The notes: generated by a model from the letters alone, not told the origin. 64,000 nucleotides of DNA from Dehalococcoidia bacterium (GCA_034433305.1 DAOUAM010000028.1:44699-108698), one strand, 5' to 3'; positions 1-64,000 are shown, counted from the first letter of the stretch. Numbers and translations are program-made.

Positions 1-1253
1 ACAGTCCTGTAGGCCGGCACCTCGTGTACCAGGGCGCCCTGGGCTACGAGGCGGTGGGCCAGGGCCTCGGGAGCTATGTCGGCCCTGGGCAGCAGCAGGC
101 GCTTACCCGCCACACCTTGACGTTCCAGCGACGCGGCAACGGCCTCGGACAGGGCCTCTTCGGGCGTCAGGTCTGCCCTGATACCGCGCTGCCGCAGGGC
201 CGCCGCCGTGGCCGGGCCGATGGCCGCCACCCTGGCGGCGCCAAAGGCCCTGGTATCCAGCCCCAGGGCATCCAGCCGCTGGAAGACAGCCTCGACAGCG
301 TTGGCGCTGGTGAACACCACCCACTGGTAGCCGCTTCGCCCAAGGTCGCGCAGGGCCGCATCCAGCCCGGCGCAGTCCTCGAGGGCCTTTATTTCGATGG
401 AGGGTAGCTCCAGGGGCAGCGCACCTCGCCTGGACAGGAGGTCGGACAGGGCGCTGGCCTGGGCACGCGACCTGGTGACCAGCACACGCTTGCCGAAAAG
501 GGGCATTGTGTCGAACCACCGCAGCTTCTGGCGGAGGCCCACAACCTCCCCCACCACCGTCACAACGGGAGGCGACAGGTCAGCCTGTCGTGCCTTCTCC
601 ACTATGTCGGACAGGGTGCCTGATACGGTGCGCTGGTAAGGCTCGGTGCCCCAGCGCACCAGGGCGACAGGCGTGTCCGGGGCGCGGCCGTGGCGCAGCA
701 GGGCATCCACGATGTCGGCCAGGCCCTCCCATCCCATCAGCACCACCAGCGTGCCCTCAAGCCGGGCCAGTCTGTCCCAGGGAACGGCTGAGGCGTCCTT
801 GCCCGGCGCCTCGCTGCCGGTGACGACGGTGAAGAAGGAGCCAAGCTCGCGGTGGGTGACGGGTATGCCGGCGTAGGCTGGGGCCGCCACGGCGGACGTG
901 ACGCCCGGCACGACCTCGAAGGGGATGCCATCAGCCAGCAGCGCCTCGGCCTCCTCGCCGCCCCGGCCAAAGACGAAGGGGTCGCCTCCCTTGAGGCGCA
1001 CCACCTGCTTGCCCTCCCTGGCCCTGGCTGCCAGCAGAGCGTTGATGTCTTCTTGCCGGTTGCGGCGCTGGCCGGGGACCTTGCCGACGTCCACAAGCTC
1101 CGCGCCTGGCCGCGCCCGCCGCAGGAGCCTGCTGTCCACCAGGCGATCGTACACGACCACGTCGGCGGACTCCAGCAACTCCAGGCCTCTCACCGTGATG
1201 AGGCCTGGGTCGCCAGGGCCAGCGCCCACCAGGTAAACGGTGCCCGGTCTCAT
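1..1253 (-). CDS. cobA: Fused uroporphyrinogen-III C-methyltransferase / uroporphyrinogen-III synthase (CobA-HemD), 3' end runs off the window
   Basis: Hand translation of the minus strand from ATG at 1253 gives MRPGTVYLVGAGPGDPGLITVRG...VRLKGGDPFVFGRGGEEA (SUMT motifs), then LRWFDTMPLFGKRVLVTRSRAQAS (start of HemD domain). ATGA overlap with the hemC stop. Absent from the ORF track because no stop lies in the window. Confidence 0.93.
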   Translation of the reverse strand, partial: MRPGTVYLVGAGPGDPGLITVRGLELLESADVVVYDRLVDSRLLRRARPGAELVDVGKVPGQRRNRQEDINALLAARAREGKQVVRLKGGDPFVFGRGGEEAEALLADGIPFEVVPGVTSAVAAPAYAGIPVTHRELGSFFTVVTGSEAPGKDASAVPWDRLARLEGTLVVLMGWEGLADIVDALLRHGRAPDTPVALVRWGTEPYQRTVSGTLSDIVEKARQADLSPPVVTVVGEVVGLRQKLRWFDTMPLFGKRVLVTRSRAQASALSDLLSRRGALPLELPSIEIKALEDCAGLDAALRDLGRSGYQWVVFTSANAVEAVFQRLDALGLDTRAFGAARVAAIGPATAAALRQRGIRADLTPEEALSEAVAASLERQGVAGKRLLLPRADIAPEALAHRLVAQGALVHEVPAYRT

Positions 1254-2188
1254 GGCCTGCCGCCCCCGGCCAGCATCTCCGTGGCGCCGGCCCTGAGCAG
1301 GGCTTCGGCAGCGGCACGGCCCGTCGCCTCCGGGCTGGAGGCCTCGCCCTGGAGCTTGACACGGACTACCCGGCTGCCGTCCGGGGCGCCGGCCATGGCC
1401 GAGATGCGCAATTCGTAGCCGTCCACCTGGGCATAGGCCGCCACGGGCACACGGCAACCGCCGCCTATGGCCGCCAGGAAGGCCCTCTCGGCCCGCACGG
1501 CGGTGCTGGTGGGCCAGTGGTCAATGGCGGCCAGCATGGCAAGGACTTCCTCAGCGTCGGCGCGGGCCTCCACTGCCAGGGCGCCCTGGCCCACGTCCGG
1601 CGTACACAGGTCTGGCGAGAGGTACTCGACGATCCTGCCCTCCATGCCCAAGCGCTGGATGCCGGCGGCGGCCAGTACGACGCCATCGTAGCTGTCGCCC
1701 AGGGCCTTGGCCAGCCGCGTGCCCACGTTGCCACGGATGGGCGGGAACTGCAAGTCGGGGCGCAGGGACTTGAGCTGGGCTATGCGCCGGGGGCTGCTGG
1801 TGCCCAGGCGCGCGCCAGAGGGCAGCCGGTCGAAGGGGAGGTCCCACCTGTCCACCAGAACGTCACGTGGGTCGCGGCGCTCACAGATGGCCCCTATGAC
1901 CAGGCCCTCGGGCAGCGACGAGGGCAGGTCCTTGGCGCTGTGAATGGCCAGGTCTATCCCGCCACTGAGCAGGGCCTGCTCGATGTCTTTGACGAACATA
2001 CCCCGCCCCAGGCTGAGCAGGGGCGCGTCCTTCTGCCTGTCGCCGCCGGTGGCCATGGGCACCACCGTGAACTCGGTAGCCGGGTACTGCGTCCGAAGGA
2101 GACGCAGCACCTCCTCGTTCTGGGCCAGCGACAGCGGACTGGCGCGGGAGCCAACTTTGATATGCTTGCGAGCGGCCACGCGAGCCAT
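1250..2188 (-). CDS. hemC: Hydroxymethylbilane synthase (porphobilinogen deaminase)
   Basis: IKVGSRASPLSLAQ, GMFVKDIE, HSAKDLP, GTSSPRR, IRGNVGTRL, AERAFLAAIGGGCRVP (cofactor Cys). Confidence 0.97.
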   Translation of the reverse strand: MARVAARKHIKVGSRASPLSLAQNEEVLRLLRTQYPATEFTVVPMATGGDRQKDAPLLSLGRGMFVKDIEQALLSGGIDLAIHSAKDLPSSLPEGLVIGAICERRDPRDVLVDRWDLPFDRLPSGARLGTSSPRRIAQLKSLRPDLQFPPIRGNVGTRLAKALGDSYDGVVLAAAGIQRLGMEGRIVEYLSPDLCTPDVGQGALAVEARADAEEVLAMLAAIDHWPTSTAVRAERAFLAAIGGGCRVPVAAYAQVDGYELRISAMAGAPDGSRVVRVKLQGEASSPEATGRAAAEALLRAGATEMLAGGGRP

Positions 2189-2190
2189 CT

Positions 2191-2844
2191 CTAGTGGCTA
2201 GCAGAAGCGCCGACCCTGCCTTCCAGCAGGTCGGACAACAGGCCCTTCCTGGCCTCCTCGTACCTGCCAGCCTGGACCATGTCAAGTAGCTCTTCGGTGA
2301 TGCACTTCTGCCAGTGGTCGGTATCTACCCGCACCCCCATGCGCCGCAGCTCCCTGCGGACGTCGGCCAGCAGGGGCGCCAGGTCTGCATACTCCAGGGT
2401 ACGGCTGCGGGCGAGCTCCTCGCGGAACTTGCGGGCCAGCGCCGGGCTGGCGCCGCCTGTGGACACGGCTATCGTCACCTCGCCGCGCCTGGCTATGGCC
2501 GGAGCGATGAAGGTACAGAGGTGAGGCACGTCCACCACGTTGAGCAGCACGTTGCGCTGCTCGGCCTCGGCGGCGATGCGCCTGTTTACCTGGTTGTCAT
2601 CGGTGGCGGCGATGGCCAGGAAAGCTCCCTCCAGATCTCCGGGCTGGTAGGCCCGGGGCAGCCATTCCACCCTGCCCGCCCCGGCATGCTGGCGGACGCT
2701 GGCGTTGACCTCAGGGCTTATGACCACGACCCTGGCCTCGCACTCCAGCAGCTTGTGTACCTTTTCTTCGCCGACGTTGCCGCCGCCGACGACCACGCAC
2801 TTGCGGTTGCGGACATCCAGGAACACCGGATAGTAAGCTGGCAA
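2191..2844 (-). CDS. sirC: Precorrin-2 dehydrogenase / sirohydrochlorin ferrochelatase (SirC, CysG N-terminal type)
   Basis: YYPVFLD, VVVGGGNVG Rossmann motif, NVVDVPHLCTF, IAVSTGGASPALARK; TTG start. Confidence 0.92.
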   Translation of the reverse strand: MPAYYPVFLDVRNRKCVVVGGGNVGEEKVHKLLECEARVVVISPEVNASVRQHAGAGRVEWLPRAYQPGDLEGAFLAIAATDDNQVNRRIAAEAEQRNVLLNVVDVPHLCTFIAPAIARRGEVTIAVSTGGASPALARKFREELARSRTLEYADLAPLLADVRRELRRMGVRVDTDHWQKCITEELLDMVQAGRYEEARKGLLSDLLEGRVGASASH

Positions 2845-2859
2845 CTTGTCCCCTCGATC

Positions 2860-3867
2860 CTAGACGAAATACTTGACCCGCGTCTTCTTGTACTCTCTGG
2901 TGCTGTACAGCAGCATGTAGTCGGCGATGCCCGTGGCCCTGGAGATTTCGCGGGCTACCTCCTGGCACTTCTCCTTGCTGGTGGCATGGATCATGGTGAA
3001 GTGGGTATAGTCCCAATCAGGGAAAGTGGGACGCTCGTAGCAGTGAGTGACCCACGGAGAGCTGGCCATAATCCTGCCCACTTCAACGGAGCGCTCAGGC
3101 GGGACCTTCCATACCACCATGGCGTTGGCCTTGAACCCGGCGCGCCTGTGGTGGAGCACCGCGCTGTACCGCCTCATGATGCCCCGCTGGCGCAGGGACT
3201 CGGCGATACCGAAAAGCTCCCGCTGGCTCATGCCCAGGCGCTGGGCCATGGGCTCGAAGGGGCGGGACACCAGTGGCAGGTCTTCTTGCAGCTCGCGCAC
3301 CACCCGCACTTCCAGGTCGGTCACGGGCTGGGGCTGCCGCCAGGCGTCGCTGTCGGCGGTGTGATAGCCATCCGGGCTATAGTAGTCGTAGGCCGCGCCC
3401 TGCTCCTTCACCATGTCAAAGTTGACGCCGATCTTGAAGAAGCGTATGGTCGGCATCAGCCGGTAGGCTTCTGCGCCACCCCGACGGGCCATGTCCTCGA
3501 CCGTGGCCTCCAGGCTCTCGCCGGGCGGCACCGCCACGGTGAACCACAGGTTGAAGGGGCCGTTGCGAGCGTAGTTGTGGCTCACGCCAGGGTGCTCGTT
3601 GATCAGCCGCGCGCCAGCATCGAGCTTGTCGGGTGGGAAGCGCATTGCCACCAGGACAGACTTGTAGCCAAGTCGCCTGGTATCGAATATGGCGCTTATC
3701 TGGCGGACAACGTGTCTATCTTTCAGGGACTGAATACGCGAAATGACCTCGGCTTCTGGCACCTCCAGGGCCTGGCCAATGTGCTGGAACGGCACTTCGA
3801 CTAGAGGGAAGGAAGACTGTATGATGTTAAGGAGCTGGCGATCGGTCAGGTCCAGTTGGGAGACCAT
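2860..3867 (-). CDS. ahbAB: Fused siroheme decarboxylase AhbA-AhbB (NirDL/NirGH-like, two Lrp/AsnC-like halves)
   Basis: LLNIIQSSFPLVEVPF...HPGVSHNYAR..FNLWFT in the first half; LQEDLPLVSRPF...VTHCYERPTFPDWDYTHFTMIHA in the second half; lies in a heme operon. Confidence 0.9.
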   Translation of the reverse strand: MVSQLDLTDRQLLNIIQSSFPLVEVPFQHIGQALEVPEAEVISRIQSLKDRHVVRQISAIFDTRRLGYKSVLVAMRFPPDKLDAGARLINEHPGVSHNYARNGPFNLWFTVAVPPGESLEATVEDMARRGGAEAYRLMPTIRFFKIGVNFDMVKEQGAAYDYYSPDGYHTADSDAWRQPQPVTDLEVRVVRELQEDLPLVSRPFEPMAQRLGMSQRELFGIAESLRQRGIMRRYSAVLHHRRAGFKANAMVVWKVPPERSVEVGRIMASSPWVTHCYERPTFPDWDYTHFTMIHATSKEKCQEVAREISRATGIADYMLLYSTREYKKTRVKYFV

Positions 3868-4093
3868 GCTTCATCCTCAGCGGCGCAGCATGCTGGTGGC
3901 AGATGGGCCAGCCCGCGGCTCCACGCCAGCGCCATCGGCGGACGCGGGGCCTGGTCACACACCTATTGTAGGTTAGCACGGGCCTCCTTTTGAGGTCAAC
4001 GGCACAGAAGGGCCGGGACGGCGCGGCAGTGCAGCACACGGGGCCTCGTTTCGAGCCAAGGCCGCCTGTCCATCTAGATAAGGGGGTAAGGCA

Positions 4094-4729
4094 CTGGAGG
4101 ACGCCAAGCGCCGTCTGCTAGACCGCCTCCGCAGGGAGGTGGGGGATGAGCGGGTCATCGAGGCCATGGAACGAGTGCCACGAGAAGCCTTCGTGCCTGC
4201 GGCCCGCGCCCACCTGGCCTACGAGGATATACCCCTGGAGATAGGCGAAGGCCAGACCATCTCCCAGCCTTTCATCATCGCCTTCATGGTCAGCGCCCTG
4301 GAAGTCAGGCGGACTGACAGGGTGCTGGAGATAGGCACCGGCAGCGGCTACCAGGCGGCGGTGCTGGCGGAGTTGGCGGCCCAGGTCGTGACCGTGGAGC
4401 GCATAAGGTCGCTGACGGACTCGGCCAGGGAGCGGCTGGCTTCCCTTGGCTACACCAACATTCAGGTCATGCTGGCCGAGGCAAGGCTGGGCTGGCCCAG
4501 GGACGCACCCTACGATGCCATCATCGTGGCGGCCGCGGCCCCGACGCTACCACGGGTGCTTATGGGCCAGATGGCCGATGGTGGCAGGCTGGTGGTCCCG
4601 GTCGGCTCCCGGGAGTCCCAGGAGCTGATGAAGGTCACCAGGTCGGCGCAGACCTACTCGGTGAGGACGCTGGGGCCGTGCCGGTTTGTCCCGCTGATAG
4701 GCGAAGGCGCCTGGCCGGAAGAGGCCTAG
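4094..4729 (+). CDS. pcm: Protein-L-isoaspartate O-methyltransferase
   Basis: GQTISQP, VLEIGTGSGYQAAVLA, APYDAIIVAAA, CRFVPLIG. Start uncertain: CTG at 4094 after AGGGGGT, or GTG at 4139. Confidence 0.93.
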   Translation: MEDAKRRLLDRLRREVGDERVIEAMERVPREAFVPAARAHLAYEDIPLEIGEGQTISQPFIIAFMVSALEVRRTDRVLEIGTGSGYQAAVLAELAAQVVTVERIRSLTDSARERLASLGYTNIQVMLAEARLGWPRDAPYDAIIVAAAAPTLPRVLMGQMADGGRLVVPVGSRESQELMKVTRSAQTYSVRTLGPCRFVPLIGEGAWPEEA

Positions 4730-4919
4730 CCACCAGCAGCCGGACAGCCCTCGCCCAGGGCCGCGAGCACGATGCCATGCCCCTCAGGACAGAAATTGTC
4801 GAGGTAGAATCTGGCCCTGGACACGACAGGAACACTTCGGGTTGCTACTGAGTATGCCCTCTTCTATACTCATGCCGTAGGATGCATAAGCTGCAGTACG
4901 ACCGAGGTGATGCTGTCCC

Positions 4920-6392
4920 ATGGAGTACGAGATAGTTATCGGACTGGAAGTACACTCCCAGCTCCTTACCAGAAGCAAGATGTTCTGCGGGTGCAGCGCG
5001 GCTTACCAGGACGCGCCACCCAACACTGTCGTGTGCCCCGTGTGCATGGGCATGCCCGGGGTGCTGCCGGTCATCAACAAGCGGGCTGTGGAGTACGTTA
5101 TCAAGACCGGCCTGGCCCTCAACTGCACCATCTCTCGTTCCACCAAGTTCGACCGCAAGAACTATCCCTATCCTGACCTGATGAAGGGCTATCAGATTTC
5201 GCAGTATGACCTGCCCATTGCTGTCCATGGCAGCCTGACCATCGAGACCGATGGCCAGGAAAAGGCCGTCGGGATTACCAGGGTACACCTGGAGGAGGAT
5301 GTAGCCAAGCTGCTGCACCGCGCAGCGCCCCATGGGGAGAGCTACAGCTTGCTGGACATCAACCGCTCCGGCGTTCCGCTGATGGAAATCGTCAGCGAGC
5401 CCGACATGCGCAGCCCGGAGGAGGCCCGGAGCTACCTGATGAAGCTACGCTCTATCCTCCAGTACATCGGAGTCAGCACGGCCAACATGGAGGAGGGCAG
5501 CTTCCGCTGCGACGCCAACATCAGCATACGCCCGCGCGGCTCCACCGAGTTCGGCCCGAAAGTGGAAGTGAAGAACATGAACAGCTACCGCTCGGTATAC
5601 CGCGCGCTCCAGTACGAGGCCGAGCGCCAGGTCCGCGCCGTGGAGGAAGGCCAGCGTATCGTCCGCGAGACCCGAGGATGGGTGGAGGAGCGCGGCGTCA
5701 CCGTGTCCCAACGCACCAAGGAGTACGCCTCGGACTACCGCTACTTCCCGGAGCCAGACCTGCCGCCCCTGGTCATCAGCCCGGAGTGGGTGGAGCAGGT
5801 GCGCCAGGGCCTGCCCGAGTTGCCGGACGCCAGAAAGGCCCGGTTCATGGAGCAGTATGGCCTGTCCGAGTACGACGCCAGGCTGCTGACGGCCTCCAGG
5901 GCCACCGCTGACTTCTTCGAGGCTGTCCTGGCGGTCAAGCCGCTCAGGGGCGACGCCCAGAAGCAGCAGGCCAAGGCAGTCAGCAACTGGCTGCTGGGCG
6001 AGACGGCCCGGCTGCTCAATGTGACAGGGGGTGAGATTGCCGACGTCAAGTTCCGGCCTGAGCACCTTGTCCAGCTTCTGGACCTGGTGGAGGCAGGCAC
6101 GCTTACCACCAGCATGGCCAAGTCGGTGTTCGAGGAGATGTTCCGCACCGGCAAGCCGCCGGAGCAGATCGCCCGCGAGGCCGGCATGGTACAGATCACC
6201 GATGCGGACGCCATCCGCGCGGCGGTGGAGCAGGCCATCGCCGAGAACCCAAAGCCTGTCGCCGACTATCTGGGTGGCAAAGACACGGCCATAAGGTTCC
6301 TCGTAGGCCAGGTCATGAAGCTCACCAAAGGCAAAGCCAACCCCCAGATGGTGACCGAGCAGTTGAAAGCCAAGCTTGAGGCAATGAGGTAG
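4920..6392 (+). CDS. gatB: Asp-tRNA(Asn)/Glu-tRNA(Gln) amidotransferase subunit B
   Basis: VIGLEVHSQL, FDRKNYPYPDL, RVHLEEDVAK, DINRSGVPLMEIVSEPD, GSFRCDANIS, YRYFPEPDL, C-terminal YqeY-like domain. Confidence 0.98.
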   Translation: MEYEIVIGLEVHSQLLTRSKMFCGCSAAYQDAPPNTVVCPVCMGMPGVLPVINKRAVEYVIKTGLALNCTISRSTKFDRKNYPYPDLMKGYQISQYDLPIAVHGSLTIETDGQEKAVGITRVHLEEDVAKLLHRAAPHGESYSLLDINRSGVPLMEIVSEPDMRSPEEARSYLMKLRSILQYIGVSTANMEEGSFRCDANISIRPRGSTEFGPKVEVKNMNSYRSVYRALQYEAERQVRAVEEGQRIVRETRGWVEERGVTVSQRTKEYASDYRYFPEPDLPPLVISPEWVEQVRQGLPELPDARKARFMEQYGLSEYDARLLTASRATADFFEAVLAVKPLRGDAQKQQAKAVSNWLLGETARLLNVTGGEIADVKFRPEHLVQLLDLVEAGTLTTSMAKSVFEEMFRTGKPPEQIAREAGMVQITDADAIRAAVEQAIAENPKPVADYLGGKDTAIRFLVGQVMKLTKGKANPQMVTEQLKAKLEAMR

Positions 6393-6396
6393 GTAT

Positions 6397-7749
6397 ATGA
6401 ATGGTCATGCCCCTCTGAACGGCGTGTCGGGGGGTGGTGGCACCAGACGTTCCAGGACCAATAGTCTGCTCCTTCTGTTCTATCCTGGACTGGGTGTGAA
6501 GCGCTGGCTGCTCATCGGGGCGGCCGGCATCGGGGCAATGTCCGTGGGCACGGCATACCTGCTACGGAAGCTGTTCCTCCTGGGGTTCCCGGAGTTCCTG
6601 CCGGGCTACATGGAGGGAGTGTTCCTCATGGCCCTGGGTATGCTGGCCATCGGCCTGGGCATATATGGACTCTACCGCTCCCTGAGGCCGCTCCTGTTCG
6701 CGTCGGCGACCTTCGACACCCTGGCCAACACCATTTACGTGCGCCGTTACAGGGGCAAGGGGCCGAGAATAGTGGCCATCGGCGGGGGCACGGGACTTTC
6801 GGTGCTGCTGCGTGGCCTCAAGCACTACACCGACAACCTGACCGCCATTGTCACGGTGGGCGACGACGGCGGAAGCTCTGGACGGCTCCGGCAGGAGCTG
6901 GGCGTGCTGCCGCCAGGTGACTTCAGGAACTGCCTGGTGGCCATGTCCGACGCCGAGCCGGTGGTGACGGAGCTTTTCCAGTACCGCTTCGACCAGGGCA
7001 ACGGCCTCAAGGGCCACAGTTTTGGCAACCTGTTCCTGGTGGCCATGGCCAACATTACCAGGAGCTTCGAGCGCGCCCTGTATGAGTCCAGCCGCGTGCT
7101 GGCGGTCCACGGCCAGATACTGCCGGCCACCACCGCCAACCTGTCGCTCTATGCCAGGCTGTCCAATGGCTCGGTAGTGCATGGCGAGTCCAACATAACG
7201 GCCCAGGGCGGCAAGGTAGAGCAGCTTTTCGTCAACCCGCCCGACGCCCAGGCCTACCTGCCGGCGGTGGAGGCCATCGAGCAGGCCCAGCTTATCATCA
7301 TCGGGCCTGGCAGCCTCTACACCAGCATCCTGCCCAACCTGCTGGTATCGGGTATTTCGGAGGCAATCAAGCGCTCCAGGGCCATCAAGGTGTATGTGTG
7401 CAACGTAGCCACGCAGAAGGGCGAGACGGAGGGCTACAGCGTGGCCGACCATGTGGAGGCGCTCCAGCGACACACCTTCACCACCATCGTGGACTACGTC
7501 ATCGCCAACGATACGCCACGGGACCTTGGCCCCCAGTTCCAGGGCAGGCCGGTCGCCCACGATGGCAGGCCATTGCACCATGCCAAGCTGTTGCTGGAAG
7601 ACGTGATGGACCTGACACATCCAGTAAGACACGACTCAGCAAGGCTAGCACGCGCCATCATGAACGTGTATCATAAGAAGCGCAACGGCAAGAGCAAGGC
7701 CACCCCCGAAGTAGTGGCCCAACGCGCGGGCGCAGGGTGGAGTGTGTAG
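6397..7749 (+). CDS. yvcK: YvcK/UPF0052 (gluconeogenesis factor, UDP-sugar-binding) with N-terminal membrane segments
   Basis: IVAIGGGTGLS, DDGGSSGRLR, PPGDFRNCL, GHSFGNL, GPGSLYTSILPNL, RHDS. Confidence 0.92.
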   Translation: MNGHAPLNGVSGGGGTRRSRTNSLLLLFYPGLGVKRWLLIGAAGIGAMSVGTAYLLRKLFLLGFPEFLPGYMEGVFLMALGMLAIGLGIYGLYRSLRPLLFASATFDTLANTIYVRRYRGKGPRIVAIGGGTGLSVLLRGLKHYTDNLTAIVTVGDDGGSSGRLRQELGVLPPGDFRNCLVAMSDAEPVVTELFQYRFDQGNGLKGHSFGNLFLVAMANITRSFERALYESSRVLAVHGQILPATTANLSLYARLSNGSVVHGESNITAQGGKVEQLFVNPPDAQAYLPAVEAIEQAQLIIIGPGSLYTSILPNLLVSGISEAIKRSRAIKVYVCNVATQKGETEGYSVADHVEALQRHTFTTIVDYVIANDTPRDLGPQFQGRPVAHDGRPLHHAKLLLEDVMDLTHPVRHDSARLARAIMNVYHKKRNGKSKATPEVVAQRAGAGWSV

Positions 7750-7761
7750 CAGGTAGTACAC

Positions 7762-7980
7762 ATGCAGCTAGCTTTGGATCTGGTCCAGATACTTATCTCC
7801 ATTGTGCTGGTGCTGGCCATTCTGGTGCAGGTGCGTGGGCAGGGCACCGGCCTCTTTGCATCGGGCGAGAGCGCCTTCCGGACGCGCCGCGGCCTGGAGA
7901 GGACGCTTTTTCGCTTCACCATAGCCATGGCCGTGGTCTTTGTCATTGTCTCCATAATCAGCGCCCGCATTGCCGGATAG
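7762..7980 (+). CDS. secG: Preprotein translocase subunit SecG
   Basis: 72 aa with two hydrophobic helices; LVQVRGQGTG and FRTRRGLERTLFRFT. Confidence 0.88.
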   Translation: MQLALDLVQILISIVLVLAILVQVRGQGTGLFASGESAFRTRRGLERTLFRFTIAMAVVFVIVSIISARIAG

Positions 7981-8024
7981 GGGCGAGGCCTGTAGCCGGG
8001 TCTCGTCCTTCTGGCTATTCCTTC

Positions 8025-8864
8025 ATGCCTCCCCTTATCACCCTCACCACCGACTTCGGCCCTCAGGACGGGTGGCCGGCGGCCATGAAGGGCGTCATCC
8101 TGGGCATTAACCCAGGCGCGGTGGTGGTGGACATCTCCCACGAGGCGCCTCCCCAGGATATAGCCCACGCAGCCTTCGTCCTGTGGACTGTGTACCGCTA
8201 CTTTCCGCCCGACACGGTACACGTCGCGGTAGTTGACCCGGGGGTGGGCACGTCGCGCCGTGCGCTGCTGCTGGTGACGCCCCATGGGAGGTTCGTCGCC
8301 CCGGACAACGGGCTGCTTACCTATGTGCTGAGCGACGCAGGCGCTGGGGCGGTGGCAGGGCAGGGCGCAGACTTCCTGCGGCCAGTGCAGGTAAATGTGC
8401 CCCCTGGCTGCCAGGCCTATGCCCTGACGCAGCCCGCATACTGGCGACAGCCAGTAAGCACCACCTTCCACGGACGGGACATCTTCGCGCCGGTTGCCGC
8501 CCACCTGAGCACCGGCGTGCCGCCGGCGGACCTGGGCCAGCCTGTTGATTGGGTAGTGGCCCTTAACGTGCCAGCGCCGGAAGTGAGGCTGGGGGAGACA
8601 GTGGGAAGGATCATCCACGTTGACCGCTTCGGCAACCTTGTTACCAGCATCCGCCCGGAGCACCTGCCGGGCCGTCGCATCCAGGCACAGGTGGAAGGGC
8701 ACCGTGCCACGGGCCTGGCCCTGTCCTACGCCGAGGGTGACGGGCTGCTGGCCCTCATCGGCAGCCACGGCTGCCTGGAGATCGCCGCCAGGAACGGCAG
8801 CGCGGCGGCCCGCACCGGCGCACGGCCCGGCAGCGAGGTCAGGGTCTCGGCCCTGGAGAGATAG
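8025..8864 (+). CDS. SAM hydroxide adenosyltransferase / chlorinase-fluorinase family (DUF62)
   Basis: ITLTTDFG, VDISHE, VHVAVVDPGVGTSRR, FVAPDNGLL, STTFHGRDIFAP, HVDRFGNL, GCLEIA; ATG at 8025. Confidence 0.92.
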   Translation: MPPLITLTTDFGPQDGWPAAMKGVILGINPGAVVVDISHEAPPQDIAHAAFVLWTVYRYFPPDTVHVAVVDPGVGTSRRALLLVTPHGRFVAPDNGLLTYVLSDAGAGAVAGQGADFLRPVQVNVPPGCQAYALTQPAYWRQPVSTTFHGRDIFAPVAAHLSTGVPPADLGQPVDWVVALNVPAPEVRLGETVGRIIHVDRFGNLVTSIRPEHLPGRRIQAQVEGHRATGLALSYAEGDGLLALIGSHGCLEIAARNGSAAARTGARPGSEVRVSALER

Positions 8865-8902
8865 GCGTCGCAGTGGTGGCGCGCCCCTGGTGCGGCGGGC
8901 GG

Positions 8903-9217
8903 TCACTCCAGCCTGACGGCGGTGCCGTAGGCCAGGATTTCGGATGCGCCGCTCATGACAACCGATGTGGAAAGCCGGAAGCCGACGATGGCATTGGCCC
9001 CCATACGCTCAGCTTCCTGCACCATCCTGGCAATGGCATACTCCCGGGACTCGCTCAGGAGCTGAGTGTACTCCTTGATTTCGCCCCCGACGAGGCCCCG
9101 CAGCGCGGCCACTATGTCCCTGCCCAAGTGGCGCGCCCGAATGGCATTGCCCTTGGCGAGGCCCAGCACCTCGACTATGCGCTTGCCTTCCACTGTGTCA
9201 GTCGTAACAACTATCAT
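8903..9217 (-). CDS. YbjQ / UPF0145 family protein
   Basis: MIVVTTDTVEG, GRDIVAALRGLVGGE, AERMGANAIVG, EILAYGTAV. Confidence 0.9.
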   Translation of the reverse strand: MIVVTTDTVEGKRIVEVLGLAKGNAIRARHLGRDIVAALRGLVGGEIKEYTQLLSESREYAIARMVQEAERMGANAIVGFRLSTSVVMSGASEILAYGTAVRLE

Positions 9218-9228
9218 GGTACAGCACC

Positions 9229-10632
9229 TTATCCAGCCAGCTTGCCAGGGTTCAGGATGTTGTTGGGGTCCAGGGCGCGCTTTATGTCGCGCACGACCTG
9301 CACACCGGCGCCAAGCTCACGCCCGTAGAGGTGGGCCAGCTTGATACCCACGCCGTGGCAGTACTCCATGCTGCCGCCCATGTCCTGGGCCAGTACCAGC
9401 ACCGCGTCCACGGCGTCGGCCATCCTCTCAGCGGCATCGGGCGTGCCGTCCTCAGCCCCGATGAGGAAGGAGAAGAACTCGGGCCTGGCCCACAGCGACC
9501 ACTCGTGTACCACTATGCGGCGGGACGCCAGGACTTGCTGGCAGCGACGCCGGTACTCCAGCACTCTGGAGGCCGGCAGCGATACGTGCAGATAGTCCAT
9601 ACGCCAGCCAGAGCGGCGCCGCCTGGCCGCCCTGGGGTCTTGAAGCACCTCCCGCTTGTACCGCTCCGCCGAGGCGTGCCGGGTATTCCAGTACTGCTGC
9701 GCTTCCCCCTCCTCCGCGTCCCTGGCGTCGAAGCGACGGCAGACCTCGCTGGCACGCCGGCCCCGCGCCTCCACATCCTCCCGCAGACCATCGAAGGCAA
9801 CGTACAGCGTGGCCTCGCGGCTTTCCTGTCCATCCTCCGGCCAGTACTCGTCACCGTAGTCTACCAGTGCAGGCCGCAGCCCCTGAGCGAACAGCTCCTT
9901 GATTGCCCGGTAGCCGGCCTCGAACTCCGGGAAGACATAGGCCCGCAGGAGACGCTGCTCAGGCTGCGGAAAGGCCTGGACCGTCGCCTCGGTGATGACG
10001 CCCAGCGTGCCCTCAGAGCCGATGAACAGGTGATTGAGAGAGGGGCCAAGGGAGGTGTTGGGCACGGCCCTGGTCCTGACAATCTCACCGGTGGGCAGGA
10101 CTACCTCCAGCCCCAGCACTTGCTGGCCCATGGAGCCGTAGCCGGCGGCCAGGTAGCCGACGCCGTCGGTGGATATGGCCCCGCCCACGGTGGCGATGGG
10201 CCTGCTCCAGGGGTCATGCCCCAGCAGCATGCCCTCGCGCTCCAGGGCCGTCGAAACGTCCTCCAGGATGGCCCCGGCCTGCGCCCTTACAGTCCTGTCC
10301 TCCCGGCTGACCTCCAGCACCGAGCACATGCGCTGGAGGTTGAGCACGATGCAGCCCTCCACGGGGGCCGCGGCGCCCATGACTCCCGTGCCGGCCGCGT
10401 AGGGCACCACGGGGACCTGGTGGCTGCTGGCGAAGCGCAGCAGCCTGGACACGTCCTGGGTATCGGCCGGCCATACAATCACGGCCGGCCGGGCAGACAG
10501 TCTCGACGCCGCCCGGAAGGCACGGAAAGTCCCCAGCGCGTCGCCCGAGTAACGCTCGATATGCTCCTGCTCGGTGGATACTTTGCCTTCGCCGATGAGC
10601 CGGCGAAGGTCTGCCGTCAGACTATTCACCAT
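9229..10632 (-). CDS. FAD-linked oxidoreductase (GlcD / alkyl-DHAP-synthase-like, VAO/PCMH family)
   Basis: PYAAGTGVMG, GHDPWSRPIATVGGAI, FIGSEGTLGVITEA, YCHGVG, ALDPNNILNPGK. Confidence 0.85.
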   Translation of the reverse strand: MVNSLTADLRRLIGEGKVSTEQEHIERYSGDALGTFRAFRAASRLSARPAVIVWPADTQDVSRLLRFASSHQVPVVPYAAGTGVMGAAAPVEGCIVLNLQRMCSVLEVSREDRTVRAQAGAILEDVSTALEREGMLLGHDPWSRPIATVGGAISTDGVGYLAAGYGSMGQQVLGLEVVLPTGEIVRTRAVPNTSLGPSLNHLFIGSEGTLGVITEATVQAFPQPEQRLLRAYVFPEFEAGYRAIKELFAQGLRPALVDYGDEYWPEDGQESREATLYVAFDGLREDVEARGRRASEVCRRFDARDAEEGEAQQYWNTRHASAERYKREVLQDPRAARRRRSGWRMDYLHVSLPASRVLEYRRRCQQVLASRRIVVHEWSLWARPEFFSFLIGAEDGTPDAAERMADAVDAVLVLAQDMGGSMEYCHGVGIKLAHLYGRELGAGVQVVRDIKRALDPNNILNPGKLAG

Positions 10633-10793
10633 GGGTCAGCTCCAGCGCCTGTTGTCTGCGTCCGGGGAAGCAGGCTATGCTAAGCGAGCCTCCGCCAGGC
10701 CCTCGAGAGGACGGCGAGGCTTCTCCGCCTCAGACCCAGATTAGCAGATAGGCGGCGGATGGGACAGCCGGGCCACTAGAAGCAGGCGTGGGG

Positions 10794-12158
10794 CTACCTC
10801 AGCTTCCACTCGGTGCCGCCGCCGGGCTTGTCCTCCAGGACGACACCATGCTCGGCGAGGCGCTGGCGTATCTTGTCGGCAAGGGCGAACTGCCTGGCCG
10901 CCCGAAGCTCTGACCTGACATCCACCAGGAGCTGCACAAAGGGGGCGACATCCACCTTGCCCACGGCCTCCGGCTCTTTCAGGGTGAGGCCCAGCACGCC
11001 GGCAAGCTCCCGCAGCGTGGCCTGGGCATCGGCCACGTCCTGCCCCTGCTCACGGCCACGGTTGATGTCCCTGGCCAGGTCGAAGAGGGCCGCGATGGCG
11101 CGAGGGGTGTTCAGGTCATCGTCCATGGCCTCGATGAACCGCTGCCGGTAGGGCGCCGGGTCCAGTCTGGGGCCGCCGCCTCCGGCGCCATCCTTGAGGG
11201 CATGGCGCAGACGCTCAGCGGCGCGCTCCTGGGCGGCCACCCCATCCTCGCTGTACACCAGGGGACTGCGGTAGTGAGAGCTGAGAAAAAACAGCCGCAT
11301 GGCGTCCGGGGAAGACCGCTGGAGGGCTTCGGCAATGGGCACGATGTTGCCCAGGGACTTGCTCATCTTGTCCTCGCCCACCCTCAGCAGGCCATTGTGG
11401 ACCCAGAAGCGGGCAAAAGGCTCCTTCTGGGTGTAGTTCTCCGACTGGGCAATCTCGTTCTCGTGGTGGGGGAAAATCAGGTCCTGGCCGCCGCCGTGAA
11501 TGTCCAGGCTTTCGCCCAGGTAGCCAATGGACATGGCGCTGCACTCGATGTGCCAGCCGGGCCTGCCGGGGCCCCAGGGGCTGTCCCAGGCCGGCTCGCC
11601 GGGCTTCTGGCCCTTCCACAGAGCGAAGTCCATGGCGTCTTCTTTGGCCTCACCTGGCTCCACCCTGGCACCGGCCATCATGCTCTCCAGGGAGCGATGG
11701 CTGAGCTTGCCATAGTCCGGGTCGCGGCGCACCCGGAAGTACACGTCGCCGTTGACCGAGTAGGCGTAGCCCCGGTCTATCAGCACCTTGATGATCTCAA
11801 TAATCCTGGGGATCTCCTCGGTGGCCCTGGGGTACTTGTGGGCGCGCTGGACGTTCAGCGCGTCCATCTCGCGGAGGTATGCCTCGATGTTCCTGTCCGC
11901 CAGTTCCTTGGTGGAGATGCCCAGCCTGGCCGCGCCCTGGATCATCTTGTCATCAATGTCGGTGAAGTTCTGGACGTGCTTGACCTTCAGGCCTTTGAAC
12001 TCCAGGTAGCGCCGCAGCACATCGAAGATGATGTAGCTCATGGCGTGGCCCACGTGGGACGCCGCGTAGGGTGTCACGCCACAGACATACATCTTCACCA
12101 CGCCATTCGCGACCGAGAAGTCTTCCTTTTTGCCGGAGAGGGTGTTGTAGAGCTTCAT
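10794..12158 (-). CDS. cysS: Cysteine--tRNA ligase
   Basis: MYVCGVTPY, HVGH, GRPGWHIECSAM, DIHGGGQDLIFPHHENE, KMSKS. Confidence 0.98.
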   Translation of the reverse strand: MKLYNTLSGKKEDFSVANGVVKMYVCGVTPYAASHVGHAMSYIIFDVLRRYLEFKGLKVKHVQNFTDIDDKMIQGAARLGISTKELADRNIEAYLREMDALNVQRAHKYPRATEEIPRIIEIIKVLIDRGYAYSVNGDVYFRVRRDPDYGKLSHRSLESMMAGARVEPGEAKEDAMDFALWKGQKPGEPAWDSPWGPGRPGWHIECSAMSIGYLGESLDIHGGGQDLIFPHHENEIAQSENYTQKEPFARFWVHNGLLRVGEDKMSKSLGNIVPIAEALQRSSPDAMRLFFLSSHYRSPLVYSEDGVAAQERAAERLRHALKDGAGGGGPRLDPAPYRQRFIEAMDDDLNTPRAIAALFDLARDINRGREQGQDVADAQATLRELAGVLGLTLKEPEAVGKVDVAPFVQLLVDVRSELRAARQFALADKIRQRLAEHGVVLEDKPGGGTEWKLR

Positions 12159-12637
12159 TCTGTCCGTTCTATCGTGGCGATTGCCAGGCTGGCGATGCCC
12201 TCGCCCCTGCCGATGAAGCCAAGGCCGTCGGTGGTCTTGGCCTTCAGGTTGAGGAAGGCCGGGCCAACGCCCAGCGTCGAAGCGAGGCTCTGCTTGATCT
12301 GGGCCATGAATGGCCTCAAGACCGGACGTTCGGCGAGTATTGTAGCATCAACGTAGCTGGTGCGCCAACCGTGGGCTTTCAGTATCTCCAGCGTCTTCTG
12401 GAGCAGGACCACGCTGGAAATGCCCCTGTACCTGGAGTCGCTGGAGGGAAAGTGGGTGCCTATGTCGTCCAGGCCGGCGCCGCCCAGCAAGGCGTCAATG
12501 ACGGCGTGGATGAGGACATCGCCATCGCTGTGGCCCTGAAGGCCCTTCTCGAAGGGGATGGACACTCCACCCAGTATGAGGGGCCTGCCCTCTACCAGGG
12601 GATGCACGTCGAAGCCGATGCCTGAGCGGGCTACCAT
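12155..12637 (-). CDS. ispF: 2-C-methyl-D-erythritol 2,4-cyclodiphosphate synthase
   Basis: GIGFDVH, GHSDGDVLIHAVIDALLG, DIGTHFP, KAKTTDGLGF. Confidence 0.97.
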   Translation of the reverse strand: MVARSGIGFDVHPLVEGRPLILGGVSIPFEKGLQGHSDGDVLIHAVIDALLGGAGLDDIGTHFPSSDSRYRGISSVVLLQKTLEILKAHGWRTSYVDATILAERPVLRPFMAQIKQSLASTLGVGPAFLNLKAKTTDGLGFIGRGEGIASLAIATIERTE

Positions 12638-13362
12638 GTGCCGCCCCCGGCCACGCCACGGGCGCGAAGCAGGGCCTCGGCGATGGCGATGTCCTCGGGC
12701 GTCGTCACTTTGATGTTCTCGTAGGAACCCATAAACAGCCTGACCTTGCCCCCCATGCGCTCCACCATGGAGGCGTCATCGGTGACATCCTCGACGACGC
12801 GCTGGTGGGCCTCCATCAGCAGCGACTTGAGAAATACCTGGGGCGTCTGGACGGCCCACAACTGGTCGCGGGGCAGCGTCCTGTCCACCAGCATGTCCGC
12901 GCCGGCAAGCTTGATAGTATCTTTCACTGGCACGGCAGCCGTGGCCGCGCCGGTCTCAGCAGCGTGGCGCAGGCCCCTCTCGATGAGGCTGGCGTCAACG
13001 CAGGGCCGGGCGCCATCATGCACCAGTACCCAGTGCATGTCCGCCAGCCGTTCCAGGCCGCACCTGACCGAGTCCTGGCGCCGCTGGCCGCCAGTGCAGA
13101 TGTCCCTTACCTTGTGGAAGCCGGCCTGCTGGACCAGCCGCCTGCCATCGGCGACGTTGTGCTGGGACAGCACCAGGACTATGGCATCCACCAGGGGCGA
13201 GGCGTGGAAGGCCTGGAGGGTGTAGCCGATAAGGGGCTTGCCCAGAAGCGGCAGAAAGACCTTGTCGCGCCCACCCATGCGGCGGCTGGCGCCGGCGGCG
13301 ACAAGGATAGCCCCCACCCTGGGGTGGGGGCCTCTGTCCCCCGGCGTCAGCGGCCCGGCCAC
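12631..13362 (-). CDS. ispD: 2-C-methyl-D-erythritol 4-phosphate cytidylyltransferase
   Basis: AAGASRRMGGRDK, GGQRRQDSV, VLVHDGARP, VQTPQVF, TDDASM, NIKVTTPED. Confidence 0.97.
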   Translation of the reverse strand: MAGPLTPGDRGPHPRVGAILVAAGASRRMGGRDKVFLPLLGKPLIGYTLQAFHASPLVDAIVLVLSQHNVADGRRLVQQAGFHKVRDICTGGQRRQDSVRCGLERLADMHWVLVHDGARPCVDASLIERGLRHAAETGAATAAVPVKDTIKLAGADMLVDRTLPRDQLWAVQTPQVFLKSLLMEAHQRVVEDVTDDASMVERMGGKVRLFMGSYENIKVTTPEDIAIAEALLRARGVAGGGTW

Positions 13363-13365
13363 GGG

Positions 13366-14427
13366 CTAGCCTCGCTTGGGCTGCGCGAAGATGATGGAAC
13401 CGGCAGCGGTCTGAAGGACACGGGTGACCAGCACATCCACATCGCGATTGATGAAACGGTATCCACCCTCAACCACCACCATGGTGCCGTCGTCCAGGAA
13501 GCCGACGCCCTGGCCTGGCTCCTTGCCTTCCTGTATCACCCGGATGGTCATGCCCTCGCCTGGTAGCACCACCGGCTTCAGGGAGTTGGCCAGCTCGTTG
13601 ATGTTGAGCACCGGCACGCCCTGGATCTGGGCCACACGGTTGAGGTTGTAGTCTGTAGTTATAATGGACGCGTGGAGGTCCTTGGCAAGCCCTACCAGTT
13701 TACCATCAACCTCGCCGCTGTCGCGATAGTCCACATCCAGGACCTGGATGGGGATTTCGGCCTCCTTGCGGAGCCTGTTAAGCATCTCCAGGCCCCTCCT
13801 GCCACGGTTGCGGCGAAGGGAGTCGCTGGAGTCGGCGATATGGCGCAGCTCGTCCAGTACAAACTTGGGTATGACCAGGGTGCCGCGCAGGAAGCCGGTG
13901 TGGGTGATGTCGGCGATGCGGCCGTCAATGATGGCGCTGGTGTCCAGCAGAATCTTGCCGTTATGGGTATTGACGGCGGCACCGCGTTTCCCGGCACTGG
14001 CAGCGCCCTCATGGGAGGCCAGGGCCTGGAAAATATCCCGGTTGGGCGATGCCATCAGCACCGCCCCCAGGTACCCCAGGAAGATGCTCAGGGTGATAGG
14101 CAGTCCCACGCCAAGCCAGCCGGGGAGACGGGACAGCGGTATGGAGAGCAGCAGGGCTACGAGCAGGCCCAGGACCAAGCCAAGGATACTGGAGAGGAGG
14201 GTGGTGGTAGGGATCTTCTCTAGCTGGCTAGCGACCCTGCGGGCAGCGCGGACGGAAAGATACGGCGAAAAGACCAGGCCAACTACAGCGCCCGTCAGGG
14301 TCAGTCCTGCGACCCATAGAACGTAACCCTCCGGCCCCCAGATCTCGCTGATGTACTCACCCAGTTTCCACCCGGCCGTGGCCAGGATCATGCCACCTAC
14401 GATGCGGGCGATGATCTCTGTGACCAT
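13366..14427 (-). CDS. yacL: PIN/TRAM domain membrane protein (YacL family)
   Basis: Four N-terminal TM segments, LLDTSAIIDGRI, RGRRGLEML, TTDYNLNRVA, GVGFLDDGTMVVVE; typical yacL-ispD-ispF order. Confidence 0.93.
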   Translation of the reverse strand: MVTEIIARIVGGMILATAGWKLGEYISEIWGPEGYVLWVAGLTLTGAVVGLVFSPYLSVRAARRVASQLEKIPTTTLLSSILGLVLGLLVALLLSIPLSRLPGWLGVGLPITLSIFLGYLGAVLMASPNRDIFQALASHEGAASAGKRGAAVNTHNGKILLDTSAIIDGRIADITHTGFLRGTLVIPKFVLDELRHIADSSDSLRRNRGRRGLEMLNRLRKEAEIPIQVLDVDYRDSGEVDGKLVGLAKDLHASIITTDYNLNRVAQIQGVPVLNINELANSLKPVVLPGEGMTIRVIQEGKEPGQGVGFLDDGTMVVVEGGYRFINRDVDVLVTRVLQTAAGSIIFAQPKRG

Positions 14428-14465
14428 GTAACCTCCTCCTCAATACCCCGCACTAGCCCAGGAAC

Positions 14466-14492
14466 AAAAAAAGTGTACTCACGTACACTTTT
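14466..14492 (-). terminator. Intrinsic-terminator-like hairpin in the leader of yacL
   Basis: Minus strand AAAAGTGTAC-GTGA-GTACACTTTT (10-bp stem) running into a T7 tract, 39 nt upstream of the yacL ATG. Confidence 0.7.
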
Positions 14493-14592
14493 CAGCACCG
14501 GTTTCCTAGACCGGGAAGGGAGCCTCGGTTCGTCGGAGGTCGCTCTTATACGATATACCACTTTTTCAGAAACTACGATAATATCTTGATAT

Positions 14593-14621
14593 AGAATAGC
14601 ACTGCCAACATTGGATGTCAA
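14593..14621 (-). promoter_or_regulatory. Sigma70-type promoter for yacL-ispD-ispF-cysS
   Basis: TTGACA (14621-14616), 17-nt spacer, TATTCT (14598-14593). Confidence 0.65.
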
Positions 14622-14765
14622 AGACCTGGCCCGCCATTGGCCCTTGATCTGGACATCAGGCCGTCCAGAGGGCATAGCCCCATTGGCCAAGCCCGTGCAG
14701 ACCGCTGGTGGCTTGCGCAGCCAGGCTGGCCCAGTCTTCCATCCGCCTGGTTGTGTACAAGCACG

Positions 14766-15923
14766 ATGAAACATTTACTTCAGCGGGCCGTCCTGGCTGT
14801 CGGTCTGGCGACGCTGCTGGCCGCTGTCCTGACAGCCCTGGTGCCACAAGTGCGCGCCGCATGGCGCACCACGCTTTTCATCGCCCAGGTCATGCCCAGC
14901 ATTCCCATGAAGCCCCAGGAGTGGATTACCCGCCCGCCAGACAGGCAGGAGGTCCTGTTCCAGACGCCCACCGGACACGGCAGGGCTGACCTCTACGTGC
15001 CCTTCGGCGCCGGCAGGCGTAGCGCGGTGCTGCTCTTCCTGGGCGTCAATCCGGCGGGACGCAACGACCCCAGGGTGGTCAGCCTGGCCCAGGGCCTGGC
15101 GCGCAACGGAACGGTAGTCATGATACCCTGGTCCGATAGCATGGCCCAGGGACGCATCAGGCTGGGGGATATCGAAGACCTGGTATGGGCCTTCCAGTAC
15201 CTGCGTGGACTGGCGGGGGTGGACCCGGAACGGGTAGGGATGGGCGGCTTCTGCGTCGGGGCGTCCCTGGCTACTGTGGCCGCCCAGGACCCGCGCATCA
15301 GGGATGCGGTAAAATTCATCAACTTCTTCGGCGGCTACTTTGACGCGGTGGACCTGGTGCGGGCCATAAGCAGCAGGACACGCTTCTACAACGGCCAGCA
15401 CAGGCCCTGGGAGCCGGATGCTCTGACGCAGCAGGTCTTCACCACACACCTCATCGAAGGGGTGGCCGCGCCCGGAGACAGGGAGACGCTGGCACGCATG
15501 TTCATCACCAGGGAGATCAGCACTGGTGACCCCTCGCTGCTGACGACCGATGAGGGCCGTGCAGTCCATGCCCTGCTGACAGGGCCAGATATAACTGAGG
15601 TGGGCGGCCTGCTGGCCAGGCTGTCGCCGGAGACGCTGGAGTTCCTCAAGGCCATTTCGCCCAGCACGCACATGGACCTGTTGCACGCCCGGGTCCTCAT
15701 AATGCACGACACGTCTGACCGGCTGGTGCCCTCGGAGGAGTCCCGCAGGCTGGCCGACGCCCTGGGCCATGACCCCAGGACGTACCACACGGAGCTGTCG
15801 CTGTTCCAGGGGCAGGTCAGGTTCCACGAGAGCGGGGAGGCCGGGCTGGGCATCCTGGACTACATACGGGAGGCGTCGAAGTTCTACTTGCATATGTATA
15901 ACATCGTTAGAGAGTTGGCCTGA
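14766..15923 (+). CDS. Membrane-anchored alpha/beta-hydrolase-fold protein with a Cys in the nucleophile position (dienelactone-hydrolase-like)
   Basis: ATG at 14766 MKHLLQRAVLAVGLATLLAAVLTAL (signal/TM); ADLYVP, G-F-C-V-G elbow, HDTSDRLVP. Confidence 0.65.
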   Translation: MKHLLQRAVLAVGLATLLAAVLTALVPQVRAAWRTTLFIAQVMPSIPMKPQEWITRPPDRQEVLFQTPTGHGRADLYVPFGAGRRSAVLLFLGVNPAGRNDPRVVSLAQGLARNGTVVMIPWSDSMAQGRIRLGDIEDLVWAFQYLRGLAGVDPERVGMGGFCVGASLATVAAQDPRIRDAVKFINFFGGYFDAVDLVRAISSRTRFYNGQHRPWEPDALTQQVFTTHLIEGVAAPGDRETLARMFITREISTGDPSLLTTDEGRAVHALLTGPDITEVGGLLARLSPETLEFLKAISPSTHMDLLHARVLIMHDTSDRLVPSEESRRLADALGHDPRTYHTELSLFQGQVRFHESGEAGLGILDYIREASKFYLHMYNIVRELA

Positions 15924-16013
15924 CGTGACACAGTGGCCGCGCGTCCTGCCTCTCCTTCAAGCGGGTGATAGCACCCTGTACAACCACAAGGCATTTTACG
16001 GAGTTTTCACTCT

Positions 16014-16544
16014 ATGGGCAAAAACTACTGGATGGTAGTGGTCACTCCGCAGGAGTTCCAGATAATCAAGGACCTGGGCTACTCGCTGTACGCCATGAGG
16101 GCCAAGTACCGGCGGCGCGCCGAGCGCATGCAGCCCGGCGACCGGGTGCTCTTCTACGTCAGCGGCGCGCGGAAATGGCCTGCCACGGGCACCATCACCT
16201 CCAGGTACTTCGAGGACCACTCCCCTGTGTGGACTCCCGGCGACGAGTTCCCGTTCCGCATCAAGCTGACGCCCAACATTGTCCTGGAGGACGAGGACTA
16301 TATAGATGCCCTGCTCCTGGCGCCCCGATTGGAGTACGTCAAGCGCTGGCCGCCAGAGGACTGGCCTCTGGCCTTCTACGACAGCCTGCACCTGCTGCCT
16401 CAGAAGGACTTCCGGCTGGTGGAAGGCGAGATGAAGCGCATAGTGACCCAGAGGCGCAGGGCCAAAAGGGCCGTGCTGCCTCCAGAGGAAGAGGCCACCT
16501 ACGCACAGGACTCCGAGGAGGCGCTGGCCCAGGACGACAGCTAG
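16014..16544 (+). CDS. EVE domain (PUA-like) protein
   Basis: [33 protein letters not shown]; pattern typical of EVE/UPF0310. Confidence 0.8.
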
Positions 16545-17539
16545 GTGGCCGCAGAGGCCCCGGCCGGCTCCAGGTGGAAGCCCTGGTCGTACAGGTCCCA
16601 CAGCCGGGCCACAAGGTCCTGGGGAATGGGCTGTGTCTCCGAGGCCGCCGCGAACTCCTCTAGCTGGGGCAGGTTGGTTATATTGGGCAGCACCGTGGCG
16701 ACCTGCGGGCCGGACAGGGCGAACTGGATGGCAAGCTGCCCTATGGTCCCGCTGAGTTCCCGGGTGAGAAAGTCCAGCTTCTCGACCTTCTTGAGGCCCT
16801 GCTCCAGCCACTCCTTGCGCCTGTGGCTGCGGTGGTCGCTGGCATCGAAGACCGTGTCCCTGGTATAGGTGCCGTCCAGCATGCCCGACGCGTGGGGCAC
16901 GCGGGTAATCAGGCCAGTCTTTTCCTCCTGGGCGATGGGGAAGAAACGGCGGGCCGGCTGCTGCTCCAGGATGCTGTAGATGATCTGGAGAGAGGCCACT
17001 TTGCGGACTTTCATGGAGGCCTCGCCCTCTTCAAACCAGCCGATATCAGGGCCAAGGGCCACCCCGTAGTACCGGAGCTTGCCCTCCCGGACAAGCTCCT
17101 TCAGCGTGTCAAAGACCTCGTCCCTCTCGATGGCATCCAGGCGTGGGTTGTGGAGCTGGTAGAGGTCTATGTAGTCGGTCTGGAGGCGGCGAAGGCTCTG
17201 CTCGCAGGCGAACCTGATGAACTCGGGTGAGAAGTTCTGGGGGCGCTCCTTGTGCCCCTGGCGCACGGTGTTGTTGTAGAAATCGTAGCCGAACTTGGTG
17301 CCAATGATTATGTCGTGGCGGTGCTTTTTGAGCGCTCTGGCCAGCACCTCCTCGCCATAGCCATCGCCGTAGGTGTCGGCGGTATCGAAGAAGTTTATGC
17401 CCAGGTCAAAGGCCCGGACCAGCAGCTTGAGGCCGTCCTCCTCGCTTATCTTGCCCCACCAGTTGGTGCTGACAGTCCAGACGCCAAATCCTACCTCGGA
17501 GACCTCCAGCTCTGTGGTGCCAAGTCGTCGGTACTTCAC
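16541..17539 (-). CDS. Aldo/keto reductase
   Basis: [55 protein letters not shown]. Confidence 0.93.
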
Positions 17540-17560
17540 GCTATCCCTCTAGCAGCGGAA

Positions 17561-18163
17561 TTAGTGTAGCCTGGCTGATGCCGCGTTGAGCACCTGCCGA
17601 ATCGGGGCTGCCCTGGCCTCGTACTCCTCGTCCGAGAGGACGGGCCTCATATAGCCCAGGGGGACTTCCTGGCCCAGGTCAACCCAGGACTTGCAGCCCG
17701 CGTACTCGTCCAGGATGGGGAGGGCCTGGGGCTGCTGGAGGCTGTACACCCGCAGCAGGGCCACCGTCAGCGGCTGCTTGGGCTTCCAGTGCAGGCGCTT
17801 CTGCACGTAGTCCCGCGTCCAGATGTGATAAGGAAGCAGACTGTCCAGCGTCTCCTCCTCCGTGACCTGGAACTTGTCGGTGACCTCGCACCAGTGCTTG
17901 ACCATCACCAGGCCGGGGATATCGTCCTCCTCCAGGCTGAGCCGCAGGTCTTCGTGGTACTCCTGCTTCAGCAACTCTGACTTCTGGTGCTCATACGTCG
18001 GAAAGAGCAGGAACTCGGGGTGCAGAATGCGGAACTCTTTGTCCTCCCTGTGGATTCCGCCTTTGCGCAGCACTATGACCAGCTTTCCCTGGGCCATGGC
18101 GTGGACTGCCACCGCCCATTCCTTGAGGGCCAGAGTCGCGACTGCTGGAAGCACTGGGCACAC
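17561..18163 (-). CDS. DUF1802 family protein
   Basis: ALKEWAVAVHAM, LRKGGIH, FLLFPTYEHQ, HIWTRDYVQKRLHWKP, YAGCKSWVDL. Confidence 0.85.
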   Translation of the reverse strand: MCPVLPAVATLALKEWAVAVHAMAQGKLVIVLRKGGIHREDKEFRILHPEFLLFPTYEHQKSELLKQEYHEDLRLSLEEDDIPGLVMVKHWCEVTDKFQVTEEETLDSLLPYHIWTRDYVQKRLHWKPKQPLTVALLRVYSLQQPQALPILDEYAGCKSWVDLGQEVPLGYMRPVLSDEEYEARAAPIRQVLNAASARLH

Positions 18164-18198
18164 CTCTCCACAAGATTTAGCCTGACATGCAGCACTTC

Positions 18199-18228
18199 AT
18201 TATACCCAAGGGCGGGCGGCGCAGTCGA
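18199..18228 (-). promoter_or_regulatory. Probable promoter for DUF1802-AKR
   Basis: Perfect TATAAT at 18204-18199; weak -35 (TCGACT) about 18 nt upstream. Confidence 0.45.
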
Positions 18229-18354
18229 GGCACGCCGCTGGCGGTCACCAGCTACAAGCTCCCGCGGCCACGGTGCCGGCCTTCAGGGCTGGGTGAATCC
18301 AGCCCGGCGCTGGCTGCCGTAAAAACGAATGGAAGTATTTTGAAAGGAGGTGTT

Positions 18355-18807
18355 ATGGCAGGAAGGACCATCTTCCTTTACAGCATACTTCTAGGGATTA
18401 CGGCCATCGCTCTTGCATGCTCCCGTGGAGGGTCTAGCCCGACCCCGACGCGCACCGTGGCCGCGGTCACGCGCACACCCACTGCAGCGGCCACAGTTAC
18501 GGCCACCCGGACGCCAGCTACACCTACCGTGGTGGCCACCCGTACCGTAACATCCACGCCTGCATCTGGCGTGACCAGCACACCCACCCTGGCCCCAGCG
18601 ACACCCACACGCACGGCCCTGGCGACGACGACGCCAGCAGCCACGGCGACGGCGACCGCAAGGGCCACGGCCTCGCCAACGGCGACCGCGATGGCTACTG
18701 CCATGGCGACGCTCACCCCCACAGCCACGGCGACCGCGACGGCTACGCCCACGGCGGCGGCGACAGCCACGGCCACGCCTACAGCTACTGGCACGCCAAC
18801 GGCGTAG
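18355..18807 (+). CDS. Predicted lipoprotein made almost entirely of Thr/Ala/Pro low-complexity repeats
   Basis: RBS GAAAGGAGG before ATG 18355; signal peptide with lipobox-like IALAC; then PTATATATAT-type repeats up to the TAG. Confidence 0.7.
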   Translation: MAGRTIFLYSILLGITAIALACSRGGSSPTPTRTVAAVTRTPTAAATVTATRTPATPTVVATRTVTSTPASGVTSTPTLAPATPTRTALATTTPAATATATARATASPTATAMATAMATLTPTATATATATPTAAATATATPTATGTPTA

Positions 18808-18856
18808 GCAACACAAGCTTCGCGGCCACACGACTTGCACAGCGATGTGTCGTCCC

Positions 18857-18887
18857 CCAAGGAGTCCGGCATTGCCGGACTCCTTGG
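18857..18887. repeat. Perfect 31-bp inverted repeat
   Basis: CCAAGGAGTCCGGCA-T-TGCCGGACTCCTTGG; no U-tract on either strand. Confidence 0.85.
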
Positions 18888-19065
18888 CCACACCAGCGGC
18901 CCTCACCAGGCCCACCACACCCGACGCGTCCTGCTTTCCTGTCTCCTACCTGGGCACTGCCAGGCCTTTCTCCAGTTATGGCACGCGCCCGGCGGGTTTG
19001 CTCTATAATACGCAGCGTCCAGAAGCAGCGCGGAGCACCAGCGCAATCCTAGCTATGGAGCCAGT

Positions 19066-20349
19066 ATGAGCAAGCTCAAGATTCGTGACGTGCGAGTGAT
19101 TCTTACGGAGCCGGACAACATTCGGCTGGTCATCGTCAAGGTAGAGACCACGGAGCCTGGGCTATACGGCGTTGGCTGCGCCACCTTCACGCAGCGGCCA
19201 ACGGCCGTCGCCACCGCCGTCAACGACTACCTCAAGCCATTCCTCCTGGGCAAAGACCCGGCGGACATTGAGGACATCTGGCAGTCGGCTTACGTGTCGT
19301 CCTACTGGCGCAACGGGCCGGTGCTGAACAACGCCCTGAGCGGCGTGGACCAGGCCCTGTGGGACATCAAGGGCAAGGTAGCCGGCATGCCCGTCCATGA
19401 CCTGCTGGGCGGGAAGGCCCGCGATGCCGCCGCCGTGTACGTGCACGCCAGCGGCCGCGATCCGGTGGAGGTCGAGGACAAGGTCCGGGCCTTCATGGAG
19501 CAGGGCTATCACTACATCCGAGTCCAGGTGGAGACGCCCGGCTACGCCACCTACGGAGTGCGAGGCGCCGCTGGCCCCTCGCCGGCGTCCCAGGACGGCC
19601 CAAGGGTCATCACGGACAGAGTGACCAGGTTCGACCCCAAGCTGCTCTACGCCCACCCGGGCGGCATATTCGAGCCGAGGCCCTACACCAGGTCAGTGCT
19701 GAAGCTCCTGGAGCACCTGCGCACCACCATCGGCTGGAACGTGGAGCTTCTGCACGACGTGCATGAGCGCATCCCGCCCATCATGGGCGTCGGGCTGGCC
19801 AAGGACGTGGAGCAGTTCAAGCTCTTCTTCCTGGAAGACCTCTTCGCGCCCGAGGACAACGAGTACTTCCGCATCGTGCGGCAGCAGACCAGCACGCCGC
19901 TGGCCATGGGCGAGCTATACAACAACCCCCACGAGTTTATCCCCATGGTCAAGGACCGCCTCATAGATTTCATGCGCGTCCACATCTCGCAGATAGGCGG
20001 CCTGACGCCTGCCCGCAAGCTGGCGGCGCTGTGCGAGGCCTTCAGCGTGCGGACGGCCTGGCATGGCCCTGGGGACACGTCGCCAGTGGGGCACGCGGCC
20101 AACCTGATGCTGGACGTCCACTGCTGGAACTTTGGCATCCAGGAGTACAGTATCTTCGGGGAGCGCACCAGGGAGGTGTTCCCGGGATGTCCGGAGGTGC
20201 GGGACGGCTACATGTGGCCCAACGGCAAGCCTGGCCTGGGCATAGATGTGGACGAGAAGCTGGCGGCCAGGTTCCCCTTCAAGGAAAGGGCCTTCGGGGG
20301 CGCCTGGGACACGGTGCGCCGGGCGGACGGCAGCGTGGTCAGGCCGTAG
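19066..20349 (+). CDS. Enolase-superfamily acid-sugar dehydratase, D-mannonate dehydratase (ManD/RspA) subgroup
   Basis: SSYWRNGPV, DIKGK, LLHDVHER, FFLEDLF, MGELY, AWHGPGD, GIQEY, C-terminal RRADGSVVRP. Confidence 0.9.
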   Translation: MSKLKIRDVRVILTEPDNIRLVIVKVETTEPGLYGVGCATFTQRPTAVATAVNDYLKPFLLGKDPADIEDIWQSAYVSSYWRNGPVLNNALSGVDQALWDIKGKVAGMPVHDLLGGKARDAAAVYVHASGRDPVEVEDKVRAFMEQGYHYIRVQVETPGYATYGVRGAAGPSPASQDGPRVITDRVTRFDPKLLYAHPGGIFEPRPYTRSVLKLLEHLRTTIGWNVELLHDVHERIPPIMGVGLAKDVEQFKLFFLEDLFAPEDNEYFRIVRQQTSTPLAMGELYNNPHEFIPMVKDRLIDFMRVHISQIGGLTPARKLAALCEAFSVRTAWHGPGDTSPVGHAANLMLDVHCWNFGIQEYSIFGERTREVFPGCPEVRDGYMWPNGKPGLGIDVDEKLAARFPFKERAFGGAWDTVRRADGSVVRP

Positions 20350-20354
20350 GCGGC

Positions 20355-21263
20355 CTACTGGACTCCTGGCGGCACGGGCCGCTCTTCCTTCAGGAAGCGC
20401 AGGAAGGCCCGCTGGGCCAGGGGCAGGTGCTTGTCCTTGCGGTAGAACACAGTCAGCGGACGCTGGCAGCGCCAGCCCTCTACGGCCAGCACCTTGATGA
20501 AGCCCGCAGTGGTATCGGGCATGACGCCAAACTTGGAAAGCATACCCAGCCCCAGGCCGGCGGCCACCGCCCTCTTGAGGGCCTCGTTGCTGCCCAACTC
20601 CATGACAGTCCTGACGGAGAGGCCGTGCGCCTTGAGACAGCCCTCGGCAGCGCGCCGGGTGGCCGAGCCAGGCTCCCGCAGAATGAAGTCCTGGCCTTCT
20701 ATGTCGGCTAGCGAAAGCCTGTCCCTGCCGGCCAGGGGATGGAAAGGCGCGGCAATCACCACTATCTCGTCCTGCACATAGGGGAAGGACTCCAGGCCCT
20801 CCATGTCCACCAGGGAGCCAGCCATTCCCATGTCCAACTCCCGGTTAATGATGCGTTCCACGATGGCCTGGGTGTTGGAGATAGTCAGCATGACCTCGAC
20901 GCCCGGGTAACGCTGGCGGAACTGGCCTATGACCCAGGGGAGTATGTACTCGCCCGGCGTGGTGCTGGAGCCAATGGTCAGCTTTCCGGCCTTGAGGCCC
21001 TGAATGTCCTGGACGGCAGTCTCCATCTCCTGGGCAAGGGAAAAGATGCGCTGGGTGTAGCTGAATACGGCCTGACCGGTGTCGGTGAGCTGCAGGCCAC
21101 GGCGCATCCTGTGCAGCAGGGCGCAGCCAAGGCTCTTCTCCAGCTCGCGTACCTGGATGGACACCGCAGGCTGGCTGATGGACAGCTCCTCGGCTGCCCT
21201 GGAGAAGCTGCCGAGCTTGGCTACCATGTGGAAGATGTAGAGCTGGTGGAAGTTAGCCATCAT
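20355..21263 (-). CDS. LysR-family transcriptional regulator (CysL-like)
   Basis: NFHQLYIF, SFSRAAEELSISQPAVSIQVRELE, LTIGSSTTPGEY, REPGSATR, MELGSNEA. Confidence 0.93.
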   Translation of the reverse strand: MMANFHQLYIFHMVAKLGSFSRAAEELSISQPAVSIQVRELEKSLGCALLHRMRRGLQLTDTGQAVFSYTQRIFSLAQEMETAVQDIQGLKAGKLTIGSSTTPGEYILPWVIGQFRQRYPGVEVMLTISNTQAIVERIINRELDMGMAGSLVDMEGLESFPYVQDEIVVIAAPFHPLAGRDRLSLADIEGQDFILREPGSATRRAAEGCLKAHGLSVRTVMELGSNEALKRAVAAGLGLGMLSKFGVMPDTTAGFIKVLAVEGWRCQRPLTVFYRKDKHLPLAQRAFLRFLKEERPVPPGVQ

Positions 21264-21382
21264 AATTTAAGGCGACGCTTATACCAACCAGACCCAGGAC
21301 TTATAGCACATTATACTACAAATGCCGCTGCAACAGGGTACTTCTGGCACCAGATGGCACGAGTGCCTGGCGGCCCTGTGGC

Positions 21383-21410
21383 TTGACATCCCCGGCCTAT
21401 ACGCTACAAT
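21383..21410 (+). promoter_or_regulatory. Sigma70-type promoter for the Yip1 gene
   Basis: TTGACA (21383-21388), 16 nt, TACAAT (21405-21410). Confidence 0.7.
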
Positions 21411-21441
21411 CGCGCCAGACCAATGCTGACTGGAAGGGCCA

Positions 21442-21960
21442 ATGCTAGCTAGAGCAGTCAGGGCCGCTCTGTTTGACCGCCAGGCCTATCGTGGCCTGGG
21501 AGAGGACCCTGTCGGGGGGCTGAACGCCATGGGGACTGTCGCCGTGGCCGCCGTGGCCCTTGGCCTGGGCATGTGGAGCACCGCATCCCGTGCCCAGGGA
21601 GTCAGCCCCGCCATAGTGATGCTCCTGGCCATCAGCACCATCGCGCTGGGCTGGGTGGTGTGGACTGCCATGGCCTACCTGCTGGGGACGTGGCTGCTGG
21701 GCGGCAGGGCCAGCTACCGCCAACTGCTGCGCGCCATCGGGCTGAGCTACGGGCCTGGAGCGCTTCTGGTGCTCATGGCCGTGCCCTTCGCCGGGGTGGC
21801 CTTCTTCTACGCGGCCACCCTGTGGGTAATGGTAGCCGGCGTCGTCGCAGTGAGGGAAGCGCAGGGCTTCAGCCTGCTCAAAGCGTTCATCCCCGGCGTC
21901 GCAGGGTGGTACGTGGCCTTCTTCATACTGCCGTCCCTGGTCTTTCAGAGCCTGGTATAG
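21442..21960 (+). CDS. Yip1-domain membrane protein
   Basis: MLARAVRAALFD, five hydrophobic segments, LLGGRASYRQLLRAIGLSYGP. Confidence 0.75.
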   Translation: MLARAVRAALFDRQAYRGLGEDPVGGLNAMGTVAVAAVALGLGMWSTASRAQGVSPAIVMLLAISTIALGWVVWTAMAYLLGTWLLGGRASYRQLLRAIGLSYGPGALLVLMAVPFAGVAFFYAATLWVMVAGVVAVREAQGFSLLKAFIPGVAGWYVAFFILPSLVFQSLV

Positions 21961-22750
21961 CGCCCAGGTATGCACGGACAGCCTCGGCCCGTGGGCCAAG
22001 CAGCCGCATGACGTTGCTGGTGGTCACCTGCTCGACCTCCTCCTCGGAGACCCCCTTGAGTCCTGCCAGCTTCCGGGCGATGTCCCGCAGGTGGCGCGGC
22101 TCTGTCCAGTTCTCACGCCTGGGCTTGAAGGGCTGAGGCGCGGAGTCCGTCTCCAGGACAATGGCCTCCAGCGGCAGTCCGGCGGCCACCTGCTGAAGGT
22201 GGGGGAGCCTGAGCAGCGGCCTGGCCAGGGAGATGTAGAACCCCAGGTCCATGACCTTGCGGGCCGTCGCCTCGTCGGCCTGGAAATAATGCATGACGCC
22301 GCCGACAGTGTAGGCCCGCTCCTCCTTCAGGACGCGCAGCGTCTCATCGTGGGCCTCCCGCGTGTGAAATATGATGGGCAGCTTCAACTCCAGCGCCAGT
22401 CTGATCTGCTGACGGAAAGCGTCGTACTGCCAGGCCCTGTCCGGCGCACCCTCCATGAAATCGAGGCCTATCTCGCTCATGACCAGGACTTTGTCCGAGG
22501 AGGTCGCCAACTGCCGCAACTGCTCGCAGGTCGCATCGTCCACCGGCCCGCGCATGTCCATGGGATGTATGCCAACGCCAGAAAAGAAGGGGACGAACCT
22601 GCGGGAAAGCTCGATGGAGCGCCGTGAGGACTCTACGGTGGTGCCAGCGCAGACCACGAAGCCCACGCCGGCGCTGGCGGCCCGCGCCAGGACTTCGCCT
22701 ACCTCGTCGTCGCTGAAGGAGTCCAGGTGTACGTGGGTGTCCACCAACAT
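21923..22750 (-). CDS. tatD: TatD-family deoxyribonuclease
   Basis: LVDTHVHLD, GVGIHP, SEIGLD, PIIFHTRE, GVMHYF, IVLETDS. Confidence 0.93.
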   Translation of the reverse strand: MLVDTHVHLDSFSDDEVGEVLARAASAGVGFVVCAGTTVESSRRSIELSRRFVPFFSGVGIHPMDMRGPVDDATCEQLRQLATSSDKVLVMSEIGLDFMEGAPDRAWQYDAFRQQIRLALELKLPIIFHTREAHDETLRVLKEERAYTVGGVMHYFQADEATARKVMDLGFYISLARPLLRLPHLQQVAAGLPLEAIVLETDSAPQPFKPRRENWTEPRHLRDIARKLAGLKGVSEEEVEQVTTSNVMRLLGPRAEAVRAYLGAIPGSERPGTAV

Positions 22751-22875
22751 ATGGTATCCTGAGGGTGGAAAACTGCTGGCAAGCGCGTTTACGTTGGATT
22801 ATACTACGAGTCCGTTGACGCAAGTTGGAAAAGACCCAAGACTCAGGCCGCTGGCCCTCGTTCCCGGGGGAAGCC

Positions 22876-23865
22876 ATGAAGGGCAGGCTCTTTGACCTAC
22901 TGAGGCTCGTGGCAGGACTGGCCGCCAGCGTGGGCCTGGGGTGGCTGGCTGTGCGGGGACTGGACTGGGGCCTGGTCGCCTCGGAGCTGCGAGGCGTCTC
23001 TATCGTTGCCATGCTCCTGTCGCTGGCCATATTCATCCTGGCCAGTGTGCTCAGGGCCTACCGCTGGCAACTGCTCTTCGTTAAGGAAAGAATCCCTGTC
23101 CTGCGCCTGTTCGTAGTCCAGAACGAGGGGATTGGCCTTAACAACCTGGTGCCGGTACGCGTTGCCAGCGAGGCCACCCAGCTTGCCGTGCTGTCCATCC
23201 GCGACCGGGTGGACCCCACCATCGCGCTGGCGACGCTGGGCATGGAGCGCGTCATTGACGTCATCGCCAGCACCATGCTTCTGGGCATCGCCTTCTTCCT
23301 GGTCCCGCAGATGAAGCACTTTACCCTGTACGTGTGGGGGGCCATCGGCTTCACGGTAGTGGCGGTGGCGCTTGTCAGGTTCCTGTCCTGGGGCAGCGAG
23401 GCCCTGGCCTTCATCCAGCGGATCCGGTTCCTGGCCGAGTTCGCCACCGCCGTGAAGGACCTGGAGCGGGAGCGGGGGCGGCTGGCGGCTTCACTGCTGG
23501 TCAGCTTCTGCTACTGGATTCTCATCGGAGTATGCACTTGGACCATAGCTGTCGCCATGGACCTGTCCATCTCGCCCATCACAGCGACGCTGGTAATCCT
23601 GGGCACCATCTTCTTCGCCACGGCGGTGCCGGCGGCGCCCAGCGCCCTGGGCACCTTCGAGTTCGCGGTGGTGTACGTCCTTTCCTACTTCGGCGTGGAG
23701 CGGGAGGCGGGCTTCGGCTTCGCGGTGCTGACTCACGCGGTGCTCTTCCTGCCACCCACGGTCATAGCCGTCCTCTTCCTGCCCAGGGAGGGCCTGATGT
23801 CCATGGAACGAGTGCGCCGGCTGGCCGCCAGGGTCGCCGGAGCAGGGCATACGCCGGCCCACTGA
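22876..23865 (+). CDS. Lysylphosphatidylglycerol-synthase-TM / UPF0104 flippase-like membrane protein
   Basis: LRAYRWQLL, LNNLVPVRVASE, LGMERVID, PAAPSALGTFE; multiple TM helices; ATG 22876. Confidence 0.85.
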   Translation: MKGRLFDLLRLVAGLAASVGLGWLAVRGLDWGLVASELRGVSIVAMLLSLAIFILASVLRAYRWQLLFVKERIPVLRLFVVQNEGIGLNNLVPVRVASEATQLAVLSIRDRVDPTIALATLGMERVIDVIASTMLLGIAFFLVPQMKHFTLYVWGAIGFTVVAVALVRFLSWGSEALAFIQRIRFLAEFATAVKDLERERGRLAASLLVSFCYWILIGVCTWTIAVAMDLSISPITATLVILGTIFFATAVPAAPSALGTFEFAVVYVLSYFGVEREAGFGFAVLTHAVLFLPPTVIAVLFLPREGLMSMERVRRLAARVAGAGHTPAH

Positions 23866-25610
23866 TAGCCCTGCTGGCCGTGCTGGCGGTGCTGGCCGCC
23901 ACAAGCTGCGCCCGCGAGCAGCCCACGGCCCCCACCGCCACCAACCCCGTTCCCAGCGCGACGCCAACGGCTGCTCCCACGCCCTCGGCCACGGCGACAC
24001 CGCCGGTGCCGCCGGCCACACCAACCACCATCCCCACAGCCTCCCCAACCGCGCCGGCCCAGCAGCCAACCGCGACGCCTGTCCCGGCCACACCCACACC
24101 AGCCCCGCCTGGCGAAACTAGACACGGCGGCACGCTGGCCCTGGCGGGCAGGGAGGATATAGCTCACTACGACGTCCACCAGGAAGTGTCACCAGCCTTG
24201 TCCACCTGGGGGCCGGGCATCATCTACAGCCGCATGCTGCGCTTCAAGTCGGGCCCTGACGTGGTGCTGCCCAGCCTGGCCGTGGAGTGCGAGCTATGCG
24301 AAAGCTGGGTGATGGAGGACGCCAGGACCTTCGTGTTCAGGCTGCGCCACGGAGTCCGCTGGCAGAATACAGGCCCTGTCAATGGCCGGGGACTGACTGC
24401 CGCCGACGTGGAGTTCAGCTACAACCGCCAGCGCCAGCAGGGCTGGCCCAACGCGCCGCTGCTGCAGACCATCGAGACTGTCGAGGCGCTGGGCCAGGAC
24501 AGCGTGAGGATAGGTCTGAAAGTGCCAGACGCGGACTTCCTGCTCTCCCTGGCCGACGGACACTCCAAGATTGTCGCGCCGGAAGCGGTCGCGGTCAACG
24601 GCGACCTCCAGGACGGCCCCAACGCAGGCTCAGGCCCGTGGGTACTCACAGGCACAAGCTCCTCAGGTAGCCATACTTTTGCCCGGAACCCGGACTACTT
24701 CGAGCCAGGGCTGCCCTACCTGGACGCCCTGACCATTCACATTATCCCTGACCCGGACACCAGGGCGGCGGCCTTCAGGGTCGGCACCATAGACGTGCTG
24801 GACCTGGGACCGCAAGAGTGGCACGAGCTGGGGCTGCAGCGTCCTGACCTCCAGGGCCTACTGGTGCCGGAGCCTGGCGTGGGGCTTGAGCTTGCGCTGA
24901 AGACGACGCGGGCGCCCCTGGACAACCTGGCCGTGCGGCAGGCCATCTTCCAGGCCATGGACCCGTGGAAGGCCGCCCAGGAGATATGGCAGGGCGCCGC
25001 CTACCAGGGTACAGGTGTGCCGCCGGCGGCGCCCGGGTGGCTGCTGCCAGAGTCGGAGTTGAGGCAGCACCTGGGACAGCCAGAAGAGGCCCGACGTCTG
25101 CTGCAAGCCGCCGGAGTGACCGCGCCAGTGCCCCTGGCCATCAGGGTAGGTGACTTCGGCGAGGCTTACGAGGCCCACGCCCAGCGCGTGGCGGAGGAGC
25201 TGCGGGCTGTGGGCTTTGACCCCACCTTGGAGGTGGTGAACCGCCAGGTCTTTGGCGAGGAGGTGTGGCTCGGAGGCCAGTACCAGATGTTCCTTGGGCC
25301 GGTCGCTCCCGTGGTCAGGCCCAACGACTATCTGCTAGGGGTGCTGCACAGCCGGGGGGCATGGAACACCGCCGGCTACCGCAGTCCTGTGCTGGACGGC
25401 CTCATCGAGGCGCAGGCCCGCGAGTACGACCCGCTGGAGAGGCAACGCCTGGCCCTGGAGGTGCAGCGCCACGTACTGGCCAAGGCCTTCCGCTTCATGC
25501 CGGCTGGCCGCGTGTCCATCTGGACGTGGGCCCCCAGGGTGCGCGACTTTCATCCCAACTTCGCCGGCTACGAGTACGCCTTCTGGGCCAGGGTGTGGGT
25601 ATCAGGCTAG
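23862..25610 (+). CDS. ABC transporter substrate-binding lipoprotein, family 5 (peptide/nickel), with Pro/Thr linker; start codon uncertain
   Basis: LIALLAVLAVLAATSC lipobox, PT-rich linker, HGGTL, PSLAVECELCESW, FRLRHGVRWQN, GSGPWVL, ARNPDYF, PYLD. No in-frame ATG near the signal peptide; CTG at 23862 is proposed. Confidence 0.85.
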   Translation: MIALLAVLAVLAATSCAREQPTAPTATNPVPSATPTAAPTPSATATPPVPPATPTTIPTASPTAPAQQPTATPVPATPTPAPPGETRHGGTLALAGREDIAHYDVHQEVSPALSTWGPGIIYSRMLRFKSGPDVVLPSLAVECELCESWVMEDARTFVFRLRHGVRWQNTGPVNGRGLTAADVEFSYNRQRQQGWPNAPLLQTIETVEALGQDSVRIGLKVPDADFLLSLADGHSKIVAPEAVAVNGDLQDGPNAGSGPWVLTGTSSSGSHTFARNPDYFEPGLPYLDALTIHIIPDPDTRAAAFRVGTIDVLDLGPQEWHELGLQRPDLQGLLVPEPGVGLELALKTTRAPLDNLAVRQAIFQAMDPWKAAQEIWQGAAYQGTGVPPAAPGWLLPESELRQHLGQPEEARRLLQAAGVTAPVPLAIRVGDFGEAYEAHAQRVAEELRAVGFDPTLEVVNRQVFGEEVWLGGQYQMFLGPVAPVVRPNDYLLGVLHSRGAWNTAGYRSPVLDGLIEAQAREYDPLERQRLALEVQRHVLAKAFRFMPAGRVSIWTWAPRVRDFHPNFAGYEYAFWARVWVSG

Positions 25611-25614
25611 CTGG

Positions 25615-26061
25615 CTACCGGTGTTGCCGCCTGTAGTCCTCAATGCCCTCCTCCAGGGTGGACCAGGCCAGCAGGGCGCACTTTATGCGGACGGGGTAGC
25701 GCTGGACCTCTTCCAGGGCTTTGAGTTCGCCCAGCCGCTCGTCCGCGGGCGCGACGCCACTCATCATGGCGCGGAAGAGGCGGGCGATGTCCTCTGCCTC
25801 GGAGAGGGTCTTGTGGGCGATGGCCTCGGTCAGCATGGAGCCGGAGGCCTGGTTGATGGAGCAGCCCTTGCCCTGTAGCCCCACATGGGCCACTCGCCCC
25901 TGGCCGTCCAGGGCAATCTGCAGGTGTACCTCATCGCCGCAGAAGGGGTTTACTCCATCGGCCCGGATGTCTGGGGCCGGGACCTCCTCCCGGTTACGCG
26001 GGTGTCGGCAGTGGTCCAGGATGACCTCACTGTAAAGCTCATCGAGTTCGCGGGACTCCAT
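25615..26061 (-). CDS. sufU: SUF-system SufU (IscU-like) sulfur-transfer protein, copy 2
   Basis: LYSEVILDH, NPFCGD, GCSINQASGS, RIKCALL. Confidence 0.93.
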   Translation of the reverse strand: MESRELDELYSEVILDHCRHPRNREEVPAPDIRADGVNPFCGDEVHLQIALDGQGRVAHVGLQGKGCSINQASGSMLTEAIAHKTLSEAEDIARLFRAMMSGVAPADERLGELKALEEVQRYPVRIKCALLAWSTLEEGIEDYRRQHR

Positions 26062-27283
26062 GCACAAAGTACCTCAGGGCCTGCTTCAGGGCGTCCACCA
26101 GGGCGTCAACCTCCTCCTCAGTATTATAGAGGTAGAAGCTGGCTCTGGCAGTAGCAATCAGGCCCAGAGTCCGCATGAGGGGCATGGTACAGTGATGGCC
26201 AGTCCTGATGGCGATGCCGTACCTGTCCAGGAAGGTTCCCAGGTCGTGGGGGTGCACCTCCTCGCAGTGGAAGGGCATGATGCCGCCGCGAATGCTCACG
26301 TCCCTGGGGCCGAGGAGGTCCAGCTCCTCCAGTTCCTTGAAGGCATCCAGGGCGTACTGAGTAAGCTGCATCTCATGCTGGCGGATGTTCTCCATGCCCA
26401 GGCCCTGCAGGTAGTCCACGGCGGCGCCCAGGGCTATGGCATCCGCGATATTAGGCGTGCCGGCCTCGAAGCGCATGGGGAGCTCATTCCAGGTGGCGCG
26501 GTCGAACCAGACCTCCAGCACCATCTCGCCGCCCGTCAGGAAAGGCTCCATCTCCTCCAGCACGTCGCGGCGGGTGTACAGCACGCCGATGCCCGTCGGC
26601 CCCAGCATCTTGTGGCCCGAGAAGGCGAGGAAGTCGCAGTCCAGGCCACGTACGTCCGTGGGCATGTGGGGGACGCTCTGGGCGCCATCTACCAGCACCC
26701 TGGCACCCACGGCGCGGGCCCTGGCCGCCAGCTCCTTCACAGGGTTAATGGTGCCCAGGGAGTTGGACATGTGGACAATGGCCAGGAGCTTGGTCCTGGG
26801 CGTGATGATAGAGTCCACGTCCGAGAGGTCCAGGGTGCCTTCCCTGGTCAGTGGGAGGAACTTGAGGATGGCGCCTGCCTCCCTGGCCGCCTTCTGCCAG
26901 GGCACCAGGTTGCTGTGGTGCTCCATCTTAGTGAGCACTATCTCGTCGCCGGGCTTGAGGTTCTCCCTGGCCCAGGTGCTGGCAACCAGGTTGATGGCCT
27001 CGGTGGTGTTGCGCGTCCAGATAATAGTCTCGGGGGCCTCGGCGTTGATGAAGCGCGCGACCTTCTGGCGCGCCTCCTCGTACTTGTCGGTGGCCTCCAT
27101 GCTCAGGGCATGGACGCCACGATGGACGTTGGCGTTATAGTCCTCGTAATACCGCGTCAGCGTCTCGATGACGCTGCGGGGCTTCTGGGAAGTGGCAGCG
27201 TTGTCCAGATAGACCAGGGGCCTGCCATAGACCTTCCTGGACAGGATGGGGAAGTCTTCCCTGATCTTTTTGACGTCCAGCAT
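26039..27283 (-). CDS. sufS: Cysteine desulfurase, SufS group
   Basis: YLDNAATSQKP, EHHSNLVPW, DGAQSVPH, FSGHKMLGPTG, EAGTP, RTGHHCTMP. Confidence 0.97.
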   Translation of the reverse strand: MLDVKKIREDFPILSRKVYGRPLVYLDNAATSQKPRSVIETLTRYYEDYNANVHRGVHALSMEATDKYEEARQKVARFINAEAPETIIWTRNTTEAINLVASTWARENLKPGDEIVLTKMEHHSNLVPWQKAAREAGAILKFLPLTREGTLDLSDVDSIITPRTKLLAIVHMSNSLGTINPVKELAARARAVGARVLVDGAQSVPHMPTDVRGLDCDFLAFSGHKMLGPTGIGVLYTRRDVLEEMEPFLTGGEMVLEVWFDRATWNELPMRFEAGTPNIADAIALGAAVDYLQGLGMENIRQHEMQLTQYALDAFKELEELDLLGPRDVSIRGGIMPFHCEEVHPHDLGTFLDRYGIAIRTGHHCTMPLMRTLGLIATARASFYLYNTEEEVDALVDALKQALRYFVHGVPRTR

Positions 27284-27355
27284 ATCGTTTACCCCTCGCC
27301 AGCCAGCAGCGCCTGGCTGACATACGCATGGCCGCGCTGGGCCATAGCCAGCAGG

Positions 27356-27661
27356 CTAGACCTCGACCTCGACATCACCGCCATTGACACGCACCTTGAA
27401 GGTCTCCACCGGCAACACCGCAGGGAGCGACGTGACCTCGCCCGTGCGGACATCGAACCTGGCGCCGTGGCGCGGGCATTCGACCTCGAAGCCATCAATC
27501 TCGCCCTCGCCCAGTGGCCCCTCGTCGTGGGTGCAGACGTCATCAATGGCGTAGAAGCTGCCGCCCACGTTGCAGACCGCCACCGAGCGGCCATTGACCT
27601 CGAAGGTCTTGACCGTGCCCGGCGCTATATCCGATACCTTGGCTACCTTTACGAACGCCAT
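27356..27661 (-). CDS. Rieske [2Fe-2S] ferredoxin
   Basis: CTH...CPRH ligand motifs, FDVRTG; ATG 27661. Confidence 0.92.
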   Translation of the reverse strand: MAFVKVAKVSDIAPGTVKTFEVNGRSVAVCNVGGSFYAIDDVCTHDEGPLGEGEIDGFEVECPRHGARFDVRTGEVTSLPAVLPVETFKVRVNGGDVEVEV

Positions 27662-27705
27662 AGCTAGCCCTCTAACGCAAGAGTCGCCAGTGCCACCAGG
27701 CGGCG

Positions 27706-28152
27706 TCACGCGCTCTGCTCGAGCTGACTGGCTGCCTCCTGGCTGGCCTTTATGCGCTCAACAAGGTTGGCGATGCTGGTGGCATCCAGGATGGCGCGGA
27801 CGGCGTCCTCGACCACCTTCCAGATCTCCCTCTGGGCGCAGGAGGAGAACTGGCCGCAGACGCCAAAGTCGTCCAGGCAGTTCACCGGCGTCTGGCTGCC
27901 TCCCAGATAGGTCATCACCATGCCCATGCTGATCTCGGAAGGGTCCATGGCCAGCACATGGCCGCCCTGTGGGCCGCGGAAGCTCCGCACCAGCCCATGC
28001 TTGCCGAGTATGTTCAGCAGGCGCGCCAGGTAAGGCTCCGGTATCCCTTTCCGCTGTGCAATGTCCGACGTGTGGACAGGGCCCTGGCCGGCATGTTCGG
28101 CCAGGTCCACCAGCGCCCGCACGCCATAGTCAACCTGAATCGGAATGTGCAT
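27706..28152 (-). CDS. Rrf2-family transcriptional regulator with three C-terminal Cys (IscR/SufR-like)
   Basis: VDYGVRAL, IPEPYLARLL, SFRGPQGG, C-x6-C-x5-C. Confidence 0.92.
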   Translation of the reverse strand: MHIPIQVDYGVRALVDLAEHAGQGPVHTSDIAQRKGIPEPYLARLLNILGKHGLVRSFRGPQGGHVLAMDPSEISMGMVMTYLGGSQTPVNCLDDFGVCGQFSSCAQREIWKVVEDAVRAILDATSIANLVERIKASQEAASQLEQSA

Positions 28153-28173
28153 GGCCAATCCCCCAGCCCGGAC

Positions 28174-28626
28174 CTACTCCGTGGAGACCTCTTGGGCTTT
28201 CCCCTCCAGGGCCGACTCCAGGGCGTGCCAGGAAAGGACAGCGCACTTGATCCGCGCGGGGTACTGGACAACGCCCGATAGCACCTCCAGGTCACCCAGC
28301 AGGTCCGCGTCGTACTCCTCTCCGGGCTTGCGAGTCAGCATGTGGCGGAACTCCCTGAAGAGCCGCTCGGCCTCCTCCACCGTCTTGCCCTTGATGCTCT
28401 CGCTCATCAGGGACGCCGAGGCCTTGGATATGGCGCAACCCGCTGCATGAAAGCCTACGTCCTTGACGACCGAGTCTTCTACCTTGAGGTAGATGGTGAT
28501 CTTGTCCCCGCACAGAGGATTGAACCCCTCCGCCGTGCGGTTGGCGTCCTCCACCTTGCGGAAGTTCCGAGGACGCCTGCTATGTTCTATGACCATGTCC
28601 TGGTACAGCTCGTCCAGGTTGTACAT
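28174..28626 (-). CDS. sufU: SUF-system SufU (IscU-like) protein, copy 1
   Basis: LYQDMVIEH, NPLCGD, GCAISKASAS, RIKCAVL. Confidence 0.93.
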   Translation of the reverse strand: MYNLDELYQDMVIEHSRRPRNFRKVEDANRTAEGFNPLCGDKITIYLKVEDSVVKDVGFHAAGCAISKASASLMSESIKGKTVEEAERLFREFRHMLTRKPGEEYDADLLGDLEVLSGVVQYPARIKCAVLSWHALESALEGKAQEVSTE

Positions 28627-28652
28627 CAGCTTTCAGCCTCTTGCTCCCACGG

Positions 28653-28726
28653 CCCCCTCTCTAGCTCTCCCCCAATGGGGGCGAGAACCCTCCCTTCCCC
28701 CCTTGGAGAAAGGTCAGGGTGGGGCC
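28653..28726. repeat. Degenerate C-rich/G-rich palindromic (REP-like) element between sufD and sufU
   Basis: CCCCCTCTCTAGCTCTCCCCCAATGGGGGCGAGA followed by CCCTCCCTTCCCCCCTTGGAGAAAGGTCAGGGTGGGG. Confidence 0.45.
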
Positions 28727-28748
28727 CAGGTGCTTCACGCGGCCACCT

Positions 28749-30092
28749 CTAGAACTCAAACCTGTAGCTGGGCAGGGACTCCAGGAACAGCTTTTCCAGG
28801 TAGGCCCTGAAGTCCGCCACCGCCACGGTGTCTATGATCTCCCTGGCGAAGCCGTAAATCAGCAGTCGGCTGGCTGTCTCCAGGTCAATGCCCCGGCTGC
28901 GCATGTAGAAAACGGTGTTCTGGTCAATGTTGCCGGCGGCGGCGCCGTGGCCGCACTTGACGTCATCAGCATAGATAAACAGGGCGGGCTTGCTGTCCAC
29001 CTCAGCGTCGGGCGACAGCACCAGGTTCTTGTCCTCCTGCTGGGCGTCGGTCTTGATGGCGCCCGGGCGCACCCAGACCGTCCCTCCGAACACAGCCCGC
29101 GACTTGCCATCCAGGATGCCCTTGTAGTACAGCCTGCTGGTGGCATGTGGCTTGATGTGGTCTATGTTGATGAAGTTGTCCATGTGCTGGGTGCCTGAGG
29201 TCAGGTACAGGCCGTTGAGCGTGCAGGTGCCGCCCGGGCCGTCCAGCGACACGTACAGGTCGTAGCGCCCCAGGCCGACGCCCTTCTCGAAGGCCCTGGA
29301 GACAAAGGCGCTGCCCTGGGACTGGTAGACGCGCTGTACGCCCACGTGGGCGGCCTCGTTGCTCTCGTTGAGCAGCCTGTAGTGGTCCAGCCTGGCCCCC
29401 TCGCCCAGGACCATCTCGCAGACGGCATTGGTAAAGTAGCTGCCCTGGCCGAGACCGACATAGCTCTCAATCACCGTGGCGCGGCTGCCGGCGCCTGCCA
29501 CCAGCAGGACGCGGGGATGCGTCACCGTGGGCGCTGGCCGCTGAGTGGAAAGGAAGACCAGGTTCAGCGGGGCCTCGACCGTAGCGCCGTCCTGGATATG
29601 GACGAAGGCGCCGTCCCACAGGAAGGCGGTGTTCAGCGCCGTGAAACCATCATCGTCCACGGCGGCGTACCGGGCCAGGTGCTGCTGCACCAGGTGGCCG
29701 TCGGAGGCCAGCGCCCTGGACATGGCCATCACCCGCACGCCGGTTCCAGCGGCGGGGACGCTGGACAGCGCCTCCGAGAAGTGGCCGTCAACGAAGACGA
29801 TGTTGGCCCAGCCATTATGCCAGGGCGCGGCCTGCCGGACGTCCTCGGCCTTGACGACCTCGGGCGTGGCGTCCAGTGGGTAGGCGTAGGCGGCCCTGGC
29901 GATGGGGGCGACGTTGGTGTACTTCCACTTCTCGTTGCCCCTGCGGGCCGTGGGGAAGCCGAGCTCCAGGAAGCGCGCCAGCGCCCGCTCCCTGAGCTCC
30001 CTGGCCCACGCCGGCCCGACGGCGGCCCTGTCCGCCAGGACGCGGAAGTCGGCCTCATACTGCTCGAACCTGGTTGGCGTCTGAGTCGTCAT
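28749..30092 (-). CDS. sufD: Fe-S cluster assembly protein SufD
   Basis: EKWKYTN, FTALNTAF, KGILDGKSRAVFGG, DSKPALFIYADDVKCGHGA, FYMRSRGI. Confidence 0.96.
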   Translation of the reverse strand: MTTQTPTRFEQYEADFRVLADRAAVGPAWARELRERALARFLELGFPTARRGNEKWKYTNVAPIARAAYAYPLDATPEVVKAEDVRQAAPWHNGWANIVFVDGHFSEALSSVPAAGTGVRVMAMSRALASDGHLVQQHLARYAAVDDDGFTALNTAFLWDGAFVHIQDGATVEAPLNLVFLSTQRPAPTVTHPRVLLVAGAGSRATVIESYVGLGQGSYFTNAVCEMVLGEGARLDHYRLLNESNEAAHVGVQRVYQSQGSAFVSRAFEKGVGLGRYDLYVSLDGPGGTCTLNGLYLTSGTQHMDNFINIDHIKPHATSRLYYKGILDGKSRAVFGGTVWVRPGAIKTDAQQEDKNLVLSPDAEVDSKPALFIYADDVKCGHGAAAGNIDQNTVFYMRSRGIDLETASRLLIYGFAREIIDTVAVADFRAYLEKLFLESLPSYRFEF

Positions 30093-30096
30093 GGGG

Positions 30097-30876
<780 letters not shown>

Positions 30877-30879
30877 CGT

Positions 30880-32340
<1,461 letters not shown>

Positions 32341-32370
32341 GACCTCTGCCTCTCCTTGCGTTGGTGGCCT

Positions 32371-32393
32371 TTGTTGATTAAAATAGTCAACAA
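32371..32393. promoter_or_regulatory. Probable Rrf2 (IscR-type) operator in front of sufB
   Basis: TTGTTGA-TTAAAATAG-TCAACAA inverted repeat, resembling the IscR type-1 core TGACT-N-AGTCA; lies just downstream of the suf promoter. Confidence 0.7.
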
Positions 32394-32402
32394 CCAGAGC
32401 TA

Positions 32403-32431
32403 ACTATAGCATCGGGCTGAGCGGGTGTCAA
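32403..32431 (-). promoter_or_regulatory. Sigma70-type promoter of the suf operon
   Basis: TTGACA (32431-32426), 17 nt, TATAGT (32408-32403). Confidence 0.75.
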
Positions 32432-32479
32432 TGGTTCCGGTGCTTTTTATGCCAGAATGCGTGTAAACTTGCCTGTCCA

Positions 32480-33370
32480 TCAGCCCCGCAGCAGCTCCCT
32501 CATCAGCACCCTGGCCGCCCCGGCGTCCACCTCCAGGGCAACCCGCACGTTGCCGTTGCCATAGCTGGCCGTCGTCTTGCCCAGCTTCTCGCCCTCCTGG
32601 ACTTCCACCGCCACCGTGGCCTGCCTGTACTTCAGCAGGCCCGGCTGGACGGCGGCGGCCACCGCCAGCGGGTCGCACAGGTGGTACGCGCCACCAGGGT
32701 GGGCCTGGAACCAGCCGGCCAGGAGCTTCTGGGCAAGCTGCTCGGACCTGGAGGGGCCAGCAATCCATGCCAGGTCCTGCTCCGTCAGGTAGGTCTGAAG
32801 GCACACGTCCAGCCCGACCAGGGTGATGGGCACGCCGGAGGCGAAGACGGCGCTGGCGGCCAGCGGGTCGTTGTAGATGTTGAACTCAGCATAGGGCGTC
32901 ACGTTGCCCGGCACCTCCACGGCCCCGCCCATGACGATGATGTGGCTTATCCACTCTTTGAGACGCGGCTCCCTGGCCATGGCGCGGGCCACGTTGGTCA
33001 GCGGGCCGAGGGTGATGAGCACCAGCTCACCGGCGAAGGAGTAGGCCAGGCTTATAAGGTACTCCGGGGCGCGTAGCGGCCGAGGCGTCGCCTGCGCCCT
33101 GGGCAGCCTCACGGTGAGGCCGCGAGAGCCATGGAAGTAGTAGGCGTAGTGGAACCGGCCACGCATGGGCCTGGCCGCGCCCCGTGACACAGGCATGTGG
33201 GGCTGGCCCAGGTACTCCATCAGGTCCAGGGCGTTGCGGGTCACGTGGGACAGGGCGCCGTTGCCGCCCACCGTCGTGAGGCCCTGGATGTCCAGCTCCG
33301 GGCTGTGGAGGGCCATCATCAGGGCCAGGGCGTCGTCGGTGCCCGGGTCGGTGTCTATGACGACCTTCAT
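32480..33370 (-). CDS. Nucleoside hydrolase (IU-NH family)
   Basis: MKVVIDTDPGTDDALAL, TTVGGN, GPLTN, MGG, AEFNIYNDP, LCDPLAVA; ATG 33370. Confidence 0.92.
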   Translation of the reverse strand: MKVVIDTDPGTDDALALMMALHSPELDIQGLTTVGGNGALSHVTRNALDLMEYLGQPHMPVSRGAARPMRGRFHYAYYFHGSRGLTVRLPRAQATPRPLRAPEYLISLAYSFAGELVLITLGPLTNVARAMAREPRLKEWISHIIVMGGAVEVPGNVTPYAEFNIYNDPLAASAVFASGVPITLVGLDVCLQTYLTEQDLAWIAGPSRSEQLAQKLLAGWFQAHPGGAYHLCDPLAVAAAVQPGLLKYRQATVAVEVQEGEKLGKTTASYGNGNVRVALEVDAGAARVLMRELLRG

Positions 33371-34344
33371 GCTCTCACCCGCTCCACCCCGACTTTCCCT
33401 CTTCCTGCTGCGAAGGCCTCCCACACCTGGCGCGAGGTGTACCTGAAGCTGATGCCCAACTCACGTTTGGCCTTTTCGGTGCTGGCTACCCATGGGTAGC
33501 GGATGAAGTCCAGGCCGCAGGACGGCGAGTCCGACTGCAAGCGCAGCCTCCAGGTGGCCTCCGTCAGCCAGTACAGCAGCGGGGCCGGCAGGCGCACCAC
33601 CCGACGGCCCAGCATGGCCGCCATCTCGCTCCAGCATATGGCGCCGTCGCCTGCCACGTTGTACACACCGGAGACGGGCCGCAGCAGGCAGCGCAGCATG
33701 ATGTCCAGCAGGTCGTCCTCGTGGACGAACTGCATGGGCGGGTCACTTCCGGCGATGCCCACCAGCACGGACCTGGTGAAGGCGCGGGAGATGAAGTTGT
33801 CGGTCTGCGGCCCCATGACCGGGCAGGCCCGCAGCACGGCCATGGTGACCGCCGGGTGTTCTTCATGGAACGCGGCCAGCAGCCTCTCCACCTCCACCTT
33901 GTCCTCTCCGTACTGGAAGCCCTTCACCGGCCGCATGGGGGCTTCCTCGGTCAGCAGGCCGGGGTTGTCGGGATGAGCGCCGTACACTGTGGTGCTGCTC
34001 AGGTAAAGGATGTGCCTCACGTTGGCCCTGGCGCAGGCGTCCAGGACATTGGCGGCGCCGTCCACGTCCACGCGGCGTATGGCCGCGCGACCGTGGCCCG
34101 GGCGCAGAACGAAGGCCAGGTGCGCCACGGCCTCGATGCCATGCCGGGCCAGCACGTCGCCCAGGGGCGCGGTCACATCTTGGCGCAGGAACTCCACCCT
34201 GGCAGAAGGGGCCTGCGCTGGCGTGCGCACATCTATTGCCAGGACGTGCTCCACCGACGGCTCGCGCTGGAGCCGCTGGAGGAGCCTGGAGCCGATGTAG
34301 CCAGAAGCGCCGGTTACGGCAACTCGCCTGAAGCCGTCACTCAT
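33367..34344 (-). CDS. Extended SDR, NAD-dependent epimerase/dehydratase family
   Basis: VTGASGYIG, YLSSTTVYG, YGEDK (YxxxK), MQFVHEDD. Confidence 0.9.
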   Translation of the reverse strand: MSDGFRRVAVTGASGYIGSRLLQRLQREPSVEHVLAIDVRTPAQAPSARVEFLRQDVTAPLGDVLARHGIEAVAHLAFVLRPGHGRAAIRRVDVDGAANVLDACARANVRHILYLSSTTVYGAHPDNPGLLTEEAPMRPVKGFQYGEDKVEVERLLAAFHEEHPAVTMAVLRACPVMGPQTDNFISRAFTRSVLVGIAGSDPPMQFVHEDDLLDIMLRCLLRPVSGVYNVAGDGAICWSEMAAMLGRRVVRLPAPLLYWLTEATWRLRLQSDSPSCGLDFIRYPWVASTEKAKRELGISFRYTSRQVWEAFAAGRGKVGVERVRA

Positions 34345-34705
34345 TGACGGAGTCCGTGAAGTCGAACCTGAGGGTGCCCAGGCCGGGGACGTCGAAGCCC
34401 ATGCCTATCTTGTGAGGCCCCGGCGCCAGCGTGACGCCCTCGACGCGCACGGTGATGCTCTTGTTCATGGCCAGGGTGAAGGTCTTCTCCCTGGAGACCT
34501 CGCTGAAGGCGGTGCGGACGCCGTCCAGCACGAACCAGGACGCCTCGGGCGGGACCTCCTGGCCGTCCACAGTGAGGGGCCACATCTTGTGGGCGTAGCC
34601 CGACCCCATGCCGTTCTTCAACTGGAACTCAAACCCGCCGGCGACGTTCTTGAGGCTCTGCTTCACGTAGAGCCTGCGCAGAAGGAAGCCAGGCACTGTT
34701 ACCAT
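34337..34705 (-). CDS. Hypothetical protein, about 122 aa, predicted beta-rich
   Basis: Codon bias matches the neighbours; overlaps the downstream SDR start; VPGFLLRRLYVKQSLKN, LTVDG, LAPGPHKI; no catalytic motif recognised. Confidence 0.75.
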   Translation of the reverse strand: MVTVPGFLLRRLYVKQSLKNVAGGFEFQLKNGMGSGYAHKMWPLTVDGQEVPPEASWFVLDGVRTAFSEVSREKTFTLAMNKSITVRVEGVTLAPGPHKIGMGFDVPGLGTLRFDFTDSVNE

Positions 34706-34768
34706 ATCCAAGCGTCTCCTGGTGCATGCTCAGGGCCTGGTCTAGGATAGCGGGATGATGGGCGCAGT

Positions 34769-35434
34769 TCAAGAGCGCGCCTGGCGCATGCGATAGATGG
34801 AAAGCTCGGCCTCCACCACGTCGGGCGGCAGCGGGTTGACCTTGCCCAGCAGCAGGGCATGGACGTATATCTGGGCGACGCGCTCGGTGAGGGCGCAGAT
34901 GTCCAGGGCCTCGCGGAGGTCGCGGCCCACGCCCACGGCGCCGTGGTTGCGGATGAGGGCAGCCTTGCGCTCGCCCAGGGCGGCGCACACTTTGTCGGCC
35001 AGCTCCTGGGTGCCCGGGAAGGCGTACTCGGAGACCCTGACAGGCCCGCCCATGAGGACCATCATCTCGTCAATGAGCGGGGGTATGTCCAGGCCGGCCA
35101 CCGCCGCCACGCTGGAGAATACCGCATGGGTGTGAATGACAGCCCCCACGTCGGGCCTGGCCCGGTAGATGGCTATGTGCAGCAGCGACTCCGAGGACGG
35201 CGCCAGGTAGCCCTCCACCGTCTCCACGTCGAAGTCAATCACTACGATGTCGTCCTCTTTCAGGGCACCGTAGTCCTTGCCGGTGGGGGTGATGGCAAGC
35301 AACTCCCGCTGGTCCTCTGGCGGCAGCCGCATGCTCACGTTGCCGCTGGTGCCCGCCACCAGGCCCAGTTGGGCCATCCGCTGCGACGCCTCGACCACCG
35401 CTCGCTTCTGCTCTTGCCAGCGACTCACGGTCAA
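34769..35434 (-). CDS. Class II aldolase/adducin family (fuculose-1-phosphate-aldolase-like)
   Basis: AGTSGNVS, ITPTG, PSSESLLHIAIY, HTH, NHG metal ligands; TTG at 35434, 9 nt after AAGGAGG. Confidence 0.92.
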   Translation of the reverse strand: MTVSRWQEQKRAVVEASQRMAQLGLVAGTSGNVSMRLPPEDQRELLAITPTGKDYGALKEDDIVVIDFDVETVEGYLAPSSESLLHIAIYRARPDVGAVIHTHAVFSSVAAVAGLDIPPLIDEMMVLMGGPVRVSEYAFPGTQELADKVCAALGERKAALIRNHGAVGVGRDLREALDICALTERVAQIYVHALLLGKVNPLPPDVVEAELSIYRMRQARS

Positions 35435-35460
35435 GCTGCCACGCCTCCTTTCAGGCCTGG

Positions 35461-36963
35461 CTACAGGCCCAGCGCCTTCAGCCCCTCGGCGACCTGGAGC
35501 CAGCGCTGGTAGTGCTCCTGGTACTCCGCAGCCGTGGCCTCGTCCGGCTCCAGCACCTGGAGGCTGGGCGCCATGCTGGCGGCGGCCTCCTCCAGGGAGC
35601 GGAAGTCGCCCAGGCCGACGCGGGCACACAGACAGGCCCCCAGGGCGCTGGCCTGCGGCACGGGCGAAAGGCCGGTCTCCCTGCCCAGCACGTCCTTCAG
35701 GATGCTCACGAAGGTGGGAGTGCGCGTCATGCCGCCACCCAGGGCCAGGGTCCGCGCCGGGCCGCCCCAGAGCCGCTCCACCTGCTCCAGGTTTGCCCTG
35801 ATGGCGAAGGCGAAGCCCTCCAGGGCAGCGCGGACCAGGTGCCCACGGCCCACCTCGCTATAGGTCAGCGGCACCGGCAGGACGAAGCCGCCCGGCCTCA
35901 TGCCCACGGCGGCCATGTCCATGCGGGCGTGGCCCAGGAAGCCGACGACGCCCTCGGCGCCCGGGGCCACCGTGGCGGCCAGCCTGTCCAGCTCGCAGTA
36001 GTCAGGCCTGCCGCCAGACAGGGCCTCGGCCAGCCAGCGGTAGGCATTGCCCACGTCGCCGGCGTTGCCCTCCAGCACCCAGGCACCCTCCGTCAGGAAG
36101 CAGCCAGCCCAGGTGCTGCCTTGAGGCGACAGCACGGGCTGGCTGGTGACCATCTGGAGCGGCGCGCTCCAGCCGGCGACGATACCGACCTGGCCCGGCC
36201 GAGCTATGCCCAGGCCCAGCAGGCCGCACTGGGTATCGGCGCCCGCCACGAACACGGGCACGCCGGCGGGCAGGCCCAGTTGCTCAGCGGCGGCCGCTGG
36301 CAGTCTGCCGGCGCGGGTGCCAGCCGCCAGCAGCAGCACCTGGCCGATGGCGGGAAGGCCCAGGGCGTCCATCAGGTCGGCGCACCAGCGCCGGCGGTGG
36401 ATGTCCAGCAGCCCGGCCTCGCCAGCCAGGGTAGGCTCGCTGGCCTGGACGCCCGTGAGGCGCCAGACCAGCCAGTCCGCCAGCGTCAGCACGGAGGCTA
36501 TTCTACCACAGGCCTCCGGGCGGTGTAGCTGGAACCAGCGCAGCTTGGCAGGAGCGAAGAAGAAGGACGGCACATGGCCGGTGGTCCGGTATACCCTTTC
36601 CCGCATGGCGTCGTCTATGGCCGCGCCCTCGAAGACCGCCCGCAGGTCCAGACTGGGGCCGACGTATAGCTCGGAGCCATCGGAGGCCAGGAAGGCGACA
36701 GCCTGCCGCTGGCTGGTCACACTGATGGCGGCCACCCGTGGCCCGGAGGCGCTGGCCGCCTTCAGGGCCTCGCCGGCAAGCTGGCAGAAGGTGCCCCACA
36801 GCCACGCAGGGTCGAACTCCCGGGCCAGGGGCGAGGCGTCCGGCACGGCGCGATAGCTCCAGGCGCGGGCGCTCTGGGCCACCAGCCGCGACTGGCGGTC
36901 GAAGACCAGGCACCGGGCCGCGCTGGTGCCGGCGTCCAGGACCAGGATGTAGCTGCTAGCCAT
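35461..36963 (-). CDS. FGGY-family carbohydrate kinase (YoaC/LsrK-like)
   Basis: VLDAGTS, VTSQRQ, AGADTQ, RAALEG, GGGMTR, ALGA. Confidence 0.9.
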   Translation of the reverse strand: MASSYILVLDAGTSAARCLVFDRQSRLVAQSARAWSYRAVPDASPLAREFDPAWLWGTFCQLAGEALKAASASGPRVAAISVTSQRQAVAFLASDGSELYVGPSLDLRAVFEGAAIDDAMRERVYRTTGHVPSFFFAPAKLRWFQLHRPEACGRIASVLTLADWLVWRLTGVQASEPTLAGEAGLLDIHRRRWCADLMDALGLPAIGQVLLLAAGTRAGRLPAAAAEQLGLPAGVPVFVAGADTQCGLLGLGIARPGQVGIVAGWSAPLQMVTSQPVLSPQGSTWAGCFLTEGAWVLEGNAGDVGNAYRWLAEALSGGRPDYCELDRLAATVAPGAEGVVGFLGHARMDMAAVGMRPGGFVLPVPLTYSEVGRGHLVRAALEGFAFAIRANLEQVERLWGGPARTLALGGGMTRTPTFVSILKDVLGRETGLSPVPQASALGACLCARVGLGDFRSLEEAAASMAPSLQVLEPDEATAAEYQEHYQRWLQVAEGLKALGL

Positions 36964-37945
36964 GGGGCGGCCACACCTCGGGGTTGACCAGGCGCAGGGG
37001 GCGCTCGCCGCGGACGAAGCGCAGGATGTCTTCGGCCATCATCTCCGAGTGGCGCTGGACGGTCTCGGCGGTGGCGCCGCCGATGTGGGGCGTCAGCACC
37101 AGGTTGTCCAGGCCCAGCAGGGGACTGCCCGGCGGCAGCGGGTGGCTCTCGAAGACGTCCAGGGCTGCGCCGGCCATGCGTCGGCACCGCAGGGCCTCCA
37201 CCAGGGCTTCCTGCCGGACGATGGCCGAGGCCGAGGTATTGACCAGGTAGGCCGTGGGCTTCATCAGCGCCAGGCGGCGGGCGTCCAGCAGGCCCTCGGT
37301 CTCGGGCGCCAGCGGCGCGTGGATGGACACGAAGTCCGACAGCGCCAGCAGTTCGTCCAGGGCCACAAGCCGCACGCCTTCTGGCGGAGCCGCCACGTAG
37401 GGGTCATGGGCCAGGACCTCCATGCCCAGGGCCATGCCCATGGCCGCCAGCCTGCGCCCGATGGCCCCCAGGCCGATGATGCCCAGGGTCTTGCCGCAAA
37501 GCTCCACGCCGCGCATGGCGATGTAAGGCTCTACCGGGTCAGCCCAGCGCCCCTGGGCCACGTAGCTATGGGCCGCCGGGATGCGCCTTGCCAGCGCCAG
37601 CATCAGGCCCAGCGCGTGCTCGGCCACGGCCTGGGCGTTCCTGGCCGGCGTGTTGACCACGACGACGCCATGCCGGGTGGCCGCCTCTAGGTCCACGTGG
37701 TTGGTGGCGGCCCGGCAAATGCCCACGAACTTGAGACCCGGCGCCTGCTCGAACATCTCCTCGAAGACGAAGTCTGACTCCACCACCAGGATAGAGATGC
37801 CCTGCTCGTGGAGACGACGGGCCAGGTCATCAGGGTCCTGAAGTCGGCGCGTGTCCAGCCAGCTCTCGTAGCTGACCTCCAGCCGCTGGCGCAGGCGCTC
37901 CAGTTGGGCAGGACTGAAGGGGGCCAGTACCAGCGCGCGCCACAT
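36956..37945 (-). CDS. D-isomer-specific 2-hydroxyacid dehydrogenase (YoaD/SerA-like)
   Basis: NTPARNAQAVAE, GKTLGIIGLGAIG, VSIHAPL, VNT, AALDVF, TPHIGGAT; ATG 37945 overlaps the hpnE TGA. Confidence 0.92.
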   Translation of the reverse strand: MWRALVLAPFSPAQLERLRQRLEVSYESWLDTRRLQDPDDLARRLHEQGISILVVESDFVFEEMFEQAPGLKFVGICRAATNHVDLEAATRHGVVVVNTPARNAQAVAEHALGLMLALARRIPAAHSYVAQGRWADPVEPYIAMRGVELCGKTLGIIGLGAIGRRLAAMGMALGMEVLAHDPYVAAPPEGVRLVALDELLALSDFVSIHAPLAPETEGLLDARRLALMKPTAYLVNTSASAIVRQEALVEALRCRRMAGAALDVFESHPLPPGSPLLGLDNLVLTPHIGGATAETVQRHSEMMAEDILRFVRGERPLRLVNPEVWPPHG

Positions 37946-39318
37946 CAGACTCTGGCCGCCAGCGCGTCGGCGGCGAGCAGGCCGCTGCGGACCGCGCCCT
38001 CCATGGTGGAGGGCCAGCCCGTATCGGTCCACTCCCCGGCCAGGAACAGGTTAGGGATGGGCGTGACCTGCGGCAGCCGGCGGCAGGCGACTCCCGGCAG
38101 GCAGCGGAAGGTGGCACTGAGCTGCTTGACTATGAGGAGCTTGTCTACGCGGGCCTCTCTGGCCCTGGAGAAGAGCCTCGCCATCTCGCTGACGAAAAGC
38201 TCCCGCAGCTCGTCCTTGGGCCTGTCAGCGAAGTCCCAGGCCCCGCTGACGGAGATGCAGAGGTACTGGCCCTGGTGGCCGCTGGCCCCCTGGATGCGGC
38301 TCCTGTTGAACACCCACTGCACAGGGCTTCCCAGGAAAGCCAGGAACTCCTCGTCCATGACTGGCCGGTCATACCAGATGTGGACGTTGACGATGGGAGA
38401 GGAAGCGAGGCCGGCAGCCCTGGCGAAGAACTCATCGCCGGCCAGGTCTGGAGGCAGGACAGACAGGAGCACGTCGTAGGGCAGGGCGCTGACGCAGGCA
38501 TCGGCCTCCAGCGCGGCGCCGCTGGAAAGCACCACCCTGGCAAGGCGGCCATCCTCCACGACCAGCGACTTCACCGCCTGGCCCAGCAGCAGCCTGCCTC
38601 CACGGGCCTCGATGGCGCGGCGGGCCGGCCTCGCCGCCAGCGACGACAGCCCCACACGGAAGTAGCCCAGGTTGGCATCTGCTGGCCGCTTCATCAGGCC
38701 CTCCTGGAAGACCATGAGGGCCATGTCGGCGTTGACCTCACGCACGTCGTCATTGAGGGTGGGCAGGAGAATGAAGTCCCAGAGGTTGTTGATGGCGCGC
38801 TCCGTCTGGTGGTGGCGCCTGAGCCACTGGTATGCGGTCTGGCCGTCCAGCTCCTGGCGGCGCCGGGAGCGGTCCGTGAGCCTGGCCCGGACCAGCCCGT
38901 AGAGGGCCAGGAGCTTGTCCTTCAGGCCCAGGTGGGGGTACAGGAGCAGCGACGGCAGCAGATGGAGCGGCCCCAGCGCCGGCACGCTGGCCAGCACGCC
39001 GCGCTTGCCGTTGAGGACGACCTCCACATGGGGCCGCCGCTGCAGGAAGGCACCTTCGTAGGCGCCCAGGGCCTTGAGGAAACCAATGAAGGCAGTGCAG
39101 CAGCCCATGAAGACGTGCTGGCCGTTGTCCACCTCGCACTGGACTTCCCGGTCATAGAAGGAGAAGACGCGGCCTCCCAGGAAGGGGCGCTTTTCCACCA
39201 GGGTCACGCCGTAGCCCAGGTCCAGCAGGCGGCAGGCAGCGGACAGGCCGGCCAGGCCGCCGCCCAGCACGGTTACCGTCTTAGCCCTGGGAGTGATGCT
39301 ATCCGGCTTCCAGCCCAT
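37945..39318 (-). CDS. hpnE: Hydroxysqualene dehydroxylase HpnE
   Basis: VLGGGLAGLSAA, LGGRVFSF, VDNGQHVFMGCC, LAGEWTDTGWPSTMEGAVRSG; follows hpnC and hpnD. Confidence 0.93.
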   Translation of the reverse strand: MGWKPDSITPRAKTVTVLGGGLAGLSAACRLLDLGYGVTLVEKRPFLGGRVFSFYDREVQCEVDNGQHVFMGCCTAFIGFLKALGAYEGAFLQRRPHVEVVLNGKRGVLASVPALGPLHLLPSLLLYPHLGLKDKLLALYGLVRARLTDRSRRRQELDGQTAYQWLRRHHQTERAINNLWDFILLPTLNDDVREVNADMALMVFQEGLMKRPADANLGYFRVGLSSLAARPARRAIEARGGRLLLGQAVKSLVVEDGRLARVVLSSGAALEADACVSALPYDVLLSVLPPDLAGDEFFARAAGLASSPIVNVHIWYDRPVMDEEFLAFLGSPVQWVFNRSRIQGASGHQGQYLCISVSGAWDFADRPKDELRELFVSEMARLFSRAREARVDKLLIVKQLSATFRCLPGVACRRLPQVTPIPNLFLAGEWTDTGWPSTMEGAVRSGLLAADALAARV

Positions 39319-40160
39319 AGTTTCGCAGCGAGGAATATTTTCTTGCGTCGGCTCAGGCCGATGCGGCCCTGGAACACGTTGAACCCCGAGGCCTCGATCC
39401 TGTCCAGGATGGCGCTGTAGACGCCGTGGAGCGTGGCAGGGCAGGCGCGGGACTCGGGCGACAGCAGCGGTATTAGCTGCCGGCCACTGTCGAAGTAGCG
39501 GCGCGCCCGGGCGGCCTGGGACCGCATCAGCCCCTGGAAGGCCTCGTTCATGACGCCAGCCATCAGCTCCTGCTCAGAGTAGCCGAAAGAGGCCATCTCG
39601 TCCAGTGGAATGTAAATGCGCCCCCGCTGGGCATCCTCTTTGACGTCCCGCAGGATGTTGGTCAACTGCATGGCCAGGCCCAGGTCCACGGCGTACTCCC
39701 GCGCCCGGGGGTCCTGGTAGCCGAAGACCTCGATGCACACCAGCCCGACCACCGAGGCGACCTTGTAGCAGTAGGCCCGCAGCTCCTGGAAGTCCTGGAA
39801 GCGCGTCCAGGTCAGGTCCATCTCCACGCCCTCTATGATCTCTTCCAGGTAGCTGGCCGGGACGTGGAAAGAGCGGCAGGCGTCGCTCAGCGCGGCAAAG
39901 ACCGGGTCCTGGATGCTGGTGGCGTCGCCGTCCAGGCTGGCCGCCAGGCGCTGGCGCGTCAGAGCGAACCGCCGGCGCTTTTCGTCCAGGGGCAGGTCCT
40001 CGTCGGCGATGTCGTCGCAGAGGCGGCAGAAGGCATAGGCGGCGTAGATGGCGCGGCGCTTGCGGGCAGGGAGAGTCCTGAAGGCGTAGTAGAAGTTCTT
40101 CGCGTTCTCCTTCGCGATTTGCTGGCAGTGATCGTATGCCAGTTCCAGTTGGCTGACCAC
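39273..40160 (-). CDS. hpnD: Presqualene diphosphate synthase HpnD
   Basis: AKNFYYAF, YAFCRLCDDIAD, GVEMDL, YCYKVASVVG, QLTNILRDVKEDAQRGRIYIP. Confidence 0.93.
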   Translation of the reverse strand: MVSQLELAYDHCQQIAKENAKNFYYAFRTLPARKRRAIYAAYAFCRLCDDIADEDLPLDEKRRRFALTRQRLAASLDGDATSIQDPVFAALSDACRSFHVPASYLEEIIEGVEMDLTWTRFQDFQELRAYCYKVASVVGLVCIEVFGYQDPRAREYAVDLGLAMQLTNILRDVKEDAQRGRIYIPLDEMASFGYSEQELMAGVMNEAFQGLMRSQAARARRYFDSGRQLIPLLSPESRACPATLHGVYSAILDRIEASGFNVFQGRIGLSRRKKIFLAAKLWAGSRIASLPGLRR

Positions 40161-40197
40161 GGTGCGCCCCCAAAGGCCCCGGCGCTGGCGACAGCGC

Positions 40198-41085
40198 CTA
40201 GACCCTGCCCAGAAGCTTTAACTTCAAGGTGCTGCGGAACATGATGGCCAGCTTGGTGGCCCTGGACAGCGCTGGACGTCTGCTGAGGACATCGTAGCCC
40301 TGCTTTTCGATGGCCTCCAGCACCTTCATGCCCCCCAGGGTAAAGAGGGCCACGTCCAGCTTCAGGCTTCCCTCAAGGGTATCCACCAGCTTGAGACCGC
40401 TGACGAAAAGCTCCCGCGCCCGGCCGACCTCGAAGGCCATCATCTGGCGGAAGGCGTCGTTGGCTACTCCCCTGGCCAGCATGTCCTCGGAGTAGCCGAA
40501 GCGCTCCATGTCCTCCTGGGGGATGTAGACCCGGCCCATGGCAAAGTCTCGGGCCACGTCCTGCCAGAAGTTGGCCAGTTGCAGCGCCGTGCAGGTGCAG
40601 TCCGACAGCGCCTGGCGCTCCGGGTCGCGGTAGCCAAAGACGTAGAGCACGATGTGGCCCACGGGATTGGCCGAGTGCTGGCAGTAGTACTCCAGGTCGG
40701 CGTAGGTGCGGTAGCGGCTGACGGCCTGGTCCATCCGGTTGGCCTTGACAAGCCTGAGGAACGGCTCCATGGGGATGTCGAAGTCCCGGATGGTCTGCTG
40801 TAACGCGACCATGTAGGGGTGCCTGGGTGCGCCGTCGTAGCAGCGGCGTAGCTCGGCCTCCCAGAAGTCCAGCGCCTCCAACCTGCTGCCCTGGAACTCG
40901 TCGCCCAGGTCGTCCACGAAGCGGCAGAAGGCATAAACGGCGTAGATGTGCTTGCGCTTCTCCCTGGGCAGCAGCCAGGAGCCCACAGTGAAATTCTCAT
41001 AGTGGGCCCTGGCCAGCCGCTCGCAGCGGGCGTAGCCTTCCTCCACGGTGCAGCCTTGAGGAATACTCGCCAGCAGTGAGTCCAT
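40198..41085 (-). CDS. hpnC: Hydroxysqualene synthase HpnC
   Basis: AHYENFTVGS, YAFCRFVDDLGDE, YCQHSANPVG, ALQLANFWQDVARD. Confidence 0.94.
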   Translation of the reverse strand: MDSLLASIPQGCTVEEGYARCERLARAHYENFTVGSWLLPREKRKHIYAVYAFCRFVDDLGDEFQGSRLEALDFWEAELRRCYDGAPRHPYMVALQQTIRDFDIPMEPFLRLVKANRMDQAVSRYRTYADLEYYCQHSANPVGHIVLYVFGYRDPERQALSDCTCTALQLANFWQDVARDFAMGRVYIPQEDMERFGYSEDMLARGVANDAFRQMMAFEVGRARELFVSGLKLVDTLEGSLKLDVALFTLGGMKVLEAIEKQGYDVLSRRPALSRATKLAIMFRSTLKLKLLGRV

Positions 41086-41093
41086 GGCTCCGG

Positions 41094-41570
41094 TCAGACT
41101 CCCATGACCTGGACAATGGCCTCACGGTGCAGCCGCTTGTCGTCAAGCTCCACCATGAAGATGCGCTGCCAGGTGCCCAGCGGCAGTTTGCCGTCAATGA
41201 CGGGCAACGTCTCGCTGGTGCCCAGGACCAGGTGCTGGCAGTGGGAATGCCCGTTGGGGCACTCGTCCTCGTGCATGTGTACGGTGCGGACGCTGAAGTC
41301 GTTGTGGCGGTAGTGGGCATTCCTGGGCGAGATGCGCTCCAGCAGGTTGACCAGGTCTATCAGGAGAAGAGGCTCGTTTTCCTGGATGGTGATGGCCGCC
41401 GTCGTATGCTTGGAAAAGACAAGGCACATGCCGTTCTGGACGCGCGACTGCCTCACACACTCCTCCACGCGGTCCGTGATGTCCACGAACTCGGGTGCAG
41501 TGGTGAAGTCCACGCGCAGGGTGAAGACGCATGTCTTGAAAGAAGCCACTGAGGCCTCGGTTACTCTCAT
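41094..41570 (-). CDS. yjbQ: YjbQ / UPF0047 family protein
   Basis: FVDITD, HTTAAITIQENE, NGHSH, LGTWQRIFMVELD. Confidence 0.9.
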   Translation of the reverse strand: MRVTEASVASFKTCVFTLRVDFTTAPEFVDITDRVEECVRQSRVQNGMCLVFSKHTTAAITIQENEPLLLIDLVNLLERISPRNAHYRHNDFSVRTVHMHEDECPNGHSHCQHLVLGTSETLPVIDGKLPLGTWQRIFMVELDDKRLHREAIVQVMGV

Positions 41571-41623
41571 GATAGGACCCCTCTAGTATCGAATGTCACC
41601 AATCTGCAAACCAAGGTGCGACA

Positions 41624-43714
41624 CTACCATATTGGCAGTAGCTTTTTCAATCTCCCGCGCCGCGCGATGGGCTGCTGGAAGTAAATCTTGCTCCTGGTGG
41701 CCGCCCCATTGGTGGCAAGGGCCAGGGACTCGCCCTTCAGGAACCTCCGGTAGCGCCCCAGGGCCATGAGCGGCCAGTAGTTCCTGTACATGTGGTAGTT
41801 GATCATGAACCCGGCCGGCAACTCCGCGCCCTGGTAGCCAGGGTCTTCGGGCGTCAAGTAGCGCTCCAGGCGCTGGCCCACGCCATACCCGGGGAAGCCT
41901 GTGCCAGTGAAGTAAGGCTCGTCCCAGGAGCCATCTGGCATCTGGGTACGTACCAGGAACTCGGCGCCCCGGTGCGCCGCCGAGTGGTCACCCTCGCCAG
42001 CCGCCAGCAGGGCCAGCAGGGCCCAGGCCGTCTGAGAGGCCGTGCTTGGCCCCCTGCCCCGGAAGGTCGGGTCCACGTAGGACGCGCAGCTTTCGCCCCA
42101 GCCGCCGTCAAGGTTCTGGTGCTCCACGACCCACTGGACGGCGCGGCGCACGTATTCTGCCCTCATGTCCATTCCCAGGGCCTCGAAAGCCGGCAGGACC
42201 GCGCCCGTGCCGTAGATGTAGTTGACGCCCCAGCGCCCGAACCAGGGGCCGTCCTCCTCCTGCTCGGACAGCACGTACCTGAGGGCGCTGGCAACGGCGG
42301 GATCGTCGGCAGTGTAGCCAAGCTGGCCGAGCATTTCCAGCACGTGGGCGGTGACGTCCACGCTGGGCGGGTCCAGGGCCTCCCCGAAGTCGTTAAAGGG
42401 AATCTTGGCTATGAGGATCTTGGTGTTGTCCTTGTCGAAGGAGGCCCAGCCGCCGTTCTTGCTCTGCATGCCCAGGATCCAGCGCACGGCCCTGGCTATG
42501 GCCTCGTCCTTTCCCGCGTCTGGCGGCAACTGGACCCTGTGGATAGCCATCACTATCTCGGAGGTGTCGTCCAGGTCGGGGTACATATCGTTATGGAACT
42601 CGAAGGCCCAGCCGCCGGGCGGCACGTTGCCTGCCTTGACTTGCCAGTCGCCTGCCTCAAGTACCTGCTCCCTGAGCAGCCAGCGGGCGGCCCTTACCAG
42701 CGCCGGATGGTCGGGCCTGAGGCCGGAGTCCAGCAGGGCAATCATGGCAAGGCAGGTGTCCCACAGCGGCGAGATGCACGCCTGGATGCGCAGCGTATCG
42801 CCTTCTTCGATGGAGAAGGTGGTGAAGCCTCGCAGCCCCCGGGCCATGACGGGGTGGTCCAGGGGATAGCCCAGGCAGTGCAGGGCCATGAGCGAGTATA
42901 CCCAGGGAGGCTGGATGCCGCCCCAGCTACCGTCGGCCTCCTGGTGCTCCAGGACCCACTGCTCGGCCCGCTTGATGGCCTGGGCGCGGGTAGGCTTCCA
43001 GGGCAGCTTCTCCAGGTGCCGCAGGATGATGTCTGCGGCGTAGAACAGTGTCTCCCAGCCCACCAGCCGCTTGGGCCGTTCTATGGAGTAGTCTATTTCA
43101 CCGCGCGGCTGAGGGTATAGCTCGTCTATGCTCGCCCACTCGGGCACCGACTTGACGGGCTTCTTGTCGAACAGGATGAGGAGCGGCACAATAGTTGCCC
43201 TGGCCCAACTGGCGAAGTCGTAGATGGTGATGGGGAACCAGTTGGGCAGGAGCATGATCTCGGCGGGGATGATGGGCACACCGCGCCAGTCCCACTGCCC
43301 GAAAAGCGCCAGCCATATCTTGGTGAAGACCCGCGTCTTGGGCACCCCGCCCTTGGACAGGATAAACTCCCTGGCCTTGCGCATGAAAGGCTCGTCGGGA
43401 GAGACGCCGGCCAGCTTCAGGGCAAAGTAGCACTCCGTGGAGGTGCTGAGGTCCCCGGGCGCGCCGTAGAACTGGCCCCAGGTGCCGTCTTCCCGCTGCC
43501 GACTGATGATGTGGTTGGCCAGCTTCCGCCACATCTCTCTGTCAGGGATGCCCAGGAACTGGGTCAGCAACAGGTACTCGGCCTCCATGGTGGGGTTGGA
43601 CTCCAGCTCGCCCCACCAGTAGCCATCGGGGTACTGGACCCGTAGCAGGAACTCCTGCGACCTCTGTATAGCCACATCCAGCGCGGCAAGTCTCTCCATT
43701 GCAGCCTCTGCCAT
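41624..43714 (-). CDS. shc: Squalene-hopene cyclase (HpnF)
   Basis: YWWGELES, QW repeats (QREDGTWG, QEADGSWGG, QSKNGGW, QNLDGGWGE), WDT, catalytic YPDLDDT (DxDD), RWGVNYIYGT, GTGFP. Confidence 0.97.
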   Translation of the reverse strand: MAEAAMERLAALDVAIQRSQEFLLRVQYPDGYWWGELESNPTMEAEYLLLTQFLGIPDREMWRKLANHIISRQREDGTWGQFYGAPGDLSTSTECYFALKLAGVSPDEPFMRKAREFILSKGGVPKTRVFTKIWLALFGQWDWRGVPIIPAEIMLLPNWFPITIYDFASWARATIVPLLILFDKKPVKSVPEWASIDELYPQPRGEIDYSIERPKRLVGWETLFYAADIILRHLEKLPWKPTRAQAIKRAEQWVLEHQEADGSWGGIQPPWVYSLMALHCLGYPLDHPVMARGLRGFTTFSIEEGDTLRIQACISPLWDTCLAMIALLDSGLRPDHPALVRAARWLLREQVLEAGDWQVKAGNVPPGGWAFEFHNDMYPDLDDTSEIVMAIHRVQLPPDAGKDEAIARAVRWILGMQSKNGGWASFDKDNTKILIAKIPFNDFGEALDPPSVDVTAHVLEMLGQLGYTADDPAVASALRYVLSEQEEDGPWFGRWGVNYIYGTGAVLPAFEALGMDMRAEYVRRAVQWVVEHQNLDGGWGESCASYVDPTFRGRGPSTASQTAWALLALLAAGEGDHSAAHRGAEFLVRTQMPDGSWDEPYFTGTGFPGYGVGQRLERYLTPEDPGYQGAELPAGFMINYHMYRNYWPLMALGRYRRFLKGESLALATNGAATRSKIYFQQPIARRGRLKKLLPIW

Positions 43715-43752
43715 GGCACCTCACATCCAGCCGTTCAGATTGCAGCGCGACA

Positions 43753-44496
43753 TCAGCAGCCTGTGACATGGGCGAGGAAACGCGCCAGCGCCGCCCTGGC
43801 GGTCCTGGCCTGAGTGCCCAGGTGGACGAGGGCAGGCACATCGGCTGGCCTGGCCAGGACATACCTTGCCACGTCCCACCAGCCACGCCTGCCATTGCTG
43901 GACACCACCTGGCCCACAAAAGCTGGAAGCGATTGGTCGGCAGTATCCAGGACGCAACGCGCCACCATGTGGGCAATCCCCAGGTCCATGGCGGCCTGGC
44001 TGACCCAGTAGCCCTCCATATCCACCACCGCCACCGGGAAGCTCTCGCCAATTTTGTGCTTGAGAGAGCTACTGGCTACAAGCTCAGGCGCGGTCAGGCA
44101 GCCGCAGGAAGCATACCCACGCCCGTTGCCATCGTTCACACGCAAAGGCCTACCCTGGACGGCGTGGCATCGCGCCTTCTCGGGCTGCCACTGCTCCTGT
44201 GGCCCATCCACGGCAAACAGCCTGTCGCACAGGACCACGTCACCGGCCTTGAGGCCTGGCCTGACGGCGCCAGCGAACCCCACAGATAGGACCACATCGG
44301 GGCGCCACTCCTGGGCCAGGTACCGTACCGCCCTCAGCGCGCGCTCCCGGCCTATGCCGGCCTCCACTACCATAACCTCCGGCACTGATGGCGACCTGAA
44401 GAGGCACAGGCTGTCGCGCCGGGCCACCACGGCGAAACCTCCAGCGCCCAGGTAATCGCTCACTTCGTCCCTCATGGCGGCAAGGATGGCTAGCAC
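43753..44496 (-). CDS. hpnG: Hopanoid-associated nucleosidase/phosphorylase HpnG
   Basis: PNP/MTAN fold: GIGRERA, SVGFAGAV, VDMEG, RCVLD; lies between hpnH and shc. Confidence 0.82.
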   Translation of the reverse strand: MLAILAAMRDEVSDYLGAGGFAVVARRDSLCLFRSPSVPEVMVVEAGIGRERALRAVRYLAQEWRPDVVLSVGFAGAVRPGLKAGDVVLCDRLFAVDGPQEQWQPEKARCHAVQGRPLRVNDGNGRGYASCGCLTAPELVASSSLKHKIGESFPVAVVDMEGYWVSQAAMDLGIAHMVARCVLDTADQSLPAFVGQVVSSNGRRGWWDVARYVLARPADVPALVHLGTQARTARAALARFLAHVTGC

Positions 44497-44524
44497 TGCG
44501 TCCCTCGCTCCTGGCGCTATCTAG

Positions 44525-45550
44525 CTATCCGGCGCTGACACCGCTGTTCTGAAGGGCGCCGCCCTTGATCATCTTCAGGGCGTCGGCCGGGTTGCTCAGG
44601 GCGCCAAAGATGGAGGCCGACTCGAAGCCGCAGTGCATGAGGCAGTTGGCGCACCTGGGGTCCTTGCCCACGCCGTAGTGCTCCCACAGGTCTTCCCTGA
44701 GCAGGTCAGAGATGCTCTGGGTATGCTTGTCGCCCAGCAGGTAACAGGGCTGGCGCCAGCCCAGGATGGTATAGGTCGGGTTGGACCAGGCAGTACACTG
44801 GTACTCCCGCTTCCCCCGCAGAAAGTCCAGGTACAGAGGGTTATTGTAGAAGCGCACCTTGTGCTTGGGGTCCAGGACGCGCTGGAAGACCTTCCTGGCC
44901 TGCTGCCGCGAGATGAACAGGTTCTGGTTGGGCACGGAGTCGAACTGGTAGCCTGGCGACACCATGCAGCCCTCGACGCCCATGTCCGTCAGCATCTTGA
45001 ACATCTTGACCAGGTCTGCCTCGTCCACCCCGTTGAACACCGTGGTGTTGGTGGCGACCCGGTAGCCACGCTCCAGGGCAACCTTGATGCCCCTGACGGC
45101 TATCTTGAACACCCCCTTGCGGTACACCGACCTGTCGTGGGCCTCTTCCATACCGTCCAGGTGGACCACGAAGCAGAAGTACTTGGACGGCGGCACCTTC
45201 TTCATCACCCGCTCCATGAGCAGGGCATTGGTACACATGTAAACGAACTTCTTCCGGGCCACCAGTCGGTTGACTATCTCGTCAATCTGCGGGTGCATGC
45301 TTGGCTCGCCGCCGGCGATGGAGACGATAGGAGCGCCGGACTCATCCACGGCTGCCAGGCACTGCTCCACCGTCAGCATGCGGTCTATGACGGACTCGTA
45401 CTCGCGTATGCGGCCACAGCCAACGCAGGCCAGGTTGCAGGCCTCCAGCGGCTCGAGCATAGTCACCAGGGGGAACCGTTTGCGGCCAGAGAGCCTGTTC
45501 TTGACAATGTACCAGCCTAGGCGTACTGCCATCTCCATCGGTCTGCCCAT
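44525..45550 (-). CDS. hpnH: Adenosylhopane-forming radical SAM enzyme HpnH
   Basis: FPLVTMLEPLEACNLACVGCGRI (CxxxCxxC), SIAGGEP, LGWRQPCYL, DPRCANCLMHCGFE. Confidence 0.95.
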   Translation of the reverse strand: MGRPMEMAVRLGWYIVKNRLSGRKRFPLVTMLEPLEACNLACVGCGRIREYESVIDRMLTVEQCLAAVDESGAPIVSIAGGEPSMHPQIDEIVNRLVARKKFVYMCTNALLMERVMKKVPPSKYFCFVVHLDGMEEAHDRSVYRKGVFKIAVRGIKVALERGYRVATNTTVFNGVDEADLVKMFKMLTDMGVEGCMVSPGYQFDSVPNQNLFISRQQARKVFQRVLDPKHKVRFYNNPLYLDFLRGKREYQCTAWSNPTYTILGWRQPCYLLGDKHTQSISDLLREDLWEHYGVGKDPRCANCLMHCGFESASIFGALSNPADALKMIKGGALQNSGVSAG

Positions 45551-45597
45551 GTGACACTCCTCGACAGTATGATGTTAGGGTGCAGCCAGACGGGGAC

Positions 45598-46686
45598 TCA
45601 GTGGTGCCTGACCAGGAGGAAGCGCGCCAGTTCCTCTACCTGATCACGATAGTCCCGGGGGATGTCCACGCCAGCCAGTGCCTGGAGCGCCCGGTCGCAG
45701 TACTGGGAGGCCAAGGCCTGGGCATATTCCGGCACACCGGCCCGCTCCATGATCTCCAGCACCGTGGCGACCTGCTCGTCGCCCAGCTCGTCCATGGCAT
45801 ATACCTGGAGCAGCCGCTGCCTGTCCTTCCCTCTGGTGCGGGACATGGCACACACCACAGGGAAGGAGTTCTTCTTGCGGCGTATATCCGCGCCCACAGG
45901 CTTGCCGGTTGCCTCCTCCACGCCCCACACACCCAGTATGTCGTCCCGTACCTGGAACGCGTACCCCAACGCTCTGCCACACTCTCTGAATGCTTCTACC
46001 GTCACCTTGTGGCGCGTGCCGATAAGGGCACCAATATTCAGGGAGCACCTGATAAGCGCCCCGGTCTTGCGGGAAATCAGGTCCATATAATCATCGAGGC
46101 TGATGTCCCGGCGGCCCTCAAAGACCATATCCAGGTACTGGCCTTCAATCATCTCCAGATAGGCCTCGGTCAGCAGCCTGCCCACGGCGATGGCCGTGTC
46201 CAACTCCACCCCGGCATCCAGGAGTCCCTTCAGGGACATGTCAGCCACCAGTCTGAGGACGTTGCCCGCCACCAGGGCTTTGGCATCGCCCCAAACGGCC
46301 CACAGAGTCGGCCGATGGTGGCGCGTGGCATCCCTGTCCTGGATGTCGTCGTGAATGAGCGAGAAGTTGTGAATGAGTTCCAGGGCAACGGCAGCGGGCA
46401 TGCCCCTGGAGATGGGGCCGCCCGTGGCCTCGCAGGCGAAGAGGCATAGCGATGGGCGCAGGCCCTTCCCCTGAGTAGCCACGCAGGGCTTGCCATTGAC
46501 ATCCACCCAGCCCATGAAGTACCGCAGCATGTCGTACACGCCGAGGCCCTGGGCGGACAGGGCTTTGCGGAGGGCAATGTCTAGCTCGCCCCTGTACTTC
46601 CCCAGTAATCTCGGCAGGGGCTCGACCCGCTTGTCAACGGTGTCAACTGAAGTCTTGGTCAAGCAGACGACCCGCGCAGGAACCAA
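45598..46686 (-). CDS. Polyprenyl diphosphate synthase (FPP/GGPP synthase)
   Basis: GKGLRP, HNFSLIHDDIQD..RHHRPT (FARM), GQYLD, KTGAL, FQVRDDILG (SARM); exact start uncertain. Confidence 0.93.
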   Translation of the reverse strand: MVPARVVCLTKTSVDTVDKRVEPLPRLLGKYRGELDIALRKALSAQGLGVYDMLRYFMGWVDVNGKPCVATQGKGLRPSLCLFACEATGGPISRGMPAAVALELIHNFSLIHDDIQDRDATRHHRPTLWAVWGDAKALVAGNVLRLVADMSLKGLLDAGVELDTAIAVGRLLTEAYLEMIEGQYLDMVFEGRRDISLDDYMDLISRKTGALIRCSLNIGALIGTRHKVTVEAFRECGRALGYAFQVRDDILGVWGVEEATGKPVGADIRRKKNSFPVVCAMSRTRGKDRQRLLQVYAMDELGDEQVATVLEIMERAGVPEYAQALASQYCDRALQALAGVDIPRDYRDQVEELARFLLVRHH

Positions 46687-46795
46687 CTTCTCGCTGTGTA
46701 TACAAAGCCCCGGACACTCTCTACGTGGCTGTATGCAGCCAGTCTGCCACCATCACGGAATACCTCGGGAGAGGTACATAGTATTACGATGGCAC

Positions 46796-46824
46796 ATCCT
46801 AGCACCCGATTGGCGATGTGTCAA
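46796..46824 (-). promoter_or_regulatory. Sigma70-type promoter of the hopanoid gene run
   Basis: TTGACA (46824-46819), 17 nt, TAGGAT (46801-46796). Confidence 0.65.
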
Positions 46825-46952
46825 TACAGCGGCAAGCCAGCGGGCGGTCGTCAGTTCAGGCAGCTTGGGGGTACCCGTGCTGCCAAACGGTGACCCCGTC
46901 AAGGCATGCAGGAAGAGTTGCGTGATAGGGCAAGCCCTGGCGACCTACTGTC

Positions 46953-47162
46953 TCATGGCAGCGTGGCTTCCGTCTCCCTGACAAGGCTGGACAGCGAACC
47001 CATCACAAACTCTCGTGCGTTGAATATCTCCAGCAGCACCGGCCGGCCCTCCCGGGAGAAGTGGATGACCACCGGGCCTGACTCCTCGGCGTAGTCCACC
47101 TGCTCGTCGGACAACTCCACCAGGAGCACGTCCACGTCTTTGCTATACCTGATCTTGCTCAT
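46953..47162 (-). CDS. DUF2283 family protein (putative antitoxin)
   Basis: MSKIRYSKDVDVLLVEL, ESGPVVIHFSREGRPVLLEIFNA. Confidence 0.85.
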   Translation of the reverse strand: MSKIRYSKDVDVLLVELSDEQVDYAEESGPVVIHFSREGRPVLLEIFNAREFVMGSLSSLVRETEATLP

Positions 47163-47415
47163 ACCTGGCCCTCTTTCCAGGGTAGAAGGTGATTATCCTG
47201 ATGCCTTCCTACGTCTGCTCATAGACGACGCGCAACACCCTGTCCTCGTCCAGCAGCCTCTGGGCTATCAGCCGCCCGGCATAGCCTGGCACAACCCTGT
47301 CAGGACGCCTGACCGTCGCCTCCACCTGCGCCCTGTCCAGCTTCAGGCCGTGCCGCTCCAGCACCTCGAACTTGTCCAGGGCGTGCTGGCTGAACTGGAT
47401 GGGCGTGTCACTCAT
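47143..47415 (-). pseudogene. DUF4258-family (RelE-like) putative toxin interrupted by an in-frame TAG at codon 69
   Basis: MSDTPIQFSQHALDKF...RVLRVVYEQT-TAG(47211-47209)-EGIRIITFYPGKRARYEQDQV-stop. The part after the TAG supplies the expected ITFYP strand and overlaps the DUF2283 ATG. Confidence 0.75.
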
Positions 47416-47571
47416 AGTCCCATAATAAGCCAAAGGGCGCTGGCGTTGCAGCGAGCCTTACACGTGCCTTCATGAGAATAGGCGTCCTGCCCTCTCTCAC
47501 CTTGCCAAGGTGGATGGAGCATGAACGAGAGGTCGGCACCAGGCCCTCCATGGCTGGGTGGCGGGGTGCCT

Positions 47572-47625
47572 TTGTGGGATTTTTCACTTGCATCCATCCG
47601 TGCCCTGTGCTATATTCACGCGTGA
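47572..47625 (+). promoter_or_regulatory. nuo operon promoter with an overlapping palindromic operator
   Basis: TTGCAT (47588-47593), 17 nt, TATATT (47611-47616); TTGTGGG-ATTT-TTCACTT at 47572-47589; TTCACGCGTGAA at 47614-47625. Confidence 0.6.
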
Positions 47626-47647
47626 ACCGCAATGTCAGGACCAGGCG

Positions 47648-48043
47648 ATGCTTGACGACTATTTCCGGCAGTATGGTCTGATCGCCATCTTCGCGGCGCT
47701 GGCTGTGGCAGTCCCCAGCGGCATGCTGGTAATGTCCTGGCTCCTGTCGCTGGTCAAGGTGCGCCCGCACAAGCCCAGCCCTGTCAAGCTGAGCATCTAC
47801 GAGTGTGGCTTCGAGACCATTGCCGGAAGGTGGAGCAGGTTCAACTTCCGGTACTACACCTTCGCCCTTATCTTCGTGGTCTTTGATGTGGAGGTAGCCT
47901 TCCTGTTCCCCTGGGCCGCGTCCTATGGCGTCCTGTCGGCCCGGTTCGGCGTCTTCGTGCTGCTGGAGATGCTGGTGTTCATTGGCATCCTGGCCATAGC
48001 GTGGCTGTACGCGTGGAAGAAGGGAGCGCTGGAGTGGAGGTAG
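47648..48043 (+). CDS. nuoA: NADH-quinone oxidoreductase subunit A
   Basis: [43 protein letters not shown]; ATG 47648. Confidence 0.96.
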
Positions 48044-48045
48044 AA

Positions 48046-48678
48046 ATGGCCCGCGAGACATCCGGGGTCCAGGAGCAGCGTGTGCCGCTGAGCGCCACCA
48101 CGTGGGAGCTGGACAGGGCCGAGGGCAGCGTTATCAACCACCTGCGCGAGACCCACACCGAGGCGCTGGCCGAGCCGCTCATCGAGGTGCCAGACGACCT
48201 GAAGCGCAACCTGGCGGTGACCTCCATAGATGCCCTGGTCAACTGGGGGCGGAAGTCGGCTGTGTGGCCGCTGTCCTTCGGCCTGGCCTGCTGCGCCATC
48301 GAGATGATGGCCAGCGCCATGTCGCGGTTCGATATCTCACGCTTCGGCATGGAGGCCTTCCGGGCCTCGCCCCGCCAGGCCGACCTTATGATAGTGGCAG
48401 GCACAGTGACCTGGAAGATGGCGCCCGCCATCCAGCGCCTGTACGAGCAGATGGCTGACCCCAAGTGGGTCATTTCCATGGGTGTGTGTGCCACCAGCGG
48501 CGGCCCGTACTACGGGTCTTACAGCGTGGTCCCGGGAGTGAACCACATCGTGCCAGTGGACGTGTACGTGCCAGGCTGCCCGCCACGGCCGGACGCGCTG
48601 CTTTATGGCATCATGCAGCTCCACGAGAAGATCAAGCGATACTCCATCGCCAGGAGCAGGGCCACGGGTGCACGATGA
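48046..48678 (+). CDS. nuoB: NADH-quinone oxidoreductase subunit B
   Basis: [40 protein letters not shown]; ATG 48046. Confidence 0.97.
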
Positions 48679-49118
48679 CTAGGGCGATGGCAGGAGCAGA
48701 GGTAGCCCGCCGTATCAGCGAGGCGTTCCCCAACGCAGTCACAGGCTGGAACGCCACCGACGTTTATATCCAGCCGGAAACGCTGCCCGAGGTGGCCCGC
48801 TTCCTCAAGGAGACCCCTGACCTGGACTTTTCCTTCCTGGTCGCCATTACCGCGGTTGACTATATCGAGTACTTCGAGCTGGTCTATCATCTCAGGTCCC
48901 TGCGCCGCAACCACAGCATCGTGCTCAAGACCCGCTGCCATGGCCGCGATGGGCCGAGCGCCCCATCCCTGGTGAGCCTGTGGCAGGGGGCAGACCTCCA
49001 GGAGCGCGAGGTCTGGGACCTGATGGGCATTCGCTTCGACGGCCATCCCAATATGAAGCGCATCATGCTGTGGGAGGGGTTCCCCGGTCACCCGCTGAGG
49101 AAGGACTTCCTGGAGTAG
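48675..49118 (+). CDS. nuoC: NADH-quinone oxidoreductase subunit C
   Basis: [32 protein letters not shown]; ATGA overlap at 48675. Confidence 0.95.
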
Positions 49119-49119
49119 C

Positions 49120-50223
49120 ATGCCGATACGCACGGAGCCAATCACCATCAACCTGGGGCCACAGCACCCCAGCACCCACGGGGTGTTCAGGCTGCGCGTC
49201 ACCTTTGACGGCGAGGTCATTGTGGACGCGGAGCCAGTCTTTGGCTACCTGCACCGGGGGACGGAGAAGCTGGCCGAGTCGCGTACTTACGTCCAGTGCG
49301 TGACCCTCACCGACAGGCTGGACTACATAGCGGCCATGACCAACAACCAGGCGTACTGCCTGGCGGTGGAGAAGCTGGCGGGTATCGAGGTCCCTGAGCG
49401 GGCCATGTACCTGCGGGTCATAGGGGCAGAGCTGCAGCGCATCGCCAGCCACCTGATATCCACCGGCTTCCTGCTCCAGGAGCTTGGGGCCTTCGCCACA
49501 CCCCTGATGTACTGCTTCCGGGAGCGCGAGCGCATCCTGGACCTGTTCGAGATGCTGTGCGGCGCCCGCATCACCCTTAGCTACATGCGACCCGGAGGCG
49601 TCTTCCAGGACGCGCCGGAGGACTTCTGGCCGGCCGTCAATAAGCTGGTGGCCGAGATGCCACTGTACCTGGACGAACTGGAGGGCCTTATCACCACCAA
49701 CGAGGTGGTGCTGGCCAGGACCAGGAACGTGGGCATCCTGAAGCCGGAGCAGGCCATCAATGCCTCGGTGACTGGCCCTATGCTCAGGGCCACCGGCGTC
49801 CAGTGGGACCTGCGCAAGGCCCACCCCTACGAGGTCTACGACCGCCTGGAGTTCGACGTGCCCATAGGGGCAACAGGCGACACCTTCGACCGCTACTCGG
49901 TGCGCATCAGAGAGATGCGCGAGAGCGTGAAGCTCGTGAAACAGTGCGTTGAGCAGATACCGGGAGGGCCAGTCCGGGCCGAGACGCCCTTCTTCATCAG
50001 GCCGCCCACGGGCGATGCCTACGCGGCGGTGGAGTCGCCCAAGGGAGAGCTGGGCTTCTACCTGGTCAGCGACAGGGGTGTGTCCCCTTACAGGCTCAAG
50101 ATACGCGCGCCCTCCTTCATTAACCTCACTGTGCTGCGGGACATGCTCATAGGCTGGAAGATGTCCGACCTCATCATTATTTTCGGCAGCTTTGACATAG
50201 TGATGGGGGAGGTGGACAGGTAG
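49120..50223 (+). CDS. nuoD: NADH-quinone oxidoreductase subunit D
   Basis: NLGPQHPSTHGV, GYLHRGTEK, DRLDY, ESPKGE, DIVMGEVDR; no hydrogenase Ni-binding CxxC motifs. Confidence 0.97.
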   Translation: MPIRTEPITINLGPQHPSTHGVFRLRVTFDGEVIVDAEPVFGYLHRGTEKLAESRTYVQCVTLTDRLDYIAAMTNNQAYCLAVEKLAGIEVPERAMYLRVIGAELQRIASHLISTGFLLQELGAFATPLMYCFRERERILDLFEMLCGARITLSYMRPGGVFQDAPEDFWPAVNKLVAEMPLYLDELEGLITTNEVVLARTRNVGILKPEQAINASVTGPMLRATGVQWDLRKAHPYEVYDRLEFDVPIGATGDTFDRYSVRIREMRESVKLVKQCVEQIPGGPVRAETPFFIRPPTGDAYAAVESPKGELGFYLVSDRGVSPYRLKIRAPSFINLTVLRDMLIGWKMSDLIIIFGSFDIVMGEVDR

Positions 50224-50224
50224 C

Positions 50225-51436
50225 ATGTGCTCTGAGCTTAACGGCGGCTTTTTCCACTTCTGCAATATATACCGCTTCTTTGACGCGCCGCTGCCGAATG
50301 GCCTGCACTGGCTGGCCTACGCGCTGGCCGGCTTCTCACTGGCCTTTATCGTGATCAACGTATACGTCATGAGCGTGGCCCTCTATGTGTGGTTCGAGCG
50401 CAGGGCCATAGGCCGCTTCCAGTCCCGCCTGGGGCCTAACCGCTGGGGGCCTTTCGGCCTGTTACAGCCCTTCGCCGACATCATCAAGCTCATCACCAAA
50501 GAGGACATTGTGCCCGAGGGAGCCGACAGGCCGGTCTTCAACCTGGCCCCTGTCCTGTTCCTGGCACCGTCCTTTGTGGTGGTTTCTATCATCCCCTTCG
50601 GCCAGAACAGCTTCCTGGGCAGGCTGAACATTGGCGTGCTGTTCCTCATCGCGGTGACCTCGGTGAACACCATCGCTGTGTTCATGGCCGGGTGGTCGTC
50701 CCGCAACAAGTATGGGCTGCTGGGCGCCATGAGAGGCGTCGCCATGCTCATCAGCTACGAGGTACCCATGGGGCTGGCCCTGGCCGGCGTGCTGCTGACG
50801 GCCGGCTCCCTGGCGTTGTTCCAGGTGGTGCAAAGCCAGCACGTGCCCTTCTTGCTGGTCCAGCCCCTGGCATTCCTGGTATTTGTGGCCGCCGCCTCGG
50901 CGGAGATGAACCGGACGCCCTTCGACCAGATCGAAGCCGAATCGGAGTTGGGCGCGGGCTACCACACCGAGTACAGCGGTATGAAGTTCGCCATATTCCA
51001 GCTTGCCGAGTTCCTGGCGCCTGTGGTGACGTCGGTGGTGGCCACGACGGTGTTCCTGAGCGGCTGGCGCGGCTTCTGGCCCATTCCAGGCCAGCTCTGG
51101 TTCCTGGCCAAGGTGTTCCTGGTGCTCTTTGTCCTGGTCTGGGTGAGGTCTACGTGGCCCAGGCTCAGGGTGGACCAGATCATGGGCTTTGCCTGGAAGG
51201 GCCTGTTCCCCCTGGCCGTGGTGAACCTGTTCGTGCTGGCCGCCGAGGTCCTGCTGCTCAAGGACCCGGCCACCGGCAGGCTTACAGCCGGCGACCTGTG
51301 GCTGATGGCGGCCATTAACTGGGCGGTGGCCCTGGCCAGCATAGTTGTGATAGCCAATATACTGGGACAGCGCCGAATACAGCCTCAGACGCCTGTGCCT
51401 TCGCCGCTGGCCAGCATGCAGGCGGAGGCGGACTAG
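50225..51436 (+). CDS. nuoH: NADH-quinone oxidoreductase subunit H
   Basis: ERRAIGRFQSRLGPN, GLLQPFADIIKL, ISYEVP, AEMNRTPFD..EAESEL, TEYSG. Confidence 0.96.
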   Translation: MCSELNGGFFHFCNIYRFFDAPLPNGLHWLAYALAGFSLAFIVINVYVMSVALYVWFERRAIGRFQSRLGPNRWGPFGLLQPFADIIKLITKEDIVPEGADRPVFNLAPVLFLAPSFVVVSIIPFGQNSFLGRLNIGVLFLIAVTSVNTIAVFMAGWSSRNKYGLLGAMRGVAMLISYEVPMGLALAGVLLTAGSLALFQVVQSQHVPFLLVQPLAFLVFVAAASAEMNRTPFDQIEAESELGAGYHTEYSGMKFAIFQLAEFLAPVVTSVVATTVFLSGWRGFWPIPGQLWFLAKVFLVLFVLVWVRSTWPRLRVDQIMGFAWKGLFPLAVVNLFVLAAEVLLLKDPATGRLTAGDLWLMAAINWAVALASIVVIANILGQRRIQPQTPVPSPLASMQAEAD

Positions 51437-51437
51437 C

Positions 51438-52109
51438 ATGTACGGACTGGGCATGGCCAAGGGGCTGGCGGTCACCCTCAAGAACATGGTGCTGCCCAGC
51501 CGGATGTTTACCCTGCACCAGTACCCCGACCGCAGGGTCGGGCCGCTGGAGTTGGCCAAAGAGTCGGGCAGCAACGTACTGGTGTACACGCTGAGGAACC
51601 CCGGCAAGGCGCTGAAGGCCGTCCTGGGCCTGGTGACGGTGCCTGACAGGTTCCCGCAGCACCCCAGGTTCCGTGGGGAGGAGTTTAGCTGGTACGAGGA
51701 GCGCTGCACGGGCTGCGCTAGCTGCGCCAAGTACTGCCCCCTGGGCATCATACGCATCGTGACGCACCCCAGCGGCGAGGCCAGGCCGGAGGGGGAGCAC
51801 TACTCCATAGATGTCTTTGACATTGACATCGGGAGGTGCATGTTCTGCGGCCTGTGCGTGGAAGCCTGTCCATACGACGCCCTGCACATGGGCAGCGGCT
51901 TCGAGGAGGGCCGGTACTCCCGCCGCGACCTGGTCATATCGGCGGACAGGCTGCGGGCCGCGCCCAAGCGCCCCAGCACCTGGTTCAGGCCCCAGATGGA
52001 GAAGAAAGGGTACAGCCCGCGCCAGGGGGAGGCCCTGGGGTGGGCGGACGTGGGCCGGGTGGACCAGCCTACCCTGGACGACATGGAGGACAGGTGGGCC
52101 AAGCGATGA
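51438..52109 (+). CDS. nuoI: NADH-quinone oxidoreductase subunit I (2x[4Fe-4S])
   Basis: CTGCASCAKYCP and CMFCGLCVEACP; long insertion between QYP and RFRG. Confidence 0.95.
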   Translation: MYGLGMAKGLAVTLKNMVLPSRMFTLHQYPDRRVGPLELAKESGSNVLVYTLRNPGKALKAVLGLVTVPDRFPQHPRFRGEEFSWYEERCTGCASCAKYCPLGIIRIVTHPSGEARPEGEHYSIDVFDIDIGRCMFCGLCVEACPYDALHMGSGFEEGRYSRRDLVISADRLRAAPKRPSTWFRPQMEKKGYSPRQGEALGWADVGRVDQPTLDDMEDRWAKR

Positions 52110-52669
52110 GCACAGGGATCGAGTCGTCCCTCTTCATGGACATTGTGTTCTGGGTAATAGCGGCGGCGACCATAGTGTCGGCCATAGCCGTGGTCCAGCT
52201 ACGCAACCTGTTCCGGGCGGCGCTGTTCCTGGTGGTGACCCTGCTGGGCGTGGCGGGCATGTTCGTCCTGCTGCGGGCCGAGTTCCTGGCGGCCATCCAG
52301 GTGCTCATCTACGTGGGCGCCATCTCGGTCCTCATCATCTTCGCCATCCTGATGACCGCTGACGTGGACGAGGGCAGCCCTTATAACCGGCTGCGCATAC
52401 CCGCCGGCGTGGTGGCCGGGCTGTTCCTGGCGGCGGCCATTTTTGTCATAATTAACACCCAGTGGCAGATAATAGACGACGCCAGCTTCCTGAGGAACGC
52501 CCAGGGGGAACTTACCCAGGTGGGCCAGAGCGTGGCCGACGTCTTCTCCAACACGGTGCCCAGGCTGGCCAGCCTGCTGCTGCGGGACTACGTGCTGGCC
52601 TTCGAGATAGCTTCGGTGCTGCTGCTTGCGGCGGTGATCGGGGCGCTGGCCCTGATTCGAGAGAGGTGA
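52106..52669 (+). CDS. nuoJ: NADH-quinone oxidoreductase subunit J
   Basis: AEFLAAIQVLIYVGAISVLIIFAILMT, YVLAFEIASVLLLAAVIGA; ATG 52106. Confidence 0.95.
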   Translation: MSTGIESSLFMDIVFWVIAAATIVSAIAVVQLRNLFRAALFLVVTLLGVAGMFVLLRAEFLAAIQVLIYVGAISVLIIFAILMTADVDEGSPYNRLRIPAGVVAGLFLAAAIFVIINTQWQIIDDASFLRNAQGELTQVGQSVADVFSNTVPRLASLLLRDYVLAFEIASVLLLAAVIGALALIRER

Positions 52670-52673
52670 TGCC

Positions 52674-53027
52674 TTGGGCCTGGAGAGCTTCCTCATAGTC
52701 GCGGCGGTGCTCTTCGCCATCGGCCTGTACGGGGCGCTGAGCAAGCGCAATGCCATCACGGTGCTCATGTCCATAGAGCTGATGTTCAACGCCGTCAACG
52801 TCACGGCGGTGGCCCTGTCCAGGTACATCGTGCCCGCCGGGCTGGGGCGTGACCCCGCCGCGGCCACCGACCAGGTGGTCCAGTTCCTGCTGACGGGCCA
52901 GGTCTTCGCCATTTTCATCATCACCGTAGCGGCCGCCGAGGTGGCCCTGGGCCTGGCCATCATCATGGCCATCTACCGCCACCGGGAGTCGGTCTTCGTG
53001 ACCGAGGCCAGCGAGATGAGGAACTAG
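52674..53027 (+). CDS. nuoK: NADH-quinone oxidoreductase subunit K
   Basis: LMSIELMFNAVN, VAAAEVALGLAI; TTG start. Confidence 0.95.
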   Translation: MGLESFLIVAAVLFAIGLYGALSKRNAITVLMSIELMFNAVNVTAVALSRYIVPAGLGRDPAAATDQVVQFLLTGQVFAIFIITVAAAEVALGLAIIMAIYRHRESVFVTEASEMRN

Positions 53028-53030
53028 CCC

Positions 53031-53228
53031 ATGGCGTGGTTGGAATACCGCAAGGTGCCCAACCTGATAACCGCCGAGATGTGGAAGGACGCCCTGGAGG
53101 CCGAGGGCCTGCCCACCAGGATACTGCCAGAGGGCGACGTGCTGCGCTGGGGCGAGCGCGTGCCGTTCCGGGTGCTGGTCCCCAAAGGACGCGAGCACGT
53201 GGCCGACGAGATACTGAGGAAGCTGTAG
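53031..53228 (+). CDS. Small DUF2007-like (PII-fold-like putative signal-transducing) protein inside the nuo operon
   Basis: 65 aa; AEMWKDALEAEGLP...FRVLVP..REHVADEIL pattern; 3 nt after the nuoK stop and abutting the nuoL ATG. Confidence 0.7.
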   Translation: MAWLEYRKVPNLITAEMWKDALEAEGLPTRILPEGDVLRWGERVPFRVLVPKGREHVADEILRKL

Positions 53229-55226
53229 ATGCTGCTTATTACCGAGCTAGGCGTCTGGCTCATTTTCCTGCTGCCCCTCGGCTCTTTTGTCGCCATTTCC
53301 TTCATCGTCAGGCCCTTCCTCAACCGCTACTCCCGTTTCGCGGCCTACCTGACCATTCTTGCCATCCTCCTGTCCCTGGTGCTGGCGTGCATAGCCCTGG
53401 CCAGCGTGATAAATGTCGAGGGCGAGAGCGTCGCCGCTGCCCAGGACAGCACCTGGTCCCACTCCTGGCTGCGGATTGGCGACGACTTCGACCTCAGGAT
53501 AGGCGTCCTGCTGGACCCGCTGACGGCCATCATGCTGGTGGTGGTCTCCAGCATAAGCCTCCTGGTGCAGATTTACTCCATCGGCTACATGAGGAGCGAG
53601 GAGTACTCGCGCTACTACGCCTACATGTCGCTCTTCACGGCGTCCATGCTGGGGCTGGTGATTTCCAGCAACGTCATCCAGCTCTTCGTGTTCTGGGAGC
53701 TGGTGGGCCTGTGCTCCTACCTGCTCATCGGGTTCTGGTACCACCGGCCCAGCGCAGCGGCGGCAGCCAAAAAGGCCTTCATTGTCACCCGCCTGGGCGA
53801 CTTCGGTTTCCTGCTGGCCATCATGTACCTGTTCTTCAATGCCGACAGGTTCGCCGCCGAGGGCCTGGACCCCTTCGTGATAGAGGACATTTACCGGGCG
53901 GTGGCCGTCGGAGGCGTGGTAACCTCCAGCGTGGCCATGTGGCTGGCCGTGGGCATATTCTCCGGCGCTGTGGGCAAGTCGGCCCAGTTCCCGCTGCATA
54001 CCTGGTTGCCCGACGCCATGGAAGGCCCCACGCCGGTCAGCGCCCTCATCCATGCGGCGACCATGGTGGCCGCCGGCGTATTCCTGGTGGCCCGCTTCTT
54101 CCCCGTGTTTGAAGCGTCCCAAGTAGCCATGAACACGGTGGCCCTGATTGGCGGCTTCACCGCCATATTCGCCGCCTCCATGGGCCTGGTCATGACCGAC
54201 ATCAAGCGGGTACTGGCGTACTCCACCGTAAGCCAGCTCGGGTACATGATGCTGGCCCTGGGCGTGGGCGCTTACGGTGCCGCCATCTTCCACCTGTTCA
54301 CCCACGCCTTCTTCAAGGCGCTGCTGTTCCTGGGCTCGGGCAGCGTCAGCCACGCCACGGGCACCTTCGACATGCGCCAGATGGGCGGGCTGCGCCGTCA
54401 CATGCCCTGGACCTACGCCACCTTCCTGGTCGGCGGGCTGAGCCTGGCCGGCATATTCCCCTTGGCTGGCTTCTGGAGCAAGGACGAGATACTGACCCAC
54501 GCCTGGGGGGCTGGCAGCGCAGCGGGCCAGGCCGTTTTCTGGATGGGCCTGGTGGCCGCCTTCATGACGGCCTTCTACGTGTTCCGGGCGCTATTCCTGA
54601 CATTCGAGGGCGAGTCCCGGGTAGGGGGGCACCCTGAGCACACCCAGGCCGGCCACCACAACGGCGGCCCGCACCTGGCCGAATCGCCGGCCGTCATGCT
54701 GGTCCCTCTGGTGGTGCTGGCGGTGCCTTCGCTGGTGGCCGGGTTCCTGGCCAACCCGGTAGTGGACCTGGGCTTCGTGCCGGCGCACTGGATGACCGAG
54801 TTCCTGGCCGGCGGGCCGGTGGAGATGGAGGCCGAGCCGTTCGACCTGCGCATGGGCATCGTGTCCACCATCGTGGCCCTGGGGGGCATAGCCCTGGCCT
54901 ACCTCATGTATGGCACCCGGAAGGTGTCGCCGGAGGCCCTGGGGGAGCGCCTGAAGCCCCTCTACAGGCTGGTATTCAACAAGTACTACGTGGACGAAAT
55001 CTACGAGGGCATCCTGACGGTAAGGGTGTTCTATCGGGGCGTTGCCAATGTGCTGGACTGGATTGACAAGGCCGTGGTGGACAACGTGTACGACGGCATA
55101 GCCTGGTTCGGACGCGGCATAGGCCGGGCAGTGGGCAAGCTCCAGACGGGGCAGCTCCAGGGCTACGGCGTGGCCATATCCATAGGTATCCTGGTAATCT
55201 TCGGAATCTATCTCTTCTTCCGATAG
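53229..55226 (+). CDS. nuoL: NADH-quinone oxidoreductase subunit L
   Basis: FWELVGLCSYLLIGFW, KSAQFPLHTWLPDAMEGPTPVSALIHAATMV, HAFFKALLFL, C-terminal QTGQLQGY. Confidence 0.97.
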   Translation: MLLITELGVWLIFLLPLGSFVAISFIVRPFLNRYSRFAAYLTILAILLSLVLACIALASVINVEGESVAAAQDSTWSHSWLRIGDDFDLRIGVLLDPLTAIMLVVVSSISLLVQIYSIGYMRSEEYSRYYAYMSLFTASMLGLVISSNVIQLFVFWELVGLCSYLLIGFWYHRPSAAAAAKKAFIVTRLGDFGFLLAIMYLFFNADRFAAEGLDPFVIEDIYRAVAVGGVVTSSVAMWLAVGIFSGAVGKSAQFPLHTWLPDAMEGPTPVSALIHAATMVAAGVFLVARFFPVFEASQVAMNTVALIGGFTAIFAASMGLVMTDIKRVLAYSTVSQLGYMMLALGVGAYGAAIFHLFTHAFFKALLFLGSGSVSHATGTFDMRQMGGLRRHMPWTYATFLVGGLSLAGIFPLAGFWSKDEILTHAWGAGSAAGQAVFWMGLVAAFMTAFYVFRALFLTFEGESRVGGHPEHTQAGHHNGGPHLAESPAVMLVPLVVLAVPSLVAGFLANPVVDLGFVPAHWMTEFLAGGPVEMEAEPFDLRMGIVSTIVALGGIALAYLMYGTRKVSPEALGERLKPLYRLVFNKYYVDEIYEGILTVRVFYRGVANVLDWIDKAVVDNVYDGIAWFGRGIGRAVGKLQTGQLQGYGVAISIGILVIFGIYLFFR

Positions 55227-55238
55227 CGGGGGCGAGCC

Positions 55239-56759
55239 TTGCAGTTCTCAGGATTGCTGACCGCGACAGTCTTCCTGCCTCTGGTGGGGGCCATGGTCAT
55301 CGCCCTGCTGGTGCGGGGTGACCGGGCCATACGCTTCTTCGCCGGTGCCGTCTCGCTGGCGACGCTGGCGCTGAGCATCGTCGTTTTCACCAGCTACGAC
55401 ACACGGGCCGGCGGCGTGCAACTGGTGGACAGGGTGGAGGACTGGATACCCTTCGTGGGCACGCTCCAGGTGCAGTACTTCCTGGGCGTGGACGGGCTCA
55501 GCGCGCCCCTGGTGCTGCTGACGGGGCTGCTGGGCGCGGTGGCCGTGTTCGCATCCTGGGGCGTGACGCTGCGCGTGAGGGAGTACTTCGTCTGGCTGCT
55601 GGCCCTCCAGACGGCGGTGATGGGCGTGTTCACGGCACTGGACTTCATCCTGTTCTTCCTCCTGTGGGAGCTGGAGCTGGTGCCCATGTTCTTCCTTATC
55701 TCCGTCTGGGGCAGTGGCCGCCGAGAGTACTCGGCTATGAAGTTCCTGATTTTCACCTTCGTCGGCAGCGCCTTCATGCTGGTGGGAATCCTGGCCCTGT
55801 TCTTCTCCACCGGCACCTTCGACATGACCGAGCTACCCGACGCCATTCAGCGGAGCAGCCTGGTGCTGCCGGTGGGGCTGGTCTTCACACTGCTGTTCAT
55901 CGCCTTCGCCATCAAGCTGCCCGTGTGGCCGCTGCACACCTGGCTCCCCGACGCCCACACCGACGCGCCCACGGCGGCGAGCATCATGCTGGCCGGCGTG
56001 CTGCTGAAGATGGGCGGCTACGGCATGATACGCATATCGGCGGCCATGTTCCCCAGTGTAATAGCTGACATAGCCTGGCTGCTGGCCCTGGCCGGCGTCA
56101 TCAACGTGCTCTATGGCGCCGTGGTGACGCTGCGCCAGACGGACCTGAAGCGTCTCATAGCCTTCAGCAGCATCAGCCACATGGGCTATGTGCTGGTGGG
56201 CCTGGCGTCGGTGGCCGGCGTGGGCGGGTTCGTGTCGTCGGTAGGGCTGACGGGCGCCTCGCTCCAGATGTTCACCCACGGCACCATCACGGGGCTGCTG
56301 TTCCTGATGGTGGGGCTGATTTACGAGAAGGCCCATACGCGATATATCCCGGACCTGGGCGGGCTGGCGACGCGCATGCCCCTGGTGGCCACCGCCTTCC
56401 TGCTGGCGGGCCTGGCGTCGCTGGGGCTGCCTGGCACCAGCGGCTTCGTCTCGGAGATACTGGTGTTCCTGGGCACCTTCAGGGTATGGAGCTGGGCGAC
56501 AGCGCTGAGCGCCTTCGGCGTCGTGCTAACGGCCGGCTACATCCTGTGGATGATGCAGCGGACGCTATTTGGCCCTGGCAAGGAGCGGTTCCAGCACATC
56601 GCCGACGCCACCAGGCTGGAGATGCTGCCAGTGGCCGCGCTGGTGATAGCCATCCTGGTGGTGGGCATCTACCCCGCCTTGATTTCAGACGTGTTCGCCA
56701 ACGGCGTCGGGCCTGTGGTGGAGTCCCTGCAAAACGTCGCCCAGGCGCGGCTGAGGTAA
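55239..56759 (+). CDS. nuoM: NADH-quinone oxidoreductase subunit M
   Basis: GVDGLS, WELELVPM, KLPVWPLHTWLPDAHTDAPT, LLKMGGYG, LPGTSGFVSE; TTG start. Confidence 0.97.
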   Translation: MQFSGLLTATVFLPLVGAMVIALLVRGDRAIRFFAGAVSLATLALSIVVFTSYDTRAGGVQLVDRVEDWIPFVGTLQVQYFLGVDGLSAPLVLLTGLLGAVAVFASWGVTLRVREYFVWLLALQTAVMGVFTALDFILFFLLWELELVPMFFLISVWGSGRREYSAMKFLIFTFVGSAFMLVGILALFFSTGTFDMTELPDAIQRSSLVLPVGLVFTLLFIAFAIKLPVWPLHTWLPDAHTDAPTAASIMLAGVLLKMGGYGMIRISAAMFPSVIADIAWLLALAGVINVLYGAVVTLRQTDLKRLIAFSSISHMGYVLVGLASVAGVGGFVSSVGLTGASLQMFTHGTITGLLFLMVGLIYEKAHTRYIPDLGGLATRMPLVATAFLLAGLASLGLPGTSGFVSEILVFLGTFRVWSWATALSAFGVVLTAGYILWMMQRTLFGPGKERFQHIADATRLEMLPVAALVIAILVVGIYPALISDVFANGVGPVVESLQNVAQARLR

Positions 56760-56787
56760 GCTTCAGAGGGACAAAGGTCCTGGCTAT

Positions 56788-58287
56788 ATGACTGCGCACG
56801 ATCTCTACCTTCTGTCGCCGGAGTTGAGCATGGCCGGGCTGGCCATGCTGGTTATGCTGCTGGACCTGGTGGTGCGTCGCAAAGGGGGCCTGGCGGCGCT
56901 GGCAGTGGTGGGCCTGGCCGTCCCCCTGGGCTTCAGCATTGTGCTGTGGTTCGACCTCAACGAGGGCGGCATAAGCTCCGTCAACAGCATCCTGCCCTTC
57001 ACCTTCGTGGTGGACAAGTTCGCTCTGTTCTTCAAGTTCCTGTTCATAGGCGTGGCGGCGCTGGTGCTGCTGGCCTCCATCGAGTACGTGCGGCACTTCC
57101 AGCGCTTCCAGGCGGAGTACTACGGGCTGGTGCTGCTTTCTGCCACGGGCATGATGCTGCTGGCGTCCACCGTGGAGCTTATCACCATATACATATCCCT
57201 GGAGCTTACGGCGCTGCCGGTGGCGGCGCTGGCCGCGTTCCTGGGCACCAGCCGCTCCTCGGAGTCGGGAGTCAAGTTCCTGCTGCTCAGCGCCATAAGC
57301 TCGGCGGTGCTGCTTTATGGCATGGTGATGGTCTACGGCTTCACCGGCAGCACGCGCCTTGAGGAGATCGCGTCGCAGCTAGGCAAGCTGGGCCTGAGCG
57401 GCGAGACGCCCTTCGGGAGCTACCTGCTGCTCCTGGGCATCGCGCTGATTATCGCGGGGTTCGGGTTCAAGATCGCCAGCGTCCCCTTCCAGATGTGGGC
57501 GCCAGACGTGTACGAAGGCTCGCCCACGCCCATCACAGCCTTCCTGTCGGTGGCCTCCAAGGCCGCCGGCTTTGCGGTCATCCTGCGCGTGTTTTACATA
57601 GCCTTCCCGCTGGAGACGCTGAGCATTGAGTGGAGCGCCGTCTTCGCGGTGCTCAGCGTGCTGTCCATGAGCCTGGGAAACCTGGTGGCCATAGGGCAGA
57701 GCAACATCAAACGGCTGCTGGCCTACAGCACCATTGCCCACGCCGGCTATCTGATGATAGGGCTGGCCGCCATAGCCGCCCGGGGCGCCGACGCCGACGC
57801 GGCCTTCGGCCCTTCAGGTGTGCTGTTCTACCTGGGCGGGTACGCGGCCACCAACCTGGCGGCCTTCTCCACCGTTATCGCCATCTCCAACCGTATCGGC
57901 AGCGACACGATTGATGACTTCGCCGGCATGGGACGCCGAGCGCCGCTCCTGGCGGCGGTGCTCACTCTCGCTATGGTGTCCCTGATAGGCGTCCCTCCCA
58001 CCGTTGGGTTCATAACCAAGGTGTACCTGTTCGGGGCCGCGGTGGACAGCGGCCTGACCTGGCTGGCCGTGGCTGGCGTGGTCAACAGCGTGATTTCGGC
58101 CTACTACTACCTGCGGGTGGTGAAGGCCATGTACCTGTCGCCGCCGGCATCCACCGAGCCCATAGCCTCCGGGCTGCCCATGAAACTGGCGGTGCTGGGC
58201 ACCTTCGCCGGCATAGCCTTCTTCGGCATCTACCCGGCGCCGCTGCTGAACCTGGCCAGGACCGCCGCCTCGGTGCTGCTGTCCTGA
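56788..58287 (+). CDS. nuoN: NADH-quinone oxidoreductase subunit N
   Basis: SLELTAL, FKIASVPFQMWAPDVYEGSPTP, KRLLAYSTIAHAGY, SAYYYLRVV. Confidence 0.97.
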   Translation: MTAHDLYLLSPELSMAGLAMLVMLLDLVVRRKGGLAALAVVGLAVPLGFSIVLWFDLNEGGISSVNSILPFTFVVDKFALFFKFLFIGVAALVLLASIEYVRHFQRFQAEYYGLVLLSATGMMLLASTVELITIYISLELTALPVAALAAFLGTSRSSESGVKFLLLSAISSAVLLYGMVMVYGFTGSTRLEEIASQLGKLGLSGETPFGSYLLLLGIALIIAGFGFKIASVPFQMWAPDVYEGSPTPITAFLSVASKAAGFAVILRVFYIAFPLETLSIEWSAVFAVLSVLSMSLGNLVAIGQSNIKRLLAYSTIAHAGYLMIGLAAIAARGADADAAFGPSGVLFYLGGYAATNLAAFSTVIAISNRIGSDTIDDFAGMGRRAPLLAAVLTLAMVSLIGVPPTVGFITKVYLFGAAVDSGLTWLAVAGVVNSVISAYYYLRVVKAMYLSPPASTEPIASGLPMKLAVLGTFAGIAFFGIYPAPLLNLARTAASVLLS

Positions 58288-58524
58288 GCCCAGGTCCCTT
58301 GACACGCCACCGGGCCGACGCTGGACTCCCGGAGCGTCGTATGCCCGCTGCAAGCCCTGCGTGACGTCTAGGTGGCGGGAGAGGCGTGGCCCTCCCCTTT
58401 GACACCACCCGGGACAGGAAAGGCACAGAGGCCCTGTACCACATTTGCGTCGCTGCTGATAGACTGTACAGCGACCAGGCAGGCTTGAAGAGTTCCCGCA
58501 GCAGATGAAGGCAAGAACCAGAAC

Positions 58525-59391
58525 ATGTCCCAGCGCAAACTCATAGGGCTGGTCTACAACGCGCGGATGCGCGACGCCGCTCCCCTGGTGGAGTTCCTGG
58601 TGGAGGCGCTGAAGCTCAGGGACCGGAGCTGGACCAGCGCCACCACGGAGATGGACACCATCCGGGACAAGCTGGAGTCCACGTCCACCATCATCACCGT
58701 GGGCGGCGACGGGACTATCCTGCGGGCTGTCCGGGTGGCGGCCCCCTTCGCCATACCCATCCTGGGTATCAACATGGGACGCATCGGCTTCATGACCGAG
58801 CTTTCCGTGGACGAGGCCATAAAAAAGGTCCCGGAGTACCTGAACGGCGGGCCGGCGGTGGAGGAGCGCATGATGCTCCAGACGCTAGTACTGCCCGCGT
58901 CCGGCGGGGAGCCGCGCATGGCGGCCCACGCCCTCAATGACGTGGTGCTGGGCAGGGGGGCCATCGGCAAGCTGCTGGACATTTCCGCGACCATTGACGG
59001 CGTGCCCGTGACCACCTACCGCGCCGATGCTATCATAGCGGCCACGGCCACCGGCAGCACGGGCTACGCGCTGTCGGCGGGAGGCCCCGTCATCCATCCC
59101 CAGACAAAGGTCATACTCTTGCAGCCCGTGGCGCCGCATACCGGCCTGCGCAACGGCCTGCTCCTGCCTGGCGAGTCGGTAATCGAGCTAAGCGCCGGCA
59201 ACGAGCAGCAGGCAATCCTCAGCGTGGACGGCTCCCTGGACACGGCCCTCAGTCCCCACGACAAGGTGGTGGTGCGGCGCAGCCCCCATGTGGCACGTTT
59301 CCTGCGCATGCACCCTTCCGCCGGGTTCTATGCCTCGCTGGCCCAGCGCCTGGGGCTGATCTACGGCACCCGCCGGCCAGATACCAAGTAG
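58525..59391 (+). CDS. nadK: NAD+ kinase
   Basis: VGGDGTIL, GINMGRIGFM, LNDVV, ATGSTGYALSAGGP. Confidence 0.95.
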   Translation: MSQRKLIGLVYNARMRDAAPLVEFLVEALKLRDRSWTSATTEMDTIRDKLESTSTIITVGGDGTILRAVRVAAPFAIPILGINMGRIGFMTELSVDEAIKKVPEYLNGGPAVEERMMLQTLVLPASGGEPRMAAHALNDVVLGRGAIGKLLDISATIDGVPVTTYRADAIIAATATGSTGYALSAGGPVIHPQTKVILLQPVAPHTGLRNGLLLPGESVIELSAGNEQQAILSVDGSLDTALSPHDKVVVRRSPHVARFLRMHPSAGFYASLAQRLGLIYGTRRPDTK

Positions 59392-59405
59392 CGAAGGAGA
59401 CCACT

Positions 59406-59942
59406 ATGGAACCCGAACAGGTGTTAAGCACCCAGTCAGTCTACGAGGGCAGGATCGTCAAGGTGCGCGTGGACACAGTGTTGCTGCCCGGAGGCGGCGA
59501 GGCATCCCGCGAGGTGGTGGAGCACCGGCCGGCGGTGGTCGTGGTCCCTCTGGATGGCGAGGACAACGTCATCCTGGTGCGGCAGTACCGCCATCCGGTG
59601 GGCCATGCCATGCTGGAGGCGCCGGCGGGCCTGGTGGAGGAGGGGGAGCACCCCGACGACTGCGCCCAGCGGGAGCTGCAGGAGGAGACGGGCCACTACT
59701 CTCGGAACCTGCGGGCGCTGGGCGGCTTCTGGACCAGCCCCGGCTTCTGCACCGAGTTCATTTATGCCTACCTGGCCAGGGACCTGGTGCCCGGCACGCT
59801 CCAGCCCGATGGCGATGAAAACATCCAGGTCGAGCGGATACCACTGTCGCGCATAGGGAAGCTGATACGGGTAGGGGAGATAGAGGATGCCAAGACCATC
59901 GCGGCGCTACTGATGGTGACCTGCCTGTTCAGCAACGACTAG
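59406..59942 (+). CDS. Nudix hydrolase (ADP-ribose pyrophosphatase-like)
   Basis: Nudix box AGLVEEGEHPDDCAQRELQEETG, SPGFCTE, EDAKT. Confidence 0.92.
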   Translation: MEPEQVLSTQSVYEGRIVKVRVDTVLLPGGGEASREVVEHRPAVVVVPLDGEDNVILVRQYRHPVGHAMLEAPAGLVEEGEHPDDCAQRELQEETGHYSRNLRALGGFWTSPGFCTEFIYAYLARDLVPGTLQPDGDENIQVERIPLSRIGKLIRVGEIEDAKTIAALLMVTCLFSND

Positions 59943-59968
59943 TACCATGTCTGCTGAGGTGAACTGCC

Positions 59969-61327
59969 GTGGCCAGAATTGACGACCTTCTCCAACAGGT
60001 TGACCAGGCCCAGGACGAGATTATCGCGCTGGAGCAGGACCTGGTGCGCATCCCGTCTGTGAACACGGGCTTCATGCCCACCGGGAACGAGACCGAGGTC
60101 TGCAGGTACATACGGGACTGGCTGGCCCGCGATGGCATCCAGTGCGAGGTCCTGGAGTCAGCGCCAGGGAGGGGCAACCTCATCGCCCGGCTGGAAGGCC
60201 GCTCCCACCAGACCGGGCTGATGTTCATGTCCCACACTGACGTTGTGCCCGTGGAGGACGAGAGGAAGTGGCGCTTCCCGCCCTTCAGCGCTACTATCTC
60301 CGAGGGACGCATCTATGGGCGCGGGGCGTCGGACTGCAAGGGGCTGCTGACCGCCCAGCTCATGGCCATGCGCATCCTGAAGCGCAACGGCGTGCGGCCG
60401 GAGCGCAGCCTGGCGCTGGTGTCGGGCGCGGACGAAGAGCACGGAGGCCGCTACGGCTTCGGCTGGCTGGCCCAGCACCATCCCGAGAAGCTGGCCGCGC
60501 CCTTCGCGGTCAACGAGGGCGGTGGGACGCCCATCGAGGCCGCCGGCGGGCTGGTGTACGTGCTGGGCGTTGGCGAGAAGGGGCGTCTCCAGGTGGAGAT
60601 TGACGTGAAGGGCTCCAGCGCCCACGCCTCGGTGCCCTGGCAGGGCACCAACGCCCTCTTCAGGCTGCACAGGGTGCTCCAGCGCATCGAGGAGTACGAG
60701 CCTGAGCGGGATACCTCCACCAGCCTGTTCGGGTACCTGTCCACCTTCGCCATCGAGCACAAGCCCTCGCCCCAGAACGTGGACCAGATTATCGCCGAGG
60801 TGGAGCCTAAAAGCCCGCGCTTTGCGTCCATGCTACGCGCCCTCTCGCGCATGACCCTGACACCAACCATGATCAGGGGCGGCATCAAGTCCAACAGCGT
60901 GCCCGAGTCCATCCGTCTCACCTGCGACGTGCGGACGCTGCCCCACCAGGACGAGGGCTACCTGAGGCGGGAGCTGGACAGGGTGCTGGATGGCATCCCT
61001 GGCGTGAGCTATGAGATAGACTACATGGCCGTGCCCAACGCCTCGCCCTTCGAGACCGAGTTCGCGGAGAGCATCAAGCGTGCCATGGCGCGGGCGCTGG
61101 GGCGACAGGATATACAGTGGGTGCCCGGGATTAGCACAGGCTTCACCGACTCCCGCTTCACCCGCCCCCTGGGCGTGGTTACCTACGGCTTCTCCGGCGC
61201 TCATCCTGACGATGACCCCATGCTCAGCCGCGCCCATGGCACCGACGAGTCCATTGGCATAAAGAGCCTGATAAGCGGCACGAAGGCCATGCTGGCGCTG
61301 GCTTACGACCTGCTGGCGGCCAGGTAG
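59969..61327 (+). CDS. M20/M25/M40-family metallohydrolase (ArgE/DapE-like)
   Basis: SHTDVVP, IYGRGASDCKG, ADEEHGG, NEGGG, AHGTDE. Confidence 0.9.
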   Translation: MARIDDLLQQVDQAQDEIIALEQDLVRIPSVNTGFMPTGNETEVCRYIRDWLARDGIQCEVLESAPGRGNLIARLEGRSHQTGLMFMSHTDVVPVEDERKWRFPPFSATISEGRIYGRGASDCKGLLTAQLMAMRILKRNGVRPERSLALVSGADEEHGGRYGFGWLAQHHPEKLAAPFAVNEGGGTPIEAAGGLVYVLGVGEKGRLQVEIDVKGSSAHASVPWQGTNALFRLHRVLQRIEEYEPERDTSTSLFGYLSTFAIEHKPSPQNVDQIIAEVEPKSPRFASMLRALSRMTLTPTMIRGGIKSNSVPESIRLTCDVRTLPHQDEGYLRRELDRVLDGIPGVSYEIDYMAVPNASPFETEFAESIKRAMARALGRQDIQWVPGISTGFTDSRFTRPLGVVTYGFSGAHPDDDPMLSRAHGTDESIGIKSLISGTKAMLALAYDLLAAR

Positions 61328-61388
61328 GAGTACCTCCGACAAAGCTCCACACGGGAGGTGTGGCCCCATAAACTCCCCCAGAAACCCC

Positions 61389-61418
61389 TTGACAAGAACA
61401 ACAGTCCTGTTCTAGTAT
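61389..61418 (+). promoter_or_regulatory. Sigma70 promoter with a LexA (SOS)-like box in the spacer
   Basis: TTGACA (61389-61394), 18 nt, TAGTAT (61413-61418); AGAAC-AACA-GTCCT at 61395-61408, one mismatch to AGAAC-N4-GTTCT. Confidence 0.6.
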
Positions 61419-61458
61419 GTTCTGGAAATGTCCAAAACGTTTGTTTCGGGGGAGAGCA

Positions 61459-61719
61459 ATGGAGCAGAACAGGACTAGGCAGTCGGTCCTTCAACTGGCC
61501 ATGCCAGGTATGCCAACGCTCCCCAAGACTGCCGCCAGCTATGCCACGCTGATGCCCGGCCAGGAAGTCATATACCTGGGGCACATCAGCGGCGGGCCGC
61601 GCTACGGCGCCAGGGGTGTCGTCAGGCAGACCCACCGCCGCAAGGCAGTGGTTGACCTGGGCAGGTCAGGCACCTGGCACATTCCCTACTACTTCCTGGG
61701 CGTCCCAGCAGTCGCCTAG
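61459..61719 (+). CDS. Small hypothetical protein (86 aa), predicted SH3/KOW-like beta barrel
   Basis: RBS GGGGGAG before ATG 61459; PGQEVIYLG...GVVRQ..RRKAVVDLG..TWHIPY pattern; has its own promoter. Confidence 0.7.
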   Translation: MEQNRTRQSVLQLAMPGMPTLPKTAASYATLMPGQEVIYLGHISGGPRYGARGVVRQTHRRKAVVDLGRSGTWHIPYYFLGVPAVA

Positions 61720-61778
61720 GGCGTCATCAGGCCCAGCGTATGCCATGAGTGGGCAGACCACTGGCCCAGGGCATGCAA

Positions 61779-61803
61779 GGGCAAGTTTGAAGCTCGCCCC
61801 TAC
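61779..61803 (-). repeat. GTAG-type REP-like palindrome between convergent genes
   Basis: Minus strand GTAG-GGGCGAGCTTCAAACTTGCCC (GTAG followed by an imperfect stem-loop). Confidence 0.5.
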
Positions 61804-61847
61804 ACACGGTCATGTAGGCGCAACTCAAAAATTACTGTAGGGAGCGC

Positions 61848-62723
61848 TTACCGGAAGAAGCCTTGTTCGAAGTGCCGCCTGATAACTTCCGCCACCAGCG
61901 CGGGCCGCTGGAGGGGAACGTCGTGAATGCTTTCCTCAAGCCATACGGTGGCGCTGACCGGCAGCATGCGGCTGGCCACGGCGATTGCCTCTTCGCGCCT
62001 CAGACGCCGGTCCACGTCCGATTCGTTGCCCGACCGGCGGGCAGGCATCAGCAGCACCGGGCAGCGCACTCTGGGGTATAGCTGCGAGGGCTTGTGCGTC
62101 CACAGCGCCTCGATCACCTGCAGGTGATTGCTGCGGCGCAGCCTGGCCCGTATGGTGTTGTCAGGCAGCACCTCGAAGCAGGCCAGGACGATGTCCTCCA
62201 CCTGTGGCGTGGCCCACTCCCCCTGGAACCTGCCCCGGATGCGTTGACGGAACTGCTCCACAGTGACACCTGTGAAGTCCGGGGGTGCCATCTCCTCACG
62301 GGCGCGCTCCAGTGTCATGCCCGGGCGGGCCGATATTTCAATGGTGCCACCATCCACGAAGCACAGGCCAAGGGCCACGCCGGGATAGGCGACGGCGAAC
62401 TCCAGGGCGACGCCGCCTCCCCAGGAGTGGCCGACGATGATGGGCCTCTCCATGCCCGTAGCCTCCACGAACGCCAACAAGTCCCCTGCCACCGTGGCGA
62501 AGTCGTAGCCGCTGTCGGGCTTGTCGCTTTCGCCGTGGCCCCGCTGGTCCAGGGCCAGCACACGGAAGTGCCTGCTGAGGATGGGCGCCACCAGGTCCCA
62601 GATGTGGCAGGTGGATGCCAGGCCATGCACCAATACTACTGGCTGGCCCTCACCACCCCAGTCCCGGTAATGGAGCCTCAGCCCGGTCAGCTTGATAGAC
62701 TCGTCTTTAGGGAAGCTGGGCAC
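61848..62723 (-). CDS. Alpha/beta hydrolase
   Basis: LVHGLAS, LDQRGHGESD, GHSWG nucleophile elbow, HDVPL. Confidence 0.9.
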   Translation of the reverse strand: MPSFPKDESIKLTGLRLHYRDWGGEGQPVVLVHGLASTCHIWDLVAPILSRHFRVLALDQRGHGESDKPDSGYDFATVAGDLLAFVEATGMERPIIVGHSWGGGVALEFAVAYPGVALGLCFVDGGTIEISARPGMTLERAREEMAPPDFTGVTVEQFRQRIRGRFQGEWATPQVEDIVLACFEVLPDNTIRARLRRSNHLQVIEALWTHKPSQLYPRVRCPVLLMPARRSGNESDVDRRLRREEAIAVASRMLPVSATVWLEESIHDVPLQRPALVAEVIRRHFEQGFFR

Positions 62724-62864
62724 AAGTTCCCCCTGGTACGGCTATGGCAGAAATGGGCCTGTCGTTGGTCCATGCCAGGCCTTGTTGCCAGGACCTATCA
62801 TGTATATGGACAGGCTGGCACCGCAAGGGCTATCGCGGCTCTGTACCCTGGATTCCCAAGTCCC

Positions 62865-63254
62865 TCAGAGCAGGTGCAGGTCGGGTATGTCCGGGTCCCA
62901 GCGGGCAAGGGCAAGATAGGTACGGGTGACGCGGTACTCGCTGCCGTCGCTCTTGCGGCCCAGCATGCCATAGTCCACCAGGTAGCGCCTGATCTGCACG
63001 TGGTCCAGGGCAAAGGGGCTATGCTCCATTATAGCCACGTTGACCTGTTCCTCGGTGTACACGTCCTCAGGCCGGAAGGCACGGAGGATGTAGTGCAGGG
63101 CCGTCAGCCGGGCCTTGAGCTTCCTGGGGAAGGGCACTCGCCCCCTGGGCCGGTCCATCCACTGGCGGACGAAACGCCGGTAGTCCTCGGCGCTTATGGC
63201 CACCAAAGGACCGGCGGCAGGCTCAGGGGCCTTGTCTGAGTGATGGCGTTCCAA
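62865..63254 (-). CDS. DUF2087 domain protein
   Basis: FPRKLKARLTAL, YTEEQVN, DHVQIRRYLVDYGMLGRKSDGSEY. Confidence 0.85.
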   Translation of the reverse strand: MERHHSDKAPEPAAGPLVAISAEDYRRFVRQWMDRPRGRVPFPRKLKARLTALHYILRAFRPEDVYTEEQVNVAIMEHSPFALDHVQIRRYLVDYGMLGRKSDGSEYRVTRTYLALARWDPDIPDLHLL

Positions 63255-63295
63255 GGCTGGACCGAAGGCGGGTGTACGCAGCAGGCGCTGGCCGG

Positions 63296-64000
63296 CTAAG
63301 GCTCGTCGGGGCCGTCACCCGACCCCTGCCGCTGGCTACGCAGGAAGTCCTCCAGCTCTCGCACCATGGCCTCGGGGCTGGGGATGTCCCCGGTCGGCGC
63401 GTGGGCCTCGTCGTAGCGCTCCTCCAGCCGGCGCACGTAGGCGCTGACGTCAGGGTCAGCAGCGATGGACTTGGTGACCTCCGCCTCGAAGGCTTCACCC
63501 GCCAGACGAAGCTCCTCCAGGTCCACGTCGAACTCCACCAGGTTGCGGAGCTTCATAAGCAGGGCGTAGCTTACCCTGGGATTGGGCGATGTGTTGACGT
63601 AGTGGGGACAGTGGCCCCAGATGCTCGCCTGAGGGATGCCCTTCTTGTTGCAGGCGTCCATGAAGGCGGTATGTATGCCCGTGGGGCCCTGGTAGCCCGA
63701 GTTGCGGATGCCCAGCCACTCCACCTTCTGGGTCAGTTCAGAAGAGCTGGCCCGTCCGGTGACGCGAGGCTCGCGGGTGTGTGGCACGGCATCCAGGAGC
63801 GCGCCCAGCGACACCACCAGCTTCACGCCGTACTGCTCGGCAACGCCGGCGATAATGCTGGAGAAGGCCCGCCAGCGCAGGTTCGGCTCAGTGCCCACGA
63901 ACAGGAGGATTCCCCTGGACTCGTCCTGCGGCGCATAGTAGTAGAACTCGTTGGAGGGCCAGCGTATGACGCGCTCGCCTCGCCGGTTTATCCGGGTCTG
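63296..64000 (-). CDS. PAC2-family (proteasome assembly chaperone-like) protein, 5' end outside the window
   Basis: Frame open to the window edge: WPSNEFYY, GTEPNLRWRAF, LGALLDAVPHTR, YQGPTGI, SIWGHCPHY, LEERYD. Confidence 0.88.
   Translation of the reverse strand, partial: QTRINRRGERVIRWPSNEFYYYAPQDESRGILLFVGTEPNLRWRAFSSIIAGVAEQYGVKLVVSLGALLDAVPHTREPRVTGRASSSELTQKVEWLGIRNSGYQGPTGIHTAFMDACNKKGIPQASIWGHCPHYVNTSPNPRVSYALLMKLRNLVEFDVDLEELRLAGEAFEAEVTKSIAADPDVSAYVRRLEERYDEAHAPTGDIPSPEAMVRELEDFLRSQRQGSGDGPDEP

Follow-up and report, generated by a model that had tools for sequence, protein, structure and literature searches.

Six genes encoding soluble sugar- and nucleoside-type proteins form a genuine 3′ extension of a squalene-hopanoid operon in a Dehalococcoidia bacterium, with which they are predicted to be co-transcribed. 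The genes lie in a 64,000-nucleotide stretch of DNA (the window) and are read here, at a probability of roughly 40%, as a soluble pentose/nucleoside salvage cassette that is co-expressed with hopanoid synthesis. The enzymes probably act on a small sugar rather than on the hopanoids, which are sterol-like lipids of bacteria, since the same genes are also found without hopanoid genes. Gene calls and profile searches of the window placed 14 genes on the minus strand between a promoter-like site at 46824 and the stop codon of a nucleoside hydrolase gene at 32480 (Table 1).

Table 1. Features of the 14-gene operon and its boundaries, in order of transcription (window positions)
Feature	Position	Strand	Evidence
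σ70-like promoter site, 5′ of polyprenyl synthase	46796..46824	-	TTGACA-17-TAGGAT, 10/12 matches plus TG extension
Polyprenyl (farnesyl) diphosphate synthase, operon gene 1	45598..46686 (start codon uncertain)	-	PF00348, 192 bits
hpnH, radical-SAM adenosylhopane synthase	44525..45550	-	TIGR03470, 448.7 bits (cut-off 225)
HpnG-like, MTA-nucleosidase-type protein	43753..44496	-	PF01048
shc, squalene-hopene cyclase	41624..43714	-	PF13243, 508 bits; PF13249, 459 bits
YjbQ/UPF0047 protein within hopanoid operon	41094..41570	-	PF01894, TIGR00149
hpnC-like SQS_PSY protein	40198..41085	-	PF00494, 245 bits
hpnD-like SQS_PSY protein	39273..40160	-	PF00494, 271 bits
hpnE, hydroxysqualene dehydroxylase	37945..39318	-	TIGR03467, 395.3 bits (cut-off 283)
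Non-canonical D-2-hydroxyacid dehydrogenase family member (2-Hacid_dh)	36956..37945	-	PF02826, 191.7 bits; PF00389; TGATG overlap with hpnE
FGGY carbohydrate kinase	35461..36963	-	PF00370, PF02782
Class II aldolase/epimerase family protein (FucA, DrdA or AraD-like)	34769..~35434	-	PF00596, 175 bits
122-aa DUF6379 protein	34337..34705	-	PF25653, 62 bits; PF19906, 27.4 bits
Extended SDR, NAD-dependent epimerase/dehydratase family	33367..34344	-	PF01370, 105 bits
IU-type nucleoside hydrolase, last operon gene	32480..33370	-	PF01156, 268.5 bits; DTDPGTDD = N-terminal DxDxxxDD motif
Separate σ70-like promoter of sufBCD (3′ operon boundary)	32403..32431	-	TTGACA-17-TATAGT, 11/12 matches

The locus was assigned to the hopanoid (hpn) clusters by HpnH and HpnE scores above the curated cut-offs, squalene-hopene cyclase (SHC) Pfam domains at >450 bits, and two SQS_PSY genes. 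The HpnG-like protein had TIGR03468 (HpnG) as its best match, at 103.8 bits versus a cut-off of 187.1, with a median identity of 35% across loci. The polyprenyl synthase position was conserved in 34 related loci and that of YjbQ was retained in 26. In common with the classical hpn clusters of Rhodopseudomonas palustris, Methylobacterium, Burkholderia, Zymomonas, and Streptomyces, the operon carries hpnC/D/E, shc, hpnH, and an HpnG-type gene, with a prenyl synthase in front. It differs from them in having no hpnA/B/I/J/K/N/O/P and in carrying instead YjbQ and the 3′ six-gene cassette. For hpnI/J/K/O, absence from the locus held both in the window gene calls and in L081, a relative with 90% identity and the same 14-gene order. 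All six cassette proteins were predicted to be soluble, with no transmembrane segment. A 2026 survey of shc gene order does not mention such a cassette, and a literature search found no paper describing the arrangement, in agreement with the earlier note, whose author knew of no hpn cluster with this module.

Inspection of the gene junctions bore out the tight spacing (overlaps, or gaps of about 60 nt or less) and the gene families previously proposed for the six-gene run. The hpnE stop codon (TGA, 37947-37945) overlaps the ATG of the dehydrogenase gene (37945-37943) to give TGATG, and the dehydrogenase and kinase genes overlap by 8 nt. The aldolase gene begins 26 nt after the kinase gene, behind an AAGGAGG ribosome-binding site, and has a TTG start at 35434. 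The longest gap, 63 nt (57 nt if a TTG start is used), separates the aldolase and 122-aa protein genes; the latter overlaps the SDR gene by 8 nt, and the SDR and hydrolase genes share a 4-nt ATGA overlap. A promoter scan identified no further minus-strand promoter-like sites between 46796 and 32431, as expected from the earlier claim that the only clear promoter lies 5′ of the prenyl synthase. The sufB-side site (32431-32403) scored above the 46824-46796 site and sits right after the hydrolase stop codon. The only terminator-like match in the 14-gene run (39633-39619) has a 5-bp stem, falls within hpnD, and is not credible; the region as a whole had fewer such matches than shuffled sequence (5 versus 6.9). 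The tight junctions, the lack of a terminator, and the separate suf promoter together suggest that the cassette shares a transcript with the hopanoid genes.

The first cassette protein had been called a 2-hydroxyacid dehydrogenase. Its family fold and NAD fingerprint (GLGAIG and the Asp of an HDPY motif) are conserved, but alignment with 1wwk, McyI, and 2cuk placed Ala239 at the catalytic Arg position and His268 at that of the catalytic Glu, with the catalytic His287 kept. Arg occupied this column in 0 of 72 orthologues, none of which has either the Arg or the Glu of the catalytic set. Given the absence of these two residues, the name is misleading. The adjoining kinase retains its catalytic Asp residues in the orthologue alignment and in profile and PDB searches lies near LsrK and xylulokinase. 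Its nearest characterized relative is the AI-2 kinase LsrK (5ya0; E value, 6.8e−56), although it missed the equivalog level (NF008187, 225 bits; cut-off, 528). The motifs NAQAVAE in the dehydrogenase and TSQRQ in the kinase (residues 83 to 87), cited earlier as signs of kinship with Bacillus subtilis YoaD/YoaC, are present but generic to their families.

The aldolase-family protein best matched the NCBIfam models for ribulose-1-phosphate aldolase (157.9 bits; cut-off, 300) and L-ribulose-5-phosphate 4-epimerase (153.9 bits; cut-off, 251), with PDB matches to 4c24 and 6btd. Its metal and phosphate site residues are intact, and no equivalog cut-off was reached. The position of FucA Tyr113 holds Asp/Glu, an AraD-like acidic residue, and thus either cleavage or epimerization is possible. 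The nucleoside hydrolase scored 201 bits against the RihC model (cut-off, 382), and all of the RihA/B/C equivalogs fell below cut-off. It is a variable member of the cassette, as roughly half of the loci, those of SAR202 among them, have no copy.

The 122-aa product, previously listed as an unknown protein, is a homologue of the C-glycoside deglycosidase (CGD) beta subunit with a beta-sandwich fold. The AlphaFold2 model had a pLDDT of 87.8, and in Foldseek each of the 17 best PDB matches was a CGD beta subunit (TM, about 0.7; probability, 1.0); weak sequence similarity was also found to the beta subunits 8umc_B and 8qvc_B. No gene for the TIM-barrel, metal-binding CGD alpha subunit was identified in the operon, L081, or the related loci. 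In other proteins, fusions join DUF6379 to GH4 glycosidases, to HMG-CoA reductase, and to an IU nucleoside hydrolase that neighbors a PfkB kinase. The SDR, which is translationally coupled to the 122-aa protein, has a Ser-Tyr-Lys triad and Asp38 that are invariant in 19 orthologues, and among solved structures it is closest to MoeE5 and GalE. Assignment as HpnA was ruled out (TIGR03466, 43.4 bits; cut-off, 367.65). Both the SDR and the dehydrogenase have the Asp that usually goes with binding of NAD and not of NADPH.

The gene-neighborhood comparison suggested in the earlier note gave a positive result. In 46 of the 59 Dehalococcoidia species genomes whose upstream DNA was long enough to judge, the cassette lay directly behind squalene/hopanoid genes, as it did in both of two loci picked by SHC alone. 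The hpnD/E-to-dehydrogenase gap was ≤100 nt in 34/43 loci, comparable to junctions within operons, whereas the cassette-to-sufB gap was ≤100 nt in none of 27 and always exceeded 120 nt. Searches within 8 to 10 kb of each locus found shc or hpnH in 31 of the 59, squalene genes only in 15, and neither in 13. Frequent occurrence of the orthologs away from shc/hpnH had been named as evidence against a connection, and this was partly the case: 28 of the 59 loci lack both genes within that distance, against the 31 that have one or both, and there are also an outer clade in unrelated contexts and apparent in-place deletions. In the outer clade, the dehydrogenase and kinase, with or without the aldolase, stand alone beside unrelated genes, in one group purF/purM/purH, nicotinamidase-phosphoribosyltransferase, and GlcDF-like genes, and in another radical SAM and DUF362 genes. 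A further group (group A; L020-L027 and L038) has a five-gene cassette without hopanoid genes.

In at least five nested lineages, shc/hpnH were lost from the locus and the cassette was retained, the kinase tree placing these losses inside hopanoid-linked clades. Remnants such as ispA-hpnG-hpnD (L044/L071), ispA-hpnG-dehydrogenase (L068), and ispA-hpnD (L014/L018/L029) look like the products of clean in-place deletions, and an HpnG-like gene stays beside the cassette in loci without hpnH and shc. The cassette itself varies: L087 lacks the kinase, in some loci the aldolase gene or the pair of small protein and SDR genes is missing, and assorted unrelated genes are inserted within it in several loci. 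The nuo and suf operons are conserved neighbors across the same species range. Orthogroups of the kinase and the 122-aa protein were restricted to Chloroflexota, and thus the cassette is not a general bacteriohopanetetrol (BHT)-forming enzyme. Overall, the cassette is separable from the hopanoid genes; in Dehalococcoidia it predates the hopanoid link and outlasts it.

From these gene families, catalytic residues, operon anatomy, and distribution we infer a substrate, an order of steps, and a reason for co-expression. Rather than an innovation specific to hopanoids, the cassette would be a composite of separable soluble units, namely the dehydrogenase-like protein and FGGY kinase, the FucA/AraD-like aldolase/epimerase, the DUF6379 protein and SDR, and the IU nucleoside hydrolase, and the salvaged unit a cytosolic pentose, deoxypentose, or pentitol that is at least partly nucleoside derived. 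Sugar could be split from base by the hydrolase and perhaps also by the MTAN-like "HpnG"; NAD enzymes would convert the sugar to a ketose, which the FGGY kinase would phosphorylate; and the aldolase-family enzyme could then cleave or epimerize the product, giving DHAP and a C2 aldehyde, or xylulose-5-phosphate, as central metabolites. The hopanoid link would consist of common transcription, without chemistry on the lipid. A pentose/nucleoside substrate is hinted at by the translational coupling of hydrolase to SDR, by the best aldolase models (FucA/DrdA, and the ribulose-1-phosphate aldolase with which archaea degrade nucleosides), by the kinase's proximity to LsrK/xylulokinase, by the DUF6379 fusions to GH4 and to IU nucleoside hydrolase beside PfkB kinase, and by retention of the HpnG-like gene next to the cassette at loci that have lost hpnH and shc. 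The dehydrogenase step is a guess, as two of its catalytic residues are missing. Against salvage, the cassette has no isomerase and we know of no FGGY kinase that uses aldoses; roughly one cassette locus in two has no hydrolase; no riboswitch (S-box/SAM or other) or regulator hinting at a substrate was found, with no Rfam family other than tRNAs above threshold in the window and 14 related loci; and an operon-tight junction kept over class-level divergence is more than would be expected for a neutral neighbor. Nucleoside/pentose salvage had been one of two roles proposed earlier and is still plausible, but not as a service to hopanoid synthesis: HpnH uses up the 5′-deoxyadenosyl group and HpnG frees adenine only, so no sugar by-product is left to salvage.

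The other proposed role, tailoring of the hopanoid side chain by action on the ribosyl moiety of adenosylhopane or ribosylhopane, is now disfavored and considered unlikely. It could take two forms. The SDR could reduce ribosylhopane to BHT or epimerize a side-chain carbon, with the CGD-beta-like partner holding the bulky aglycone, and the two would then be the long-missing ribosylhopane reductase/epimerase. Alternatively, a route resembling the DHAP shunt (hydrolase, redox isomerization, kinase at C35, and aldolase) could give a C32 hopanoid and DHAP; such a lipid-bound shunt, trimming ribosylhopane or BHT, would be a biological source of the C32 hopanols and hopanoic acids usually ascribed to diagenesis. 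That either form acts on the C35 side chain in Dehalococcoidia, SAR202 included, is slightly less probable still. Tailoring would explain why the hpnD/E-to-dehydrogenase junction stays operon tight across deep divergence, with SHC-anchored loci alike, and why the small protein-SDR(-hydrolase) genes are confined to the clade with an ancestral hopanoid link. CGD beta subunits serve enzymes for sugars C-linked to large hydrophobic groups, and the loss of the carboxylate clamp from the dehydrogenase would be in keeping with a polyol or ketose-like substrate. As the earlier note had it, the post-HpnG step has no assigned enzyme, a position unchanged in an August 2026 review, and the locus has no hpnI/J/K/O. 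The cassette, which other hopanoid clusters do not have, is thus a small candidate set for this step, yet the evidence leans the other way: group A has the five-gene cassette by itself, at least five lineages dropped shc/hpnH in place and kept it, the core pair or triple occurs in contexts without hopanoid genes, and its orthogroups are limited to Chloroflexota while BHT producers span many phyla. The Asp fingerprint of the SDR is of the NAD type, and cell-free ribosylhopane reduction reportedly uses NADPH. Also counting against tailoring, no kinase or aldolase is known to us to work on a lipid-bound sugar.

A weightier alternative, though still rather doubtful, is that there is no functional link and that an unrelated sugar, polyol, or sugar-acid pathway sits in a stable backbone (nuo, isoprenoid, cassette, suf) and, in compact genomes, became joined to the operon upstream of it. 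The equally unrelated nuo and suf operons are neighbors over the same species range, the cassette occurs in other contexts with its units gained and lost independently, and unrelated genes interrupt it in several loci. Chance adjacency fits poorly, however, with a junction that is tight on the hpnD/E side and never on the suf side, and after hopanoid gene loss the cassette usually remains attached to whatever is left of ispA, hpnD, or hpnG. That constant attachment to the squalene end (ispA, hpnD/E), even without shc/hpnH, could instead reflect isoprenoid supply, in which a SAM- or nucleoside-derived C5 unit (e.g., DPD or 1-deoxypentulose) would be converted to 1-deoxyxylulose-5-phosphate, or to glyceraldehyde-3-phosphate and pyruvate, feeding squalene by analogy with the Rhodospirillum MTA-isoprenoid shunt. 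LsrK phosphorylates a 1-deoxy-pentose-derived diketone at C5, and both the missing carboxylate-binding Arg of the dehydrogenase and the AraD-like acidic residue of the aldolase would be compatible with this. Supply of this kind is nevertheless very improbable, as copies of the cassette are also found at a distance from all isoprenoid genes and the locus has no LuxS or MtnA-like gene.

Whatever the role of the cassette, an operon that combines shc and hpnH with a gene of the hpnG type is conserved in an uncultured class that includes SAR202, among the most abundant deep-ocean groups. Its conservation makes the Dehalococcoidia that carry it likely producers of extended hopanoids, which bears on the reading of marine hopanoid biomarkers and is barely mentioned in the literature.

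The salvage reading has partial counterparts among characterized systems. With the DHAP shunt and 5-deoxyribose disposal (MtnN/MtnK or MtnP, MtnA, Ald2; DrdK, DrdI, DrdA), the cassette shares the logic of a nucleosidase/hydrolase, a kinase, and a class II aldolase giving DHAP, and its aldolase is as near DrdA (6btd, 116.9 bits) as FucA. Its kinase, however, is FGGY rather than MtnK/DrdK type, the operon has no MtnA/DrdI isomerase gene, and the dehydrogenase-like protein, SDR, and DUF6379 protein are additional. FucK-FucA, RhaB-RhaD, and AraB-AraD likewise combine an FGGY kinase with a class II aldolase/epimerase whose metal/phosphate site is intact; the cassette has no FucI, RhaA, or AraA isomerase and missed every equivalog cut-off. 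B. subtilis yoaD-yoaC also places a 2-Hacid_dh-family gene beside an FGGY kinase gene but is S-box regulated, unlike the window and 14 related loci, which have no SAM riboswitch. The sole proposal found for yoaDC is a guess at cysteine degradation. The dehydrogenase-fold protein, without its carboxylate clamp and in every case coupled to an FGGY kinase, is worth study by itself. So is the 122-aa protein, which shares the beta-subunit fold of the C-glycoside deglycosidases (DgpB-DgpC, CarB-CarC, and DfgA-DfgB) but is paired with an extended SDR in place of their TIM-barrel alpha subunit.

The earlier note had proposed that the hopanoid genes run on through short junctions into six further genes, here called the cassette (dehydrogenase, kinase, aldolase, 122-amino-acid protein, SDR and hydrolase), and this arrangement was confirmed when the junctions were read again. 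The hpnE stop and the dehydrogenase start share the sequence TGATG, the SDR/hydrolase junction is ATGA, overlaps of 8 nt join both the dehydrogenase to the kinase and the small protein to the SDR, and the two remaining gaps within the cassette measure 26 and 63 nt. A consensus scan placed one promoter-like site ahead of the polyprenyl synthase gene and a second, better one right after the hydrolase stop and before sufB, with no credible terminator between the two. The 14-gene run is bordered upstream by a divergent nuo operon and downstream by the suf operon. A perfect inverted repeat between the suf promoter-like site and the sufB start is a candidate operator for an Rrf2-family regulator encoded in the window.

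Coordinates of the 14-gene run, its flanking sites and selected features of related loci (L handles; positions are those of each locus)
Feature	Order	Position	Strand	Remark
Promoter-like site		46824-46796	-	Consensus scan
Run of 14 genes		46686-32480	-	Co-directional
Polyprenyl synthase	1		-	
hpnH	2		-	TIGR03470, 448.7 bits
HpnG-like, MTA-nucleosidase type	3	43753-44496	-	TIGR03468, 103.8 bits (cut-off, 187.1)
shc	4		-	
YjbQ/UPF0047	5	41094-41570	-	
hpnC-like SQS_PSY	6		-	
hpnD-like SQS_PSY	7		-	
hpnE	8		-	TIGR03467, 395 bits
Dehydrogenase (2-Hacid_dh family)	9	36956-37945	-	
FGGY kinase	10		-	
Class II aldolase-family protein	11		-	
122-amino-acid protein	12	34337-34705	-	PF25653 (DUF6379)
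Extended SDR	13		-	
IU nucleoside hydrolase	14		-	
Promoter-like site		32431-32403	-	Consensus scan
Inverted repeat		32371-32393	-	TTGTTGA-N9-TCAACAA
sufB start		32340		
Rrf2-family regulator		27706-28158		
L044, HpnG-like gene		1532-2263		
L068, HpnG-like gene		about 8235-8933		
L056, outer-clade locus		12293-16504		Dehydrogenase-kinase-aldolase, GlcD-like, GlcF-like (FAD oxidase + CCG), second FGGY kinase
L082, DUF6379-IU nucleoside hydrolase fusion		5443-6855		P0336; LacI/PfkB sugar locus
L085, DUF6379-HMG-CoA reductase fusion		6001-7561		
L087, SHC-anchored locus		13771-15568		Dehydrogenase-aldolase-small protein-SDR-hydrolase; 133-nt gap in place of FGGY kinase

Relatives of the kinase at 50 to 60% identity number in the hundreds. 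Using the kinase alignment as a query against one genome per GTDB species, 80 loci were recovered, all from Dehalococcoidia or Chloroflexota and including SAR202. A tblastn search with the window proteins covered 59 loci that had 8 kb or more of upstream sequence and identified shc or hpnH directly upstream of the cassette in 31, squalene-side genes only (ispA, hpnC/D/E and sometimes hpnG) in 15, and no squalene or hopanoid genes in 13. Two loci chosen by SHC alone had a window-like layout (nuo, ispA-hpnH-hpnG-shc-yjbQ-hpnD, cassette, suf), and a relative with 90% identity was collinear throughout. The gap to the dehydrogenase had a median of 20 nt from hpnE and 61 nt from hpnD; pooled, these gaps were ≤100 nt in 34 of 43 cases, as in intra-operon junctions. 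Between sufB and the hydrolase or SDR, none of 27 gaps was ≤100 nt, and inserted genes were often present. Together, the conserved upstream neighbors and the operon-tight junctions suggest that, across a large clade, joint transcription of the hopanoid genes and the cassette has been conserved. Two unrelated operons, nuo and suf, keep their places on either side over the same species range, and thus the neighborhood is a very stable backbone that only the tightness of the junctions exceeds; conservation of gene order by itself is weak evidence for a link. No description of the arrangement, which contains two unusual enzyme architectures, was found in literature searches on the cassette, on Dehalococcoidia/SAR202 hopanoid genes, on DUF6379 and on FGGY kinases with 5-deoxyribose, or in a recent survey of shc gene order.

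In the kinase tree, an outer clade (Dehalococcoidales and others; L046, L056, L073 and L078 belong to it) carries just the dehydrogenase-kinase pair, to which some loci add the aldolase gene. Within one of its groups, the pair or trio lies 3′ of purF/purM/purH, a glycosyltransferase gene and a nicotinamidase-phosphoribosyltransferase fusion and 5′ of GlcD/GlcF-like genes; in another, it lies 3′ of radical SAM and DUF362 genes. The gene set of L056 offers a hint of chemistry on glycolaldehyde, glycolate or lactaldehyde after the aldolase step. For the main clade, linkage to hopanoid genes is the ancestral state; shc/hpnH have since disappeared from the locus in five or more nested lineages, all of which retain the cassette. 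Loci with squalene genes only include L009, L014, L017, L030, L032, L037, L044, L068, L071 and L075, and the cassette stands alone in L020, L023, L025, L027 and L036. In group A (L020 to L027 and L038), dehydrogenase-kinase-aldolase-small protein-SDR forms an isolated operon amid unrelated genes. The order is nuo, ispA-hpnD, cassette in L014, L018 and L029, while ispA-hpnG-hpnD precedes the cassette in L044 and L071, and L068 reads ispA-hpnG-dehydrogenase; the losses of shc/hpnH in these look like clean in-place deletions. A search with the SHC of L035, a sister of L044 and L071, identified none on either of their chromosomes; among its top 120 hits, no more than about one in four positive-control genomes appeared, and OZ-series assemblies were seemingly missing from the protein collection. 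Judged from the kinase tree and these gene orders, the cassette is separable from the hopanoid genes and older than its link to them.

Its composition also varies. The stable units, scored by gaps of ≤100 nt, were dehydrogenase-kinase (71/72) and small protein-SDR (52/54). Roughly half of the cassette loci, those of SAR202 included, have no hydrolase, the aldolase is missing from L025 and L027, only the dehydrogenase and kinase occur in L011, L012, L017 and L026, and L087 has no FGGY kinase. Genes inserted within the cassette elsewhere are heterogeneous (classical SDR, alpha/beta hydrolase, CoA transferase, DHDPS-like and LmbE-like). Neighborhoods of cassette loci without hopanoid genes had no consistent theme, ranging over purine/NAD genes, radical SAM with DUF362, and GT4 with CDP-alcohol transferase and trehalose genes.

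The kinase is an ordinary member of the FGGY family whose catalytic Asp residues are conserved in the alignment; it is nearest to LsrK (5ya0; 6.8e−56) and xylulokinase and far below every equivalog cut-off. The aldolase-family protein, about equally close to FucA, DrdA (6btd) and an archaeal ribulose-1-phosphate aldolase model, keeps the metal and phosphate residues of FucA and has Asp/Glu at the position of FucA Tyr113, a feature that resembles AraD-type epimerases. The dehydrogenase is noncanonical, with the catalytic Arg replaced by Ala239 and the catalytic Glu by His268. Across its 72 orthologues, the catalytic His and NAD fingerprint are retained, none has Arg at the Arg position, and the Glu position is occupied by His, Trp or Gln (69), Ala (2) or Glu (1). 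A 2-hydroxy acid is therefore an unlikely substrate. Translational coupling to the FGGY kinase is a constant feature of this orthogroup. The SDR, no more than a distant relative of NDP-sugar epimerases, retains the complete Ser-Tyr-Lys triad and an Asp of the NAD type; its identification as HpnA was ruled out by family-model search. The hydrolase is RihC-like with a DTDPGTDD motif. No membrane segment was predicted in any of the six cassette proteins.

The 122-amino-acid protein is the best-conserved cassette protein after the dehydrogenase-like one (median identity, 64% versus 62% across loci) and shares 66 to 81% identity with close homologues. It also matched the C-glycoside deglycosidase (CGD) beta-subunit family just below the cut-off, and the top 17 structural matches to its model (pLDDT, 87.8) were all CGD beta subunits. 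A TIM-barrel alpha subunit was absent; the coupled partner is the SDR, and genes inserted in cassettes elsewhere supplied no such partner. Among distant DUF6379 proteins, the domain is fused to GH4 glycosidases (P0303, P0337 and P0319), an IU nucleoside hydrolase and HMG-CoA reductase, and their contexts had no common pathway. Its fusions in other bacteria to various sugar-cleaving or NAD(P)-dependent enzymes suggest that the beta-sandwich domain is a general accessory subunit.

The simplest account, to which we assign a probability of roughly 40%, is that the cassette is a soluble composite salvage unit for a pentose, deoxypentose or pentitol, partly nucleoside-derived, with a predicted substrate and order of steps; in one large clade of Dehalococcoidia, it would have been fused to the squalene-hopanoid operon at the 3′ end. 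Arguments for the pentose/nucleoside reading are the coupled hydrolase, the affinities of the aldolase and kinase, the fusions of the DUF6379 domain, the purine/NAD neighbors seen in the outer clade and the MTAN-like gene that stays beside the cassette at loci without hpnH/shc. The cassette follows the same kinase-plus-aldolase ketose logic as FucK/FucA, AraB/AraD and the DHAP shunt without being a member of any of these pathways. The earlier note had salvage supporting hopanoid synthesis; the salvage component stands at the probability just given, while the supporting role has no clear rationale. HpnH uses up the deoxyadenosyl group and adenine is all that HpnG sets free, and therefore hopanoid synthesis yields no sugar by-product.

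Tailoring of the hopanoid side chain, the other proposal of that note, is favored by the tight and conserved hpn-cassette junction and by the confinement of the small protein-SDR(-hydrolase) unit to the hopanoid-linked clade; the step after HpnG is still without an assigned enzyme, and CGD-like proteins are associated with sugars C-linked to hydrophobic groups. However, stand-alone cassettes exist, shc/hpnH were lost in place with the cassette kept, the cassette is restricted to Chloroflexota, and the cofactor sites are NAD type, which together make tailoring unlikely. A fusion of historical origin alone, with the two parts functionally unconnected, would suit so stable a neighborhood and the way in which modules come and go, yet it does not fit the junction statistics and is somewhat doubtful. 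Precursor supply towards DXP, suggested solely by analogy, is very improbable.

No riboswitch or S-box was identified: scanning the window and 14 loci without hopanoid genes against Rfam gave tRNAs only. GC content is 0.69 to 0.72 at window positions 34000 to 38000 versus about 0.63 to 0.65 in the flanks. Horizontal acquisition was rejected as its cause; codon positions 1 and 2 account for the rise and GC3 matches that of neighboring genes, so it reflects amino acid composition and not foreign origin.

The HpnG-like gene is the fastest evolving of the operon (median identity, 35%) and stays next to the cassette in three species that have lost hpnH and shc there (e.g., L044 and L068); its product may have a role beyond adenosylhopane. 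The YjbQ/UPF0047 gene keeps its position between shc and hpnC in 26 related loci and is thereby a recurrent part of the hopanoid operon in Dehalococcoidia. A single hpnD-like SQS_PSY gene, with no hpnC/hpnE nearby, was found in the shc loci L001, L002, L006, L010, L016, L035, L039, L042, L048, L053, L060, L061, L066, L077, L079, L087 and L088.
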